From an uncultured Clostridia bacterium (GTDB lineage Bacteria; Bacillota; Clostridia; Oscillospirales; CAG-272): 57,743 bases of DNA. The position numbers and the translations under genes are program-made. The stretch is from contig CANQYV010000004.1 of the NCBI GenBank assembly GCA_947628165.1, forward strand, positions 1 through 57,743. The letters run 5' to 3'. Shown piece after piece: positions 1 through 57,743 of the stretch; within the stretch, counting starts at the first letter, position 1, and every line of letters begins with the position of its first letter. The notes beneath the pieces were generated by a model. That model did not search any database, had not been told where the DNA came from, and was given only the letters and a program-made list of their open reading frames with translations.

Positions 1-91
1 GCGCTCTTTCTCATGAGTATTTGCTTAAAGTTTTTGCTTCTTCTTGATCCTTTTTCGTAAGCGATTGCCGTGGTCAAACTAATATCCGTTC

Positions 92-120
92 TTGCTTTTC
101 GACATATATCATGATATAAT
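92..120 (+). promoter_or_regulatory. sigmaA promoter (extended -10) with Spo0A-box match in the spacer
   Basis: TTGCTT(92-97)-17 nt-TATAAT(115-120), TG at -15/-14; TTCGACA (reverse complement of 0A box TGTCGAA) at 98-104. Confidence 0.6.
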
Positions 121-278
121 TTAATGAGACGCTTTTATTTGTCCGGAACACAAAAACAGGCTGCCGACAGAATGCGCGCATACGCGCACCGCATCGGGGC
201 AGCGTGTTCCGAGCTTTATTAAATGCGAGAATGTCCCGCAGGTGCGGAAACGTTTTCGGGAAAGAGGTGGTCGGCAAT

Positions 279-2345
279 ATGAAAAAAGAAAAGATATTAA
301 TAGCAGACGACTCCGAGATGAACCGCTCTATTCTTGATGATATGTTAAGCGATAATTACGATATAATCGAGGCGGAGGACGGAGTTCAGGCGGTCGCCGC
401 TCTCAGACAGTACGCCTCCGAGCTGTCGCTTTTGCTGCTCGATATCGTAATGCCCAATATGGACGGCTTCGGCGTGCTCGAAGCAATGAATCAGAACGGA
501 TGGATCGAGTCCGTCCCCGTCATAATCATATCGGCGGAGAACACATCGGCTCATGTGGAGCGCGCATACGAGCTCGGCGCGACCGATTTTATCGCGCGCC
601 CGTTCGACGCTCTCATAGTCCGCAGAAGAGTCGTGAACACGCTTCTCCTTTACGCAAAGCAGAAGCGACTCATAAATATGGTGGAGGATCAGGTCTACGA
701 AAAGGAACGCCAGAGCGACCTTATGATAGACATCCTCGCCCATGTGATGGAGTTCCGAAATGGTGAGAGCGGGCTGCACATCCTCCATGTGCGCACGTTT
801 ACCGACCTGCTTCTGAGCTGCATAATGGGAAAGACGACAAAATATAACCTCACAATGATGGATATTTCGATGATAAGCACGGCCTCCGCGCTGCACGATA
901 TCGGAAAAATGGCAATCGACGAGAAGGTCCTGAACAAGCCCGGCAGACTGACTCCCGAGGAATTCGAGATAATGAAGACTCATTCCGCGCTCGGCGCGGA
1001 AATGATAAGCGACCTTCCCATGTATACGCAGGAGCCGCTCGTCAAGGCGGCGTATGAGATCTGCCGCTGGCATCATGAGCGCTATGACGGCAGGGGCTAT
1101 CCCGACGGGCTTAAGGGCGACGAAATACCGATCTCGGCGCAGGTCGTCTCGCTCGCGGACGTTTACGACGCGCTGACGAGCGTGCGCGTCTATAAGCCGA
1201 AGCTCTCGCATGAAGAGGCCGTCAGAATGATAGTGAACGGGGAATGCGGCGCGTTCAATCCGCTGCTTCTCGAATGTCTGAGCGAAAACGCGGAGAGGTT
1301 CCGCGATATGTTCGAGAACGATTCGCCCGAGGATCTGAAGCGCCATAAGCTGAGGCGCATTTCGGAGGAGACGCTGCGCGGAGAGGGCGGCGGCGTCTCG
1401 CAGAGGACGCTTCGCCTGCTCGACCGCGAGAGGGTGCGCAACAACTTCTACGCCTCGATGTCGGAGGCGATCCAGTTCGAGTTCGTCACCTCGCCGCCGA
1501 TGCTCACGCTCTCGGCTTACGGAGCAAAAAAGCTCGGCGTCGGCGAGATAATAATGGACCCGCGCCACGACCCGAAGGCTTCCTCTCTCATGAGCGAGGA
1601 AACGTGGGGCCGCCTTTTCAGGAGCATAAAGCAGACGACGCCCGAGAAGCCCGAGGTAAGACTCGACTGCCAGCTCTGCTACGACGGCACGGAGCGCTGG
1701 TCAAAGCTCGTCATGCGCTCGATGTGGACGGACGACGTCGAGCCGAAGATAGAGGGCGTTCTCGGCACAGTCACCGACATAAACGATTCGCACACGAAGA
1801 TGCTCGAGCTCGAGAAAAAAGCCGCGCACGACTCGATGACGGGGCTTCTGAACCGCGCGAGCGCCAAGGAGCAGATAGAGCTCCGCATACATAATAACCC
1901 CGGAAGCAATTACGCAATGGTCTTCTTCGACATAGACTTCTTTAAGGAGGCAAACGACGTTTACGGGCACGCGTTCGGGGACGAGGTTTTGAAGCATGTG
2001 GCAAAGTGCCTCACCGAAAGCGTCCGCGGCACCGATATTTCGTGCCGCGCGGGCGGAGACGAATTTCTCGTTTTCCTCGAGTACAACACGGAGATAGAAA
2101 AGACCGTCGAGCGTATTTTCAACGTCATATGCGGGGATTTCAACGGCTTTTCGCTCTCGGTTTCGATGGGCGTCGCGCTGAGCCGTGACCTCGGCGCGTC
2201 CTACGACGACCTCTTCCACGCGGCAGACTCCGCCGCATACGCCTCGAAGCGCGCCGGAAGGAGGAGGTTCACTTTCTACGACGATTCAATGAAAAACATA
2301 CTTGAAACGCAGAACGAAAGCGGAGACGGAGGTAATATCAGATGA
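279..2345 (+). CDS. Response regulator REC-HD-GYP-(PAS-like)-GGDEF, c-di-GMP turnover enzyme
   Basis: ILIADD/LLDIVMP receiver; HDIGK and HHERYDGRGYP; RGTD I-site before RAGGDEF; ATG 279 follows GAGGTG RBS (ORF track start 204 is likely too early). Confidence 0.92.
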   Translation: MKKEKILIADDSEMNRSILDDMLSDNYDIIEAEDGVQAVAALRQYASELSLLLLDIVMPNMDGFGVLEAMNQNGWIESVPVIIISAENTSAHVERAYELGATDFIARPFDALIVRRRVVNTLLLYAKQKRLINMVEDQVYEKERQSDLMIDILAHVMEFRNGESGLHILHVRTFTDLLLSCIMGKTTKYNLTMMDISMISTASALHDIGKMAIDEKVLNKPGRLTPEEFEIMKTHSALGAEMISDLPMYTQEPLVKAAYEICRWHHERYDGRGYPDGLKGDEIPISAQVVSLADVYDALTSVRVYKPKLSHEEAVRMIVNGECGAFNPLLLECLSENAERFRDMFENDSPEDLKRHKLRRISEETLRGEGGGVSQRTLRLLDRERVRNNFYASMSEAIQFEFVTSPPMLTLSAYGAKKLGVGEIIMDPRHDPKASSLMSEETWGRLFRSIKQTTPEKPEVRLDCQLCYDGTERWSKLVMRSMWTDDVEPKIEGVLGTVTDINDSHTKMLELEKKAAHDSMTGLLNRASAKEQIELRIHNNPGSNYAMVFFDIDFFKEANDVYGHAFGDEVLKHVAKCLTESVRGTDISCRAGGDEFLVFLEYNTEIEKTVERIFNVICGDFNGFSLSVSMGVALSRDLGASYDDLFHAADSAAYASKRAGRRRFTFYDDSMKNILETQNESGDGGNIR

Positions 2346-2707
2346 CACTTAAGGAATGTTACGTTGCGATGGGCGCCGACTATGACGACGTGATAGGCAG
2401 ACTTAGGAGCGAAAGGCTCGTTCAGAAATTTGTTTTGAAATTTCTCGACGACGGCAGCTTCTCGCTCCTGTGCAGCTCTTTTGAGGGCGGAAATTATGAA
2501 GAAGCCTTCCGTGCTGCGCACACGATAAAGGGAATGTGCCAGAACCTTGGCTTTTCAAAGCTGCTCTCCTCGAGCTCGGCGCTCACGGAATCGCTGCGCG
2601 GCGGCAATGTCTCCGACGACTCGCAGTCGCTTCTCGAATGCGTGCGCGAGGATTACGAGGCTACGGTTTCAGCCATAAGGCAGTTCAAGGCGGGCCTCCC
2701 CGAGTGA
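2342..2707 (+). CDS. Stand-alone Hpt (histidine phosphotransfer) protein
   Basis: 121 aa helical protein with AAHTIKG Hpt motif; ATGA overlap with upstream gene. Confidence 0.9.
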   Translation: MTLKECYVAMGADYDDVIGRLRSERLVQKFVLKFLDDGSFSLLCSSFEGGNYEEAFRAAHTIKGMCQNLGFSKLLSSSSALTESLRGGNVSDDSQSLLECVREDYEATVSAIRQFKAGLPE

Positions 2708-2788
2708 CGGCAGAACAGTTCGGGTCCCGGTCCTTCACACCAAAAGACCGTTTTGGGTACCGCAATTTTTTAAGGATTGAAGAGAGAA

Positions 2789-5374
2789 ATGAATAAAATC
2801 AAAAAGCATGACGGACGAGTTATAGCGTCGATAGTTCTGATATCCGTTCTCGCCGTACTCTTTATAGCATCATATTTTTTAATAAGCAACTCGATCCGTC
2901 AGCGCTCGATAGGGAGACTTGAGGAGGGCGTCAACACCGTTATCGAAGAGGTGACCTCTAAGCTGCAGCGTGACAGCCTTCTTCTGAACGCGACGGCTGA
3001 CGTAATATCGACGGCGAACAACTTCGATGAGGAGGCAACGCTCGAGATAATGAAGACGGTGTCGCCTCTGCTCCAGACGATGAAGATACGCGTCCTAATG
3101 CCCGGAGACAGAGTGCTCACTGCCGACGGAAATATCACTGACGCGTCCGAGACTGACAGCCTTTCGTTTGAGGCGGAAGCGGCGCTCGGAGAACATGTTT
3201 CAAACCGCGCACCGAGCGTCGGTTCCGGCAAGCCCGTGCTGCGCCATTTCGTGCCGATAGTGCAGTCGGGAAAGACCGCGGCGCTCCTTTACGGGGTGAC
3301 CTCTCTTGACGACCTGCCGAGCATGCTCAACATCGAGAACATTTATAACGCAACGGCGGATGTCTACATCATAGACACCGTCACGGGCGACTTCATTCTC
3401 GACACCTTCCACGAAGAGCTCACGAATTTAGAGGATTTTTCAAACAATAACACCTTGCACAAGACGAAGGGAAACAAGAGCTGGGACGAATATACAGACG
3501 AGATGCTCGCGCTCAAATCGGGCTATGTCGTCTTTAAGACGTCTACTCTTGACGACTGGGAATACATGTACTATGCGCCCGCCGGCATAAACAAGTGGAC
3601 GATATGCGTGTCCGTTCCCGAGCATGAGGCGTTTGCGAGCGTACATGCCGCCCAGCGCATCTACTATGTCATCGGCGCGCTGATGCTCGTCGCCGTGCTC
3701 TCCTACTACCTCGCGATTCGCAGCCTGACGAAGAAGATGGTGTCGCACGCCGTAGAGAGGGCGGTGCTTGAAGAAAAGCTGAAGAAGGCGGAGGCGGCAG
3801 AGAGGGCGAAGACGACGTTCCTTTCAAACATGTCCCACGACATAAGGACGCCGATGAACGCCATCATAGGCTTTACGACGCTCGCGGAGACGAATATAGA
3901 CAACAAGCCGCGCGTTCAGGAGTATCTTTCAAAGATCCTTTCCTCGAGCAATCACCTTCTGAGCCTCATAAACGACATCCTCGACATGAGCCGCATCGAA
4001 TCGGGCAAGCTCAATATCGAGGAAAAGCCGTGCTCCATATCTGACATCTTCCGCGATATGCGCAACATAATCCAGACCCAGATGGACGCAAAGCAGCTCA
4101 ATTTCTTCATGGATACGCTCGACGTCGTCGACGAGGACATATACTGTGACAAGCTCCACGTCAATCAGGTGCTTCTGAATCTGCTTTCAAACGCGATAAA
4201 GTTTACGCCGGCGGGCGGCTCCGTTTCCCTCATGATAAAGCAGAAGGCGGACGCGCCGAAGGGGTACGGCGCGTATGAGATACGCGTCAAGGATACGGGA
4301 ATCGGCATGAGCAAGGAATTTGCCACCCATATCTTCGAGCCGTTTGAGCGCGAGCGCAACTCTACCGTAAGCGGCATACAGGGAACGGGCCTCGGCATGG
4401 CGATCACGAAAAACATCGTCGATACGATGGGAGGCACCATCGAGGTCGAGACGGAGCAGGGACACGGGACGGAGTTCATAATAAACATTCAGTTCAGGCT
4501 CCAGTCCGAGACGCGGCAGGTCGAGACGATACATGAGCTTGCCGGCGTCAGGGGTCTCGTCGTTGACGACAGCTTTACGACCTGCGACAGCGTGACGAAG
4601 ATGCTGACGCAGATAGGCATGCGCGCCGAGTGGACGATGCACGGCAAGGAGGCCGTCCTCCGCGCAAGGCAGGCGGTCGAGATGGGAGACGAATTCTATG
4701 CCTATATCATAGATTGGTTCCTGCCGGATCTCAGCGGGCTTGAGGTCACAAGACAGCTGCGCTCCATAGTGGGCAATCATGTGCCGATAGTGATAATCAC
4801 CGCATACGACTGGACGGCGTTCGAGGATGAGGCGAAGGCGGCGGGTGTCACCGCGTTCTGCAACAAGCCCATATTCCTGTCCGATCTGAGAGACACGCTT
4901 GTTTCGGCACTCGGCAAAGCGGATCTGCCGTCGTCGGCGGAAAAAACTGTGCCTGACCCCGTCGAGGCGCTTCACGGGCAGCGGCTGCTGCTTGTCGAGG
5001 ACAACGAGCTGAACCGCGAGATAGCGGAAGAACTGCTCACGGAGAACGGTTTCGTCGTCGAGACTGCGGAAAACGGAGCCGTTGCCGTTGATAAGGTCTC
5101 CTCGTCGGAGCCCGGCTACTACTCGCTCGTGCTCATGGACGTGCAGATGCCGGTGATGAACGGCTACGAGGCGGCAAGGGCGATAAGGGCACTGCCGTCG
5201 CCGGAGCTTTCGTCGATACCCATAATCGCGATGACGGCGAACGCGTTCGACGAGGACAGAAAGCAGGCGATAGACAGCGGCATGAACGACCACGTCGCAA
5301 AGCCGATAAATGTCGACAAACTCATACAGGTGCTCGTGACGCAGCTCACGGAGCACGGAAAAAAGGAACAATAA
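2789..5374 (+). CDS. Membrane hybrid sensor histidine kinase with two receiver domains
   Basis: Two TM segments around a Cache-like region; H-box FLSNMSHDIRTPMN, NLLSNAIKFT, DTGIGM, GTGLG; REC1 (VVDD..IIDW) and REC2 (VEDN..LMDVQMP). Confidence 0.93.
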   Translation: MNKIKKHDGRVIASIVLISVLAVLFIASYFLISNSIRQRSIGRLEEGVNTVIEEVTSKLQRDSLLLNATADVISTANNFDEEATLEIMKTVSPLLQTMKIRVLMPGDRVLTADGNITDASETDSLSFEAEAALGEHVSNRAPSVGSGKPVLRHFVPIVQSGKTAALLYGVTSLDDLPSMLNIENIYNATADVYIIDTVTGDFILDTFHEELTNLEDFSNNNTLHKTKGNKSWDEYTDEMLALKSGYVVFKTSTLDDWEYMYYAPAGINKWTICVSVPEHEAFASVHAAQRIYYVIGALMLVAVLSYYLAIRSLTKKMVSHAVERAVLEEKLKKAEAAERAKTTFLSNMSHDIRTPMNAIIGFTTLAETNIDNKPRVQEYLSKILSSSNHLLSLINDILDMSRIESGKLNIEEKPCSISDIFRDMRNIIQTQMDAKQLNFFMDTLDVVDEDIYCDKLHVNQVLLNLLSNAIKFTPAGGSVSLMIKQKADAPKGYGAYEIRVKDTGIGMSKEFATHIFEPFERERNSTVSGIQGTGLGMAITKNIVDTMGGTIEVETEQGHGTEFIINIQFRLQSETRQVETIHELAGVRGLVVDDSFTTCDSVTKMLTQIGMRAEWTMHGKEAVLRARQAVEMGDEFYAYIIDWFLPDLSGLEVTRQLRSIVGNHVPIVIITAYDWTAFEDEAKAAGVTAFCNKPIFLSDLRDTLVSALGKADLPSSAEKTVPDPVEALHGQRLLLVEDNELNREIAEELLTENGFVVETAENGAVAVDKVSSSEPGYYSLVLMDVQMPVMNGYEAARAIRALPSPELSSIPIIAMTANAFDEDRKQAIDSGMNDHVAKPINVDKLIQVLVTQLTEHGKKEQ

Positions 5375-5440
5375 GACAGCGCCGCACACTTTCCGACGGG
5401 GCACAAAAGGCACAGTCGGTTTTGTGCGGCACCGCACTAT

Positions 5441-7948
5441 ATGAAGGGGAAAACAGTGTCAGCCGAAGATACTATGCCCCGCGCCATACTCGTGCGCGGC
5501 GCGAGAGTTCATAATCTGAAAAATATAGACGTCGATATCCCGCTCGGCAAAATAGTCGGCATCGCGGGAGTGTCCGGCTCGGGAAAATCGTCACTCGCGC
5601 TCGGCGTTCTATACGCCGAGGGGTCGAGGCGGTATCTTGAGTCGCTGTCGACGTACACGAGAAGGAGAATGACGCAGGCGTCGCGTGCGCAGGTCGACGA
5701 GCTATGCTATATTCCGGCGTCGCTCGCGCTCCATCAGCGCCCCGGCGTCCCCGGCATAAGAAGCACGTTCGGAACGTCGACGGAGCTGCTCAACAGCCTG
5801 CGCCTGATGTTCTCGAGGCTTTCGTCTCACATGTGCCCGAACGGCCACTACCTTGAGCCGACGCTCGACGTCGCGGCGGAGAAGCCCATGTTCTGTCCCG
5901 TCTGCGGCGAGCGCGTGCGCGCGCCGGGCGCGGAGGAACTCGCGTTCAACAGTCAGGGCGCGTGTCCGACGTGCGGCGGCACGGGCACGGTGCACACCGT
6001 CGACAGGTCGACGCTCGTCCCGGATGAGTCGCTCTCCATTGACGACGGCGCCGTCGCGCCGTGGAATTCCCTCATGTGGTCTCTGATGACGGACGTGTGC
6101 CGCGCTATGGGCGTCCGCACGGACGTGCCGTTTTCGGAGCTGACGGAGAAGGAGCGAGACATCGTATACAACGGTCCCGCCGAAAAGAAGCATATCCTCT
6201 ACAAATCAAAGAAAACGAACGAGGCGGGGGAGCTCGATTTCACATATTACAACGCCGTTTATACGGTGGAAAACGCGCTCTCTAAGGTCAAGGACGACGC
6301 GGGGATGAAGCGCGTCGAGAAATTTCTGAAGCAGGACGTCTGCCCCGACTGCGGCGGCACGCGCCTGTCGGCACGCGCGCGTGCGCCGAGGCTTCGCGGC
6401 ATATCGCTCGCCGAGGCGTGCATGATGCCGCTCTCGGACCTTATCGTGTGGGTCAGGGGAGTGCCCGAGTCGCTGCCGGAATATATGAGGCCGATGGCGT
6501 CGAGCATATGCGCCTCTTTCCTTGATGCGGCGCGAAGGCTCGTCGACCTCGGGCTCTCGTATCTGTCGCTTGACAGGGCGTCCTCCACGCTCTCGACGGG
6601 CGAGCGCCAGCGCGCGCAGCTCGCAAGGGCGGTCAGAAACAGGACGACGGGCGTCCTTTACGTCCTTGACGAGCCGTCGATAGGGCTGCACCCGTTAAAC
6701 CTCGAGGGGCTCGTCGGCGTGATGAACGACCTTAAAGCCGACGGCAACACTGTCGTGCTCGTAGACCACGACACGAACGCGCTTGCCTGCGCCGACTATA
6801 TGATAGAGCTCGGGCGCGGCGCCGGCGCCGACGGCGGGAACATAATAGCGCAGGGGACCGTCTGTGAGCTGACGCGGAACAAGGACTCCGTCATAGGCCC
6901 GTTCCTCACCGAGCGCAGGTGTGCCGCGACCGGGAACTGTGACACGGAAGAGCTGTTTCGGCTCGGCAGCATAAGGATGAGCACGGGTCCGATACACACC
7001 GTAAAACCGCTTGAGGTCGCTTTTCCCAAAGGGCGGCTCTCGGTAGTGACGGGCGTATCCGGCTCGGGAAAGACGACGATGGTGCTCGAAAGCCTCGTCC
7101 CTGCACTCGAGGCGCTGACCGGAGGGGGAAAGATGCCGGAGCACGTCGCCTCCGTCTCGGCGGACGGGATACGCCGCGTAAAGCTCATAGATGCGTCCCC
7201 GATAGGGATAAACATCCGCTCGACCGTTGCGACATACGCAAACGTCCACGACGAGCTGCGCCGCGTATACGCGCGGTGTGATGAGGCAAAGTCGAGGGGA
7301 AAGCGCGCGGGCGATTTTTCATACAACACGGGGGACCTGCGCTGTCCCACCTGCGACGGGACGGGGACAGTCAGCCTCGACGTGCAGTTTCTGCCCGACG
7401 TCGACATACCGTGCCCCGACTGCGGCGGCTCGCGCTATTGCCGCGAGGCGTCCGAAATAAAGCGGAAAGGCAAAAACGGGGAAGAGTATTCTCTCCCCGG
7501 ACTTATGGAGATGAGCATCGACGAGGCGCTCGATGCCTGCGCCGATCTGAAGCTCGTGGAGGGAAGGCTCCGTGTGCTGCACGACGTCGGCCTCGGATAT
7601 CTCACGCTCGGAGAGGGGACGCCGAGCCTTTCGGGCGGCGAGGCGCAGAGGCTCAAGCTCGCGGGAGAAATGGGGCGCGGGCAGGACGACACCGTCTTCG
7701 TGTTCGACGAGCCGACGATAGGACTCCATCCGCTCGACGTCATGACGATGCTCGGCGTTTTCCGCCGCCTGACGGACAGCGGAGCTACCGTCATCGTGAT
7801 AGAGCACGACCTTGACGTCATCCGTGCCGCAGACTACATCGTCGATATGGGTCCGGGCGGCGGCGCCGACGGCGGCGAGATAGTCGCTGTCGGAGGCGTG
7901 CGGGAGATAAAGAGCTCGACGCGGAGCGCGACGGGAAAATATCTATGA
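5441..7948 (+). CDS. uvrA: Class II UvrA-like ABC ATPase (UvrA2/DrrC type)
   Basis: RGARVHNLKNI; two GVSGSGK Walker A motifs, LSTGE/LSGGE signatures, DEP Walker B, CxxC zinc fingers; 835 aa, shorter than class I UvrA. Confidence 0.85.
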   Translation: MKGKTVSAEDTMPRAILVRGARVHNLKNIDVDIPLGKIVGIAGVSGSGKSSLALGVLYAEGSRRYLESLSTYTRRRMTQASRAQVDELCYIPASLALHQRPGVPGIRSTFGTSTELLNSLRLMFSRLSSHMCPNGHYLEPTLDVAAEKPMFCPVCGERVRAPGAEELAFNSQGACPTCGGTGTVHTVDRSTLVPDESLSIDDGAVAPWNSLMWSLMTDVCRAMGVRTDVPFSELTEKERDIVYNGPAEKKHILYKSKKTNEAGELDFTYYNAVYTVENALSKVKDDAGMKRVEKFLKQDVCPDCGGTRLSARARAPRLRGISLAEACMMPLSDLIVWVRGVPESLPEYMRPMASSICASFLDAARRLVDLGLSYLSLDRASSTLSTGERQRAQLARAVRNRTTGVLYVLDEPSIGLHPLNLEGLVGVMNDLKADGNTVVLVDHDTNALACADYMIELGRGAGADGGNIIAQGTVCELTRNKDSVIGPFLTERRCAATGNCDTEELFRLGSIRMSTGPIHTVKPLEVAFPKGRLSVVTGVSGSGKTTMVLESLVPALEALTGGGKMPEHVASVSADGIRRVKLIDASPIGINIRSTVATYANVHDELRRVYARCDEAKSRGKRAGDFSYNTGDLRCPTCDGTGTVSLDVQFLPDVDIPCPDCGGSRYCREASEIKRKGKNGEEYSLPGLMEMSIDEALDACADLKLVEGRLRVLHDVGLGYLTLGEGTPSLSGGEAQRLKLAGEMGRGQDDTVFVFDEPTIGLHPLDVMTMLGVFRRLTDSGATVIVIEHDLDVIRAADYIVDMGPGGGADGGEIVAVGGVREIKSSTRSATGKYL

Positions 7949-7979
7949 ATACGATCAAATTACATTAAGGAGAAAGTTA

Positions 7980-8747
7980 TTGTTTAACGGAAAGAAAAAA
8001 CGGCCGCCGCGCAAAAAGACGATGGCGTTTGTGGACTATGAATATTGGTTTTATTCGTATAAAACGCGGCTCGGCGAGAGGCCCGACCCGATGGCGTGGC
8101 GAAACGAGATAGAGGAGAAATACTCGCCGGAGGAGATAATGGTTTTCGGGGACTTTACGGCCCCCGAGATAAGAGGGGAGCTCGCACGCCTTCGCGAGAT
8201 AACGAGCACCATTATCGAGACGGGGAACACATACCTCAGATACAAAAAGGACCTGACGGACTTTGTCATGCTCGACTACATATATCAGTGCGCGGACACG
8301 CGGCGCGATATCGGGCGTTACATAATCTTCACCGGCGACGGGCATTTTCAGTCGGTCGTGAGGTATCTCGTCCAGAAAAAGAAGCGCGAGGTCATCGTCT
8401 ACGGCGTAAAGGACAGCTTCAGCCGACAGCTGCGCGAGGCGGCGAGCTACGCCGTCGAGCTGCCGAACGACCCGCTCTTCGGCTATTACAGGCAGATAAT
8501 CAAAAACATCGCAGAAGTGAAGAGCGACCCTTCCGTGATACCGACGTTCAACGGCACGGTCGACACGGTCTCGCGCGCAAACGGGCTGTCGCGGAGCAGA
8601 ACGAGAGACGCGCTTATAAAGCTTATAAACAGCAGATATATTTTTCACCGTGAGTTTGAGGTGGAGAAGGGCAAAATTATAAAGATACTCGATGCCGACT
8701 GGGAAAAGCTCGCCCGCGACGGAATGCTCTCGCAGATGCTTGAATAG
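7980..8747 (+). CDS. NYN (LabA/DUF88, PIN-like) domain protein with C-terminal HTH-like region
   Basis: AFVDYEY, KDLTDFVMLD, TGDGHF, VYG..SFS..L...A pattern; TTG start after AAGGAG. Confidence 0.75.
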   Translation: MFNGKKKRPPRKKTMAFVDYEYWFYSYKTRLGERPDPMAWRNEIEEKYSPEEIMVFGDFTAPEIRGELARLREITSTIIETGNTYLRYKKDLTDFVMLDYIYQCADTRRDIGRYIIFTGDGHFQSVVRYLVQKKKREVIVYGVKDSFSRQLREAASYAVELPNDPLFGYYRQIIKNIAEVKSDPSVIPTFNGTVDTVSRANGLSRSRTRDALIKLINSRYIFHREFEVEKGKIIKILDADWEKLARDGMLSQMLE

Positions 8748-8771
8748 ATTTATTTCGGTCAATAATTTTGA

Positions 8772-8800
8772 TTGACAAAGAGGTGCGCCGGGCGTATAAT
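8772..8800 (+). promoter_or_regulatory. Consensus sigmaA promoter
   Basis: TTGACA(8772-77)-17 nt-TATAAT(8795-8800), perfect consensus. Confidence 0.8.
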
Positions 8801-8836
8801 TATTGTTGAAAAAAGTTGTTTTTTGGGGAAACGGGA

Positions 8837-9913
8837 ATGACGACTGAGGGAAAACGTAAATTTATAATCAATTTCTTCTACTTTATTATCGTTATCGCTA
8901 TCGTATACTTTGTTTTTAAATATGCGATAAATTTTCTCATGCCGTTCCTTATTGCCTACATCGTCGCGGCGATACTGAGGCCCGCCGTCCGGTTTCTTTC
9001 AAAGAAAACAAAGATGAACTACAAAATAGCGTCTCTTATCTGCGTCATTCTTTTCTACTGCACGGTCGGCGCGCTCGTGTTCGTCATATGCGCCGAGATT
9101 TTCGGATTTGTGAGCGACCAGATAATGAAGCTGCCAACCTTTTACAAAACGACGCTTGAGCCGATGCTCAAAAAGCTGCTCGGCGGCTCACTGACACTTC
9201 CGGAGGACTTCGACCCGACGATATCGCAGGTGCTGAGCGAATTCTCGTCCAATATTTTAAGCTACGTTGGCAGCTTCGTAAGCTGGCTCTCCTCGACTAT
9301 AGGGTCGGGCGTTTCGGGCTTCGCAATGTCGATCCCGAAGCTTGTTTTGAAGATAATCTTCTCGATAGTTTCCTCGTTCTACTTCACGGCGGACTATGAC
9401 TTTATCCACGGATTTATAGAGAGGCAGTTTAGCGAGGCTTCATACGCGAAGTTCAGCGCGGCGAGGAGCGCGATACGCGAAATAATCGGCTCATACGCAA
9501 AGTCTTATGCGATAATACTCGCGATAACGTTTGCGGAGCTGACTGTCGCTATGTTCATCCTCCGCGTCAAGGGCGCCGTCCTCATCGCGCTTTTAATAGC
9601 GGTGTTCGACATACTCCCCGTCGTCGGTACGGGAACCATCCTTATCCCGTGGGCGGTCGTGGAGTTTATAAACGGAAGGATAGGACTGGGAATCGGGCTG
9701 CTCGTGACGTACGTCATCATCTTCGTCATCAGGAACATAATGGAGCCCAAGATAGTGGGAAAGCAGGTCGGGCTCCATCCGCTCGTGACGCTTCTTGCAA
9801 TGTTTGTCGGAACGATGCTGTTCGGCTTCGTCGGGCTGTTCGGCATACCGATCACGATGGCGCTCATTGTAGACCTCAACGACAAAGGGATAATAAAGGC
9901 GTTCAACAAATGA
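8837..9913 (+). CDS. ytvI: AI-2E family membrane protein, YtvI-like
   Basis: Multi-TM; PFLIAY..A..L.P, DILPVVGTG.IL.PW, IRNIMEPKIVGKQVGLHPL motifs. Confidence 0.8.
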   Translation: MTTEGKRKFIINFFYFIIVIAIVYFVFKYAINFLMPFLIAYIVAAILRPAVRFLSKKTKMNYKIASLICVILFYCTVGALVFVICAEIFGFVSDQIMKLPTFYKTTLEPMLKKLLGGSLTLPEDFDPTISQVLSEFSSNILSYVGSFVSWLSSTIGSGVSGFAMSIPKLVLKIIFSIVSSFYFTADYDFIHGFIERQFSEASYAKFSAARSAIREIIGSYAKSYAIILAITFAELTVAMFILRVKGAVLIALLIAVFDILPVVGTGTILIPWAVVEFINGRIGLGIGLLVTYVIIFVIRNIMEPKIVGKQVGLHPLVTLLAMFVGTMLFGFVGLFGIPITMALIVDLNDKGIIKAFNK

Positions 9914-9923
9914 TCGAACAATG

Positions 9924-9958
9924 AAAAAATGCCGAGGCGAAAAGCCCCGGCATTTTTT
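9924..9958. terminator. Bidirectional intrinsic terminator (ytvI/spoIIE)
   Basis: AAAAAATGCCG...CGGCATTTTTT inverted repeat between convergent genes. Confidence 0.7.
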
Positions 9959-12395
9959 ACAGGAACGCGGATACAGGCGGCTCCGTTATCCGCAGGACGC
10001 AGACGGTCGCGTCGTCGCCTCTGCCGAGGCGTCTTTCCGCCTCGCGCAGTATCCCGCGGGCGATGTCGGAGGTCTGCCTGTCGGCGGAGGACGAGAGCAT
10101 GGAATAGAGCCACGCGCAGTCGTCCTCGCACCTCGTTATCCCGTCCGAAACGAGCACGATTATGTCGCCGACGGAGATGTCGACGGTCGTTTCCTCAGCG
10201 TCAAGCGCTTTTATAATGCCGACGGGGACCGTGCGTGAGCTAATTTTATATACGCTCGTCCCGCGCACGATGAACGACGGCGCGGCTCCGCTCTTGATAA
10301 AGCGCGCCTTTCCCGTCAGAAGGTCAAGGTCGAAGAGGTCGACGGTTGCCGAGCACTCCGAGCCCTTCGCGCGCAGAAGACAGTTTAGCATTTTCAGCGT
10401 GACGGACGCGGAGTTGCCGGCGGACATCATTCGCTCGATGAAGAGCGCGCACATTCCGGAGGTGAACGCCGCCTCGCGCCCGCTGCCCATCCCGTCTGAG
10501 ATAAGCGCGCAGTATCTGTCGTCGCGGCATTCAAAGCCGGAGGCGACGTCTCCGTTCGCGGCGCTCTCGTCCATCTTGGATTGTGCGCGCTCGAAAAGCA
10601 CCGCGCGCGAACGTGTGCTTTTGAGCGTCGCGTTGACGAGCTGACCCGAGAGCTCGAACGTCGGTGACGAAAATTCGCCGCCGCAGACGTTCTTTGCGAG
10701 CTGGCGGAGGTCGTCCTCGCCGATGTGGAGCCCAGACAGCTTTATATCCGAAATGAACACGGTTTTTCTCCGCTCGCCGAACACGCAGACGCGGCGCGCC
10801 GATATCATCTCCTTTTTCAGCGCATCCGAGAGCTTTTGCGAAAGCGCCGGGTTTATCTCGTATTCGCCCTCGCGTTCGGATATGACGTCGCGCAGTACGG
10901 CGGACATCGCGCCGTAATCGAACGCCATGACCTCTGTCTTGTCGCGGTCTATAAGACCCGAGAGCAGCGAAGCGTATCCTTTGCTGACGGCGCCCACGAC
11001 GTTGTCGGGGCTGCGGCAGAGGCTTGAAAGCTCGCCGGGGATCTCTTCGTCCTGTATGCTGCCGTTGTCGCGGAGGGTCTCCGACAGCTTCGATATCGCT
11101 GACGATAGCTCGCCTTCGTGCTCGACCCAGCACGTCTCGCGCGAGCGGCATCTTCTGCATACGGACGAGCTTTCGCGCTCCGCCATCTCGCGTATGTCGT
11201 AAATGCTCGGGCGGCGCAGCTTGTCGGAGAGGCGGAAGAGCATTTCGGACATTCCCGAAAATGCCTCCGCCTCGGAGGCGATGCGCCCTCGCACGGACGT
11301 CGTGCGCCCGCGCTCCGCTTCAAGCAGAACGTCGCTCGGCACGGCAGCCTCTTCCTTATCGCGCCTCGGGAGCACGGCAAGGACGTCTGTGAAGAAAAGC
11401 GCCGCCGTTATGACCCCGCCGAGAATAAGCTCGGCGGAGTTGCCGAGAACGTCGCGGTATCCTCCGGCGTAGACAATCCATGAGAGCGAAACCATCGACG
11501 CCGCGCTGACGGCTATGTAGGGCGAGACGCGGTAGAGTATCCCAGCGGCGACGGCGGAGAGCGCGAAGGTCGGCACGATCGCGGCGGGCAGTGAGAGCCC
11601 GAAGAAAAGACCGAGCACGGCTCCTTTTACCCAGCCGCGCCGCACTGTCGCATACTGCGTAAGTACGAATGCCACGATGATGGAAATATCGATTGAAAGA
11701 AGAGAAAATCCCGACAGGGAGAACACGAACGAGACGGCGACCGCGCCCTCTCCGACCTCGCGGTACAGCGCGGAGAGCGCGTCCTTGTGCTCCTCCATGA
11801 TGCCGAAATAAAGAAACGTCAGCGCGGGGCAGAGCGTGCACATGAGGAGAAATCCGCCGAGCGAGGCAAGGGTGAAGCCGTTCGCTATCGCGGAATACGC
11901 GCCGAGCGAGAGCGCGCCTATGACGGAAATTGCCATTCTGACGCGCAGGGAGTCCTCAAGCCTTTTCAAGAGAGCCGCCGCCCCTTTTTCCGTCTTTGCC
12001 TCATCACTCCCCGCGGGGTATAGCGTGCCCGCGAGCAGGCGCAGCGCAAGGAGCAGGGAATATACCGCAAGATTGATGAGCACGTCGCGCCGTCCCACAA
12101 GGATGCGCAGCACGGCTCCTGCGTAAGAGAACGGAGCCATGGAGCCCGAGGCGGCGAAAAACGCTATTCCGAACGGATATGTGTCAAGCGTCGTGCGCGT
12201 GCCCGCGAACAGAAACGCGCCGATAAAGTAGAGCGCGGGGCGGAGAAGGCGCAAAAGAGGGTCTGATTTTAGGCGTGATATATCCACCCCGTGCTCCGTT
12301 TTGACGGCGGAGGCGGCGCCTTTTATATCCTCCCACGCTTTGGCGGCGCGCTTTTTGACGTCTGAGATAATGCGGACGTATTTTTCCGAATTCAT
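9957..12395 (-). CDS. spoIIE: Stage II sporulation protein E (PP2C phosphatase)
   Basis: N-terminal multi-TM region, C-x2-C..CW motif, C-terminal ISDGMGSG, SATVD, KSGAAPSF, VSDG, DDATV. Confidence 0.88.
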   Translation of the reverse strand: MNSEKYVRIISDVKKRAAKAWEDIKGAASAVKTEHGVDISRLKSDPLLRLLRPALYFIGAFLFAGTRTTLDTYPFGIAFFAASGSMAPFSYAGAVLRILVGRRDVLINLAVYSLLLALRLLAGTLYPAGSDEAKTEKGAAALLKRLEDSLRVRMAISVIGALSLGAYSAIANGFTLASLGGFLLMCTLCPALTFLYFGIMEEHKDALSALYREVGEGAVAVSFVFSLSGFSLLSIDISIIVAFVLTQYATVRRGWVKGAVLGLFFGLSLPAAIVPTFALSAVAAGILYRVSPYIAVSAASMVSLSWIVYAGGYRDVLGNSAELILGGVITAALFFTDVLAVLPRRDKEEAAVPSDVLLEAERGRTTSVRGRIASEAEAFSGMSEMLFRLSDKLRRPSIYDIREMAERESSSVCRRCRSRETCWVEHEGELSSAISKLSETLRDNGSIQDEEIPGELSSLCRSPDNVVGAVSKGYASLLSGLIDRDKTEVMAFDYGAMSAVLRDVISEREGEYEINPALSQKLSDALKKEMISARRVCVFGERRKTVFISDIKLSGLHIGEDDLRQLAKNVCGGEFSSPTFELSGQLVNATLKSTRSRAVLFERAQSKMDESAANGDVASGFECRDDRYCALISDGMGSGREAAFTSGMCALFIERMMSAGNSASVTLKMLNCLLRAKGSECSATVDLFDLDLLTGKARFIKSGAAPSFIVRGTSVYKISSRTVPVGIIKALDAEETTVDISVGDIIVLVSDGITRCEDDCAWLYSMLSSSADRQTSDIARGILREAERRLGRGDDATVCVLRITEPPVSAFL

Positions 12396-12784
12396 TTTTG
12401 TTGACCGGTCCTTTTTTGATATTCACCGCGCGGTTGGGGCGTGAAGGCTTGCTTTCGCGTCATTTTCCATGCGGTGAATAACATTTTATACCGCGGGGGG
12501 CGTGCGGACGGTCGAAACGGTCGGGTCAGAAAGGGTAAGGTTAGGAGCGCGCGTGACGGGGATTTGTCGGAAATGTCGCGCCCGTGATATTTCCCGTGTG
12601 AGGAATATCGCCGCGCGAGGAGAAAAGCTCGCTTTCTATCGGACGAAAGTCAAAATGCGACGCGCGACGCCAAAAGACGCGCGCTTTTCGGACGCGCCGT
12701 CGGCGGGGAATAAAAAAGGAAAGGGAAGCGGCGCGTTTCCCCTTTGAAACAGGCCGTTTCCCCTTCGGGTGATATTTGGATTTG

Positions 12785-13114
12785 TCAGAGTATCTCCCAC
12801 AGCTTTTCGAGAAAGTTTTCCTCGCCCCAGGTGTTGATTTTGAAAAACAGCGCCTGACTGCCGCCTGACGTTATCGCAGAGACGTGTACGTTGTCGTCTC
12901 CGTCGGAGGCGAACAGCGTCACGTTAAGGCTCACGCGGTTCCCGCCAATGTAGGAGTATCGCTCGAAGACGAGGACGGAGCATCGCGCGCCTCCCGAGCG
13001 AAAGTCGCTCCTGTCCTCGAGTGTGGCGGATATGCTTCCGCCGAGTATTCCTTCTTCTATCTTTGAGATTATTTCGTCAAAGCTGCCCGTTACCGTTTTT
13101 TCGAGCTTTGCCAT
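12785..13114 (-). CDS. Small conserved protein, DUF6054-like
   Basis: 109 aa; FERYSY..NRVSLNVTL, TSGGSQA.FFKINT.GEE.F resembles DUF6054; GGAGG RBS before ATG 13114. Confidence 0.65.
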   Translation of the reverse strand: MAKLEKTVTGSFDEIISKIEEGILGGSISATLEDRSDFRSGGARCSVLVFERYSYIGGNRVSLNVTLFASDGDDNVHVSAITSGGSQALFFKINTWGEENFLEKLWEIL

Positions 13115-13151
13115 ATCCAAAAGCCTCCCACGATTGTTTTGCCCGCTTCTG

Positions 13152-14402
13152 TCACTCTTCCTCGCCGTCAAATATCTCGCCCGGCAGCGTCATGGTCTCG
13201 CCGGCAACACGGTCGAGCACAATATAAAAGCTTGACGGCGAGTCTAAATCATATATATTACAGAGCACATATTTATCCGAAAAACCGGATATTACGGTGC
13301 CAAGCCGATTGCTTTCGTCTCCCGTATAAATGAGCTTCACATCTCCCGTGAGTATGTTGCAGAGAATGGATTCGTTTGAGTAATAGTCTTTTTCGCACAC
13401 TGCTAACGGGAAGTGTGTAAGAGTCAGCCTGAGTTCTTCGCCCCCAAACAGGGGCTCATATTTCGACTCGTCGCCGAGTTCGTCTATTTTGCACTTGTAA
13501 TTATGCAGGAAAAACTGCGCTTCCTCTATGTTGTGCTTTGCAAAATACAACGTGCGGCCGTCCATACCGTGAAAGGAGAATCCCCTGCCGAAGAAATCGC
13601 TTTCCGACACCTCGTATAATACTTTTCTGTCGCTGAAATCGGTCTCGCATTCGTAAATGCAGGTTCCTTCTTCAAATATAAAGAGCTTTCCGTCGCAGGC
13701 TCCTATTATGTTAGGGATCTTTTCAACGCCGGCCTCCTCGTCAAATTCGATGGGAATTCTTTCATGCATGCTCCCGTCTTTTGAGACAACTTCGAGGTAT
13801 GGAGTTTTTGAGAGGTCAACGCCCCCTTCCGGCTTCAAATAACCGTTCGGCGTGAAGTAAAAGTATATCATGCCGCGGTACATACGGAAATTTGTCGGAT
13901 GACCCTCAAGATCATGCAGGATGGCGGTGCACTTTCTTGTCTTCATGTCGAGCGAGAAGATGCCGGAGCTGAAATGAACTTCATTGTCGTTTTCAGATGC
14001 GAATGTATATGCGGTTGCAGATATTATGAATACCGGCTCTCCGCCGTTTGCCTCGGTCGCCTCCGCGTCGAGCATCCAGGAATAAAAATCCTTGCCGCGT
14101 AGCAGATCCTCACCCTCGCCGTCGCCGTAGACGGTCGTCCATTCTCCGTCCTTGTCATGTATGTCGCGGCACCTGATCTTGCCGTCCTGCACGTCGTATA
14201 CGGTATCGCCGACGAAAAAGTTGTTCATCTCTTCCGTGAGCGTGTCAGACGCGGGGGCAGGGGTGATATTGTTGTCGGTATTGTTATTGTTATTCGTACT
14301 CTCCGGCGCGGTGTCGCTGCCGCCCGTCTTTTTGCCTCCGCATGAGGTGAGCGGGGCGGCGCATAAAAGGATCGCTATAAGACCTGCTATAATTCTTTTC
14401 AC
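13152..14402 (-). CDS. Uncharacterised lipoprotein, beta-rich
   Basis: Signal peptide with LTSC lipobox, Asn/Thr-rich linker, aromatic beta-strand-rich body; AAGGA RBS, GTG start. Confidence 0.65.
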   Translation of the reverse strand: MKRIIAGLIAILLCAAPLTSCGGKKTGGSDTAPESTNNNNNTDNNITPAPASDTLTEEMNNFFVGDTVYDVQDGKIRCRDIHDKDGEWTTVYGDGEGEDLLRGKDFYSWMLDAEATEANGGEPVFIISATAYTFASENDNEVHFSSGIFSLDMKTRKCTAILHDLEGHPTNFRMYRGMIYFYFTPNGYLKPEGGVDLSKTPYLEVVSKDGSMHERIPIEFDEEAGVEKIPNIIGACDGKLFIFEEGTCIYECETDFSDRKVLYEVSESDFFGRGFSFHGMDGRTLYFAKHNIEEAQFFLHNYKCKIDELGDESKYEPLFGGEELRLTLTHFPLAVCEKDYYSNESILCNILTGDVKLIYTGDESNRLGTVISGFSDKYVLCNIYDLDSPSSFYIVLDRVAGETMTLPGEIFDGEEE

Positions 14403-14460
14403 TTCGTTGACATGTCCTTTCTTTGTGTAATCCGTTTTTGTGTGTGAACCGTGATGTATT

Positions 14461-14742
14461 TTATCTTTCGGAATATGCCGTCAGGAACCATCGTATCGCC
14501 CCGACGATAAGGAGCACCACACCGATTATGGAGGGGACAGACAATATTTTTATGCCCCGGGATATAACGGTGAGGATCAACAGTATGAGCGCGGCTGAAA
14601 TATACGAAATGCCGACGTATACCGCCTTTTTGCGCTGTTCATCGGTCAGCGGCTTTGCGCGTCCGTCAAACGTCTTTCCGTTTTCGTCGGCGCGCATCAG
14701 ATGAAGAATCCGCCTTGATACTCGAAACGTTCTGAAAAACAT
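14461..14742 (-). CDS. Small two-TM membrane protein
   Basis: Strong AAGGAGG RBS; two hydrophobic helices in C-terminal half. Confidence 0.6.
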   Translation of the reverse strand: MFFRTFRVSRRILHLMRADENGKTFDGRAKPLTDEQRKKAVYVGISYISAALILLILTVISRGIKILSVPSIIGVVLLIVGAIRWFLTAYSER

Positions 14743-14802
14743 TGCCTGTCCTCCTTTTCTTGCATTCTGCGGGGTTTGTCACCGGTGCCGGTGACTTTAT
14801 TT

Positions 14803-15720
14803 TTATTCCGCGACGGTTTCGTCGGCTGCGTCATAGGCGCCTATGAGCAGCTTGCCGAGCGCGGAGTCACGTCCGAGAACGATGACCTTTTCTTCGCCTG
14901 TGAGGGAAGCCTTGAGCGCGTCGAGCGAGCGGATGAACTCGTAAAAGTCCTTCTTGTCCTCGCTGTTGTACGCCTCGGCGAGCAGCCTCATGTATTCTGC
15001 CTCGCCCTCCGCCTCGATAGCGGCGGCCTCCGCCTTTGCGTCGGAAATTATGATGTTGACCTGACGGTCGACGTCGTTTCTTATGAGGGACGCCTGATAT
15101 TCGCCGTTAGCGGTGTATTCGACCGCTATCCTTTCACGGTCCGATATCATGCGCTCGTAGACTGCCTGTTCGTTGTCCTCGGGGAGGTCGAAGCGCTTTA
15201 TCTTCACGTCTATGACGTCTATGCCGTAGACCTTCGCGCTGTCGGCGACCTCGGTCGTGATGCCGGCGTATATGTCGTTGCGTTCGCTCGCGTCGTCCTG
15301 ATTTATGATGTCGTCCTGCGCGAGCGTGCCCATCAGGTTCTTGAGCGCCTTATATGTCAGCGCGTTCAGACGCGTCTCCGCGGCGGAGATGCTGCCGAGC
15401 GACTGATAGAACGTCTGCGGCTCTGATATCTTCCATGTGAGGTAGCTGTCGACGGTCATGCTCTTCTGATCCGACGTCAGAACGTCTGACGGGGGAATGT
15501 CATATATGAGCACGGTATCGGGGAACTTGCGGACCTCGTCGATGAAGGGTACCTTGAAGTGGAGCCCCGCCTCATCCGCGACGGACTCGATCCTCGAAAA
15601 ACGGAACACGCAGGCGTATTCGTTTTCCGCTACGGTGTAAAAGCTGTTGAATAAGACTATTATTGCCGCTATCGCCGCGACTGCGACGACAACGAGCGCT
15701 ATTGTTTTGCCTTTTTTCAT
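14803..15720 (-). CDS. hflC: FtsH protease modulator HflC
   Basis: N-terminal TM, SPFH domain (GLHFKVPFID), VYERMISDRERIA, FYEFIRSLDA. Confidence 0.88.
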   Translation of the reverse strand: MKKGKTIALVVVAVAAIAAIIVLFNSFYTVAENEYACVFRFSRIESVADEAGLHFKVPFIDEVRKFPDTVLIYDIPPSDVLTSDQKSMTVDSYLTWKISEPQTFYQSLGSISAAETRLNALTYKALKNLMGTLAQDDIINQDDASERNDIYAGITTEVADSAKVYGIDVIDVKIKRFDLPEDNEQAVYERMISDRERIAVEYTANGEYQASLIRNDVDRQVNIIISDAKAEAAAIEAEGEAEYMRLLAEAYNSEDKKDFYEFIRSLDALKASLTGEEKVIVLGRDSALGKLLIGAYDAADETVAE

Positions 15721-15726
15721 GGTTCG

Positions 15727-16743
15727 TCAGTCCTCCTTTTTGACGGTGTCTGTGTTCGAGGTGTCAACGGTTCCGGCGGTCGCCTCGGAAACGAGGCTTT
15801 CAAGCGGCAAGAGCTTCTGCACGCCGCCCTCGGATGTGTCTATATAGACTCTGACGCCGGGGAGCACCTCGGAGATGGCTTCGTAATACATGCGGATGCG
15901 TGTGACCTCGCGGTCGTTCTGATACTCGTTATACATCGCGTTGAACATAGCGACCGCCTCTTTTGCCTCGTTTATGCGGCTCTGCTTCAGATATTCCGCG
16001 TTCTGACGGAGCGCGTCCGCTTCGGCGTTTGCGGAGGGGATCTTTTCGTTCTGATACGCTTCCGCCTGGTTTATCGCCCTCTCCGCCGACTGCTTCGCGG
16101 TCTCGACGTTCTTGAACGCCGCCGTGACTGACTCCGTCGGAGGTTCGCTGTCCTGTATCGAGATGCCCGTCAGGGAAAGACCTATGTCGTACTCGTCAAG
16201 CTCGGAGGAGACAAGGTCCTGGATCTGTATCTGCATCTCGGTTCTGCCCGTCGTCAAGGCGCTGTCGACGTCCGTAGAGCCGACGACTGAGCGTATCTGG
16301 CTCTGGACGAGGTTCTTTAAGATGACGTCCGCCTCGCGCGAATTATAGAGGTACTTGACGGGGTCTGAGATCTTGTACTCGACGAAGAAGTCGATGTTGA
16401 TGATATTGTAGTCGCCTGTTATCATCTTGCTCTCATCCTCGACCGAGACGTCGCCGGTGTCCTCGCTTCTGTAGCCTATCTCTATTTTCTGATAGACGTT
16501 CACGTCGACGTAGGAGACCTTCTGTATCCCGAACGGGAGCTTGAAGTGCATTCCCGCGTCCGTCGTGCCTGTCACCTTGCCGAACGTCGTCACGACCGCC
16601 TGCTGCTGTTCGTCGACCGTGTACCAGCAGCTCGACAGAAGCACTATAAGAAAGACGGCCGCGAGCGCTATCAGCACATAGCGGACTATCTTCTTTGGGC
16701 TCGGGAGCTTTTTGGTCTTGTCGAAGAAGCTGTTGTTATTCAT
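15727..16743 (-). CDS. hflK: FtsH protease modulator HflK
   Basis: VVTTFGK, GMHFKLP, MITGDYNI, PPTESV.AAF, VTRIRMYYE; ATG 16743 after GGGAGGG. Confidence 0.88.
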   Translation of the reverse strand: MNNNSFFDKTKKLPSPKKIVRYVLIALAAVFLIVLLSSCWYTVDEQQQAVVTTFGKVTGTTDAGMHFKLPFGIQKVSYVDVNVYQKIEIGYRSEDTGDVSVEDESKMITGDYNIINIDFFVEYKISDPVKYLYNSREADVILKNLVQSQIRSVVGSTDVDSALTTGRTEMQIQIQDLVSSELDEYDIGLSLTGISIQDSEPPTESVTAAFKNVETAKQSAERAINQAEAYQNEKIPSANAEADALRQNAEYLKQSRINEAKEAVAMFNAMYNEYQNDREVTRIRMYYEAISEVLPGVRVYIDTSEGGVQKLLPLESLVSEATAGTVDTSNTDTVKKED

Positions 16744-16805
16744 TTTTATAAATCCCTCCCTTTTTAAAATGGGTAAATCGGCGCTTCTTCTCGCCTCTTG
16801 ACAAG

Positions 16806-16834
16806 AGTATATCACACGTTCAGATGATTGTCAA
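16806..16834 (-). promoter_or_regulatory. sigmaA promoter of hflKC
   Basis: Minus strand TTGACA-17 nt-TATACT with TG extension. Confidence 0.7.
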
Positions 16835-16949
16835 TAGGTAATTGAAGAAAACTTTAAAAAATTTGCCCGGAGAGAGAATTGGCTTGCGCGCGGGGGCGAG
16901 CTGTGATAGAATAAAACGGAAGGAAAAGCGCGGGGAGGCAGGCGCGGGT

Positions 16950-17420
16950 ATGAGATCGGGATCGGATAAAGACGACATTATATATATGCGCGAGGCGATA
17001 GCGCTCGCGCGCGAGGCGGAAGATTGCGGAGAGGTGCCTGTAGGCTGCGTCATCGTCCGCGACGGGAAAATATTGTCGCGCGGGAGAAATGCGCGGGAAA
17101 AGGAAAAAAACGCGCTCTGCCACGCGGAGATCACGGCTATCGACGGTGCGTGCCGCGCGCTCGGAGGCTGGAGGCTCACGGACTGCACGCTCTATGTGAC
17201 GCTTGAGCCGTGCCCGATGTGCGCGGGCGCTATTATAAACGCGCGGATAAAGAGGGTGGTTTTCGGCGCAAAGGACGCCGCTGCGGGCGCGCTCGGCAGC
17301 GTGCTCGACATGCGCTCGTATCCGACAGGTCCGCGACCTGAGGTGACGTCGGGCGTTCTCGCCGACGAATGCGCGGGCTTGCTGCGAGGATTTTTTGCAA
17401 AGCGACGGGCGGAAGAATAA
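16950..17420 (+). CDS. tadA: tRNA adenosine(34) deaminase
   Basis: GEVPVG, HAE, WRL..CTLYVTLEPCPMCAGA, FF...R terminus. Confidence 0.92.
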   Translation: MRSGSDKDDIIYMREAIALAREAEDCGEVPVGCVIVRDGKILSRGRNAREKEKNALCHAEITAIDGACRALGGWRLTDCTLYVTLEPCPMCAGAIINARIKRVVFGAKDAAAGALGSVLDMRSYPTGPRPEVTSGVLADECAGLLRGFFAKRRAEE

Positions 17421-17424
17421 AAAA

Positions 17425-17460
17425 TCCCGTGCGGTTTTAAAATCGCACGGGACGGTTTTT
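17425..17460. terminator. Bidirectional terminator
   Basis: TCCCGTGCGGTT/AATCGCACGGGA stem with flanking A and T runs between convergent genes. Confidence 0.65.
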
Positions 17461-17471
17461 ATTTGAGGATA

Positions 17472-18251
17472 TTATTTAAGGTAGTTTACGGCGAGTATCG
17501 CGGCTCCGAGCACGGTGAGGACGACGCCCGTCGCGCGGTTGAGCGTTTTTGCGCTCGCTTTGTTCGCGAACAGCGCCGCTATCCTTGCCCACAAAAGCGT
17601 GAACGCGACGCAGAGGATGAGGCACCAAACGTCCGGCGCGCCGCCTATGACGAAGTGGCTGACGGAGCCTGTCAGCGCCGTGAACGCCATGATAAACACG
17701 CTCGTGCCGACGGCTGTCTTGAGCTCGTACCCGAGGATGCTCGTCAGGAGCAGGAGCATCATCATGCCGCCGCCCGCGCCGATAAAGCCGCAGATGAAGC
17801 CGACGACGCTGCCGCCTATGGCTGACCCGATAAAGCGCTTTTTCTCGCTGACTGATTCCATCGCTTCCTTCGTCGTCATGACGGGCTTCACGATGAATTT
17901 GATGCCGAGCAGCACAGTCATAAAGACGGAAAAGCTCCCCATCGTCGTGTTCGGCACCTTGCTCGCGGCAAAGCTGCCGACGAGGGTGAAGAGAAGGACT
18001 GCCGCCATCATGACAAGTCCGTTTTTTATATCGAGATTTTTGTTTTTCCCGTATGTATATGCGCTGACGGCGCTCGCAAGTACGTCGCTCGCGAGGGCGA
18101 TGCCAACTGCCTCATACGCGGGCATACCGAGAAACGTTATGAGCATCGGGCTTATTACGGCGGCGGCGCTCATCCCCGCAAAACCTGTTCCGAGACCCGC
18201 GCCGACGCCGGCAAAAAAGCAGACGATTATTTTTACTGCCGCATCCGTCAC
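17472..18251 (-). CDS. TauE/SafE (TSUP) family membrane exporter
   Basis: Gly-rich TM repeats (GFIGAGGG, AVGTS), about 8 TM segments. Confidence 0.82.
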   Translation of the reverse strand: MTDAAVKIIVCFFAGVGAGLGTGFAGMSAAAVISPMLITFLGMPAYEAVGIALASDVLASAVSAYTYGKNKNLDIKNGLVMMAAVLLFTLVGSFAASKVPNTTMGSFSVFMTVLLGIKFIVKPVMTTKEAMESVSEKKRFIGSAIGGSVVGFICGFIGAGGGMMMLLLLTSILGYELKTAVGTSVFIMAFTALTGSVSHFVIGGAPDVWCLILCVAFTLLWARIAALFANKASAKTLNRATGVVLTVLGAAILAVNYLK

Positions 18252-18274
18252 GTTTTTCCCTCCGAAAACCGTTT

Positions 18275-18820
18275 TTATCTTTTCATAAACTCGTCGAAGT
18301 ATCCGAAGATCTCGTCCTCCGCCTTGCAGAAGCGGCAGAGGGTGAGATTTTTTTCGTCCATGAAGCCGTTTTTTACGGTGTCGGAAATGAGCTTTTCGAG
18401 CGTGTCGAAGCAGCCGTTCACGTTATAGACCGCGACGGGCTTTTTCATCTGCCCGAGCTGGCAGAGGACGAGCACCTCGAAAAATTCCTCATATGTACCG
18501 ATGCCGCCGGGCAGGACAGCGAACGCGTCTGCGGCGTCCTCGAGGACGGCCTTGCGCTCGCGCATCGTTTCGGTGTAGATGAAATCTGTACAGTTCCGGA
18601 ACAGCGTGTCCCCGACGTCGAAGAACGACGGGGCGACGCCGACGAGCGCGCCGCCGCCGAGAACGGCGCCTCGCGCCGCCTCTCCCATGACGCCGTGCGC
18701 GCCGCCGCCGAAGTAAAGCGTGTGCCCGCGACGGGCGACGCTTTCGCCGAAGCGCTTGGCGGCACTCAGATATTCATTCGGTATGCGGTCGCTCGAAGCG
18801 CCGAAAACACAGACGTTCAT
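18275..18820 (-). CDS. LOG family nucleotide phosphoribohydrolase (TIGR00730)
   Basis: VCVFGAS, GGG..GVM, MRERK, PGGIGTYEE. Confidence 0.88.
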   Translation of the reverse strand: MNVCVFGASSDRIPNEYLSAAKRFGESVARRGHTLYFGGGAHGVMGEAARGAVLGGGALVGVAPSFFDVGDTLFRNCTDFIYTETMRERKAVLEDAADAFAVLPGGIGTYEEFFEVLVLCQLGQMKKPVAVYNVNGCFDTLEKLISDTVKNGFMDEKNLTLCRFCKAEDEIFGYFDEFMKR

Positions 18821-18850
18821 ATGTGTGACCTTTGCCTTTCCCGGTTTTTA

Positions 18851-19915
18851 TCAGCCGATTCCGAGCACGTCCCGGAACGTGCCGGCGATTATGGCGTGTC
18901 CCTTCGCCGTCGGGTGAGGGTCGAGGGCGGCGTAATTCAATATCCCGCCGCCTTCGGTGAAGCTCTCGGCGTTTACGACGCCGGTCTCATTTTCAAGCGC
19001 CGTGTAAACGTCGGCGACGGTGTAGCCGAGCGTGTCCGCGTTCGCGGTGATGATGGCGTTCAGCTTCCCGACGAGCTCGTCCGACGCCTCGTTGAGGTCC
19101 ATGACGGCGTCGCCGACGGGCAGCTTCAGTGAGACGTTGTTGTAGGGGTTATATACGGTCTCAAAAAAGATTTTTGCCTCGGGCGCGCGCGCTTTTATCG
19201 CGGCGATAATGTCAGGCATCTCCTCCGCAAACGTGGCAACGCCGGCCGCCGCCTCTTTGTTGAACGCTTCGTAAAGGAGCTTGTTTGCGGCTCTTTGCTG
19301 CGCCTCGTCCTCTATCAGCGAGTTTATTGCGTACTGCATGAACATGGATATCGCGGGGCTGAGCACGTTGTTCGCGCCGATGCTGACTGTCACGATGTCG
19401 GCGCCGTTGAGTTCGGGCGCGAAGGCGGGGTCGTTTGTCAGCGCCGCGAGCAGCTCGGAGCTTGTCTGTCCGTTGATGCCGTAGTTATAGCTCTCCGCCT
19501 CGTAACCGGTGAGCGCGTCTATATATGTGTCGAGCAGCGCGGAGTAGCGCTCGGTCTCAGGGGACAAAAGCCCGTAGCCGAACGCGATCGAGTCACCGAG
19601 GGCTGTGTATTTCAGCGTTTTTTCGGGCGTCGACATGACGTCCTTTGACGGCTCGGTCTCGGTTTCCGGCGGCTCCGTTCCGGTGCCAGATGCCGTTGTC
19701 TCCTTTTTGTCCGTCGCCTCGTCCGTGACGGGAACGCTTTCTGTGCCGGAATTTTTCGTCGGCGCGGTGTTCTCCGTGCCGCTACCGGTATCCGTATCAT
19801 CTGCGCCGCCTTTTTTGCCGCAGGAGCCGAGGAACACGGCGAGAGCTGCCGCCAGCAGCATGGCGAGCAGCGCTTTCGTGACGGAAAATGCGGGTGAAAA
19901 TTTATAGAGGTTCAT
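18851..19915 (-). CDS. SGNH/GDSL hydrolase lipoprotein
   Basis: LGSC lipobox, T/E/P-rich linker, ALGDSI, GING, IGANN, DPHPTAKGH. Confidence 0.85.
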   Translation of the reverse strand: MNLYKFSPAFSVTKALLAMLLAAALAVFLGSCGKKGGADDTDTGSGTENTAPTKNSGTESVPVTDEATDKKETTASGTGTEPPETETEPSKDVMSTPEKTLKYTALGDSIAFGYGLLSPETERYSALLDTYIDALTGYEAESYNYGINGQTSSELLAALTNDPAFAPELNGADIVTVSIGANNVLSPAISMFMQYAINSLIEDEAQQRAANKLLYEAFNKEAAAGVATFAEEMPDIIAAIKARAPEAKIFFETVYNPYNNVSLKLPVGDAVMDLNEASDELVGKLNAIITANADTLGYTVADVYTALENETGVVNAESFTEGGGILNYAALDPHPTAKGHAIIAGTFRDVLGIG

Positions 19916-19926
19916 TGATCTCTCCT

Positions 19927-20838
19927 TTAATCCTCATCAAAGCGGATAGTCTCCGTTTTGCCGTCGAATCCGCAGACGGCGGCAGGGAAAACGGCACGCG
20001 CTTCGTCTATGTAGGACTCGGGATCCGGCATGGAGGGGCTGAAATGCGTCAGCCAAAAGCGGCGCGGAGCGGCCTCCTTTGCGAGCGACGCCGCCTCCGA
20101 AAACGTCATGTGCTTCGCCGAGACGGCCTTGTCATGCTTGTCCTCGTCGCCGTACATCCCCTCGCAGATGAAGAGGTCGGCGTCCTTCGCCTGTTCGGCT
20201 ATGACGGGGACGGGGCGCGTGTCCGTGCAGTACGTCACCTTGATGCCGCGCCTGTCGGGACCGAGCACCATGTCGCGGGTGTATGTCGCGCCCTCGTATT
20301 CCGCGGATTTCGTTTTTTGGAGCTTGCTCCAAACCGCCATCGGGACGTTGTTTTTCTTTGCGAGCTCGAGGTCGAATTTGCCGACGCGCGGTATTTTTAC
20401 CGTATATCCGCAGCACGGCAGCGTGTGGTTGACGCGGAACGCCGTTATCTCAAAGCCGCAGACCGTCATCGTCTCCTCGCGCCCCGTCACGGGGCGGCAG
20501 ACGACCTCATACGGCAGCTCGGGCGCTATCGTCAGAAGCGCGCGGACGTAGCGCTCGATCTGTGAAGGACCGATTATCGTGACGGGCTCGGTGCGCCCCT
20601 CGCCGCCCATCGAGAGCAAAAGCCCGGGAAGGCCGCTCATATGGTCGGCGTGATAGTGCGTGATGCAGATGACGCCTATCGGCTTGAAGGGCAGGGACGC
20701 CTCCTTCATCGCTATCTGTGTACCCTCGCCGCAGTCTATGAGAAGGCATTTCCCCTCGTGGCGCATCATGCACGAGGTCAGCCACCTGTTTTTGAGAGGG
20801 ATAGTCCCGCCGCATCCGGCCAGCGTTACGTCGAGCAC
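19927..20838 (-). CDS. rnz: Ribonuclease Z
   Basis: LIDCGEGTQ, THYHADH, TDTRP, EGMY, KHMT, LTHFSP. Confidence 0.9.
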   Translation of the reverse strand: MLDVTLAGCGGTIPLKNRWLTSCMMRHEGKCLLIDCGEGTQIAMKEASLPFKPIGVICITHYHADHMSGLPGLLLSMGGEGRTEPVTIIGPSQIERYVRALLTIAPELPYEVVCRPVTGREETMTVCGFEITAFRVNHTLPCCGYTVKIPRVGKFDLELAKKNNVPMAVWSKLQKTKSAEYEGATYTRDMVLGPDRRGIKVTYCTDTRPVPVIAEQAKDADLFICEGMYGDEDKHDKAVSAKHMTFSEAASLAKEAAPRRFWLTHFSPSMPDPESYIDEARAVFPAAVCGFDGKTETIRFDED

Positions 20839-20888
20839 GCGTCATCACCGTCCTTGCTTTACTCATATTGTGTCCTATATTTTAAATA

Positions 20889-20929
20889 AGTATATCACAA
20901 AGCCGCCCCTTTTTCAAGAAGGCGGCTTT
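20889..20929 (-). terminator. ABC-operon terminator overlapping the rnz sigmaA promoter
   Basis: AAAGCCGCC/GGCGGCTTT stem (20899-20929); minus-strand TTGAAA(20917-12)-17 nt-TATACT(20894-89). Confidence 0.6.
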
Positions 20930-20951
20930 TGGATTTGCCGTTGCGAGCGTG

Positions 20952-21950
20952 TCAGCGTTCCTCGCGGAAGTAGGATAGTCCGAGCGACGCGGGCCCGCGG
21001 TTTTCTATTTTCTTTCGCGTGCTTGCTATTATGAGCACGAGGATCGTGACGATGTAGGGCGTCATCTTCAAAAGCTCCGTCACGGACGAGGCGATGCGGA
21101 TGCCGGTGAGCGTCGGCAGGTTCGTCGCCATCCAAAAGAGAAGCGCGAACAGGTACGACGCCCAGATGGCGTTTTTCGGCTTCCACGTCGAGAAAATGAC
21201 GAGCGCGACGGCGAGCCAGCCGACGGCCTCGAGGCTGTTCTGCGACGACCACTTTCCGCTGCTGTACTCTATGATGTAGTAAAATCCGCCGATGCCGCAG
21301 ATGCCGCCGCCGAAGCAGGTCGCGATGTACTTATACAGCGTGACGTTGATGCCTGCGGCGTCTGCCGTTCCGGGGTTCTCGCCGACGGCGCGCAGATTGA
21401 GCCCGCGCCGCGTGTGCATGAGGAACAGATGCAGGAGCACGGCGAGCAGCACGGCGGCGTATGTCAGAAAGCCGTAGGAGAGAAAAATCTGCCCGAACGC
21501 GCCGAGATTGGCGACGGAATTGATGTTCGCGGTGTAGACCGCGCTCGTCGCCGAGGCGACGGAGTAGCTCTGGCTGCCCGTCACGCTGAGAAGGCGCGCG
21601 CTTCCGAACGTGCCGATCCCGACGCCGAGCGAGGTCAATGCAAGGCCCGTGACGTTCTGATTTGCGCGGAGCGTGACAGTCAGGAAGCTGTAGAGCAGAC
21701 CGCCGAGCATCGCGGCGAGAAACGCGCACAAAAGCGGGATGAGGATGAGCAAAAGCGTGTTCGGGTTGTCCGTCGAGCGCTCGTATACGAACGCGCTCGC
21801 AAAGCCGGCAAATCCGCCGAGGTACATAAGTCCCGGCACGCCGAGGTTGAGGTGGCCGCTCTTTTCCGTCATTATCTCGCCGAGAGCGCCGAACATAATG
21901 ACTGTGCCGTAAATTATCGAGCTGTGTATCCAGCTTATGAGAGAATTCAT
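20952..21950 (-). CDS. Nucleoside ABC transporter permease 2
   Basis: EKSGHLNLGVPG, RANQNVTGLAL, GLNLRAVGENP..ADAAGINV. Confidence 0.88.
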   Translation of the reverse strand: MNSLISWIHSSIIYGTVIMFGALGEIMTEKSGHLNLGVPGLMYLGGFAGFASAFVYERSTDNPNTLLLILIPLLCAFLAAMLGGLLYSFLTVTLRANQNVTGLALTSLGVGIGTFGSARLLSVTGSQSYSVASATSAVYTANINSVANLGAFGQIFLSYGFLTYAAVLLAVLLHLFLMHTRRGLNLRAVGENPGTADAAGINVTLYKYIATCFGGGICGIGGFYYIIEYSSGKWSSQNSLEAVGWLAVALVIFSTWKPKNAIWASYLFALLFWMATNLPTLTGIRIASSVTELLKMTPYIVTILVLIIASTRKKIENRGPASLGLSYFREER

Positions 21951-23041
21951 TTGCCTGTCTCCTTTCCGCCGCGGAAGACTACTTTGTAATTCAGGAAGAA
22001 CTCGCAGCCGAGCATGAAGAAGAGGAATATGCCTATGTTGATGTTGGCGATCGACGAGTCGAGCGTCGTCGTGTTGCGGCTGACTATCTCGCTCGAGCCT
22101 GTGCGGACGAACGAAATGAGCATCGATATCAGCGTCATGAATATCGGATTGAACTTTGCGAGCCAGGCGACGATGACTGCCGTGAAGCCGTAGCCGCCGC
22201 CCATCGTCTCCGATATCGTGTGGTCGATGGCGGAAACATAGAGGAACCCGGCGATACCGCAGACGGCGCCTGAGATGAACGCGGTGCGTATGATGACGCG
22301 GAACTCGCTGATGCCGGCGTAACGCGCCGTGTTCGGCGCCTCGCCGATGACGGATATTTCATATCCGTGTTTCGTCTTGTTCATGTAGACGTACATCAGA
22401 ATGACGGCGAGCGCGGCGATAACGTAAATCAAGGCATTGGCGTTACCGAAAAGGGCGGGGAGCGTTCCCGACTTGCGCGATATCATTCCGAGCGCGTGTA
22501 TCGGGCTCCACGTTATGCGGAGAAATTTGATGAGCTGTATCGCGATATAGTTCATCATGAGGGTGAAGAGCGTTTCATTCGTCGTGAACTTAACGCGGAA
22601 CACGGCGGGGATGAGCGCCCATATGCCGCCGCCGACGGCGGCGCTGACGAACATGAGCGGGAGTATGACTGCGTTCGGCAAATTGTTTCCTAAGTAGAAG
22701 AGCCACATTGCCGCCGCCATGCCTCCGGCAAGCACCTGACCCTGCGCGCCGATGTTCCAAAAGCTCATCTTGAATGCGGGCGCAAGGCCGACGGCTATGA
22801 TGAGAAGCATGCACGCCTCTTTGAAGAATGTGTTTACCGTTATCGAGCTGCGGAACGTGCCCGAGATCATTGCGGCGTAAACGTCCGTTATCGACGAGTC
22901 CGTCACGCATACGAAGAATATGCCGCAAAAAAGGAGCGCAAGGGCTATCGCCGCGGCGCGCACCGCGACGGCGCGGGCAGGGGATACCGTATCTCGCTTC
23001 GCGAGGCGCAGGAGCGGCTCGCGGGTCTTTTCGTTTTTCAT
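21947..23041 (-). CDS. Nucleoside ABC transporter permease 1
   Basis: WNIGAQGQ, NETLFTLMMNY, TKHGYEI..IGE...ARYAGI, GYGFTAVIVAWL. Confidence 0.88.
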   Translation of the reverse strand: MKNEKTREPLLRLAKRDTVSPARAVAVRAAAIALALLFCGIFFVCVTDSSITDVYAAMISGTFRSSITVNTFFKEACMLLIIAVGLAPAFKMSFWNIGAQGQVLAGGMAAAMWLFYLGNNLPNAVILPLMFVSAAVGGGIWALIPAVFRVKFTTNETLFTLMMNYIAIQLIKFLRITWSPIHALGMISRKSGTLPALFGNANALIYVIAALAVILMYVYMNKTKHGYEISVIGEAPNTARYAGISEFRVIIRTAFISGAVCGIAGFLYVSAIDHTISETMGGGYGFTAVIVAWLAKFNPIFMTLISMLISFVRTGSSEIVSRNTTTLDSSIANINIGIFLFFMLGCEFFLNYKVVFRGGKETGK

Positions 23042-23060
23042 CTGTCAAAAGCTCCCTTCA

Positions 23061-24593
23061 TCATGCGTTCGGCCCTCCGACTTTTGTCATATAAAGCCCG
23101 ATCTCTTCCTTCGTCGCCGATCTCGCGTCGACGATGCCGGAAACTCTCCCGCCGCAAAGGACGAGTATCCTGTCGCAGAGCTCGAGAAGAACGTCTATGT
23201 CCTCGCCGACGTATATGACGGCGACGCCTTTTTTCTTCTGTTCGTTGAGAAGGTCGTATATCGCGTATGAGGTGTTGATGTCGAGCCCGCGCACGGCGTA
23301 AGCCGTCATTAGTACGGACGGCGCCTCCGCTATCTCGCGTCCGACGAGCACCTTCTGCACGTTGCCGCCGGAGAGACGGCGGACAGGTGTTGCCAATGAA
23401 GGGGTGACGACGCCGAGGTCCTCGCGGACCGATTCGGCAAGGTCCTGAGGCTCCTTTTTGTGAAGGAACACGGGCGAGCCTTCGCCGTAGCTCTTGAGCA
23501 TCATGTTGTCCGTCATGCCCATCGAGCCGACGAGCCCCATGCCGAGCCTGTCCTCGGGGACGAAGGAGAGCGCGACGCCGAGCGCGCGTATCTCGCGCGG
23601 CGACTTGCCGACGAGCTCTTCGTCTTCTCCTCCGTCGGGAGAATATATTATGCTGCTGCCGGGCTCCGTTTTCTGAAGGCCGGCGATCGATTCGAGCAGT
23701 TCCTTCTGTCCGCAGCCGGAGATGCCCGCGATGCCGAGTATCTCGCCGCCGAATGCGTCAAACGAGACGCTGCTGAGCGTCGGCACGCCGTCCGCACTGA
23801 CACAGGAGAGGTCCTTTACCGAAAGCCGCTTCACGACGCCTTTGGGCTGCGGCCGGTCTATGTTTAAGGCGAGCTTTTCGCCCACCATCGCCTCAGCAAG
23901 CGTCTTTTCGTCCGCATCCTTTGTTTCGAGCGTCGTTATGTACTCGCCGCGGCGCAGGATCGCGACGCGGTCCGATATCTCCATGACCTCATGGAGCTTG
24001 TGTGTGATGATGATTATAGACTTCCCGTCGGCGCGCATATTGCGGATAACGGAGAACAGGCGCTCCGTTTCCTGCGGCGTGAGCACGGCGGTCGGCTCGT
24101 CGAGGATAAGAATGTCGGCGCCCCGGTAGAGCACCTTTATTATCTCGAGCGTCTGCTTTTCGCTGACGCTCATGCTGTATACCTTCTTGTCCGGGTCTGT
24201 CTCAAAGCCGTATTTTTCACATATGGAGCGTATCTTCTCCTTTGCCTCACGCAAATTGAGAAGCATCCCACCCGGCAGACCGAGCACGACGTTTTCGGCC
24301 GCGGTGAAGACGTCGACGAGCTTGAAGTGCTGATGTATCATGCCTATCCCGAGCTCGAAGGCGTCCTTCGGGGAGCGTATCGACGCTTTTTTGCCGTTTA
24401 TCTCTATCTCGCCCTCGTCGGGAAAGTATATGCCGGAGAGCATATTCATCAGCGTCGTTTTTCCGGAGCCGTTCTCGCCGAGCAGCGCCAGGACCTCGCC
24501 GCGGCGGACGTCCATCGTGACGCCGCTGTTCGCCGTGACGGTGCCGAAACGCTTTGTTATGCCGGTGAGCTTTACTGCGATTTCGTTGTTCAT
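23061..24593 (-). CDS. Sugar/nucleoside ABC ATPase (two NBDs)
   Basis: GENGSGKT, LILDEPTAVLTPQE, LSGGNVQK. Confidence 0.92.
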   Translation of the reverse strand: MNNEIAVKLTGITKRFGTVTANSGVTMDVRRGEVLALLGENGSGKTTLMNMLSGIYFPDEGEIEINGKKASIRSPKDAFELGIGMIHQHFKLVDVFTAAENVVLGLPGGMLLNLREAKEKIRSICEKYGFETDPDKKVYSMSVSEKQTLEIIKVLYRGADILILDEPTAVLTPQETERLFSVIRNMRADGKSIIIITHKLHEVMEISDRVAILRRGEYITTLETKDADEKTLAEAMVGEKLALNIDRPQPKGVVKRLSVKDLSCVSADGVPTLSSVSFDAFGGEILGIAGISGCGQKELLESIAGLQKTEPGSSIIYSPDGGEDEELVGKSPREIRALGVALSFVPEDRLGMGLVGSMGMTDNMMLKSYGEGSPVFLHKKEPQDLAESVREDLGVVTPSLATPVRRLSGGNVQKVLVGREIAEAPSVLMTAYAVRGLDINTSYAIYDLLNEQKKKGVAVIYVGEDIDVLLELCDRILVLCGGRVSGIVDARSATKEEIGLYMTKVGGPNA

Positions 24594-24624
24594 GCCTTCT
24601 CCTGTCTTTGCGTAGTAAAAGAGC

Positions 24625-24658
24625 ATAGGGGAAACCGGTTATTTGCGATTTCCCCTAT
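24625..24658 (-). terminator. Intra-operon hairpin after the binding-protein gene
   Basis: ATAGGGGAAA/TTTCCCCTAT stem; typical stabiliser/attenuator giving excess binding protein. Confidence 0.5.
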
Positions 24659-24679
24659 TTTCTCTATGTTCGGTAGAGA

Positions 24680-26017
24680 TCAGTTGTCGTTATTGTTGAG
24701 TTCCGTTATACCGTCTATGCGGAGCGTGAACGAAGGCGCGCTCTGCGTGTAGGACTCGTGATAGTAGCCGTCGGAGATGACGTTGTTCGTATCGTTCACG
24801 AAGTCTCCGTTCGTATCGGAGGCGAACGCCCATGTCACGTTCTTGCCGCCGACCGTGAACTTCGACGTGTCAAACACATGGAGCTTGCCGGACTTGATGT
24901 CGGCGATGACGGAGTTGACCTTTGCCTCGGTCCCTTCAGCCGCCTGCTTGCCGAGAGCCGTTATCTTAACGGCATCCTGCGCGTAGCCGCCGATCCAGTT
25001 CGTTGCGATCTTGCCGCCGTTCATCGCGGTCTTTATCGCGTACTCATAGTAGACGACCCAGTTGTTAGTGGCGGAGGTGAGTATCGCATCGCCGATGCCG
25101 GTCAGGTCTACATTGTAGCTGACGGAGTAAACGACGGTGCCCTCGTTGTATGCGTTCTGGACTGCCATCGGAGCGCCTTCGGAGTCGGCGTGCTGGCTGA
25201 TGACGACGCAGCCGTCGCTGATGAAGCTCTTGGCTGCCTCAGCCTCGGCGTCGCTGTCGTGCCAGGAGAATGTGTAGAACACGTCCATGACTACGTTGTC
25301 AACAACGCTCTTTACGCCGAGATAGAACGCGGTGTAGCCGGAAACGACCTCCGCGAACGGATATGCGCCGACGTAGCCGAGCTTGATGTTGCCGTCGGCA
25401 TCCTTGTTCTTGTCGGTGAGCTTGCCGGCGTCAGCGAGTTCCTTTATCTTCATGCCGGCAACAACGCCCGAGACGTAACGGGCCTGATAAACCTCAGTGA
25501 ATGCGTTCGAGAGGTTGGAAAGGCCGGAGGAGAGGGCGGTGTCGCCCGTCATTGCGATAAACTGGATGTCCTTATCCTTGTACTTTTCGGCGGCTGCCTG
25601 CGTGTATGTCTGATGACCGTAGGAGTTCGTGATGATGAGGTTGCAGCCCTGAGCGACAAGGTCGTCAAGCGCCGACGTGCAGGCGGCGTCCTCGCCTATC
25701 GTCATCTTCCAGATGACCTGCTCCGAATTGTCGGGGTCGATGCCGAGGTTCTGGCATGCCGATCTGATGCCGTCGATGTGAGCCTTTGAATAGGTCTCGG
25801 TGTTGTCGCCAATGAGGACGACGCCGATTTTGAGGTCCTTCTTCGTGCCCTCCGTCACCTCTGATGCGACGGTGGACACAACGCCGGATTTGGCGAGCTC
25901 CTTTGTGCCGCTCGAACCGAACGCTTCATTACCGCCCTCGGTACCGCCGGAGCATGCCGCAAAGGCGGAGAGAACGAAGATTACTGCGAGCGTGAGCGCC
26001 ATGAACTTCTTTAACAT
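24680..26017 (-). CDS. BMP/PnrA family nucleoside-binding lipoprotein
   Basis: FAAC lipobox; TNSYGH, YQARYVSGVVAG, AFYLG, VISQHADS. Confidence 0.88.
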   Translation of the reverse strand: MLKKFMALTLAVIFVLSAFAACSGGTEGGNEAFGSSGTKELAKSGVVSTVASEVTEGTKKDLKIGVVLIGDNTETYSKAHIDGIRSACQNLGIDPDNSEQVIWKMTIGEDAACTSALDDLVAQGCNLIITNSYGHQTYTQAAAEKYKDKDIQFIAMTGDTALSSGLSNLSNAFTEVYQARYVSGVVAGMKIKELADAGKLTDKNKDADGNIKLGYVGAYPFAEVVSGYTAFYLGVKSVVDNVVMDVFYTFSWHDSDAEAEAAKSFISDGCVVISQHADSEGAPMAVQNAYNEGTVVYSVSYNVDLTGIGDAILTSATNNWVVYYEYAIKTAMNGGKIATNWIGGYAQDAVKITALGKQAAEGTEAKVNSVIADIKSGKLHVFDTSKFTVGGKNVTWAFASDTNGDFVNDTNNVISDGYYHESYTQSAPSFTLRIDGITELNNNDN

Positions 26018-26073
26018 TTTCTTTTCCTCCAAAAAAATTTATGGTCAAGGGCAGGGATGCCCGAGACGTCTTT

Positions 26074-26652
26074 TCAGTCTTTGACGAATTTTATCCCGTC
26101 GGACGTGCTCATGGAAGCGACTTTTGCGAGAGACTCGACGCGCACTCCGCGCCGCCTCAGTTCGTCGCCGCCGCCCTGATAAACCTTTTCGATGACGATC
26201 CCGCAGCCGACAAGGTGGGCCCCCGCCTGCGAGACTATGTCGAGTAGCGCGCGCAGCGCCTCGCCGCGGGCGAGAAAATCGTCAATTATCAAAACTCTGT
26301 CGTCGGGGGTCAGATAGTCGCGGCTTACCGTCAGCGTGTTGTCGACCCCGCGCGTGTAGGAGTGAGCGACGGCGGAATAAACGCCGCCGGTCATGTTTTT
26401 CGCCTTTGACTTTTTGGCGAACACCACAGGGCAATCAAAAAACTGCGCAGTCACACAAGCAATACTTATTCCCGATGCTTCCACCGTCAGTATCTTGTTG
26501 ACTCCGCAGTCACCGTAAAGCCGTTTGAATTCGCGCCCCATTTCGGAAAGAAATCGAACGTCTATCATATGGTTCAGAAATCCGTCTACGCACAGAACGT
26601 CACCGTCTGCGATAATGCCCTCGGACATAATCTTTTTTTCAAGTGCAACCAT
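26074..26652 (-). CDS. xpt: Xanthine phosphoribosyltransferase
   Basis: VDGFLNHMID, KILTVEASGI, FAKK, LIIDDFLARG, IVIEK. Confidence 0.93.
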   Translation of the reverse strand: MVALEKKIMSEGIIADGDVLCVDGFLNHMIDVRFLSEMGREFKRLYGDCGVNKILTVEASGISIACVTAQFFDCPVVFAKKSKAKNMTGGVYSAVAHSYTRGVDNTLTVSRDYLTPDDRVLIIDDFLARGEALRALLDIVSQAGAHLVGCGIVIEKVYQGGGDELRRRGVRVESLAKVASMSTSDGIKFVKD

Positions 26653-26963
26653 GTCGACGTACCTCCAAAGCCATAAAAATATACTATAATTCTACACCAT
26701 ATTCGACTTTTTTCAATTGGCGTTATGCCCAATAAACTGAGATTTGGAAAAATTTTATTTGCGAAAATGCACAAATGCGGTGTGAGACGTTTCGCGCGGC
26801 GTTCACAATTTTGTAATACATTTGCCGAAAAACGTAGGCAAAGCACGGGAAAAGGCGGGAAATGCGAAACGAAGAATGCAAAACCGACACAAAAGGAAAA
26901 AGAAGGAACGAAAAACAAGCTCGCGCCCAGGCATAAGAGGCATTTCTCCGAGAAAAGGGCAGG

Positions 26964-26998
26964 AAAAACCGGCGAGGGGGTTTTCCCCCGCGCCGGTT
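26964..26998 (-). terminator. Intrinsic terminator of the clpC operon
   Basis: AACCGGCG.GGGGG/CCCCC.CGCCGGTT stem followed by a U-tract on the minus strand. Confidence 0.7.
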
Positions 26999-27019
26999 CA
27001 AAATCTTCCGTCTGCCGCC

Positions 27020-29485
27020 TTATTCTGCGGTCTTTTTCGTGTATACGACGTGCCCGTCCGAGACAGACGCCAAAACGTCGTCTCCCTCGGCGATATTGCC
27101 CGAAAGCATTGCCTCCGAGAACGTGTCCTCAACGAGCCTTACGACGGCGCGGCGTATCGGGCGCGCGCCGTACGTCGGGTCGAAGCCCTCGCGCGCGATA
27201 AGATCCGTGACGTCGTCGCCGAACTCGATCTTTATGCCGAGACCCTCGACTCTGCGGCGCACGCGTTCGAGCATTAGGGCGGCTATCTTGTGCACGCACT
27301 CGTCGTCGAGCTTGGAGAAGACGATTATTTCGTCTATCCTGTTGAGGAACTCGGGCTTGAACGTGCGGCGCAGCGACTCGGTCACGGCGCTGTGCATGCG
27401 TTCGTATTCCTCCTCCTTGTTCGCGGAGTCGTAAAATCCGAGAGGGTGATGTTCCGTGATGCTCGATGCGCCGACGTTCGAGGTCATAATTATGACCGTG
27501 TTCTTGAAGTCGACGCGGCGGCCCTGCGCGTCGGTCAGAATGCCGTCGTCAAGTATCTGAAGCAGGATATTGAACACGTCGGGATGCGCCTTTTCTATCT
27601 CGTCAAACAGCACGACGGAATACGGGCGGCGGCGTATCTTTTCGGTGAGCTGACCGCCCTCGTCGTATCCGACATAGCCCGGAGGCGAGCCGATGAGCTT
27701 GGAGGTCGAATGGCTCTCCATATATTCAGACATGTCGACGCGTATCATCGCGCCCTCGTCTCCGAACATAGCCTCGGCGAGCGCCTTTGAAAGCTCTGTC
27801 TTGCCGACGCCTGTCGGTCCGAGGAAGATGAAGGAACCGACGGGGCGGTTCGGGTCTCCGAGACCCGTGCGTCCGCGGCGTATAGCCCTTGCGACGGCTG
27901 CAACCGCCTCGTCCTGCCCGATGACGCGGGCGCGGAGCGTGTCCTCGAGATGGAGCAGGCGCTCGCCCTCGTCCTCGGCGAGGCGCGTGACGGGGATACC
28001 GGTCCAAGAGGTCACGATCTCGGCGATATCGTCGGCGCCGACAGCGAGCGTCTTTCCGTCGCGGTCCGCCTTCCACTCTGCCTCCTTCGCGTCGCGGTCG
28101 GCGCGGAGCTTGCGTTCACGGTCGCGGCAGGCGGCGGCGCGCTCGAAATCCTGTGCCTTTACGGCCTCCTCCTTTTCGGTCGATGCGCGCTTTATATCCT
28201 CGTCGAGCGCGCGGAGCTCGGCGCTCGGCGTCGCGTTAGAGATGCGGAGGCGGGACGCCGCCTCGTCTATGAGGTCAATTGCCTTGTCGGGGAGGTATCT
28301 GTCCTGAATATAGCGGACGGAGAGCTTGACGGCGGCGTTTATTGCCTCGTCCGTGATCTTGAGCTTGTGGTGCGCCTCGTATTTGTCGCGCAGTCCGAAG
28401 AGGATCGCGGTTGCCTCCTCGGGCGTCGGCTCCCCGACCATGACGGACTGGAAGCGGCGCTCGAGCGCGGCGTCGTGCTCGATGTGGCGGCGGTATTCGT
28501 CTATCGTCGTAGCACCGATGATCTGTATCTCGCCTCTTGCGAGCGCGGGCTTCAGAATGTTGGCGGCGTCGACGGCGCCTTCCGCCGCGCCCGCGCCGAT
28601 TATGGTGTGTATCTCGTCTATAAAGAGGATGATGGAGGGGTTCTTGACGACCTCGGACATCACGCCCTTGAGGCGTTCCTCAAATTCGCCGCGGTATTTT
28701 GCGCCGGCGACCATAGAGGAGATGTCGAGTGTGACGATAGTCTTGTCGCGCAGGGTGTCGGGCACCTTGCCGTCGACTATGAGCTGCGCCAGCCCCTCGA
28801 CGACGGCGGTCTTGCCGACGCCGGGCTCGCCGATGAGGCAGGGATTGTTCTTCGTGCGGCGCGAGAGAATCTGGATAACGCGCTCCATCTCCTTTTCGCG
28901 ACCGACTATGGGGTCAAGGCGTCCTTCGCGCGCGGCGGCGCAGAGGTCGCGGCCGTGCTGCGAGAGCGTGGGCGCGCCCTTTATCCCCTGACCGTGTCTG
29001 CCGGAAGCGTCCGACTGACGCGCGCCTGCGCTGTCGCCGGTACCCGCGGCGCCGCCCGAAAGGAACGCTTCGACGTCGGAGGCGAGCTCGTCGACGGAGA
29101 CGCCCATCGAGGAGAGGACGCTGACCGCCGCGGATCCGCGTTCTGTCAGAAGCGCCGCGAGAATGTGCTCAGTGCCGATATAGCCGTGCCCGAATCGCGC
29201 GGAAATATATGCCGAGGTCTCTATCAGCTTTTTCGCACGGGGGGTCATGTCGGCGGGGGAGACGGAGCTCTTGTCGCCCGTGCCCGATATCGTGCGGATT
29301 ATGTTTTCCTCAGCCTCAAGCGTTGCCCCGTGCTCGGCGAGCAGCTTTGCGCCGACGCTGTCGTCTTCGCCCGTCAGCCCGAGAAGGATATGCTCCGTGC
29401 CGACGTAGGTGTGGCCCATTTCGGAGGCGTATGCGAGCGCGCGGTTGATGGCGCTTTCGGCTTTTTCGGTAAATCTGTTTGCCAT
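27020..29485 (-). CDS. clpC: ATP-dependent Clp protease ATPase ClpC
   Basis: Clp-N repeats (GTEHILL), [17 protein letters not shown] coil, [17 protein letters not shown]. Confidence 0.96.
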
Positions 29486-29532
29486 ATTCTTTTTTCCTTT
29501 CTCTTTATTATTTCATAAGCGTGCGTTCGGAC

Positions 29533-30561
29533 TCAGGCTTTTTCCGACAGTCTTTCGCGCAGGCGGGACGCGCGGCGGCAGTCCCTTTCGTGAGGCTCGA
29601 GCTCGTTTCCGCCCGAGTAAAGCATGAGGACGGAGGGCTGAGATTCGATGAGCGACGTGTCGAGCACGCTGAATGTGATGTCCTTTGGGATGCCTGTGTC
29701 AAGCGAGGGGAGCGCTACGCCGAGGCGCACGTTTACCCAGTGCTCCATAAACTCGCGGCACGACATGACGCGGCTGTGCGTCAGCGCGCCGTATGAACGC
29801 GCGACGAGGTCGGAGAGCTCGTCGGGGGAATTTTTCGCAAGCTCGTCTCTGCGCTTGCGCTCCTCCGCTATGATGATGTCGGCAAGCTGCGTCAGCTTTG
29901 AGATCGTCTCTTCTTCGGTGACGCCGAGCGTTACCTGATTCGATATCTGATAAAGGCACGCCGCAGCCTCGGAGCCTTCTCCGTACATTCCGCGCACCGT
30001 CATACCGAGCTTTGAGAGCTGGCGCGCTATCGCCGATATGCCGTTCGTTCTCGTTAAAGCGGGGAGGAACATCATCACGGACGCCCTCATCGCGGTGCCG
30101 AGATTTGTGGGGCAGTGCGTGAGGTAGCCGAGCTCGTCGTCAAACGCGAGCTTGAATTTCGCCGCGAGCGACGCCTCCGCCGCGCGGGCGTGGGCGTAAG
30201 CCTCGGGGAGGGAATATCCCGCCGTGATGCTCTGTATGCGGAAATGATCCTCCTCGCAGACCATGATATATGTGTCGTCTGCCTCGTTTTTGTAGAGGGC
30301 GCGCGCGTTGTCGGCTGATGCGAACTCGGTCGAAACGATGTGCTCCTCGGCGTATGACGCCGCAGTTATGCGGTCGAGATGTGAGAAATCCGTCTTATCA
30401 AATTCATTGCCGAGCGCGTCCGCCGTGTCGGAGATGAGCTCCTCGGCGCGCTCGCGTGAGAGCCTGTTCCCCATCGGGAGCCCCTCAACATTCCTTGCAA
30501 GCCTTACCCTTGAAGAAAGAACAACGTCGGGGCAGGGTCCTTCTTTTCCGTACCATGACAT
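29533..30561 (-). CDS. mcsB: Protein arginine kinase McsB
   Basis: SSRVRLARN, EEDH.RIQ, GYLTHCPTNLGT, YQISNQVTLG. Confidence 0.94.
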   Translation of the reverse strand: MSWYGKEGPCPDVVLSSRVRLARNVEGLPMGNRLSRERAEELISDTADALGNEFDKTDFSHLDRITAASYAEEHIVSTEFASADNARALYKNEADDTYIMVCEEDHFRIQSITAGYSLPEAYAHARAAEASLAAKFKLAFDDELGYLTHCPTNLGTAMRASVMMFLPALTRTNGISAIARQLSKLGMTVRGMYGEGSEAAACLYQISNQVTLGVTEEETISKLTQLADIIIAEERKRRDELAKNSPDELSDLVARSYGALTHSRVMSCREFMEHWVNVRLGVALPSLDTGIPKDITFSVLDTSLIESQPSVLMLYSGGNELEPHERDCRRASRLRERLSEKA

Positions 30562-30577
30562 ATCCGTATCCTCCTTA

Positions 30578-31126
30578 TCAGTTATTGCCGAGCGCTTTTA
30601 TCTTGTCGCGAAGGACAGCCGCGCGCTCGAAATCTTCATTCTTTATCGCTTCGTAAAGCTCGGCTCTGAGCGTGTCCGCCTCCGTGCGTGCCGGGTTGTC
30701 GGGAGCTTTTTCAGGGGCTGCCCCGACCGTCGTGTCCGCCTCATTCTGCGCGGTATTTCCTTTGTAGACCGCGCTCCCGTGGATGCGCCGCACCGTCGGC
30801 ATGAGCTCCGCGCGGAACGTCCTGTAGCATTCGGAGCAGCCGACCTTTCCGTCGGCGGCGATGTCGGAGAGGGATGCGCCGCAGACGGGGCAGCGCCGTT
30901 CGGGGACCGAAGGCTGACGCCTGCCGGACTTTACCGCGGGGAACATATCCCCGAAGAAGGTGGAGAGCAGGGAGCTGCCTCCGAAGCCGAACGGGTCGGA
31001 CGTTATGTCTCCGACTCCCATTTTGTCGGCGCAGTCGCGGCAGAGCGCGTATGACGTCTTCTTGCCGTTTATTATCTCGCTGTAATGTATCGTGGCTTCA
31101 TTCTTGCCGCATTTTTCGCAAAGCAT
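30578..31126 (-). CDS. mcsA: McsA (zinc-finger/UVR activator)
   Basis: Four CxxC motifs, GCSECY, EDFERAAVLRD; ATG 31126 after AGGAG. Confidence 0.93.
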   Translation of the reverse strand: MLCEKCGKNEATIHYSEIINGKKTSYALCRDCADKMGVGDITSDPFGFGGSSLLSTFFGDMFPAVKSGRRQPSVPERRCPVCGASLSDIAADGKVGCSECYRTFRAELMPTVRRIHGSAVYKGNTAQNEADTTVGAAPEKAPDNPARTEADTLRAELYEAIKNEDFERAAVLRDKIKALGNN

Positions 31127-31163
31127 ATTCGTTATCTCCTTTTCATGTTTTTTCATATTCATT

Positions 31164-31616
31164 TTAGTTTACGAGGGACAGGATAATGTGGCGCAGGATG
31201 TCGGCGCGGACGGAATTTTTTTTGTCCGCGGGGACTGAGGCGAGAGCCCTTTCGGAAACCGCCGTCGCGATTATCGACGCCTCGCGTTCGTCTATAACGC
31301 CGGAGCCGAGCAGGTTCGAGATGAACGCCATCGCGTCATGCTCGCCGAGCGAGTTGCCGGTCGCGTGGAAGAAGTGCATGAGGTAGTCGTTGCGCGAAAA
31401 CTGCTTTTTCACTATCCTTATATAACCGCCGCCGCCGCGCCTGCTCTCGATGATGTATCCGCGCTCGGGCGTGAAGCGGGAGGTTATAACGTAATTGATC
31501 TGGCTCGGAACACATCCGAGCTTTGCGGCGAGGTCGTTGCGCTTCATCTCCGCGCTCCCGCCGCCTTCGTCGAGCATGTCCTCTATAACGGACGCAATAT
31601 AATCGGAAAGTGTCAT
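31164..31616 (-). CDS. ctsR: Class III stress repressor CtsR
   Basis: CVPSQINYVITSRF, ESRRGGGGYIRI; ATG 31616 after GAGGTG. Confidence 0.95.
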   Translation of the reverse strand: MTLSDYIASVIEDMLDEGGGSAEMKRNDLAAKLGCVPSQINYVITSRFTPERGYIIESRRGGGGYIRIVKKQFSRNDYLMHFFHATGNSLGEHDAMAFISNLLGSGVIDEREASIIATAVSERALASVPADKKNSVRADILRHIILSLVN

Positions 31617-31645
31617 ATTTGTATCACCTCGGGTGAAAATTTGTC

Positions 31646-31698
31646 TTTGACTTTCTTTGACTAATGATAGTGTAGCACTAAGGTCAAAGAAAGTCAAT
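31646..31698 (-). promoter_or_regulatory. ctsR operon sigmaA promoter with two inverted CtsR boxes
   Basis: AGTCAAAGAAAGTCAAA (minus strand, 31646-62) and GGTCAAAGAAAGTCAAT (plus strand, 31682-98); minus-strand TTGACT-17 nt-TACACT. Confidence 0.9.
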
Positions 31699-31897
31699 AC
31701 CTTTTTCAAAAATTTTTTAAAAATTTTTTCCGCACGATATCAGGACGCTCGGAACAAAAGTTTTTTCTGTCATATTATATCTTGCAAAATACTGTCGGAG
31801 AATATACAATGTCAAAGAGCGTGGTTCTCTCACATGAACGGGTCGGGATAAGCTTTTCCGTAAAGATGAAAATCGGGAGAAAGTTCGGTCGTCGGGA

Positions 31898-31942
31898 TTG
31901 ACAAAAATAATGTTGCGGCATATAATGTAACTGCCGTTACAT
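31898..31942 (+). promoter_or_regulatory. sigmaA promoter with probable TetR operator
   Basis: TTGACA-17 nt-TATAAT (31898-31926); palindrome ATGTAAC-tgcc-GTTACAT (31925-42) over the start site. Confidence 0.8.
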
Positions 31943-31971
31943 AACGATAATTACCAAACAGGGGAAAAGTT

Positions 31972-32544
31972 ATGCCGCCAAAACCTAAGATCACAAAAGA
32001 GATGGTTATCGATACAGCCTTTGAGGTTGCCCGCAAGGCGGGCTGGGAAAACATCAACGCAAGGACCGTTTCAAATAAACTGAACTGCTCGACGCACCCC
32101 GTCATGTATCACTTTGCCACGATCGAGGAGCTGAAGGCTGCGGCTTTTGAGAGAGCCGATCGGTTTCACTCCGAGTATATAATGAACGCTTCGGGAAACA
32201 AAGATAATATTATGCTTAATATTGGGCTGAATTATATCCGTTTTGCGGTCGACGAGCCGAATTTGTTCAGGTTTCTGTTTCAATCGGGGTATGCGGAGGG
32301 CAACAGCCTGCTTGAGATGATAAATTCCGAGAGGCTTACGCCTGTCCTTTCGGCAATGCAGAAAGGAATGAATTTGGATTTTGACCGAACGAAAGAGGTA
32401 TTTATAACGCTTGCAATGTTTGTTCACGGTTACGCAAGCATTATTGCGAATAACTCGCTCGAGTTCGACGAGGAGCTGATCGCAAAGCATTTGAAACGCG
32501 TATACACGGGCGCGATATCGGCGATACGGGAGGCGACGGAATGA
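31972..32544 (+). CDS. TetR/AcrR family regulator (WHG-type C-terminus)
   Basis: N-terminal HTH (INARTVS..LNCST.PVMYHF), YIRFA..EPNLF, FVHG. Confidence 0.88.
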   Translation: MPPKPKITKEMVIDTAFEVARKAGWENINARTVSNKLNCSTHPVMYHFATIEELKAAAFERADRFHSEYIMNASGNKDNIMLNIGLNYIRFAVDEPNLFRFLFQSGYAEGNSLLEMINSERLTPVLSAMQKGMNLDFDRTKEVFITLAMFVHGYASIIANNSLEFDEELIAKHLKRVYTGAISAIREATE

Positions 32545-33221
32545 ACAATCAAAGTAATACGGAAAACGGCAAAAAGAGTTTTGTCCTCACGGTGACAGGC
32601 GCGGCGATAATGATACTGCTGACTGCGACGAAAATCGTGCCGTCCTCGACAATAGCAGGGTACTCCGTATTTGTCGGGATCGCGTTTTTCTTTATTACGG
32701 AAGCCGTCGCCAAAACGCCGCGTTCCGAGTCGGGACTGCGTTTTAATACGATTTTGAAGGATATTAAAAAGCCGGGAGTGATTTTATGGGGGTTGCTGCC
32801 GATCGTGAGCGGTATTTTATCGCTTGCGGCGGGAAATTTGATTTTCGGCGGGGCATTTGTCGATCATGTGCTCGGACGGACGGGTGCCGTTCTATCTTTT
32901 GACAAGACGGTACTTTTGATAATACAGTTTATTATTGCGGGCTTCGGTGAAGAAATTGCATTTCGCGGCTTCTTTTTCGGGAAGACCTCAAAGTATTTTC
33001 CCGCCTGGCTCTGTGCTGTCGTATCGTCCGCTGTTTTCGCCGCAGGGCACATCGCAGAGGGAAATGTCGGCATTGTGATCTTTGATATTGCCGGCGTGTT
33101 CGTTGACAGCCTGATTTTCTCTGTGATCTATCATAAATCGGGCAACTGCGTTATAAGTACGTTTTCGCACGTTCTCGGAAACCTGATATCATTTATTGCC
33201 CTTGTCGGCTTTTTCAGATAA
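32541..33221 (+). CDS. CPBP/CAAX intramembrane metalloprotease
   Basis: EEIAFRG, FAAGH, H...N motifs, multi-TM. Confidence 0.85.
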   Translation: MNNQSNTENGKKSFVLTVTGAAIMILLTATKIVPSSTIAGYSVFVGIAFFFITEAVAKTPRSESGLRFNTILKDIKKPGVILWGLLPIVSGILSLAAGNLIFGGAFVDHVLGRTGAVLSFDKTVLLIIQFIIAGFGEEIAFRGFFFGKTSKYFPAWLCAVVSSAVFAAGHIAEGNVGIVIFDIAGVFVDSLIFSVIYHKSGNCVISTFSHVLGNLISFIALVGFFR

Positions 33222-33247
33222 GGACTTACAAAACGGAGGTTGACAGC

Positions 33248-34435
33248 ATGAAAAAGCTGACATTCAAACACACGGTATACGCCTGCTATCTCGGTTACAT
33301 AGTTCAGGCGATAGGGAATAATTTCGCGCCGCTCTTGTTCGTGACGTTTTCGGACAGCTTCGGCATACCGACGGAGAAAATAACGCTTCTTATCGCGCTG
33401 AATTTTACGGTACAGCTTCTCGTCGACCTCGCGGCGGCAAACCTCGCCGACCGGATAGGATACCGACCTGCCGTCGTTGCGGCAAACGTGTTCTCCGCCG
33501 TCGGCATCGCGGGGCTCGCACTTTTTCCGCGCGCCATCGGCGACCCGTTTGCGGGTCTTCTTGCGGCTGTGTTCTGCTACGCCGTCGGCGGCGGGCTCAT
33601 AGAGGTTTTGATAAGCCCGATCGTGGAGTCTTGCCCGGGAGACGAAAAGGCGTCCGCAATGAGTATTCTTCATTCATTTTACTGCTGGGGAACCGTTTTT
33701 GTCATTCTCGTTTCAACAGGCGCGTTCGCCGCTTTCGGCGTCGGCTGCTGGGGGACGATGGCGCTTTTGTGGGCTGCGGTCCCCGCGTTTACGGCGCTTT
33801 TCTTCTGTTTTGTCCCGATTCTTACTCCCGATGAGGCGACGGGCGAGCACATCCCGACGGGGAAGCTTCTGTCACGGCCTGTTTTTTGGGTGCTCGTCGT
33901 TTTGATGGTGGCGTCCGGCGCGTCGGAGCAGGGGATGGTACAGTGGGCGTCCGCGTTTGCGGAACGCGGGCTTGGAGTTACGAAAACCGTCGGCGACGTC
34001 GTCGGGCCGTGCCTGTTCTGCGCGCTTCAGGGGGCGGCGAGAGTTTTCTATGCTAAAAAGGGAGACCGCGTCGACCTGCTCCGATATATCATAGTCTGCG
34101 GTGCGGTCTGCGCGGCGTCGTATCTCTGCGCGGCGCTCTCGCCGCTGCCGGCGCTGTCGCTCTTCGGGTGCGCGCTTTGCGGGCTTTCCGTCGGAATACT
34201 GTGGCCCGGCGTGTTCAGCGTTGCCGCTGTCCGCTGCCGCGGCGGCGGAACGGCGCTGTTCGCGTTCCTTGCCCTCGCGGGCGACCTCGGCTGCGCGTTC
34301 GGACCGTCGCTCGTCGGCTTTGTTTCAGGCGCGCTCGGCGACAGCTTCTCCGCGGGACTTGCCGCGGCGTCCGTTTTTCCCCTCATTCTTGTCGCGGCTG
34401 CGCTCGTCTGCCGCAGAATGAAGGATGGCGATTGA
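33248..34435 (+). CDS. MFS transporter
   Basis: About 12 TM segments, LADRIGYR motif A. Confidence 0.85.
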   Translation: MKKLTFKHTVYACYLGYIVQAIGNNFAPLLFVTFSDSFGIPTEKITLLIALNFTVQLLVDLAAANLADRIGYRPAVVAANVFSAVGIAGLALFPRAIGDPFAGLLAAVFCYAVGGGLIEVLISPIVESCPGDEKASAMSILHSFYCWGTVFVILVSTGAFAAFGVGCWGTMALLWAAVPAFTALFFCFVPILTPDEATGEHIPTGKLLSRPVFWVLVVLMVASGASEQGMVQWASAFAERGLGVTKTVGDVVGPCLFCALQGAARVFYAKKGDRVDLLRYIIVCGAVCAASYLCAALSPLPALSLFGCALCGLSVGILWPGVFSVAAVRCRGGGTALFAFLALAGDLGCAFGPSLVGFVSGALGDSFSAGLAAASVFPLILVAAALVCRRMKDGD

Positions 34436-34453
34436 GACCTCGGAATATAAAAA

Positions 34454-34480
34454 CAGCCCGCAGATTTCGCCTGCGGGCTG
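34454..34480. terminator. Terminator between convergent genes
   Basis: CAGCCCGCAG/CTGCGGGCTG 10-bp stem. Confidence 0.65.
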
Positions 34481-34497
34481 CTATTGTATTGTTGCTG

Positions 34498-35298
34498 TTA
34501 TTCGCCGAATGAGAGTGCGATCGTGCCCTCTTTCACCTTCGCGGTCAGAGTTGTTTTTCCTGCCCCGCCGTTTTTTACGTCGCATATGCCTGTCACAACG
34601 GAGGCGTCGACGGTATAATCTCCGCGCGGGCGGGCAAGAGAGCCTGTGACACTGCCGTTTTCGACCGAAAGCGAAATTGCATCCCCGGCGTCGGCGCCGT
34701 CGAGGACGATGTTGCCCTCCGTGACAGCTGCCGTGAGCGACGGGCAAGAGACGGCGTTCAGCGACACGTCGCCGCTGCCGACGGAAATGCTTATCGCGCC
34801 GTCCGAGGTGACACCGACGAGAGATACGCTCCCGTCCTCCGTGCTGAAGGAGCTGTCCCCCGAAAGGAGGACGCCCTGCGTTTCGATGTCTGAGTTAGAG
34901 CTGTTTATGTTGAGCGTGAGCTCCGTGCCGTCGGGGATGCCGATGTCGATGCCGAAGCGCTTGCTGTACGAACGGAAAAGTCTGTCCATCCACGAAGTCT
35001 CAAGCTCGGATACGGTCAGCGTGCCGCCGGAAAGGGAAGTGGAATAAAGTCCTTTTCTGTGACCTACGAACCCGACTTCAATCTCTGCGCCCGAGGTCTT
35101 GTACACGTTCACATAGCCGACCGAAATATCGACGTCTATAATTCCGATCTCGTCCGCGCCGAATACCTCATTTTCAAATACAGGCTCCGCAGACGGCACC
35201 GTCACAAGAGCGTGAAAGAAGAGGATGCCGACGACGAGGACGGCGATCCCGACCGCCACGAGCAGCGAGATTATCACATAATGAAGCGTTCTTTTCAT
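34498..35298 (-). CDS. Membrane-anchored DUF4097-type beta-strand repeat protein
   Basis: N-terminal TM then repeated x-T/V-x-x-G-x-I/V units (TEDGSV, VGSGDV, VTEGNI, VENGSV, VKEGTI). Confidence 0.7.
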   Translation of the reverse strand: MKRTLHYVIISLLVAVGIAVLVVGILFFHALVTVPSAEPVFENEVFGADEIGIIDVDISVGYVNVYKTSGAEIEVGFVGHRKGLYSTSLSGGTLTVSELETSWMDRLFRSYSKRFGIDIGIPDGTELTLNINSSNSDIETQGVLLSGDSSFSTEDGSVSLVGVTSDGAISISVGSGDVSLNAVSCPSLTAAVTEGNIVLDGADAGDAISLSVENGSVTGSLARPRGDYTVDASVVTGICDVKNGGAGKTTLTAKVKEGTIALSFGE

Positions 35299-35311
35299 AT
35301 CGGGTATGTTT

Positions 35312-35998
35312 TCAGAGACGTTCTGCTTCGGAAAGCTCGGGCGGCATGCCGCAGATGATGTCGAGGTTGCCGTTGCGGCAGCGTATCATGTCTATCATTT
35401 CCTTTTCGAGATCCTCGTCCGAAAGCACAATATTGTAGGTGAGCTGGTACATGCTGCCCATGTTCGTCGTGTGGACGCGGATAAGCTCGCAGGAGCTCGT
35501 GTATTTCTTGAATATGTCGTCGAAAATGTGCGGGTAGTTGAGCCCCTCGGGTATCGTTATCTTCAGCTCCTTGAGACCGCGTTTTCTCTTCCCAAGGCCG
35601 GCGGCGGTGACGGCGGCGTATGCCGCTATCGCGATAACGGTGAATATGACGGCGAGACCGATATAGCCGACGCCGACGATGAGACCCGACGTCATCGCGA
35701 CGAACACCATCATTATGTCGGACGCCGTGCCTGGGTTGGAACGGTATCTGACAAGGCTGAAGGCTCCGGCGACGCCGATGCCGACGCCGATGTTGCCGTT
35801 GACTATCATTATTATCACCTGAACGATGAGTGGGATGACAGTCAGCGTGACGGAGACGCTGCGCGATTTTTTGCCTATGAAGACTGCGGCGGCGGAGACG
35901 AGAAGACCGAGCAGCAGGGAGACCAAGGACATGACGAGGAAGCCGCCGACCGTTATCTCGCCTTGCGCGACTACTGATTTAAAGGGCTGTGAGAGCAT
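35312..35998 (-). CDS. DUF4956 family membrane protein
   Basis: VNGNIGVGIGVAGAFSLVRYRS.PG, LKITIPEGLNY, TTNMGSMY, IRCRNGNL. Confidence 0.82.
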   Translation of the reverse strand: MLSQPFKSVVAQGEITVGGFLVMSLVSLLLGLLVSAAAVFIGKKSRSVSVTLTVIPLIVQVIIMIVNGNIGVGIGVAGAFSLVRYRSNPGTASDIMMVFVAMTSGLIVGVGYIGLAVIFTVIAIAAYAAVTAAGLGKRKRGLKELKITIPEGLNYPHIFDDIFKKYTSSCELIRVHTTNMGSMYQLTYNIVLSDEDLEKEMIDMIRCRNGNLDIICGMPPELSEAERL

Positions 35999-36052
35999 TT
36001 ATGTACCCATCCTTTCCGGCTGCCGCCGCGGCGGCACCTGAAAATATGATTT

Positions 36053-36754
36053 TTAAGACTGTTCTTTCTTTATTATATCGGTATACGCCGTGCCGTACTT
36101 GCTGAAGTTGGCGGGGAATATGCCGTATTTGTCGAGCGCGTGAGTCAGCCACAGCGGCATCGCGTCGGGTATCTTTATCTCCATGAGACAGTCTCCCTCA
36201 GGGAGCAGGGGCTTGCCGTATGCTCCGAGGGAGAGGTCAAAGTCGTAGTCGCGGGACAGGAGCTCGGAATCGAACGTGATGCGGAGCTCCGGATCGTCCT
36301 TTGCGAAATACGCCGTTCTGTCGTATGTGAGTATCATCGCGGGGGATATCCTGTCGTAAAACTCAAGGAGCCACTCTATCTCGTGCGCGATCTGAGAGTC
36401 GCGTTCAGGCGGAATGCCGCGGCAGGTGAAATCCATCGCTTCGCGGTACGTCATCGAGATGCGGCGCTTATAGACGACGCCGCGGTACTTTTTCTTTATC
36501 TCGACGAACGCCGTCGAGTCGTCGTTCGGCTTGCCGTAGCAGCGCAGGCGCAGCTTTTCCTTATAGACGGGCTTGTCGAGCGAGGCGCGGATCATCGTGT
36601 GAGACGGCGTGTCGAAATACATATTGTATATCGTGCTCCGCCCCCAGGAATCGGGCGACATATGCTCTTTTACGATTTCAAGAAACGGCTCGTACTGCTC
36701 TTTTTTGACGAGATATTTCTTTTCGACGCGCCGGAACACTTCTTTATATGCCAT
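36053..36754 (-). CDS. VTC/CYTH-like polyphosphate polymerase domain protein
   Basis: RVEKKY, YFDT, KEKLRLRCY, EIKKK, YDRTAY, LRITFD, MEIK, FSKY. Confidence 0.85.
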   Translation of the reverse strand: MAYKEVFRRVEKKYLVKKEQYEPFLEIVKEHMSPDSWGRSTIYNMYFDTPSHTMIRASLDKPVYKEKLRLRCYGKPNDDSTAFVEIKKKYRGVVYKRRISMTYREAMDFTCRGIPPERDSQIAHEIEWLLEFYDRISPAMILTYDRTAYFAKDDPELRITFDSELLSRDYDFDLSLGAYGKPLLPEGDCLMEIKIPDAMPLWLTHALDKYGIFPANFSKYGTAYTDIIKKEQS

Positions 36755-36802
36755 GCGTCCGCCCCTCCTTGCCTTGTCATCGCAAAGCATCATTCTTTTT
36801 TT

Positions 36803-36831
36803 ATTTTATTATAAACTTCGTGTAAAGTCAA
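36803..36831 (-). promoter_or_regulatory. sigmaA promoter of the VTC operon
   Basis: Minus strand TTGACT-17 nt-TAAAAT. Confidence 0.6.
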
Positions 36832-36866
36832 GATACATATGGTGAGCGTTATGTGAGAGAAAAATG

Positions 36867-36898
36867 AAAAATCTCCCCGGAGAGAGGGGAGATCTTTT
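36867..36898 (-). terminator. spo0A terminator
   Basis: ATCTCCCC/GGGGAGAT stem with flanking A/T runs. Confidence 0.6.
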
Positions 36899-36914
36899 CT
36901 TTATTGCGCCGTGT

Positions 36915-37679
36915 TCAGTTGTACATTTTGTATTTGAGCCGGAGGTTGTCCGCGATCATGGCGATAAACTCCGAGTTCGTTGGCTTGCCGCGCGAATTTT
37001 GTATCGTATAGCCGAAATAGGAGTTCAGCGTGTCAACGTCGCCTCTGTCCCACGCGACCTCTATCGCGTGGCGTATCGCGCGCTCGACGCGGGACGTCGT
37101 CGTCGAATATTTCTTTGCGACCGAGGGGTAGAGGACCTTTGTCACCGAATTTATTATATCGCTGTCCGCGATCGTCATAAGGATCGCGGTGCGGAGATAC
37201 TGGTATCCTTTGATGTGCGCCGGGACCCCGATCTGATGTATTATCTTTGTGACCTGCGTCTCTATATCAGGCGGTGAGCTCGCATCAAGCGAGGGCTTCG
37301 ACTGGACGGAGGCTCCCGTCAGCGACTCGACGTGGCTGACGAGACTGCCGTAGTCTATCGGCTTGAGGAGGCAGAGGGACGCGCCCGCGTTCATCGCGTC
37401 GACGAGGATGTTCTGGTTCGACACGAGAGAAATAATGATAAAGCTCGGTTTGTGATCGAGCGTGCGGCAGGCACGGAGCAGGCCTATTCCGTCGAGTTTC
37501 GAGAGCCATATATCGGCAATAACGACATCGGGCCGCAGGCTCCGTATCTTCATCAGCGCGTCTTCGCCGTTCACGGCTTCTTCAACAGAACGGAAGCCCG
37601 CCCTTGTGAGCGCTTCCCGGCATCTTTTACGAGATTCGCCGTTTTCGTCGGCGATAAGTATCTTTTTTGTTGTTTCCAT
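36915..37679 (-). CDS. spo0A: Sporulation master regulator Spo0A
   Basis: [46 protein letters not shown]; N-terminal receiver. Confidence 0.96.
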
Positions 37680-37705
37680 TTTCCGTATCTCCGTTGGGGA
37701 ATTTT

Positions 37706-37746
37706 TTTGACACGATTATGATACCATAAATTTCCATCAATATCAA
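37706..37746 (-). promoter_or_regulatory. spo0A sigmaA-like promoter with downstream 0A-like box
   Basis: Minus strand TTGATA-17 nt-TATCAT with TG extension; TGTCAAA (1 mismatch to 0A box) at 37712-37706. Confidence 0.5.
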
Positions 37747-37876
37747 GAACGCGCCAAATAAAAATTTCCACAAACATTGCCCGCCCGATTTGGATGTTTT
37801 TACAAAAGGTGAACGCGCAAACGGACGCATGAAAGAGAGAATGCTCGGATGCCGGCGAATGTGAGCGAAAAGCGTA

Positions 37877-37912
37877 AAAACCGCCCGACACTCGCGTGTG
37901 CCGGGCGGTTTT
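37877..37912 (-). terminator. Intrinsic terminator
   Basis: AAAACCGCCCG/CGGGCGGTTTT. Confidence 0.7.
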
Positions 37913-37931
37913 CATATCATGAAAAGGGGAG

Positions 37932-38552
37932 TTACTCCTCGCAGATTATGAGCTCTTTGGCGTAGGGAAGAGTTGATATCCAGTCGCAGAAGACGTGCCA
38001 TTCGTCGAGCTTGTGGTTCCGTCTCGCAAAATACATATTGACGAGATTTTCGTAATTCATCGTGACGGTCCGCATCTGATTGAAGGATGTGGGGAGCAGC
38101 TGTATCATGTCGTACCACGCGCCCTTGTCCTTTGTCTCCACAAAGCGGAGGCGCGCGTCCTCAAGATAAACCATGAGCGCATCAAGGGCGGCAAGCGCCT
38201 CCGGCGAGCACTTGTCGCACGAAAAATCCTCCCGCGAGAAGGGCTTTGAATGGAGCTTATGCATCGTAGACGTCGAGTTTGCGACGGTGCCGACCTTGTA
38301 GGTGTCGAATTCCTTCCACCAGTAGAGCGGGCCCGTGATATCAACGGAGACGAATATCTGGCGCATGTATTTGCGGTCGTCGCTGCCGGCGCGGCGGAGA
38401 CGGACGGCAAGTGAAAGGTCGTTCTCGCCGAGAACGTATTCGCCGTCGTCATTATAATAGCTGTCAGAGCGCGCCCAGCTGTTCATGGGGTTGCGCGCGC
38501 CGCGCATCGCGTTTTCGAGATTCATCACATTCGTTCTTTCAAGCTTTAACAT
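37932..38552 (-). CDS. Conserved protein, divergent ThyX (thymidylate synthase complementing)-like
   Basis: 206 aa from ATG 38552 (GAGGTG RBS); PLYWWKEFDTY, NSTSTMH, QLLP.SFNQ.RTV.MNY..L...Y..RR.HKLDEW resemble the ThyX layout but lack RHR. Confidence 0.55.
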   Translation of the reverse strand: MLKLERTNVMNLENAMRGARNPMNSWARSDSYYNDDGEYVLGENDLSLAVRLRRAGSDDRKYMRQIFVSVDITGPLYWWKEFDTYKVGTVANSTSTMHKLHSKPFSREDFSCDKCSPEALAALDALMVYLEDARLRFVETKDKGAWYDMIQLLPTSFNQMRTVTMNYENLVNMYFARRNHKLDEWHVFCDWISTLPYAKELIICEE

Positions 38553-38647
38553 ACGGCACCTCGAAAAAATTATTACCTTTATTATAAACGCAGATGAGCG
38601 CGAAGTCAACATTTTTATATTTTCGGCAGGCGGGGTTACGTCTGGGT

Positions 38648-38676
38648 GAATAAAAAAAGAAATACGGGCAAAAATA
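38648..38676 (+). promoter_or_regulatory. Possible sigmaF/sigmaG forespore promoter
   Basis: GAATA ... GGCAAAAATA upstream of the SpoIIQ-like gene; spacing only approximately consensus. Confidence 0.35.
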
Positions 38677-38711
38677 AGCTTGCCAAGTAAAAAAAGGAGA
38701 AAAACTACATT

Positions 38712-39446
38712 ATGAACAGCAAAAAAGCTGAAAACAGACTCGTATACGCGGCGCTCATTCTCGTTTTGACCGTGCTTGCGGCGCTTGTCATCGTGACGGG
38801 CATAGCGAGCAGGCGCGAGAGCAGAAAAGAGGAAGACGACACCACGTCGGGCAGCGTGCTCGGCGGCCGCGAGACGGCGGAGCATGACCCCGCAAGCAGA
38901 TTCCCGACGACACAGAAGCCGAACAAAAACGACGAGACGAAGCCTCCGGTGACGGATCCTCCGACGACGACGGCTCCTGCCGAGGACGTCGTAACTCCTT
39001 CGGAAACTCCGAAGTTTGCGTCTCCGTCAGACGGAGCCGTGTCAAAGGGGCACAGCGAGACGGCGCTCGTCTATTCGATGACGATGAACGATTACAGGAC
39101 CCACACGGGAGTCGACATCGCCTCATATGAGGGGGCGGAGGTCAGGTCGGTCGCCGACGGAGTCGTTGCCGACGTGTGGGAGGACCCTATGTGGGGCTGG
39201 TGCGTATCGATAGACCATGAGGGCGACGCCGAGAGCATATATAAAAACCTCTCCCGCGAGTCCGCGGAGTCGCTCGAGGAGGGCGAGACGGTGCTTGCCG
39301 GCGAGGTCATCGGAAGCGTCGGTGACTCGGCGCTCTGCGAGATAGCGGATGAGCCGCACCTCCACTTTGAGCTCAAGCTGTCGGGAGCATACGTCGACCC
39401 CGAGGAATATATAGAATTTGCAGCCGAAGACGTTTTCGCCGAATAA
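38712..39446 (+). CDS. Membrane-anchored M23 peptidase, SpoIIQ-like
   Basis: N-terminal TM, T/P-rich linker, YSMTMNDYRTHTGVDI (HxxxD), PHLHFE, VDP. Confidence 0.8.
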   Translation: MNSKKAENRLVYAALILVLTVLAALVIVTGIASRRESRKEEDDTTSGSVLGGRETAEHDPASRFPTTQKPNKNDETKPPVTDPPTTTAPAEDVVTPSETPKFASPSDGAVSKGHSETALVYSMTMNDYRTHTGVDIASYEGAEVRSVADGVVADVWEDPMWGWCVSIDHEGDAESIYKNLSRESAESLEEGETVLAGEVIGSVGDSALCEIADEPHLHFELKLSGAYVDPEEYIEFAAEDVFAE

Positions 39447-39449
39447 AGT

Positions 39450-39481
39450 CCGCGGGGAGATTTTTCTCCCCGCGGCTTTTT
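39450..39481. terminator. Bidirectional terminator
   Basis: CCGCGGGGAGA/TCTCCCCGCGG then TTTTT. Confidence 0.75.
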
Positions 39482-39535
39482 GTAGATAGGTAAAATGACG
39501 GCGGACAGTACAGCCGTGCTTTTGTCAGCTGCATC

Positions 39536-40081
39536 TTAAATTGCGTCAGCCAAATCCGCCGCTTTTTTGCAGCCGTCGGTCTTATCGATATCACCGACAT
39601 TCAACACGCCGGGGATCATGACTTCGCCCACCATAGTCCATTTGTTCAGAGCGCACATACGCTCCATCGGGATACGGACGCCGTCCATAACGGACATATC
39701 ATCTTCTTCGCAGCAGGTTATAAGCGCGCATTCCTTGCCCGAAATATCCTTGCTGCCCACTACGAGAGAGAAAATGCGGTCTATTACGCTTTTGATTTGC
39801 GCCGGAATTGAATACCAATAAACAGGCATAGTGAATACAATAGCGTCGGAGTCGAGAATAGCCGGAGCAATCGTATTAAAATCGTCATCAAAGGTGCAGG
39901 CTTTCCCGGTGGAATAGCAGGTTTCACAGGCGTGACAGCCTCCTATTTTTTTAAAAGCCGCATCGAAACGCGCGACCGTATGTCCTTTCGCTTCCGCCGC
40001 CTTTATAAAAGCATCTGTCATAGCAAAGCTGTTTCCGTTCTTTCGTGGACTGCCGGTTATAACGACGATTTTTTTGCTCAT
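39536..40081 (-). CDS. Iron-sulfur flavoprotein / flavodoxin-family FMN reductase
   Basis: GSPRKNGNS, C-x2-C-x2-C-x5-C, PVYW, K..IDR; ATG 40081 after GGAGGT. Confidence 0.88.
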   Translation of the reverse strand: MSKKIVVITGSPRKNGNSFAMTDAFIKAAEAKGHTVARFDAAFKKIGGCHACETCYSTGKACTFDDDFNTIAPAILDSDAIVFTMPVYWYSIPAQIKSVIDRIFSLVVGSKDISGKECALITCCEEDDMSVMDGVRIPMERMCALNKWTMVGEVMIPGVLNVGDIDKTDGCKKAADLADAI

Positions 40082-40108
40082 AATGAATACCTCCAAATGT
40101 TTGCGGGA

Positions 40109-40188
40109 TTGACTTTCGTCATATTCACTACTATAATTATACTGTGAATATGAAAATAAACAAGTACGCACATTCAAGTGCGATACTT
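40109..40188. promoter_or_regulatory. Overlapping divergent promoters with inverted repeats
   Basis: Plus TTGACT-17 nt-TATAAT (40109-37); minus TATAAT at 40141-36; IR TCATATTCAC/GTGAATATGA (40119-53); imperfect IR AAGTACGCAC/GTGCGATACTT (40162-88). Confidence 0.6.
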
Positions 40189-40209
40189 ACCAAAAGGAAA
40201 GCGTAAGAT

Positions 40210-40545
40210 ATGAATATCGAATGTATTCGGAATGCAAAATTAGAGGACACCGGTTTTCATTACACGATGTCCCTGATACAGGGAAAGTACAAGATGTTTA
40301 TACTCTATGCTTTGGCATGGTTTGAGGTCGTGCGCTTCAATGAGATGAAGAAATTTATCGGCAGCATCTCATATAAAACGCTAAGCTCTACATTAAAAGA
40401 GTTGGAGGCAGACGGCTTGGTTCACCGTGAGGAATATCCGCAAATTCCGCCGAAGGTAGAGTACAGCCTGACCGAACGCGGCAAATCTCTGATGCCTATT
40501 CTGGATCAGATGTGTACTTGGGGAGAAGACCATAGGAATAAGTAA
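40210..40545 (+). CDS. HxlR family winged-helix regulator
   Basis: GKYK, RFNE, LKELEADGLV.R..YPQIPPKVEYSLTERG. Confidence 0.92.
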   Translation: MNIECIRNAKLEDTGFHYTMSLIQGKYKMFILYALAWFEVVRFNEMKKFIGSISYKTLSSTLKELEADGLVHREEYPQIPPKVEYSLTERGKSLMPILDQMCTWGEDHRNK

Positions 40546-40595
40546 GCCGTTATTCCGGCTTTCCGTTCGCGGCGTTTCGTAAGAAACACCGCGTT

Positions 40596-41747
40596 TTACT
40601 GCGTGTTATATTCGGAGATGAGTTCGTCGGCGAGGCCTTCGACATATAACAGCTCGCCGCGTTCGCGGATGCGGGCGGGGGGAACGTTTGATATCGGGAA
40701 GTTTTCGCCTATCCTGTTGATGAGCCGAGTGTGCTCCGAGGCGGCGCGGATGCCGCAGAGCGGGGATTCGAGGTCGCCGCGTATCATGGCGGCGGCGAGG
40801 TGCAGCTTTCGCTCAGGGAAGACGAACGGGTCGCCGTAGTTGCGCGTTCTGCCGTCGTCTGTCACGCCTATGATGCGGCCTTTCGTGTACGCGCCACAGT
40901 CGGCAACGGCGGCGGGGGGTTCGTCCTGAGAAAACGTGACGTGCCCGTGTGCGAACTTATAGTAAAACATCGGGTTGACCGTCACGTCCGTTGTGTGTGA
41001 CGCGACAAAGCGCGCACGCGCGCCGCCCTCAAGTGTACAGCTTATGACGGCGGTGTCGAAGTTCTCGATGTCGTTGACGCGGTAAAGGCGCGCGTCGACG
41101 TCTGTGACGCGGCGCGACCTGTCGACCTCGCCGCCCGTGACGTAAAGCATATTGTGAAGATAGTGGGCGGCGGCGTTGTTCGCGACGCTGTCGTATATGA
41201 GCGAGCCGTCCTTTGCGTGTATCCTGCCTGCCCAGCCTGTGCCGCGCCCGAAATAATTCCTGTCGCGCGGCCACAAAACGAGCGTTTTCAATAGCTCCGG
41301 CTCGCCGTAGACCCCGGCGGAGACGTCTGCCTTGAGCGCCTGTATCGCCGCGCTGTGCGACCACTGATATCCTATTGAGACGCGGTGTCCCGACGCTTTC
41401 TCGGCGTCGATGAGACGGTCAATGTCGCGCGCGTCGCCGCAGAGCGGCTTTTCGCAGAGGACGTCGGCGCCGTGGTTCAGGGCGGTTATTATATTTTCGG
41501 TGTGGAACTGTATCGGGGTGGAGATAACGACGAGCTCGGCTTTGTGTTCGGCAAAAAAGTCGTCGAGCGAGGCATACGGCTCGCCGCAGACGGCGCGCAC
41601 GTCATCAAGCCTGCGGCACGCGCCGGGGTACGGGTCGACCGTGCCGACGAGATTGAAAAACGGCGCGTTTTCCGGCTTTAGCACCTCGTTTACATAGAGA
41701 GAGCCGTATCCTCCGATACCGACGAGAACTGTATTTATGCATCTCAT
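40596..41747 (-). CDS. Gfo/Idh/MocA oxidoreductase
   Basis: VGIGGYG, STP..H, LCEKP, IGYQ. Confidence 0.85.
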   Translation of the reverse strand: MRCINTVLVGIGGYGSLYVNEVLKPENAPFFNLVGTVDPYPGACRRLDDVRAVCGEPYASLDDFFAEHKAELVVISTPIQFHTENIITALNHGADVLCEKPLCGDARDIDRLIDAEKASGHRVSIGYQWSHSAAIQALKADVSAGVYGEPELLKTLVLWPRDRNYFGRGTGWAGRIHAKDGSLIYDSVANNAAAHYLHNMLYVTGGEVDRSRRVTDVDARLYRVNDIENFDTAVISCTLEGGARARFVASHTTDVTVNPMFYYKFAHGHVTFSQDEPPAAVADCGAYTKGRIIGVTDDGRTRNYGDPFVFPERKLHLAAAMIRGDLESPLCGIRAASEHTRLINRIGENFPISNVPPARIRERGELLYVEGLADELISEYNTQ

Positions 41748-42028
41748 TTTGGTTCGCCTTTCAGGAAAGTTTCGTTTGCGTTCTCACGGTAAACAGTATA
41801 GTCTCAAAAGGCGAAAAAATCAACCCGTCAGCAAAAAAGAGCAAAGAAGGCGGGGGAAAAAGAAGATTGTCTCCGCTTTGCGCGTAAAGCACAAAGCGCG
41901 CAGTTATTTGAGGAACAAATTTATATAAAGTGTGGGTTGCAAAAAAAAATCAATTTAGTATAATAAGGGTGACTGGGGGGAGGCGATCGCTTGCCCCGAG
42001 CCAAATCCGAAAAGGAGGGCACTATTGT

Positions 42029-42316
42029 ATGCTTAAAAGAGAGGTTCAGATGCATGACGTCGATATCGCAGAATTTATCCACGCGCTCGACGGATGCGAA
42101 GGTGACGTTTATCTTGAGACGGTTGACGGCGACTGCATCAATCTGAGGTCGCGTCTCTCACAGCTGCTCGGTATCGCCGAGATAATCAACGGAGGTCTTG
42201 TGACCAACGCTAAGCTCCGCTGCGAGAATCCCGAGGATGAGTCGAAGCTGTTCCGCTTCTCCCTCTTCCGCGAGATCCCCACAAAAGACAGCGAAGGCGA
42301 GGAAAAGTCCGAATAA
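42029..42316 (+). CDS. Small HPr-fold-like protein lacking His15
   Basis: AGGAGG RBS; F....D.C.GDV.L....GDCINLRS resembles the HPr NxKS region; own promoter (41937-64) and terminator. Confidence 0.55.
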   Translation: MLKREVQMHDVDIAEFIHALDGCEGDVYLETVDGDCINLRSRLSQLLGIAEIINGGLVTNAKLRCENPEDESKLFRFSLFREIPTKDSEGEEKSE

Positions 42317-42335
42317 CTCCGATACCGAAATCGGG

Positions 42336-42366
42336 AAAGCACGACGACCGTCGTGCTTTTTTCTTT
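42336..42366 (+). terminator. Intrinsic terminator
   Basis: AAAGCACGAC-gacc-GTCGTGCTTT then T run. Confidence 0.75.
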
Positions 42367-42394
42367 CAAAAAAGAATATGCACAACATTTTGCG

Positions 42395-42430
42395 TTCGCG
42401 CTTGAATTCGTGCGCGAAATATGGTAAAAT
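42395..42430 (+). promoter_or_regulatory. sigmaA promoter of GH43 with inverted repeat around -35
   Basis: TTGAAT-17 nt-TAAAAT; TTCGCGC/GCGCGAA arms at 42395-401 and 42412-18. Confidence 0.5.
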
Positions 42431-42460
42431 AAACTGAAGCTCAATAATGCGGAGGAACGT

Positions 42461-44032
42461 ATGAAAAACAGCGAAATAAAGCGGAAAAACAACCCCATAA
42501 TCTGGGCGGATATTCCCGATGTCGACGTTATCCGCGTCGGCGACACCTACTATATGATAAGTACGACGATGCATCTGATGCCGGGAGGCGTCATCTTCCG
42601 CTCGTATGACCTTGTGAACTGGGAGGTCGCGACGTATATTTACGATGTGCTCGAAAATACGCCGGGCGCGCGCCTCGAGGACATGCGCGGCATATACGGC
42701 GCTGGCATGTGGGCGGCGACGCTGCGCTATCACAACGGACGGTTTTACGTCATCTTCGTCGCGAACGACACTCGCGCGGAGAATATGTCGTTCCTCTACA
42801 CGTCGGAAAAAATCGAGGGCCCGTGGGAAAAGAGAAAGATCAAGGGCTTTTATCACGACTGCTCGCTCTATTTCGAGGGGGACCGCCCGTTTATCGTCTC
42901 CGGCTGCGGGCAGGTGCGCCTCGTAGAAATGAGGCCCGACCTCTCGGAACCGCTCCCCGGCGGTATCGACAAGATAATCATTTCCGACCGCGAGTATGTC
43001 AGCCTCCCGTCCGAGGGCTCACATATGTATAAGATAAACGGAAAATATTATATCTTCATGATACACTGGCTTCGCTACGGCACAAAACGCCGCGTCGAGG
43101 TCTGCTATATGTCGGACAAGATCGACGGGCCGTATGTCGGCGGAAATATTCTCGACGACGACATGGGATATCACAACGCCGGCGTCGCGCAGGGCGGCAT
43201 TGTCGACACGCCCGACGGCGACTGGTACGCAATGCTGTTCCAGGACCACGGCGCTGTCGGAAGGATACCGGTGCTCGTACCCATGACATGGGACAGCGAG
43301 TCTTCGTTCCCCGTATTCGGAGAGGGCGGGCGCGTTCCGCGCACGGTCGAGGTCAGGTCAACGCGTCCCGACTATGAATATGAACCCATAATCACGTCGG
43401 ACGGCTTCGACTATGCGGAAGGCGAGCAGCTCCACAACGCATGGCAGTGGAACCATATTCCCGACGATTCGCTTTGGAGCACGACGGAGCGCCCCGGCTG
43501 GCTCCGTCTCAGAACGGGGAGCACGGCGCCGAACGTCACGCTTGCGAAGAATTCTCTCGGGCAGCGCACGGCGGGTCCCGTATGCGAAGGCTCTGTCACG
43601 CTCGATGTTTCGGGCCTCGGAGACGGCGACTTCGCGGGGCTCTGCGCGATGCAGAGCAATTACGGATTTATAGCCGTCACGCGCGAGGGAGACGATAAGT
43701 ATATAGTTATGCTGAAACGCAGCGAGCAGGAGCTCGACGCGCACGGCAGGCCGATTCCCGGCGATAAGCTCCCCGGCATCGAATACGGCAGGGTGAAGCT
43801 CGAGGGCAACGTCGTTAAGCTTAAGATAAGGTGCGATTTCCGCGAAAACGTCGATTTGGCGGAGTTCTTCTACGAGGACGGCGGCGAGTGGCACAGGCTC
43901 GGAGATGAGCTGCATATGCTCTACACTCTCGACCACTTCATGGGGTACCGCTTCGAGCTCTGCTGCTTCTCGACAAAAACGCCCGGCGGATACGCGGATT
44001 TTGACGACTACACGATAAATGTCATCGAGTGA
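42461..44032 (+). CDS. GH43 beta-xylosidase/arabinofuranosidase with C-terminal beta-sandwich
   Basis: NPII..D.PD, GMWA..LRYH.G.FY, HD, EGSH, AQGG, GRIP, WQWNH.P, ADFD; no signal peptide. Confidence 0.9.
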   Translation: MKNSEIKRKNNPIIWADIPDVDVIRVGDTYYMISTTMHLMPGGVIFRSYDLVNWEVATYIYDVLENTPGARLEDMRGIYGAGMWAATLRYHNGRFYVIFVANDTRAENMSFLYTSEKIEGPWEKRKIKGFYHDCSLYFEGDRPFIVSGCGQVRLVEMRPDLSEPLPGGIDKIIISDREYVSLPSEGSHMYKINGKYYIFMIHWLRYGTKRRVEVCYMSDKIDGPYVGGNILDDDMGYHNAGVAQGGIVDTPDGDWYAMLFQDHGAVGRIPVLVPMTWDSESSFPVFGEGGRVPRTVEVRSTRPDYEYEPIITSDGFDYAEGEQLHNAWQWNHIPDDSLWSTTERPGWLRLRTGSTAPNVTLAKNSLGQRTAGPVCEGSVTLDVSGLGDGDFAGLCAMQSNYGFIAVTREGDDKYIVMLKRSEQELDAHGRPIPGDKLPGIEYGRVKLEGNVVKLKIRCDFRENVDLAEFFYEDGGEWHRLGDELHMLYTLDHFMGYRFELCCFSTKTPGGYADFDDYTINVIE

Positions 44033-44056
44033 CGGCGAGTCCGAGAGGGTAGACAC

Positions 44057-45196
44057 ATGACAGATACGCGGCGCAAATGGCTGCGCGCCATGCTTAAGAT
44101 AGTGACGCCGGTGCTCGAGTCTGCCTCGCGCGGCGAGCTCAGATCGAGGATGCCGGTCTATGCGCGTCCCGGCGTGACGGACAGAGAAGAGTATACATAT
44201 CTTGAGGCTTTGGGGAGAGTCGTTTGCGGGATTTCGCCTTGGCTCGGAACCAAAGCCGAGGACGGGGAGGAAGAAGAACTCCGCCTCAGATATGCGGAGA
44301 TGACGAGGCAGGCGATACGATTTGCCGTTATGCCCGGCTCGCCGGATATGATGAATTTCTCGCGCGGCGGGCAGCCTATCGTGGATGCCGCGTTTCTGGC
44401 GGAGGGTATCCTCCGCGCGAAGGCGGAGCTTTGGGATGCGCTCGAGGGGGATGTGAAGCGAGAGCTTTTGGCTCGGATGAGAGAGACGCGGACGCGGAAG
44501 CCTTATGCGAGCAACTGGCTTTTGTTCGCCGCGATGACAGAGACTCTGCTTTACGAGGCGGGGGCGTCCGATTGGGACCCGATGCGCGTCGATTATGCGC
44601 TGAGGCAGCATATGCAGTGGTATCTCGGAGACGGCTTTTACGGCGACGGCCCCGAATTTCATCTTGATTATTACAACAGCTATGTCATAAACCCTATGCT
44701 CGTCGATATCATCCGCACCGTCGGAGATGTTTTCCCGGATTGGGCGGAAATGAAGGACGAGATAATAAGGCGGGCGTCAAGATTCGCGTCCGCAGAAGAA
44801 ACGATGATATGCCCGGACGGGACGTATCCCGTGCTCGGGCGCTCTTCCGCGTACCGCTTCGGCGCGTTCCATGCGCTCTGTCAGGCGGCGCTGCTCGGCT
44901 ATCTGCCGGAAAGCGTTGATCCGGCGGCGGTGCGGTGCGCGCTCACCGCGGTGATAGAAAAGGTCATGTCGTACTCCGGAATCTTTGACGGGGAGGGCTG
45001 GCTCACTATCGGCGTCTGCGGGGAGCAGCCGGAGATAGGAGAGGGCTATATTTCAACGGGGAGCCTGTATCTTTGTACGGCAGTGTTCCTTCCGCTCGGG
45101 CTGCCGGATTCGGCTCCGTTCTGGTCGTTGCCGGACGCGGCGTGGACGCAGCGCCGTATATGGGCGGGCGACGTGTCTGCCGTGACGAGACATTAG
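44057..45196 (+). CDS. DUF2264 family protein
   Basis: LEALGR, QPIVDAAFL, SNWLLF, WYLGDG.YGDG...HLDYYNS, GRS.AYRF, EGYISTGSLY. Confidence 0.78.
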   Translation: MTDTRRKWLRAMLKIVTPVLESASRGELRSRMPVYARPGVTDREEYTYLEALGRVVCGISPWLGTKAEDGEEEELRLRYAEMTRQAIRFAVMPGSPDMMNFSRGGQPIVDAAFLAEGILRAKAELWDALEGDVKRELLARMRETRTRKPYASNWLLFAAMTETLLYEAGASDWDPMRVDYALRQHMQWYLGDGFYGDGPEFHLDYYNSYVINPMLVDIIRTVGDVFPDWAEMKDEIIRRASRFASAEETMICPDGTYPVLGRSSAYRFGAFHALCQAALLGYLPESVDPAAVRCALTAVIEKVMSYSGIFDGEGWLTIGVCGEQPEIGEGYISTGSLYLCTAVFLPLGLPDSAPFWSLPDAAWTQRRIWAGDVSAVTRH

Positions 45197-45199
45197 AAA

Positions 45200-45241
45200 A
45201 ATACCCGCGGAGGCTTCCGTTCGGAAGCCTCCGCGGGTATT
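45200..45241. terminator. 19-bp perfect hairpin / bidirectional terminator
   Basis: AATACCCGCGGAGGCTTCC-gttc-GGAAGCCTCCGCGGGTATT. Confidence 0.8.
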
Positions 45242-45244
45242 CTT

Positions 45245-45790
45245 TCATTCGCCCGAGATACGTTTGTATTCGGTGATTATTTTTTCCGCCGTTTTCTCCG
45301 GCGTACTGTTCGTGCTGTCTATGACAAGGTCATAATTATCGGGGTCGGTGTAATCGACGCCGTATATCGACTTGAACCGTTCGCGTTCGAGCTCCTGCCG
45401 CCGTATGAGCGCCGCCTTTGCCTCATCGACCGTCCGGTACGACTCGACATCGCCGCGTTCCGCGGCGAATACGCGGCGCGCTGCCTCGTCTGCGTCGACG
45501 TCGATGAATACGCGGAACGCATTCTCGGCGAAATGCCACGCCATTCGCGAGTCAAAAATTATGTGGTCGCGCGTTCTTGAAAGCTCCGTTACGGCGTCGT
45601 CTATTACATGGTCGAACGCGGCGTCTGTCATCATTCGCTGATTGAGCTCAAGGGTCGTTATTCCCATCTCCGCCGCCGCGTGACGCTGTACGCTGCCCGT
45701 CGAGTATATATCGTAACCGAGCGTTTCCGATAATATTCCGGCAACGGTCGATTTGCCGCTCCCGAGTCTGCCCGTTATAGCAATGTGCAT
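45245..45790 (-). CDS. Cytidylate kinase-like protein (type 2/archaeal-like CMP kinase)
   Basis: GRLGSGKST P-loop, STG..QR, DSR, RFKSIYGVDY, YDLVIDS. Confidence 0.75.
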   Translation of the reverse strand: MHIAITGRLGSGKSTVAGILSETLGYDIYSTGSVQRHAAAEMGITTLELNQRMMTDAAFDHVIDDAVTELSRTRDHIIFDSRMAWHFAENAFRVFIDVDADEAARRVFAAERGDVESYRTVDEAKAALIRRQELERERFKSIYGVDYTDPDNYDLVIDSTNSTPEKTAEKIITEYKRISGE

Positions 45791-45948
45791 GATAAAAAAG
45801 CCCCCGGCATTTCGCTTTGTTGCGGAACAATTATATCATGAGAAAGGGAAATTGTAAAGTAAAAAAGAAATTCATGTGTCTGAAATGAATTAATAAACGG
45901 GCCGATTTTCAGAAGCAGGAAAATATTGTTGTCAAGAGGGCAGGGAGG

Positions 45949-46194
45949 TCATTCATCTATGCCGAGGAGCCATGCGGCGGACACTTTCAAAATCTCCGCA
46001 AGCACCCGTATCTCATAATCGGGGACAAACCGTGTCCCGATCTCGATCCGTGAAATGCTGTCTCTTTCGATTATAACGCCGTTTACCTGCAGACGTGCCG
46101 CGAGATCCGCCTGCGACATTCTCTGCATGACACGAGCCTGCCGCACCCGCTCGCCGCATATGTTTTTTCGACCGTTGAAGTCGTATATTTTCAT
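45949..46194 (-). CDS. XRE family HTH regulator
   Basis: GERVRQAR..QRMSQADLA..ISRIEIG.R..LAEILKVS..WLLG. Confidence 0.88.
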   Translation of the reverse strand: MKIYDFNGRKNICGERVRQARVMQRMSQADLAARLQVNGVIIERDSISRIEIGTRFVPDYEIRVLAEILKVSAAWLLGIDE

Positions 46195-46219
46195 TTTTAT
46201 CGTTCCTTCCAAAAAAATA

Positions 46220-46279
46220 TGTTAAAGTTCAGCAACAATCTTGACTTTAACACATTATTCTGCTACAATTGTGTTAAAG
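46220..46279 (+). promoter_or_regulatory. Polysaccharide-locus promoter P1 with three TGTTAAAG boxes
   Basis: TTGACT(46241-46)-17 nt-TACAAT(46264-69) with TG; TGTTAAAG at 46220 and 46272, inverted CTTTAACA at 46245. Confidence 0.65.
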
Positions 46280-46366
46280 ATACGCTTTAGGCAAAAATGT
46301 TAGAAGAGTTATCGTTTTGAAGCAATCATTTCCTTCAGACTTTCGCTTTTTTTCGCTCAAAAGCTC

Positions 46367-46395
46367 TTGATTGTTTAGAAAAGTGATGATATAAT
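46367..46395 (+). promoter_or_regulatory. Polysaccharide-locus promoter P2
   Basis: TTGATT-17 nt-TATAAT with TG extension. Confidence 0.6.
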
Positions 46396-46637
46396 ATGTT
46401 GCAGTGTGTATTTTGATATATTAAAGTTTGTTTGATTGAAAAAATAACATGAAGTTCATTTTTTAGGTAAAATCAGAGAATATCGAGTGCTGAACTCAGC
46501 TTCCGAATATGTGTTGTTTTTATTTATTATCGTGGCTCACAGGCTTCGGCTGACAAAAGATTATTGCCGCGGCAGGAGAGTATAGAAGGATCTGTCCGAA
46601 AGAAGGGCACGTCGGAAACGGCGAGGACAGTGTTTTT

Positions 46638-47193
46638 GTGAACGAGACAACAGCATATGTTAAGGACATGCCTTCCCTTGAGGAGGAGAGCGCAGAGACA
46701 AATGAAACGGTCAATGTTATACTTCCTTTCAAGAAAGATAAGGAATATTACGTCGAGACGCTGAAAAACGTCCCTAGAAAACCTGTTTATTCTTTCTTTA
46801 AGCGCTTTTTTGATATTGTTTTTTCCGTGTTTGCCCTTTTGATTTGCACCATTCCGATGGCAATTATAGCTGTTATAATAAAGCTGAGTTCTCCAGGCCC
46901 CGTCTTTTTCAGACAGGAGAGGCTCGGCTTGAACGGAAAAAAATTTAAAATAGTAAAATTCAGAACAATGTGCGTCGACGCGGAAGCAAAAGGCGCTCAG
47001 TGGTCGCAGGGAGACGATGACCCGCGAATATTTGATCGTGGATGCATTTTTGAGAAAAGTACGTCTTGATGAACTTCCTCAGTTTGGAGCTATCCTCTGC
47101 GGGAAAATGAGTCTTGTCAGCCTAATACCCGAATGCGAGTGTTTTTACAATGAATTTAAAACCATACATACACGTCTCGAGAAAAATAGGTAG
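46638..47193 (+). pseudogene. Frameshifted, truncated priming sugar transferase
   Basis: KRFFDIV..SPGPVFFRQER.G.NGK.F...KFRTM..DDPRI, then FLRKVRLDELPQ...KMSLV in another frame; GPRPE decayed to SLIPE; C-terminal part missing. Confidence 0.8.
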
Positions 47194-47385
47194 TATGTTG
47201 AAACGTTGAAAAACGTCCTGAAAAAACCGGTTTATTCGTTTATTAGTAAACGCTTTTTTGACATTTTTTATGATTGCCATTTTAGTTTGCGCTATCCCGA
47301 TGACAGTAAAAGCGTTTATAAAAAAGATGTTCCCTTGGTCTGTTTTTTAAACAGAAGCTTAGTTTGAACTGGAAGGAACTTAAGA
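47179..47385 (+). pseudogene. Fossil second copy of the sugar transferase 5' part
   Basis: Translates YVETLKNVLKKPVYSFISKRFFDI versus YVETLKNVPRKPVYSFFKRFFDI in the upstream copy; stops and indels. Confidence 0.7.
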
Positions 47386-47494
47386 AAACGCAGACGAAAG
47401 CTGTAAACAATAGACGCGTTTGCCGAACTGGTGATGCGGAAAGCAAGCGCATATAAGAGAATATCTTTACAAAATTATTTTGAAATGAGAAATA

Positions 47495-48307
47495 ATGGTG
47501 AACAAGTTGAGCGAAGAAATGAGCGAAACATTACTTTTGAAGCGAGAGGTAGACGTCAAAGACGCGCCCGGAATTGTGATGAGCCCGGCTGTAAAACAGC
47601 CCGAACCGCAGACGGAAGTCTATTCAGGCTCGGCGTCGAAAGTTAAAAGCAGACCGATATATGCATTTGTAAAGTGTCTTGCGGACTTTGTGCTGTCGCT
47701 CGCAGCGAGTGTTGTCCTTATAATCCCGATGGCGGTGATTGCATTAATTATCTACATTAAAGACCCCGGCAACCCGTTCTACATGCAAACCCGCGTCGGA
47801 AAGAGCGGAAAGCCTCTCAGAATCCTGAAATTCAGGACGATGCGAAATGGTGCGGACAAGCTGGAGAATATGCTCACGTCAGAGCAGCTAGAAGAATACA
47901 AGCGCGAGTACAAGCTCGACGACGACCCGAGGTTGATCGGCTACAGGAAGCCGGGCTACGGCAAGACTTGTTTTGGCGCAAGACTAAGGCAGCTTTCGAT
48001 TGACGAGCTCCCGCAAATTGTATGGAATGTTTGCTTGAAAGGGAATATGTCCTTGGTCGGACCGCGACCGATCCTCCGAGAAGAGTTGGAAAGATATTAC
48101 ACTCCCGAGCAGCAAAAAGCGTTGTTGTCGGTGAAACCGGGACTGACCGGCTACTGGCAGGCGTATGCGAGGAACAACGCGAAGTACGACACTGGTGAAC
48201 GGCAGAAAATGGAGCTTTATTACATAGGACGGCGGTCTTTCTTAATGGATATAAAAATTATTTTAGCTACCGTATCAGCTGTAGTAAAGAAAAATGGAGC
48301 CAAGTAA
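47495..48307 (+). CDS. Priming glycosyl-1-phosphate transferase (Bac_transf family)
   Basis: KFRTM, DDPR, SIDELPQ, MSLVGPRP, VKPGLTGYWQ; exact start uncertain. Confidence 0.88.
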   Translation: MVNKLSEEMSETLLLKREVDVKDAPGIVMSPAVKQPEPQTEVYSGSASKVKSRPIYAFVKCLADFVLSLAASVVLIIPMAVIALIIYIKDPGNPFYMQTRVGKSGKPLRILKFRTMRNGADKLENMLTSEQLEEYKREYKLDDDPRLIGYRKPGYGKTCFGARLRQLSIDELPQIVWNVCLKGNMSLVGPRPILREELERYYTPEQQKALLSVKPGLTGYWQAYARNNAKYDTGERQKMELYYIGRRSFLMDIKIILATVSAVVKKNGAK

Positions 48308-48309
48308 TT

Positions 48310-48865
48310 ATGGATAGGAATACTTTAATAAAAATCAGGTGTTATTTGATTTTAAATCCGATTAAAAGAACAAAGTATCTTATTAAAAAGGGCGTATTCA
48401 ATTCTGTTGGAAAAAACTTTTATTTTTGTCCGAGAAAAATTCCGCAGGATCCGATGCTGATCAGATTTGGCGATAATGTCAAAGTAGCAACAGATGTGTT
48501 TTTTGTCACACATGACATTATTCATGATATGGTAAATGATATTGAGCCGCCTTTTTCAGACAATAAACTGAGCAAAGAATTCGGATGTATCGAAGTTAAG
48601 AATAATGTTTTTATTGGGGCAGGTTCTATAATTTTGCCTAACGTTACAATTGGCCCTGATGTAATAGTTGCTGCTGGCAGCGTAGTGACAAAATCATTTT
48701 CGGGGGGGGGTAATAATTGGCGGCAACCCTGCACGGGTGATTGGCAGTGTTGAAGATTTGATAAAGAAACGTATAGCGCAAAATCTTGAAAATCCACATT
48801 ATAACGATAGGTTCTTTGAAGCAAGACGTCTTTGGGCAATGTGGGATAATAAGGAAATTGAATAG
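48310..48865 (+). pseudogene. Hexapeptide-repeat O-acyltransferase, out of frame at a G9 tract
   Basis: GDNVKVA, FVTHD, NNVFIGAGSIILPNVTIGPDVIVAAGSVVTK; removing one G at 48702-10 restores GVIIGGNPARVIG...stop 48865 (184 aa). Confidence 0.8.
48702..48710 (+). repeat. G9 homopolymer (candidate slipped-strand switch)
   Basis: cGGGGGGGGGt in otherwise AT-rich DNA, exactly at the frameshift. Confidence 0.85.
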
Positions 48866-48905
48866 TTTAGGCACATCTGAGCACTGCAGCGAGGGAGGAG
48901 AGATT

Positions 48906-50075
48906 ACGAACAAAGGCAAGCTTAGAAACAGAATTGCTTATATATTAAAACATAATAAGGCGTTGTTGACTATATATAAAACGACAATGAGTGCAGCAAT
49001 CAAAACGCTAGGGATATTTGTCAAGCGTGATGACTTTCTCGTTCTGTTTGTTTCATATAGCGGAAAAAAGTTTGATGACAGCCCACTGGTGTTGTTTGAA
49101 GCCATGAAAGCCGATCAACGATTCAAAGATTTTCATTTTGTATGGGCTTTTGAAGAACCTACAAAGTTTAAAGTTGAAAATGCAGATACAGTAAAAATAG
49201 ATTCTTTAAAATATTTTATAACAGCTTTAAAGGCAAAAATATGGATAACAAATGTAAATATAGAACGCGGTTTGAGTTTCAAAAAGGAAGGGACAATTCT
49301 TTTAAATTCTTGGCATGGGACAGGCCCAAAAAAGAACGGAAATGCCATTAAATCGAGAAATGACTACGATTTTTCAAACGTAGATATTTTTTGTTGCGAC
49401 GGCGAATACACAAAGAATCACTTTGTAAAGTGGTTTAATGCCCGAGAATCCTCTATGCTGTGGTGCGGAAGACCGCGCGAAGATGAACTTTTTGAATTTA
49501 CGGATGCAGATACGATTAGAATCAGAAAAAAGCTGAATATTCCCGATGAAAAGCAGGTTCTATTGTATATGCCTACATGGAGAGACTATGAGAATCAGGA
49601 TGCTGACTACTCTTTATGGGAAAAGAGGCTAGGCGATAAATACGTTCTTTTGTGCAGAACTCACCACTTTGATATGAAAGTGAAAAGCGTTGAAAATTCA
49701 AACGGATTTTTCATTGATGTTACAACATATCCCAATGTCAATGAACTGTATTGGGTGGCTGATATATTGATATCAGATTATTCCAGCGCTTTTTTTGACT
49801 TTGGCCTTTTAGGAAAACCGATGTTTTGTTTTGCAAACGACTACGATAAATTTGCCTCCGTTACAGGGCTGTTTATAGATTTAAGATCTGAGTTTCCAAA
49901 CGGTATAATGGAATCTGATGAGGATTTGATTTCTTCCATATGCAAAATGGACTATGACAGAGAGTGTGAGAAGATTAAACAATATGTGGCAAAATATGTA
50001 TCGCATCCCATGAACGCAACACAAGCATGTTTAGATAGAATTTATGAATTACTGTATAGAACCAATGACTTATGA
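48906..50075 (+). CDS. CDP-glycerol/ribitol polyol-phosphate transferase (TagF/TagB family)
   Basis: WHGT..KK, G.PR.D, YMPTWR, R.H, SDYSS..FDF; start uncertain (GGAGGAG RBS precedes ATT-ACG). Confidence 0.85.
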   Translation, partial: TNKGKLRNRIAYILKHNKALLTIYKTTMSAAIKTLGIFVKRDDFLVLFVSYSGKKFDDSPLVLFEAMKADQRFKDFHFVWAFEEPTKFKVENADTVKIDSLKYFITALKAKIWITNVNIERGLSFKKEGTILLNSWHGTGPKKNGNAIKSRNDYDFSNVDIFCCDGEYTKNHFVKWFNARESSMLWCGRPREDELFEFTDADTIRIRKKLNIPDEKQVLLYMPTWRDYENQDADYSLWEKRLGDKYVLLCRTHHFDMKVKSVENSNGFFIDVTTYPNVNELYWVADILISDYSSAFFDFGLLGKPMFCFANDYDKFASVTGLFIDLRSEFPNGIMESDEDLISSICKMDYDRECEKIKQYVAKYVSHPMNATQACLDRIYELLYRTNDL

Positions 50076-50327
50076 TGTGGGGGTAATTCTCTCGCTAATC
50101 AGTGTTGGCACATGTATTGATTTTGGTTTGACCAGGCAATAACACACAAATGTTTTTACAGAGAAATGGTGTGTGCCGAATTCAATCCGGAACTCTATCT
50201 TGACTCGCCGCGAGCATCTTTTAGATGGAAAATATGATGTGCGAAAATAATATGGTGGATGATAAACGATATATACGATCACCTCACAGACTCATACAGG
50301 ATAACAATAAAAAGACGGTGAACTCAT

Positions 50328-50786
50328 ATGAAAATTGCAATAGGCAACGACAGACAAGGGCTGCTTTTGAAAAGAGATTTGCTGATTTGGCTGAGTGAAA
50401 AGGGGCACAACTTAACGGATGTCGGAACAAATGAAGATGGTCCATGCGATTACCCGATATTTGCAGAGAGCGTTGCAAGCCTTGTATCAAACGGCACATG
50501 CGAAAGAGGGATTGTTATCTGTGCCACGGGCGTCGGCATATCCATTGCAGCAAATAAAGTTGCCGGAATTCGCTGCGGTTTGGCGTATGATGATGAAGTG
50601 ACAAAACTTATGAGGCAGCACAATGACGTAAACATGATTGCTTTCGGTCAAAGGTTTATGTCTTTGGAAGATGTCAAGAGAAGACTGGAAATTTTTCTGA
50701 ATACCGATTTTTTGGGAGGATATCATCAGGAAAGAATAACTCTTATCTCTCAAATAGAAGAGAAGCAGAGAGGCATGAAGCAGTGA
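50328..50786 (+). CDS. rpiB: RpiB/LacAB sugar-phosphate isomerase
   Basis: IAIGND, DYP, ICATGVG.SIAANKV.GIR, RQHND.N, F.GG.H..R. Confidence 0.85.
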   Translation: MKIAIGNDRQGLLLKRDLLIWLSEKGHNLTDVGTNEDGPCDYPIFAESVASLVSNGTCERGIVICATGVGISIAANKVAGIRCGLAYDDEVTKLMRQHNDVNMIAFGQRFMSLEDVKRRLEIFLNTDFLGGYHQERITLISQIEEKQRGMKQ

Positions 50787-51496
50787 AGGTAAGAGTTGTA
50801 ATACTTGCCGGAGGAACCGGCAGTAGAATGAAAACAGATTTGCCTAAGCAATTTATTGAAGTAGACGGCGTTCCGGTGATTGTAAATACAATAAACAACT
50901 TTCAGAATAACAATCGCATTGATAGCATTACGGTAGTATGTCTGAAAGATTGGAGTGGCTATCTACAGGAGCTTATTGCAAAATATCGGTTGGACAAGGT
51001 TATCAGCATTGTAGCGGGCGGAGATACGGGACACGATTCCGCAAAAAACGGAGTTATGTCTTTAGAAAAAACGATGGATGAAGATGATATTGTTGTAATT
51101 CATGACGCAGCGCGCCCGCTTATTTCTCAGGTGATTATCAATGATATGTTAGACACGGCAATTAAATACGGAAACGCCTGCACTGCAATACCTATTCACG
51201 ACACTATTATTGTCACTGACGATCAGCAGTCGGGCAATACACAAATTGAGCGTAATAAAATAATGAGAGTGCAAACTCCGCAGGCATACAGATTCGGTCT
51301 CATCAAAGCACTTTATCAGCGAGCCGATGAAGAAAACAAACACGATTTTATATATGCCAATACCATGGCTATTACATACGGGGTTAGAATATATTTTTCC
51401 ACCGGATCTGATTGCAATATAAAGCTGACCACAAAGGAAGATTTGGCTTATTACAAGGCGATGAAACAATTCAGCGAGGAGGAACGCAGCAAATGA
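50783..51496 (+). CDS. IspD/TarI family cytidylyltransferase
   Basis: LAGGTGSRM...PKQF, IHDAARP, QTPQ, NIKLTT.ED. Confidence 0.88.
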   Translation: MKVRVVILAGGTGSRMKTDLPKQFIEVDGVPVIVNTINNFQNNNRIDSITVVCLKDWSGYLQELIAKYRLDKVISIVAGGDTGHDSAKNGVMSLEKTMDEDDIVVIHDAARPLISQVIINDMLDTAIKYGNACTAIPIHDTIIVTDDQQSGNTQIERNKIMRVQTPQAYRFGLIKALYQRADEENKHDFIYANTMAITYGVRIYFSTGSDCNIKLTTKEDLAYYKAMKQFSEEERSK

Positions 51497-52524
51497 ACCT
51501 TTCGCCTATCGAAGCTAACGAGTTTAACAGATATACGGAACGGTATTCTTTTTTGCCATTTATAAAGAATAAAACTTTTCTTATTACCGGCAGTAACGGC
51601 ATGATCGGCTCCGGGATAATTAAGTGGCTTCTTTATGAAAATGCGGCTCACGGCGCTGACTGCCGTATTTTTGCGTCTACAAGACATCCTCAGAACAGGC
51701 CTGATTATCTTGAATCGGACGATAATGTTGTCATGTGTCAGTTTGGAATGGAAAATCAGGATGTCGAAACGGAAGAGATTGATTATATTATTCATACTGC
51801 TGCACCGACAGGGAGAAAGTATTTTATTACAAAGCCGGTGGAAACTCTTCGGGTCATAGTAGACGAAACCGAAAAAATGCTGGATTTGGCCAAAGAAAAA
51901 AACGCGCAAATGGTTTACTTATCGTCCGTAGAAGCCTACGGCATTCCGAACACAGATGCTCCAATTAAGGAGGACTATGTTGGCGCCGTGGACAGTTTGG
52001 ATATAAGAAACGGATATCCGATGGGAAAGAAAGCTGCCGAATTTTTATGTTATGCGATGAGCAAAGAGTATGGCGTAAATGTTTGTATTGTCAGGCTTTC
52101 ATCTATACAAGGATTGCTTCAGCCTTATGATGAGCAAAGGATATTCAACGAAATTCTCAGATGTGTAATTGAAGGTAAAGATTTGATAATGAAATCCGAC
52201 GGGCTCAGCAAAAAGTCTATTGTATATTCTCTTGACGCTATCAGCGGTATTTTTACTGCATTGTTCAGAGGTGAGTCCGGCGAGGCGTACAATATCACAG
52301 ACCCGGCTACATATATGACGGTGCGCGATTTGGCATCGTATGTTTTTGAAAAGTTTAATCCTGATGTACATATTGTTTTCGATATAGAAGATACGTCGAA
52401 AACCGGGTATCTGCCGCATTTGGAATTTACTCAGGACATAATGAAGTTGCAAAAGCTGGGCTGGGGGCCGATTTCAAATTTGGAACATATATACAAAACA
52501 GATTTATCGAGATTCGGAGAATAA
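51493..52524 (+). CDS. NAD-dependent epimerase/reductase (extended SDR)
   Basis: ITGSNGMIG, IIHTAAP, SSVEAYG, YPMGK (YxxxK); ATG 51493 overlaps the tarI-like stop. Confidence 0.85.
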   Translation: MNLSPIEANEFNRYTERYSFLPFIKNKTFLITGSNGMIGSGIIKWLLYENAAHGADCRIFASTRHPQNRPDYLESDDNVVMCQFGMENQDVETEEIDYIIHTAAPTGRKYFITKPVETLRVIVDETEKMLDLAKEKNAQMVYLSSVEAYGIPNTDAPIKEDYVGAVDSLDIRNGYPMGKKAAEFLCYAMSKEYGVNVCIVRLSSIQGLLQPYDEQRIFNEILRCVIEGKDLIMKSDGLSKKSIVYSLDAISGIFTALFRGESGEAYNITDPATYMTVRDLASYVFEKFNPDVHIVFDIEDTSKTGYLPHLEFTQDIMKLQKLGWGPISNLEHIYKTDLSRFGE

Positions 52525-52527
52525 GAA

Positions 52528-54315
52528 ATGATATTGGATAAAGTCACGTCTCCCGCAGATTTAAAGAAGCTTCCTGCCGATAAACTTCCGGAGCTGGCTC
52601 GGGAAATCAGAGATGTTCTTATAAATAAAGCAAGTAACTTTGGCGGGCATTTGGGATCAAACCTTGGAGTTGTTGAGCTGACGATTGCACTTCACTATGT
52701 GTTTGATTCGCCAAAGGATAAAATTGTCTTTGATGTTTCTCATCAGTGCTATGTCCATAAAATACTGACCGGCAGAAAAGCAGCCTTTCTTGACGAAAAG
52801 CTTTATCGTAGCGTATCGGGCTATACAAATCCAAAGGAAAGCGAGCACGATATGTTCAATGTCGGACATACGTCCACTTCCATAAGCCTGGCGTGCGGTC
52901 TTGCAAAAGGCAGAGATATCTGCAAAAGAACCGAAAATATAATTGCAGTTATCGGCGACGCAGCTTTAGACGGAGGAGAGGCGTTCGAGGCTTTAAACTC
53001 TGCCGTTGAGGTGGGCGGAGGCCTTATTGTCGTTGTTAATGATAACGACATGTCAATACCGGAAAACCACGGAGCGCTTTGCAAACATCTTGCCGAACTT
53101 CGTAAGAATGAGGGCAAATGCGAGAACAACTTCTTTAAAGCGCTCGGATTTGATTATTATTTTGTAAAAGACGGACACAATATCGCAGAGTTGATTGAGG
53201 CTTTTACAAAGGTCAAGGATATTACACACCCAGTGATTGTTCATTGCGTTACGAAAAAAGGAAAAGGATATAGTTTTGCAGAAGATAATTCCGAAAAATG
53301 GCATTGGGCGCATCCCTTCAATATTGAAACAGGTGAGTTTTATAAAGGAACGGCGGTTCCCAAGGAAAACTACGGTTCCATTGTCGGGCAATATTTGATG
53401 CAAAAAATCAAAGATGATCCAAAGATCGTGGCTATGACGGCTTCTGTGCCAGCGTACATAGGGTTTAATTCCGAAAGAAGAAAGGAAGCCGGTAGTCAGT
53501 ATGTTGATGTCGGAATAGCAGAGGCTAACGGCGTTACCATGGCGGCAGCGATTGCAAAAAGCGGCGGAAAGCCGGTGTTTGTAACGGGAAGCTCGTTTTA
53601 TCAGCGAGCCTATGACCAAATAGAGCAGGAAATGTGTATAAACAGATGTGCTGCCACGATGCTTGTTGCATTTTCGGGTATTAACGGACATGACAGTGAC
53701 GCTCATGCAGGTTTATACGACATGGCTTTGTTAGGTAATATCCCCGGTTTGATTTATCTCGCTCCGTCCAATAAGCAAGAATATTTGGCGATGCTGGAGT
53801 GGAGCATTGAGCAAAATGAAAGCCCGGTAGCAATCCGAATCCCTTGGAACGGTGTTCATTATACAAATGAGCCTGTTCCGCCGGAGTATTCCAAAACGAA
53901 ATACATGGTCAGAAAGAGCGGGTCGCAAGTTGCAATTCTCGGTCTGGGAAGCTTTTATCAGCTGGCAGAGCAGGTTGCGGAGCTGATTAAAAAAGAAATG
54001 AAGATTGAACCAACGCTTATTGACCCGATGTTTATTACAGGTGTGGACGAGCCATTACTGGAAGATTTAAAATCCAATCACAAGCTGATAGTCACTTTGG
54101 AGGACGGCATCGTTTTAGGAGGCTTTGGCGCAAGAATTTCGCAATTTTACGGCGTCGATGATATGAAAGTGATAAATTGCGGCTTCCACACAGAGGTGCC
54201 GACACAGTTTACGGTTGAAGAAATGATGGAGAAAAACGGTCTTATGCCGGAGCAAATACTGCAAAGAGTTAAAGACATAGTCGGCGGCAATGAATCAACT
54301 GAGGAGAAGAAATGA
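52528..54315 (+). CDS. dxs: DXP synthase-like ThDP enzyme (short paralogue)
   Basis: GGHLGSNLGVVELT, DVSHQ.Y.HKILTGR, GHTSTS, GD..L.GG.AFEALN..NDN, DVGIAE, QRAYDQ, EDG...GGFG. Confidence 0.8.
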   Translation: MILDKVTSPADLKKLPADKLPELAREIRDVLINKASNFGGHLGSNLGVVELTIALHYVFDSPKDKIVFDVSHQCYVHKILTGRKAAFLDEKLYRSVSGYTNPKESEHDMFNVGHTSTSISLACGLAKGRDICKRTENIIAVIGDAALDGGEAFEALNSAVEVGGGLIVVVNDNDMSIPENHGALCKHLAELRKNEGKCENNFFKALGFDYYFVKDGHNIAELIEAFTKVKDITHPVIVHCVTKKGKGYSFAEDNSEKWHWAHPFNIETGEFYKGTAVPKENYGSIVGQYLMQKIKDDPKIVAMTASVPAYIGFNSERRKEAGSQYVDVGIAEANGVTMAAAIAKSGGKPVFVTGSSFYQRAYDQIEQEMCINRCAATMLVAFSGINGHDSDAHAGLYDMALLGNIPGLIYLAPSNKQEYLAMLEWSIEQNESPVAIRIPWNGVHYTNEPVPPEYSKTKYMVRKSGSQVAILGLGSFYQLAEQVAELIKKEMKIEPTLIDPMFITGVDEPLLEDLKSNHKLIVTLEDGIVLGGFGARISQFYGVDDMKVINCGFHTEVPTQFTVEEMMEKNGLMPEQILQRVKDIVGGNESTEEKK

Positions 54316-55289
54316 ATCCTTTAATCAGTTTAGTAATACCTGTCTACAACGTCGAAAAATATCTTGACAAGTGCATGAGTTCCGTCCTTGCGCAAACCTA
54401 TGATAACTTTGAGGTCATACTCGTCGACGACGGCTCGACCGACAACAGCGGCAAGATGTGCGATGAGTATGCGGAAAAGTATGGCAGAGTAACTGTTTAC
54501 CATAAGCCGAACGGTGGTCTTTCCGACGCGAGAAATTTCGGTGTGGAGCATTGCAATGCCGACTTGGTTTCATTTATTGATTCAGACGACTATGTAACCG
54601 AGGATTATCTTGAATACCTCTGGTATTTGATGAAGAAGTACAATGTGGATATTGCTTGCGCAACGGCAAAGAGAATTATCGAAACGGCGAAAATAAATAG
54701 GGACGATAACGACAGCGAGATACTTTTAGACTGCTCGGAGGCGATCAAAAGAATATGTTATACATCATGTAGTGCGTGTACGCGTCTTTACAAAAGACAA
54801 TTTCTTCTCACTCATCCGTATCCCAAAGGAAGATTATACGAGGATCTTGCGACCACATGTAAAATTTACGGAAGCAGTTCAAAAAGCGTATTCGGAGGGA
54901 AGACAATATACTATTGGGTTCAGCGGCAAGGAGGAATAACACATAGCGAGATTGATAAAAAACAGTATGATTTGTTTTGGTCTGCTGATGAACAGTTGAA
55001 TTATATTTCCGAAAACTTTCCGGCGTCGGAGAGTGCGTCACATGCAAGATGCGTTATGGCCGCATGTCATTTTGTTACACGACTCTTTAGCAGCAAAAGC
55101 AAGAACAGAAAGCAGCATTTTAAATACGCAAGAAGTTATGTTAAAAAGCATTTGAAATATATTGTACGAGACAGAAATACTCCAAAAAATATTATTATTT
55201 CCGGATTGACTATTTATATGGGCTATACAGCTTCAAAAATTCTATGGCCGGTCAGACAGAAAATTAGAAAGGCTATCAGGGGCATTTAA
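54312..55289 (+). CDS. GT2 glycosyltransferase
   Basis: IPVYNVE, DDGSTD, NGGLSDARN, FIDSDD, YED. Confidence 0.92.
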   Translation: MNPLISLVIPVYNVEKYLDKCMSSVLAQTYDNFEVILVDDGSTDNSGKMCDEYAEKYGRVTVYHKPNGGLSDARNFGVEHCNADLVSFIDSDDYVTEDYLEYLWYLMKKYNVDIACATAKRIIETAKINRDDNDSEILLDCSEAIKRICYTSCSACTRLYKRQFLLTHPYPKGRLYEDLATTCKIYGSSSKSVFGGKTIYYWVQRQGGITHSEIDKKQYDLFWSADEQLNYISENFPASESASHARCVMAACHFVTRLFSSKSKNRKQHFKYARSYVKKHLKYIVRDRNTPKNIIISGLTIYMGYTASKILWPVRQKIRKAIRGI

Positions 55290-55293
55290 CAAT

Positions 55294-56364
55294 ATGTGGA
55301 TATATTTCACTGCCACGTCGCTGTCGATTATGATAACATGGCTTGCTGTAAAAGCGCATAATGACAACAGGATAGCTAATTACAACAAAAATGTTATAAG
55401 CTCTGTTTTTGCGGTAATGTCATGTCTACCGCTTTTAATTGTTATGGCATTTAGAAAAGGGGTCGGCACAGACTATTGGAGCTATCAAATATGGTTTAGC
55501 TCAAGTAATCGGGGAGACTTGGAAATAGGATTTAAAACGTTGAACATTATTTTAAATTTTGTTTTTGGCGACCCTCAAAGTATTTATATTGTTTGTGCAG
55601 TTATAATATGCGGATTCTATTTTTATATGATTTACAAAGAGTCGGTATCTCCGATGTACAGTGTACTGCTTTTTGTAATATCGAAAGATTATTTTATAGC
55701 TATGAACGGCATGAGACAATATGTGGCTGGGACTATAGCTTTGATGGCTTTTCCGTATTTTAAAAAAAGAGATTGGAAGAAGTCACTACTTATTATTTTT
55801 ATTGCATCTTTATTTCATAAATCGGCTTTTATCTTTGTACTTTTGTATATTATTATTGACATTGACATAAATCCCGCTTGGGCAGTGGGTATATTTGCGG
55901 GATTAGTATTGTTTTCAAATACAATAAAGAGCGTTGTCTTCCCGATATTGATTAAAATTGGATTTTATTCTAAATATTTCTCAGAAACATCTCATTACAA
56001 CAACTCTGAAGGAGAGTTTAACTGGCATACCATACTGATATTTATGTGCTTTTTCATTCTGATTGCGTATGAATATAAAAAGGCCAAAGCAAATCAGAAT
56101 CTGAAATTAGTTTACAGTGCGGTTTTGATAAGTTTGTTTATTGCTTCAACAGGTTCTATTCTGCCTCTTAATGCGCATCGTTTGACGTGGTATATGAATT
56201 CAGTTCTTGTACTGTATATACCGGAGGTTACACGGTCTTTGAGCAACAAAAGGCTGAGAATGATCGTAGACACCATGATTATATTTGCATTTACGATGAC
56301 TACTTTAATTGACATCTTAAATGGCAATCAAGGAGTTCTTCCGTATAAAGCATTTTGGGATTAG
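55294..56364 (+). CDS. EpsG-family membrane protein (probable Wzy polymerase)
   Basis: About 10 TM segments; R..VGTDY..Y, EIGF, NGMRQ, FHKSA, PY at the C-terminus. Confidence 0.8.
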   Translation: MWIYFTATSLSIMITWLAVKAHNDNRIANYNKNVISSVFAVMSCLPLLIVMAFRKGVGTDYWSYQIWFSSSNRGDLEIGFKTLNIILNFVFGDPQSIYIVCAVIICGFYFYMIYKESVSPMYSVLLFVISKDYFIAMNGMRQYVAGTIALMAFPYFKKRDWKKSLLIIFIASLFHKSAFIFVLLYIIIDIDINPAWAVGIFAGLVLFSNTIKSVVFPILIKIGFYSKYFSETSHYNNSEGEFNWHTILIFMCFFILIAYEYKKAKANQNLKLVYSAVLISLFIASTGSILPLNAHRLTWYMNSVLVLYIPEVTRSLSNKRLRMIVDTMIIFAFTMTTLIDILNGNQGVLPYKAFWD

Positions 56365-56419
56365 CTTTTAATTTATAAAACAAACACGCGTAAAAACAAA
56401 GGAAGTGTTGGTGAAAAAA

Positions 56420-57496
56420 ATGAAGGTTGGAATCTTGTCAATGCAACGTGTCATAAATTATGGGTCATTTTGGCAAGCATACTTATTAAAAAAAATATTA
56501 GAGGACAAAGGAAATAAAATTGAGTTTATTGATATACTGCCGGGCAAGGAATTATGCAAGTATAAGGCAAGAAAGTTTGATATAAAAAAAATAAAATATT
56601 ACCTTTCTTTTCGTTTCCAAAAACGGCAGGCCTTTAATTCTTTTTTTTCAGATATGCTTGGGGTGGCGTCATCACCTAATTTCTCATCAGAATACGATCG
56701 AATAATAATCGGCAGCGATGAGGTTTTTAATTTTGCTCAGCCCTCACCGTGGGGGTTTTCTCCGCAACTTCATGGCGCAATAGATAACGAAAATGTTAGT
56801 TCATATGCAGCGTCATTTGGTTCAGCAACATTAGAAGATGTAGAGAGATACGGATTACGAGACGAACTTGTTGCTGCAATGTCGAATCTCAGACACATTT
56901 CTGTTAGGGACAAAAATTCCTATGATATAACGAAAGAACTTCTCCCAGATGCTAAAGTGTATCTTCATTTTGATCCGGTCTTAGTTGGAGATCTTCCTGT
57001 ACCTGAAAGACAAGACGTTGATAAAAAATATATCGTCATTTATGCATATAATTTCAGATTTAACGATAAGGATCTCATAACGGAAATTAGGAAATTTGCA
57101 AAACAAAATGGATTTAAGATATATTCAGTAGGCTTTTATCAGAGTTGGGTTGATAAAAATATTGTCGTCGATCCATATCAAATTCTTCAGTACTTCGTGA
57201 ATGCGGAATACATAATCACAGACACGTTCCATGGTACAATTTTTTCTGTTAGATGTCATAAAAAATTTGCAACAGTCATACGGGACGGTGCAAGCGGAAA
57301 TAGGCAAAAGCTGTCTTCGCTTTTGAACGACCTTAAACTCGGCGAAAGGGAGCTTGTGAGAGCGAAGGATTTTGAAAAGACCCTTACGACGGAAATTGAT
57401 TATAATTCGGTTGACGAAATACTGAATAGAGAAAAAAATAAAGCTCAAAGATACCTTGATATGTGCCTTTATGGAGAACCTTACGAAGAGGAGTAA
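56420..57496 (+). CDS. Polysaccharide pyruvyl transferase family protein
   Basis: NYGS.WQ, GSDEV.N, SYAASFG, ISVRD, DP, TDTFHGT. Confidence 0.85.
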   Translation: MKVGILSMQRVINYGSFWQAYLLKKILEDKGNKIEFIDILPGKELCKYKARKFDIKKIKYYLSFRFQKRQAFNSFFSDMLGVASSPNFSSEYDRIIIGSDEVFNFAQPSPWGFSPQLHGAIDNENVSSYAASFGSATLEDVERYGLRDELVAAMSNLRHISVRDKNSYDITKELLPDAKVYLHFDPVLVGDLPVPERQDVDKKYIVIYAYNFRFNDKDLITEIRKFAKQNGFKIYSVGFYQSWVDKNIVVDPYQILQYFVNAEYIITDTFHGTIFSVRCHKKFATVIRDGASGNRQKLSSLLNDLKLGERELVRAKDFEKTLTTEIDYNSVDEILNREKNKAQRYLDMCLYGEPYEEE

Positions 57497-57743
57497 TATA
57501 AGGAGCACACTAAATATCACAGTATTTTCAAACAAAACACATATTATTTTCTTATTAAAAAGAGAAATGGAGACAATTTGTGTATACAGAACTTAGATCA
57601 TATCAGATAATCATATCTCTGTTGAAAAAGTACGGGATAAGCCGGTGCGTTTTGTCTGCAGGAAGCCGGAATGTGCCGTTCGTCCATTCTGTCGAAACGG
57701 ACAGCTATTTCAACTGCTATTCTGTTGTCGACGAGAGAAGCGC

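Follow-up and report, generated by a model that had tools for sequence, protein, structure and literature searches.

Which surface-glycan building block might be made by a gene set that brings together an RpiB-like isomerase, an IspD/TarI-like cytidylyltransferase, an extended SDR, and a DXS-like ThDP enzyme? The four genes lie in a window of 57,743 nucleotides, the whole stretch of DNA analyzed here (contig CANQYV010000004.1, hereafter C4, of an uncultured Clostridia bacterium, assembly GCA_947628165.1). On the basis of sequence and structure comparisons, we give about an even chance to the proposal that they constitute a mobile four-enzyme module for a CDP-activated 1-deoxy-alditol destined for a surface glycan.

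A four-enzyme gene set within a low-GC glycan island

From ~45 kb to the end of the window, GC content drops from ~0.55-0.6 to 0.38-0.43. The low-GC glycan island begins with a truncated N-terminal fragment of a polyprenyl-phosphate sugar-phosphate transferase (46638..47069; PF02397 Bac_transf, 86.8 bits), whose match is restricted to profile positions 1-84 of 179. Downstream, and like all genes of the island described here on the + strand, are an intact initiating phosphoglycosyl transferase (Bac_transf; 47495..48307; PF02397, 168 bits over the full profile; TIGR03025, 202 bits, below the cut-off), a hexapeptide-repeat O-acetyltransferase-like gene (48310..48753; PF00132, 41.5 bits) with 97% identity to the copy in locus L012, and a TagF/TarF-type CDP-alcohol phosphotransferase (48786..50075; PF04464 Glyphos_transf, 243 bits, covering profile positions 10-352 of 367). 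The genes for the RpiB-like protein (50328..50786), the IspD/TarI-like protein (50783..51496), the SDR (51493..52524), and the DXS-like protein (52528..54315) follow. They are succeeded by genes for a GT2 glycosyltransferase (54312..55289; PF00535, 136.7 bits), an EpsG-family (Wzy-like) polymerase (55294..56364; PF14897, 169 bits), and a polysaccharide pyruvyl transferase (56405..57496; PF04230, 83.6 bits). This arrangement confirms the first-pass annotation, which had placed the four genes between a TagF-type gene and GT2, Wzy, and pyruvyl transferase genes, and all four proved to be intact. The region that it delimited starts at position 48906, inside the TagF-like reading frame, where there is no in-frame start codon; for the TagF-like gene, possible starts are TTG at 48786, ATT at 48903 following a GGAGG, and ATG at 48987.

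The genes are tightly packed, with the GTG start of the IspD-like gene overlapping the RpiB-like stop and the GT2 start overlapping the DXS-like stop. The SDR most likely starts at the ATG at 51493, which follows a GAGGAGG site and lies 4 nucleotides before the IspD-like stop; the TTG at 51412, which would give the longest reading frame, is disfavored by comparison. Because the contig ends at 57743, the locus is possibly cut. Profile matches revealed no standard-donor genes (tagD, tarIJ) in the locus.

The locus enzymes are surplus to housekeeping copies

The window was said to be devoid of dxr, ispE, and ispF, and this holds, with the genome's own copies residing on contigs C14, C30, and C1. 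Separate housekeeping dxs, ispD, and rpiB genes were likewise found on other contigs: ispD adjoins ispF on C1, rpiB lies on C46, and a canonical dxs scoring 590 bits on C39 dispels the concern that the locus might harbor the only dxs of the genome. The locus DXS-like, IspD-like, and RpiB-like proteins, which share 32%, 32%, and 34% identity with these counterparts, are therefore surplus paralogs. The DXS-like protein is not an ortholog of the housekeeping enzyme, being neither the sole copy in the genome nor a member of the same clade, and a branch with SH-aLRT support of 100 separates the two. A canonical DXS (605-793 bits) was also found beside the short paralog in all seven other module-bearing genomes checked.

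The gene set recurs across loci

Recurrence was assessed in 52 loci encoding a DXS-like protein of at least 50% identity. The cassette does recur, with an IspD-like partner, an SDR partner, or both in 37 of the 52, and these 37 module loci display three gene orders. The same partners beside the DXS-like gene in this many related loci, in three arrangements, argue for a partnership beyond chance. A TagF-like or LicD match is present in 30 of the 37, mostly directly upstream of the IspD-like gene; LicD phosphotransferases (PF04991) occupy the TagF-like position in loci L015 and L018. The RpiB-like gene, an ancestral but dispensable member of the module, was found in 17 of the 37 and is missing from type-B loci, the simplest of which consist of TagF-like, IspD-like, SDR, and DXS-like genes only.

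Among 150 genomes sampled from the same family, none had a close homolog of the SDR (E <= 1e-50). Taken together with the low-GC island, this fits horizontal acquisition of the gene set as a unit. Literature searches returned no description of an RpiB-like/IspD-like/SDR/DXS-like gene set.

The cytidylyltransferase and reductase suggest CDP activation before reduction

The IspD-like protein (PF01128, 157 bits) scored below both IspD equivalog cut-offs (TIGR00453, 171.9 against 181.3 bits; NF001186, 180.6 against 253 bits) and missed that of the TarI subfamily by a single bit (NF001183, 165 against 166 bits). Its best matches in the PDB are the ribitol-5-phosphate cytidylyltransferases (TarI) 4JIS and 6XHP.

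For the SDR (PF01370, 103.5 bits), the best PDB match was HS5.17 of Campylobacter jejuni (8V4G/8V4H, E = 4e-41), with UXS as the next family (7e-23). HS5.17 is described as a CDP-6-D-fructose 2-reductase in a report that assigns CDP and diphosphate contacts to R164, R233, D212, Y295/L296, and E140 and has Q196 bridging the glucitol hydroxyls at C3' and C4' (PMC10918830). All 24 aligned module SDRs retain the equivalents of E140, R164, Y167, K171, R208, and Y295-L296, with Y295 replaced by F in some, and the YxxxK catalytic pair is conserved as YPMGK. Across the same 24 sequences, R233 is exchanged for K, D212 for E, and Q196 for S, A, or V. We predict from these comparisons that the SDR is a CDP-ketose reductase. 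The relationship to HS5.17 and the conserved CDP, diphosphate, and NADP contacts argue for cytidylylation as the step before reduction, as in the conversion of CDP-6-fructose to CDP-6-glucitol. The order proposed in the first-pass annotation, CDP activation and then reduction, thus gains support from the reductase and from the TagF-like or LicD genes of most module loci.

The C. jejuni HS:5 CDP-6-D-glucitol pathway resembles the window in having adjacent PF01128 (HS5.18) and PF01370 (HS5.17) genes in a surface-glycan locus, and it follows the same logic, in that a ketose phosphate is cytidylylated and C2 of the CDP-ketose is then reduced. That pathway, however, starts from fructose-6-phosphate, a central metabolite, and involves neither a ThDP enzyme nor an RpiB-like isomerase; the study mentions roughly 400 pairs (PMC10918830). 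The TagF-like enzyme presumably uses the CDP-activated product of the module. It shares PF04464 with the TagF/TarF CDP-glycerol glycerophosphotransferases, but falls below the equivalog cut-offs for TarF (NF041712, 168.7 against 550 bits), TarL, and TarB.

The same enzymes could serve an ordinary CDP-pentitol route. CDP-D-arabinitol is made by AbpA/AbpB in Streptococcus pneumoniae, and CDP-ribitol by TarI/TarJ or Bcs1, with TarJ belonging to a different reductase family. In these systems, as in the window, an IspD-family cytidylyltransferase and a reductase feed a polyol-phosphate transferase; unlike the window, they draw a pentulose-5-phosphate from central metabolism and have no DXS-family enzyme. 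Under such a scheme, RpiB would give ribulose-5-phosphate, the cytidylyltransferase and SDR would act like AbpA/AbpB or Bcs1, and the DXS-like enzyme would be an auxiliary supplier, for instance of a pentulose phosphate in a transketolase-like reaction or of DXP for cofactors, contributing no carbon to the transferred group. The TarI-like kinship of the cytidylyltransferase and the ancestral place of RpiB in the module favor this route, and RpiB, a cytidylyltransferase, and a reductase already make up a complete route to CDP-ribitol. Nevertheless, we judge it unlikely. The DXS-like protein is the most constant member and defines all 37 module loci, whereas RpiB occurs in fewer than half; it forms a dedicated clade with its own acceptor-site signature, which would be unexpected for a generic supplier; and canonical DXS is already present in all eight module-bearing genomes checked, this one included, which also has a split transketolase.

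The DXS-like and RpiB-like enzymes are altered near their substrate sites

The DXS-like protein exceeded the cut-offs of both the general DXS family (TIGR00204, 490.4 against 465.95 bits) and the NF008968/PRK12315 subfamily (822 against 510 bits) and, having passed these thresholds, could make ordinary DXP for another purpose. Within a short "DXPS-like" subfamily, the module DXS-likes group together in a single clade (SH-aLRT 100). An AF2 model of the window protein (pLDDT 90.2) matched best to PDB 9KPQ (TM 0.95, 54% identity, 707 bits), the closest solved structure, which belongs to the same short subfamily, is titled 'A ThDP-dependent enzyme belonging to the DXPS-like subfamily', and was released 2025-08-20. 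Its motifs (GDGSLSGG, IAEEH, SQDL, GMNDVTH) match the short DXS-likes outside the module rather than the module clade. A primary paper for 9KPQ, which may assign the subfamily another function, was not found in the literature. Canonical DXS structures (E. coli 2O1S, D. radiodurans 2O1X, P. aeruginosa 8A29) share the fold (TM ~0.8-0.9, 31-35% identity), but the window protein is ~30 residues shorter, and its gene lies in a glycan operon and not in a housekeeping setting.

The module DXS-likes keep the GGH histidine, the cofactor-activating glutamate of IAE, the GD...NDN metal/diphosphate motif, and the TH histidine. The canonical GDG reads GDA in the window protein; 20 of the 21 module sequences have this A, and the remaining one has S. 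The clade carries the signature A145, D148, P178, S306, H388, W440, and P558; canonical enzymes show E/N/Q and R/K at the positions of H388 and W440, which lie by the acceptor loop. In E. coli DXS, we take R420, Y392, and D427 to be residues that bind GAP. In the alignment, R420 is replaced by F or H and Y392 by G or N, while the D427 position varies; across the short subfamily as a whole, neither R420 nor Y392 is retained. These changes, together with H388 and W440, imply that the acceptor, and even the donor, may differ from the one assumed. Both arginines equivalent to E. coli DXPS R398 and R478 are kept, and R478 is reported to be the essential phosphate-binding residue (PMC11387542). Their retention argues for a phosphorylated acceptor.

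The RpiB-like protein (PF02502, 158 bits; TIGR01120, 140.6 bits against a cut-off of 138.65) has C. thermocellum RpiB as its best PDB match (3HE8, E = 9e-36), and its CATG (catalytic Cys/Thr) and HND (His-Asn) motifs align with that structure. The histidine of DHGG and the arginine of GGRH, from work on the E. coli and C. thermocellum enzymes, are presumably phosphate-site residues. Both motifs are intact in 3HE8 and in the housekeeping RpiB, whereas the window protein reads DRQG and GG-YH, and the site is altered in all 17 module RpiBs (DRQG, DRNG, or DKNG; GG-YH or GL-HH).

Alternatively, the DXS-like enzyme could come in at a later step, with a CDP-linked sugar as its substrate or something other than pyruvate as its donor. 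Its product would then be a CDP-sugar alcohol that is branched or extended in its chain, not a simple 1-deoxy-alditol, and the RpiB-like enzyme would likewise act on a CDP-linked or noncanonical substrate. The changed RpiB phosphate site and the substitutions at H388 and W440 lean this way, and the neighbors of sister and related DXS-likes (loci L023, L036, and L120) include nucleotide-hexose enzymes and a ThDP enzyme resembling acetolactate synthase/YerE. Some relatives of DXPS take a different donor, such as AniP, which uses aromatic keto acids (PMC11387542). Set against this, the two retained arginines align with phosphate-binding residues of DXPS, and the four genes of the simplest type-B loci suffice for a linear scheme. 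We know of no DXS-family enzyme with a nucleotide-linked acceptor, and we regard a late-acting enzyme as quite unlikely.

A candidate route to a CDP-1-deoxy-alditol

In its farthest-reaching form, the reading is that a DXS paralog clade was recruited from isoprenoid and vitamin metabolism to provide a new CDP-activated monomer, a methyl-terminated 1-deoxy-alditol phosphate of 5-7 carbons, depending on the acceptor, which TagF or LicD would install in capsules or exopolysaccharides of gut Clostridia; in this form, we hold it tentatively, at slightly less than even chances. In one lineage, represented by many gut-metagenome contigs, the recipient may be a different surface structure, encoded beside a FliD-like gene. 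In the pathway that we prefer, the DXS-like enzyme would decarboxylate pyruvate and join the resulting C2 unit to the aldehyde group of an aldose phosphate, giving a 1-deoxy-2-ketose omega-phosphate. With GAP this would be DXP; with E4P or R5P it would be the phosphate of a 1-deoxy-hexulose or 1-deoxy-heptulose. The IspD/TarI-like enzyme would attach CMP to the phosphate to yield a CDP-1-deoxyketose, and the HS5.17-like SDR, with NAD(P)H, would reduce the C2 keto group to give the CDP-1-deoxy-alditol. The TagF-like enzyme, or LicD in some relatives, would then link the deoxy-alditol phosphate through a phosphodiester to a repeat unit assembled by the phosphoglycosyl, GT2, acetyl-, and pyruvyl-transferases and polymerized by the EpsG/Wzy-like protein. 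The RpiB-like enzyme may convert a ketose phosphate into the aldose-phosphate acceptor, or it may isomerize the deoxyketose intermediate. RpiB cannot isomerize a 1-deoxy-2-ketose across C1-C2. If the pathway is correct, the divergent RpiB-like enzyme would be an isomerase of new specificity, which determines either the acceptor or the stereochemistry.

The first-pass annotation had already suggested that a DXS-made 1-deoxyketose phosphate is CDP-activated, reduced, and inserted as a deoxy-alditol phosphate. Our analysis supports this in part: the outline agrees, and the paralogs, the recurrence, and the CDP-ketose-type SDR speak for it, while the deoxy-alditol itself, the aldose accepted by the DXS-like enzyme, the sequence of reactions, and the part played by RpiB are less secure. 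No polysaccharide that contains a deoxy-alditol phosphate is known to us, and a text search for deoxy-alditol phosphate names returned only unrelated chemistry and metabolomics papers; hence, we have no chemical precedent for the product.

That the DXS-like and IspD-like proteins are instead extra copies of MEP-pathway enzymes, raising the isoprenoid supply for the undecaprenyl phosphate carrier consumed by glycan assembly, is highly improbable: DXS and IspD do belong to the MEP pathway, and the DXS-like protein scores above the dxs equivalog cut-off, but the IspD-like protein fails both of its own and is nearer to TarI, dxr, ispE, and ispF do not accompany them, and they are constantly paired with an SDR resembling a CDP-ketose reductase and with a CDP-alcohol phosphotransferase.

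The module lies in a low-GC glycan locus

From about 45 kb to the end of the window, GC content drops from ~0.55-0.60 to 0.38-0.43, and this low-GC stretch is a glycan locus with all genes on one strand. A phosphoglycosyl transferase gene (Bac_transf; 47495-48307) is followed by genes for a hexapeptide acetyltransferase (48310-48753) and a TagF-type phosphotransferase (PF04464, 243 bits; 48786-50075), and then by the four overlapping or abutting genes of the module, encoding an RpiB-family isomerase (50328-50786), an IspD/TarI-family cytidylyltransferase (50783-51496), an extended SDR (51493-52524), and a DXS-like ThDP enzyme (52528-54315). Genes for a GT2 (54312-55289), an EpsG/Wzy-like protein (55294-56364), and a pyruvyl transferase (56405-57496) complete the visible locus, which may be cut at the contig end at 57743 and so be incomplete. 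The first-pass annotation had described an isomerase, a cytidylyltransferase, an SDR, and a DXS-like gene next to a TagF-type gene, and this arrangement was borne out. The SDR most likely starts at the ATG at 51493, which has a GAGGAGG site ahead of it; the TagF-like gene has an uncertain start, and 48906, where the first-pass interval begins, is not an in-frame start codon.

At the edge of the low-GC island, a truncated Bac_transf fragment, corresponding to the N-terminal part (46638-47069), lies ~430 bp 5' of the intact copy and may be a scar from replacement of the locus. Just outside the island, at normal GC, positions 40596-45790 encode a GFO/IDH/MocA oxidoreductase, a GH43 beta-xylosidase, a DUF2264 protein, and a cytidylate-kinase-like protein on the opposite strand; these look like genes of ordinary carbohydrate use and apparently form no part of the module.

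The module is surplus to the housekeeping gene set and has signs of acquisition

The genome (2.2 Mb, 98% complete) has separate housekeeping dxs, ispD, and rpiB genes, as expected under the DXS-based CDP-deoxyalditol pathway of the first-pass annotation. Canonical DXS (TIGR00204, 590 bits) is encoded on contig C39, ispD adjoins ispF on C1, and RpiB is encoded on C46, with dxr on C14 and ispE on C30. The locus proteins share only 32% (DXS), 32% (IspD), and 34% (RpiB) identity with these copies and are classed, on this inventory, as surplus paralogs. A canonical DXS (605-793 bits) likewise accompanies the short paralog in 9 of 10 other genomes checked, including all seven that bear the module; the one exception is a 1.8-Mb MAG. 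A TIGR00204 match with internal stops on contig C2 was considered as a third DXS-like gene and rejected, as it is an ordinary split transketolase (97852-99618, minus strand; two neighboring ORFs, 285 and 315 aa long). Comparable split DXS-family matches also occur in other Clostridia genomes searched.

Of 150 genomes sampled from the same family, among them one from the same genus, none yielded a close SDR homolog (E ≤ 1e-50). Together with the drop in GC, this fits horizontal acquisition of the locus.

The cassette recurs in three gene orders

Species-representative genomes and metagenome contigs were scanned, and the best 80 loci from each were retained. Among these best loci, 52 encode a DXS-like protein at least 50% identical to that of the window, and in 37 of them an IspD-like (at least 35% identity) and/or SDR (at least 40%) homolog lies beside it; the counts include near-duplicates and are of loci, not independent events. 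The order RpiB-IspD-SDR-DXS-like is found in the window, L012 (90% identity), and L092 (82%); the order IspD-RpiB-DXS-like-SDR in, for example, L013, L015, L016, L018, L093-L098, L123, and L133; and the order IspD-SDR-DXS-like, without RpiB, in L017, L100, and ~18 near-identical contigs (L103-L122, L145), several of which are labelled human gut metagenome. RpiB is present in 17/37 module loci. Ten of the 15 partnerless loci have the DXS-like gene at the upstream contig edge, while five (L020, L021, L022, L023, and L120) have full flanks yet no module.

A TagF-like or LicD gene, detected with custom HMMs built from six and two members, occurs in 30/37 module loci, mostly immediately 5' of IspD. 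Five of the other seven have little upstream sequence, and neither HMM matched in L092 or L101, each with at least 5 kb upstream. One locus, L019 (6089-10821), contains TagF-like, RpiB-like, DXS-like, and SDR genes; tblastn found no IspD-like gene within 6 kb, a 243-aa upstream ORF being a GT2, and the cytidylyltransferase may lie elsewhere in that genome. In L145 (8001-9730), the DXS-like match falls into two tblastn pieces (8001-8666 and 8678-9730), which suggests a frameshift or assembly error.

Partner enzymes resemble a CDP-ketose-to-CDP-alditol system

The best solved relative of the SDR is HS5.17 of Campylobacter jejuni (8V4G/8V4H; E 4e-41), the next family following at 7e-23. HS5.17 converts CDP-6-D-fructose into CDP-6-D-glucitol by reduction, once fructose-6-P has been cytidylylated by HS5.18 (PMC10918830). 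When the residue list of that paper was mapped through alignment with 8V4G/8V4H, the SDR was found to keep E140, R164, Y167, K171, R208, and Y295-L296, with R233 replaced by K, D212 by E, and Q196, which is described there as bridging two hydroxyls of glucitol, by S (PMC10918830). The pattern held in 24 aligned module SDRs, some having F for Y295, with S, A, or V at the Q196 position. This conserved CDP-contact pattern supports a CDP-linked open-chain ketose as the probable substrate, so that cytidylylation would precede reduction. Reading substrate specificity from the sugar-contact residues was also considered and set aside: in HS5.17, R208 both touches the C1'-OH and binds NADP (PMC10918830), and its conservation is therefore uninformative as to deoxy or hydroxy substrates.

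The cytidylyltransferase falls short of the two IspD equivalog cut-offs and is no IspD by NCBI thresholds; it lies one bit under the cut-off for the TarI subfamily, and among solved structures TarI enzymes are closest to it. The RpiB-like protein retains the catalytic Cys/Thr and His-Asn motifs. All 17 module RpiB-likes, however, have Arg or Lys in place of the DHGG His and Tyr, His, or Lys in place of the GGRH Arg; both original residues are present in the RpiB encoded elsewhere in the genome and in that of C. thermocellum (3HE8). We take these two residues to be substrate-phosphate ligands, and their replacement makes a non-canonical substrate plausible.

The DXS-like proteins of the module form a distinct clade

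The DXS-like protein scores above the NCBI dxs cut-offs, is not a DXS ortholog, and preserves the DXS acceptor site only in part. In quick IQ-TREE phylogenies (LG+G4, no bootstraps), it belongs to a short subfamily (~580-595 aa) separated by a branch with SH-aLRT 100 from canonical DXS, that of its own genome included. Module-linked proteins form one clade (SH-aLRT 100; 21 module sequences plus the module-less L021), with L023, a Bacteroidales protein, as sister. RpiB-less sequences group in a single clade (SH-aLRT 99) within the RpiB-containing types, and the window's type is the first to branch off; this suggests that RpiB is ancestral to the module and was lost once.

Residues aligned with E. 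coli R420 and Y392 are gone throughout the short subfamily and the D427 position is variable, all three presumably having roles in GAP binding. The DXS-like protein retains its cofactor and catalytic motifs, together with the two arginines that align with R398 and R478 of E. coli DXPS; R478 is described as essential for binding phosphate (PMC11387542). The module clade carries a signature of A145 (GDG to GDA), D148, P178, S306, H388, W440, and P558, present in 20-21 of 21 module sequences, in at most 1 of 19 other short proteins, and in none of 47 canonical ones; H388 and W440 flank the acceptor loop and the R478 strand. An AlphaFold2 model (pLDDT 90.2) best matched PDB 9KPQ, a DXPS-like subfamily ThDP enzyme released on 2025-08-20 (TM 0.95, 54% identity). 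In alignment, the motifs of 9KPQ match the non-module short proteins, not the module clade.

A proposed route to a CDP-1-deoxy-alditol

From homology and gene context, we propose with moderate confidence that the module makes a CDP-1-deoxy-alditol. The DXS-like enzyme would join pyruvate-derived hydroxyethyl-ThDP to a phosphorylated aldose, giving a 1-deoxy-2-ketose phosphate; the IspD-like enzyme would form the CDP-deoxyketose; the SDR would reduce C2 to yield the CDP-1-deoxy-alditol; and the TagF-like enzyme (LicD in some relatives) would place the deoxy-alditol phosphate on the repeat unit. GAP as acceptor, giving DXP, is the simplest choice and would be enough for RpiB-less loci. E4P or R5P is also conceivable, given the loss of the R420 and Y392 equivalents, the presence of H388 and W440 as residues peculiar to the clade, and an RpiB-like partner that looks ancestral; the products would then be 1-deoxy-hexulose or -heptulose phosphates. 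Because RpiB chemistry is impossible across C1-C2 of a 1-deoxyketose, the RpiB-like protein would either supply the acceptor aldose or catalyze a C2-C3 ketol shift of the intermediate.

A less likely alternative is that the module makes ordinary CDP-ribitol or CDP-arabinitol and that the DXS-like enzyme has only an accessory part. Somewhat less probable again is that the DXS-like enzyme acts on a CDP-linked or otherwise different substrate or uses another donor. Extra MEP copies for supply of lipid carrier are highly improbable.

Under the CDP-1-deoxy-alditol proposal, the module would work as HS5.18/HS5.17 do, and as AbpA/AbpB do, as a two-enzyme CDP-ketose-to-CDP-alditol system with a TagF or LicD transferase; it differs from both in having a dedicated ThDP carboligase and a divergent isomerase. 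To our knowledge, CDP-alditol pathways (ribitol, arabinitol, glucitol/mannitol, glycerol) all start from central-metabolite ketose or polyol phosphates. The full-text literature searched, in which subscription journals are mostly uncovered, yielded no description of a DXS/IspD/SDR/RpiB glycan module or a CDP-1-deoxy sugar; an earlier description of part of the gene set is possible. If correct, the proposal would mean a new type of building block for bacterial surface glycans, one whose sugar skeleton is made by the module's own ThDP carboligase. It would also give a DXS-family enzyme its first physiological role beyond isoprenoid, thiamine, and pyridoxal synthesis, and would account for some of the as yet unexplained short DXPS-like proteins that coexist with canonical DXS in most genomes checked. 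Since many contigs from gut metagenomes carry the module, the host might see its product as an antigen, or phages might use it as a receptor determinant. Automatic annotation will name the module's genes dxs, ispD, and rpiB and thereby inflate counts of MEP and pentose-phosphate genes.

Surroundings of RpiB-less loci and of short DXS-like genes outside the module

In L112 (439-12955) and the contigs near-identical to it, two FkbM-type methyltransferase genes and a TagF-GT1 fusion precede the RpiB-less module; on its other side come a DUF3880/GT1-like gene and an ORF that carries the C-terminal domain of FliD (FliD_C). A flagellin-glycosylation setting was considered and is not established, the genes beyond the FliD_C ORF being nusG and ribosomal protein genes; in the L017 genome, flagellin genes lie on contigs other than that of the module. 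A link between the RpiB-less module and flagellar glycosylation is possible.

The idea that all short DXS-like proteins are glycan enzymes was ruled out by the unrelated neighbors of non-module members. Neighbors sampled in L020, L024, L026, L029, and L031 encode MgtE, Tex, a peptidase, a racemase, a cation exchanger, GNAT, or, as also in L027, proteins with no Pfam match; L021, inside the module clade, adjoins genes for a nitroreductase and an MFS protein. In G010, the one complete genome examined and the source of L026, a canonical DXS (773 bits) accompanies the short paralog. Labelled Alistipes and Anaerotignum, respectively, L031 and L032 are only ~0.14 changes per column apart on the tree and have six downstream gene clusters in common, which suggests recent transfer or a binning error.

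In L023 (1370-9758), L036 (19-9417), and L120 (6488-9212), from Bacteroidales and Helicobacteraceae MAG contigs and one metagenome contig, the DXS-like gene lies directly 3' of another extended SDR gene, its product 26% identical to that of the window. The pair in L023 and L036 sits inside a nucleotide-hexose cluster with an NTP_transferase, a 4,6-dehydratase-like SDR, an acetolactate-synthase/YerE-like ThDP enzyme, an HMGL-like protein, a DegT aminotransferase (split in L036), a dTDP-sugar isomerase fold protein, and glycosyltransferases. This cluster is a second, different glycan context for the short DXS-like subfamily.
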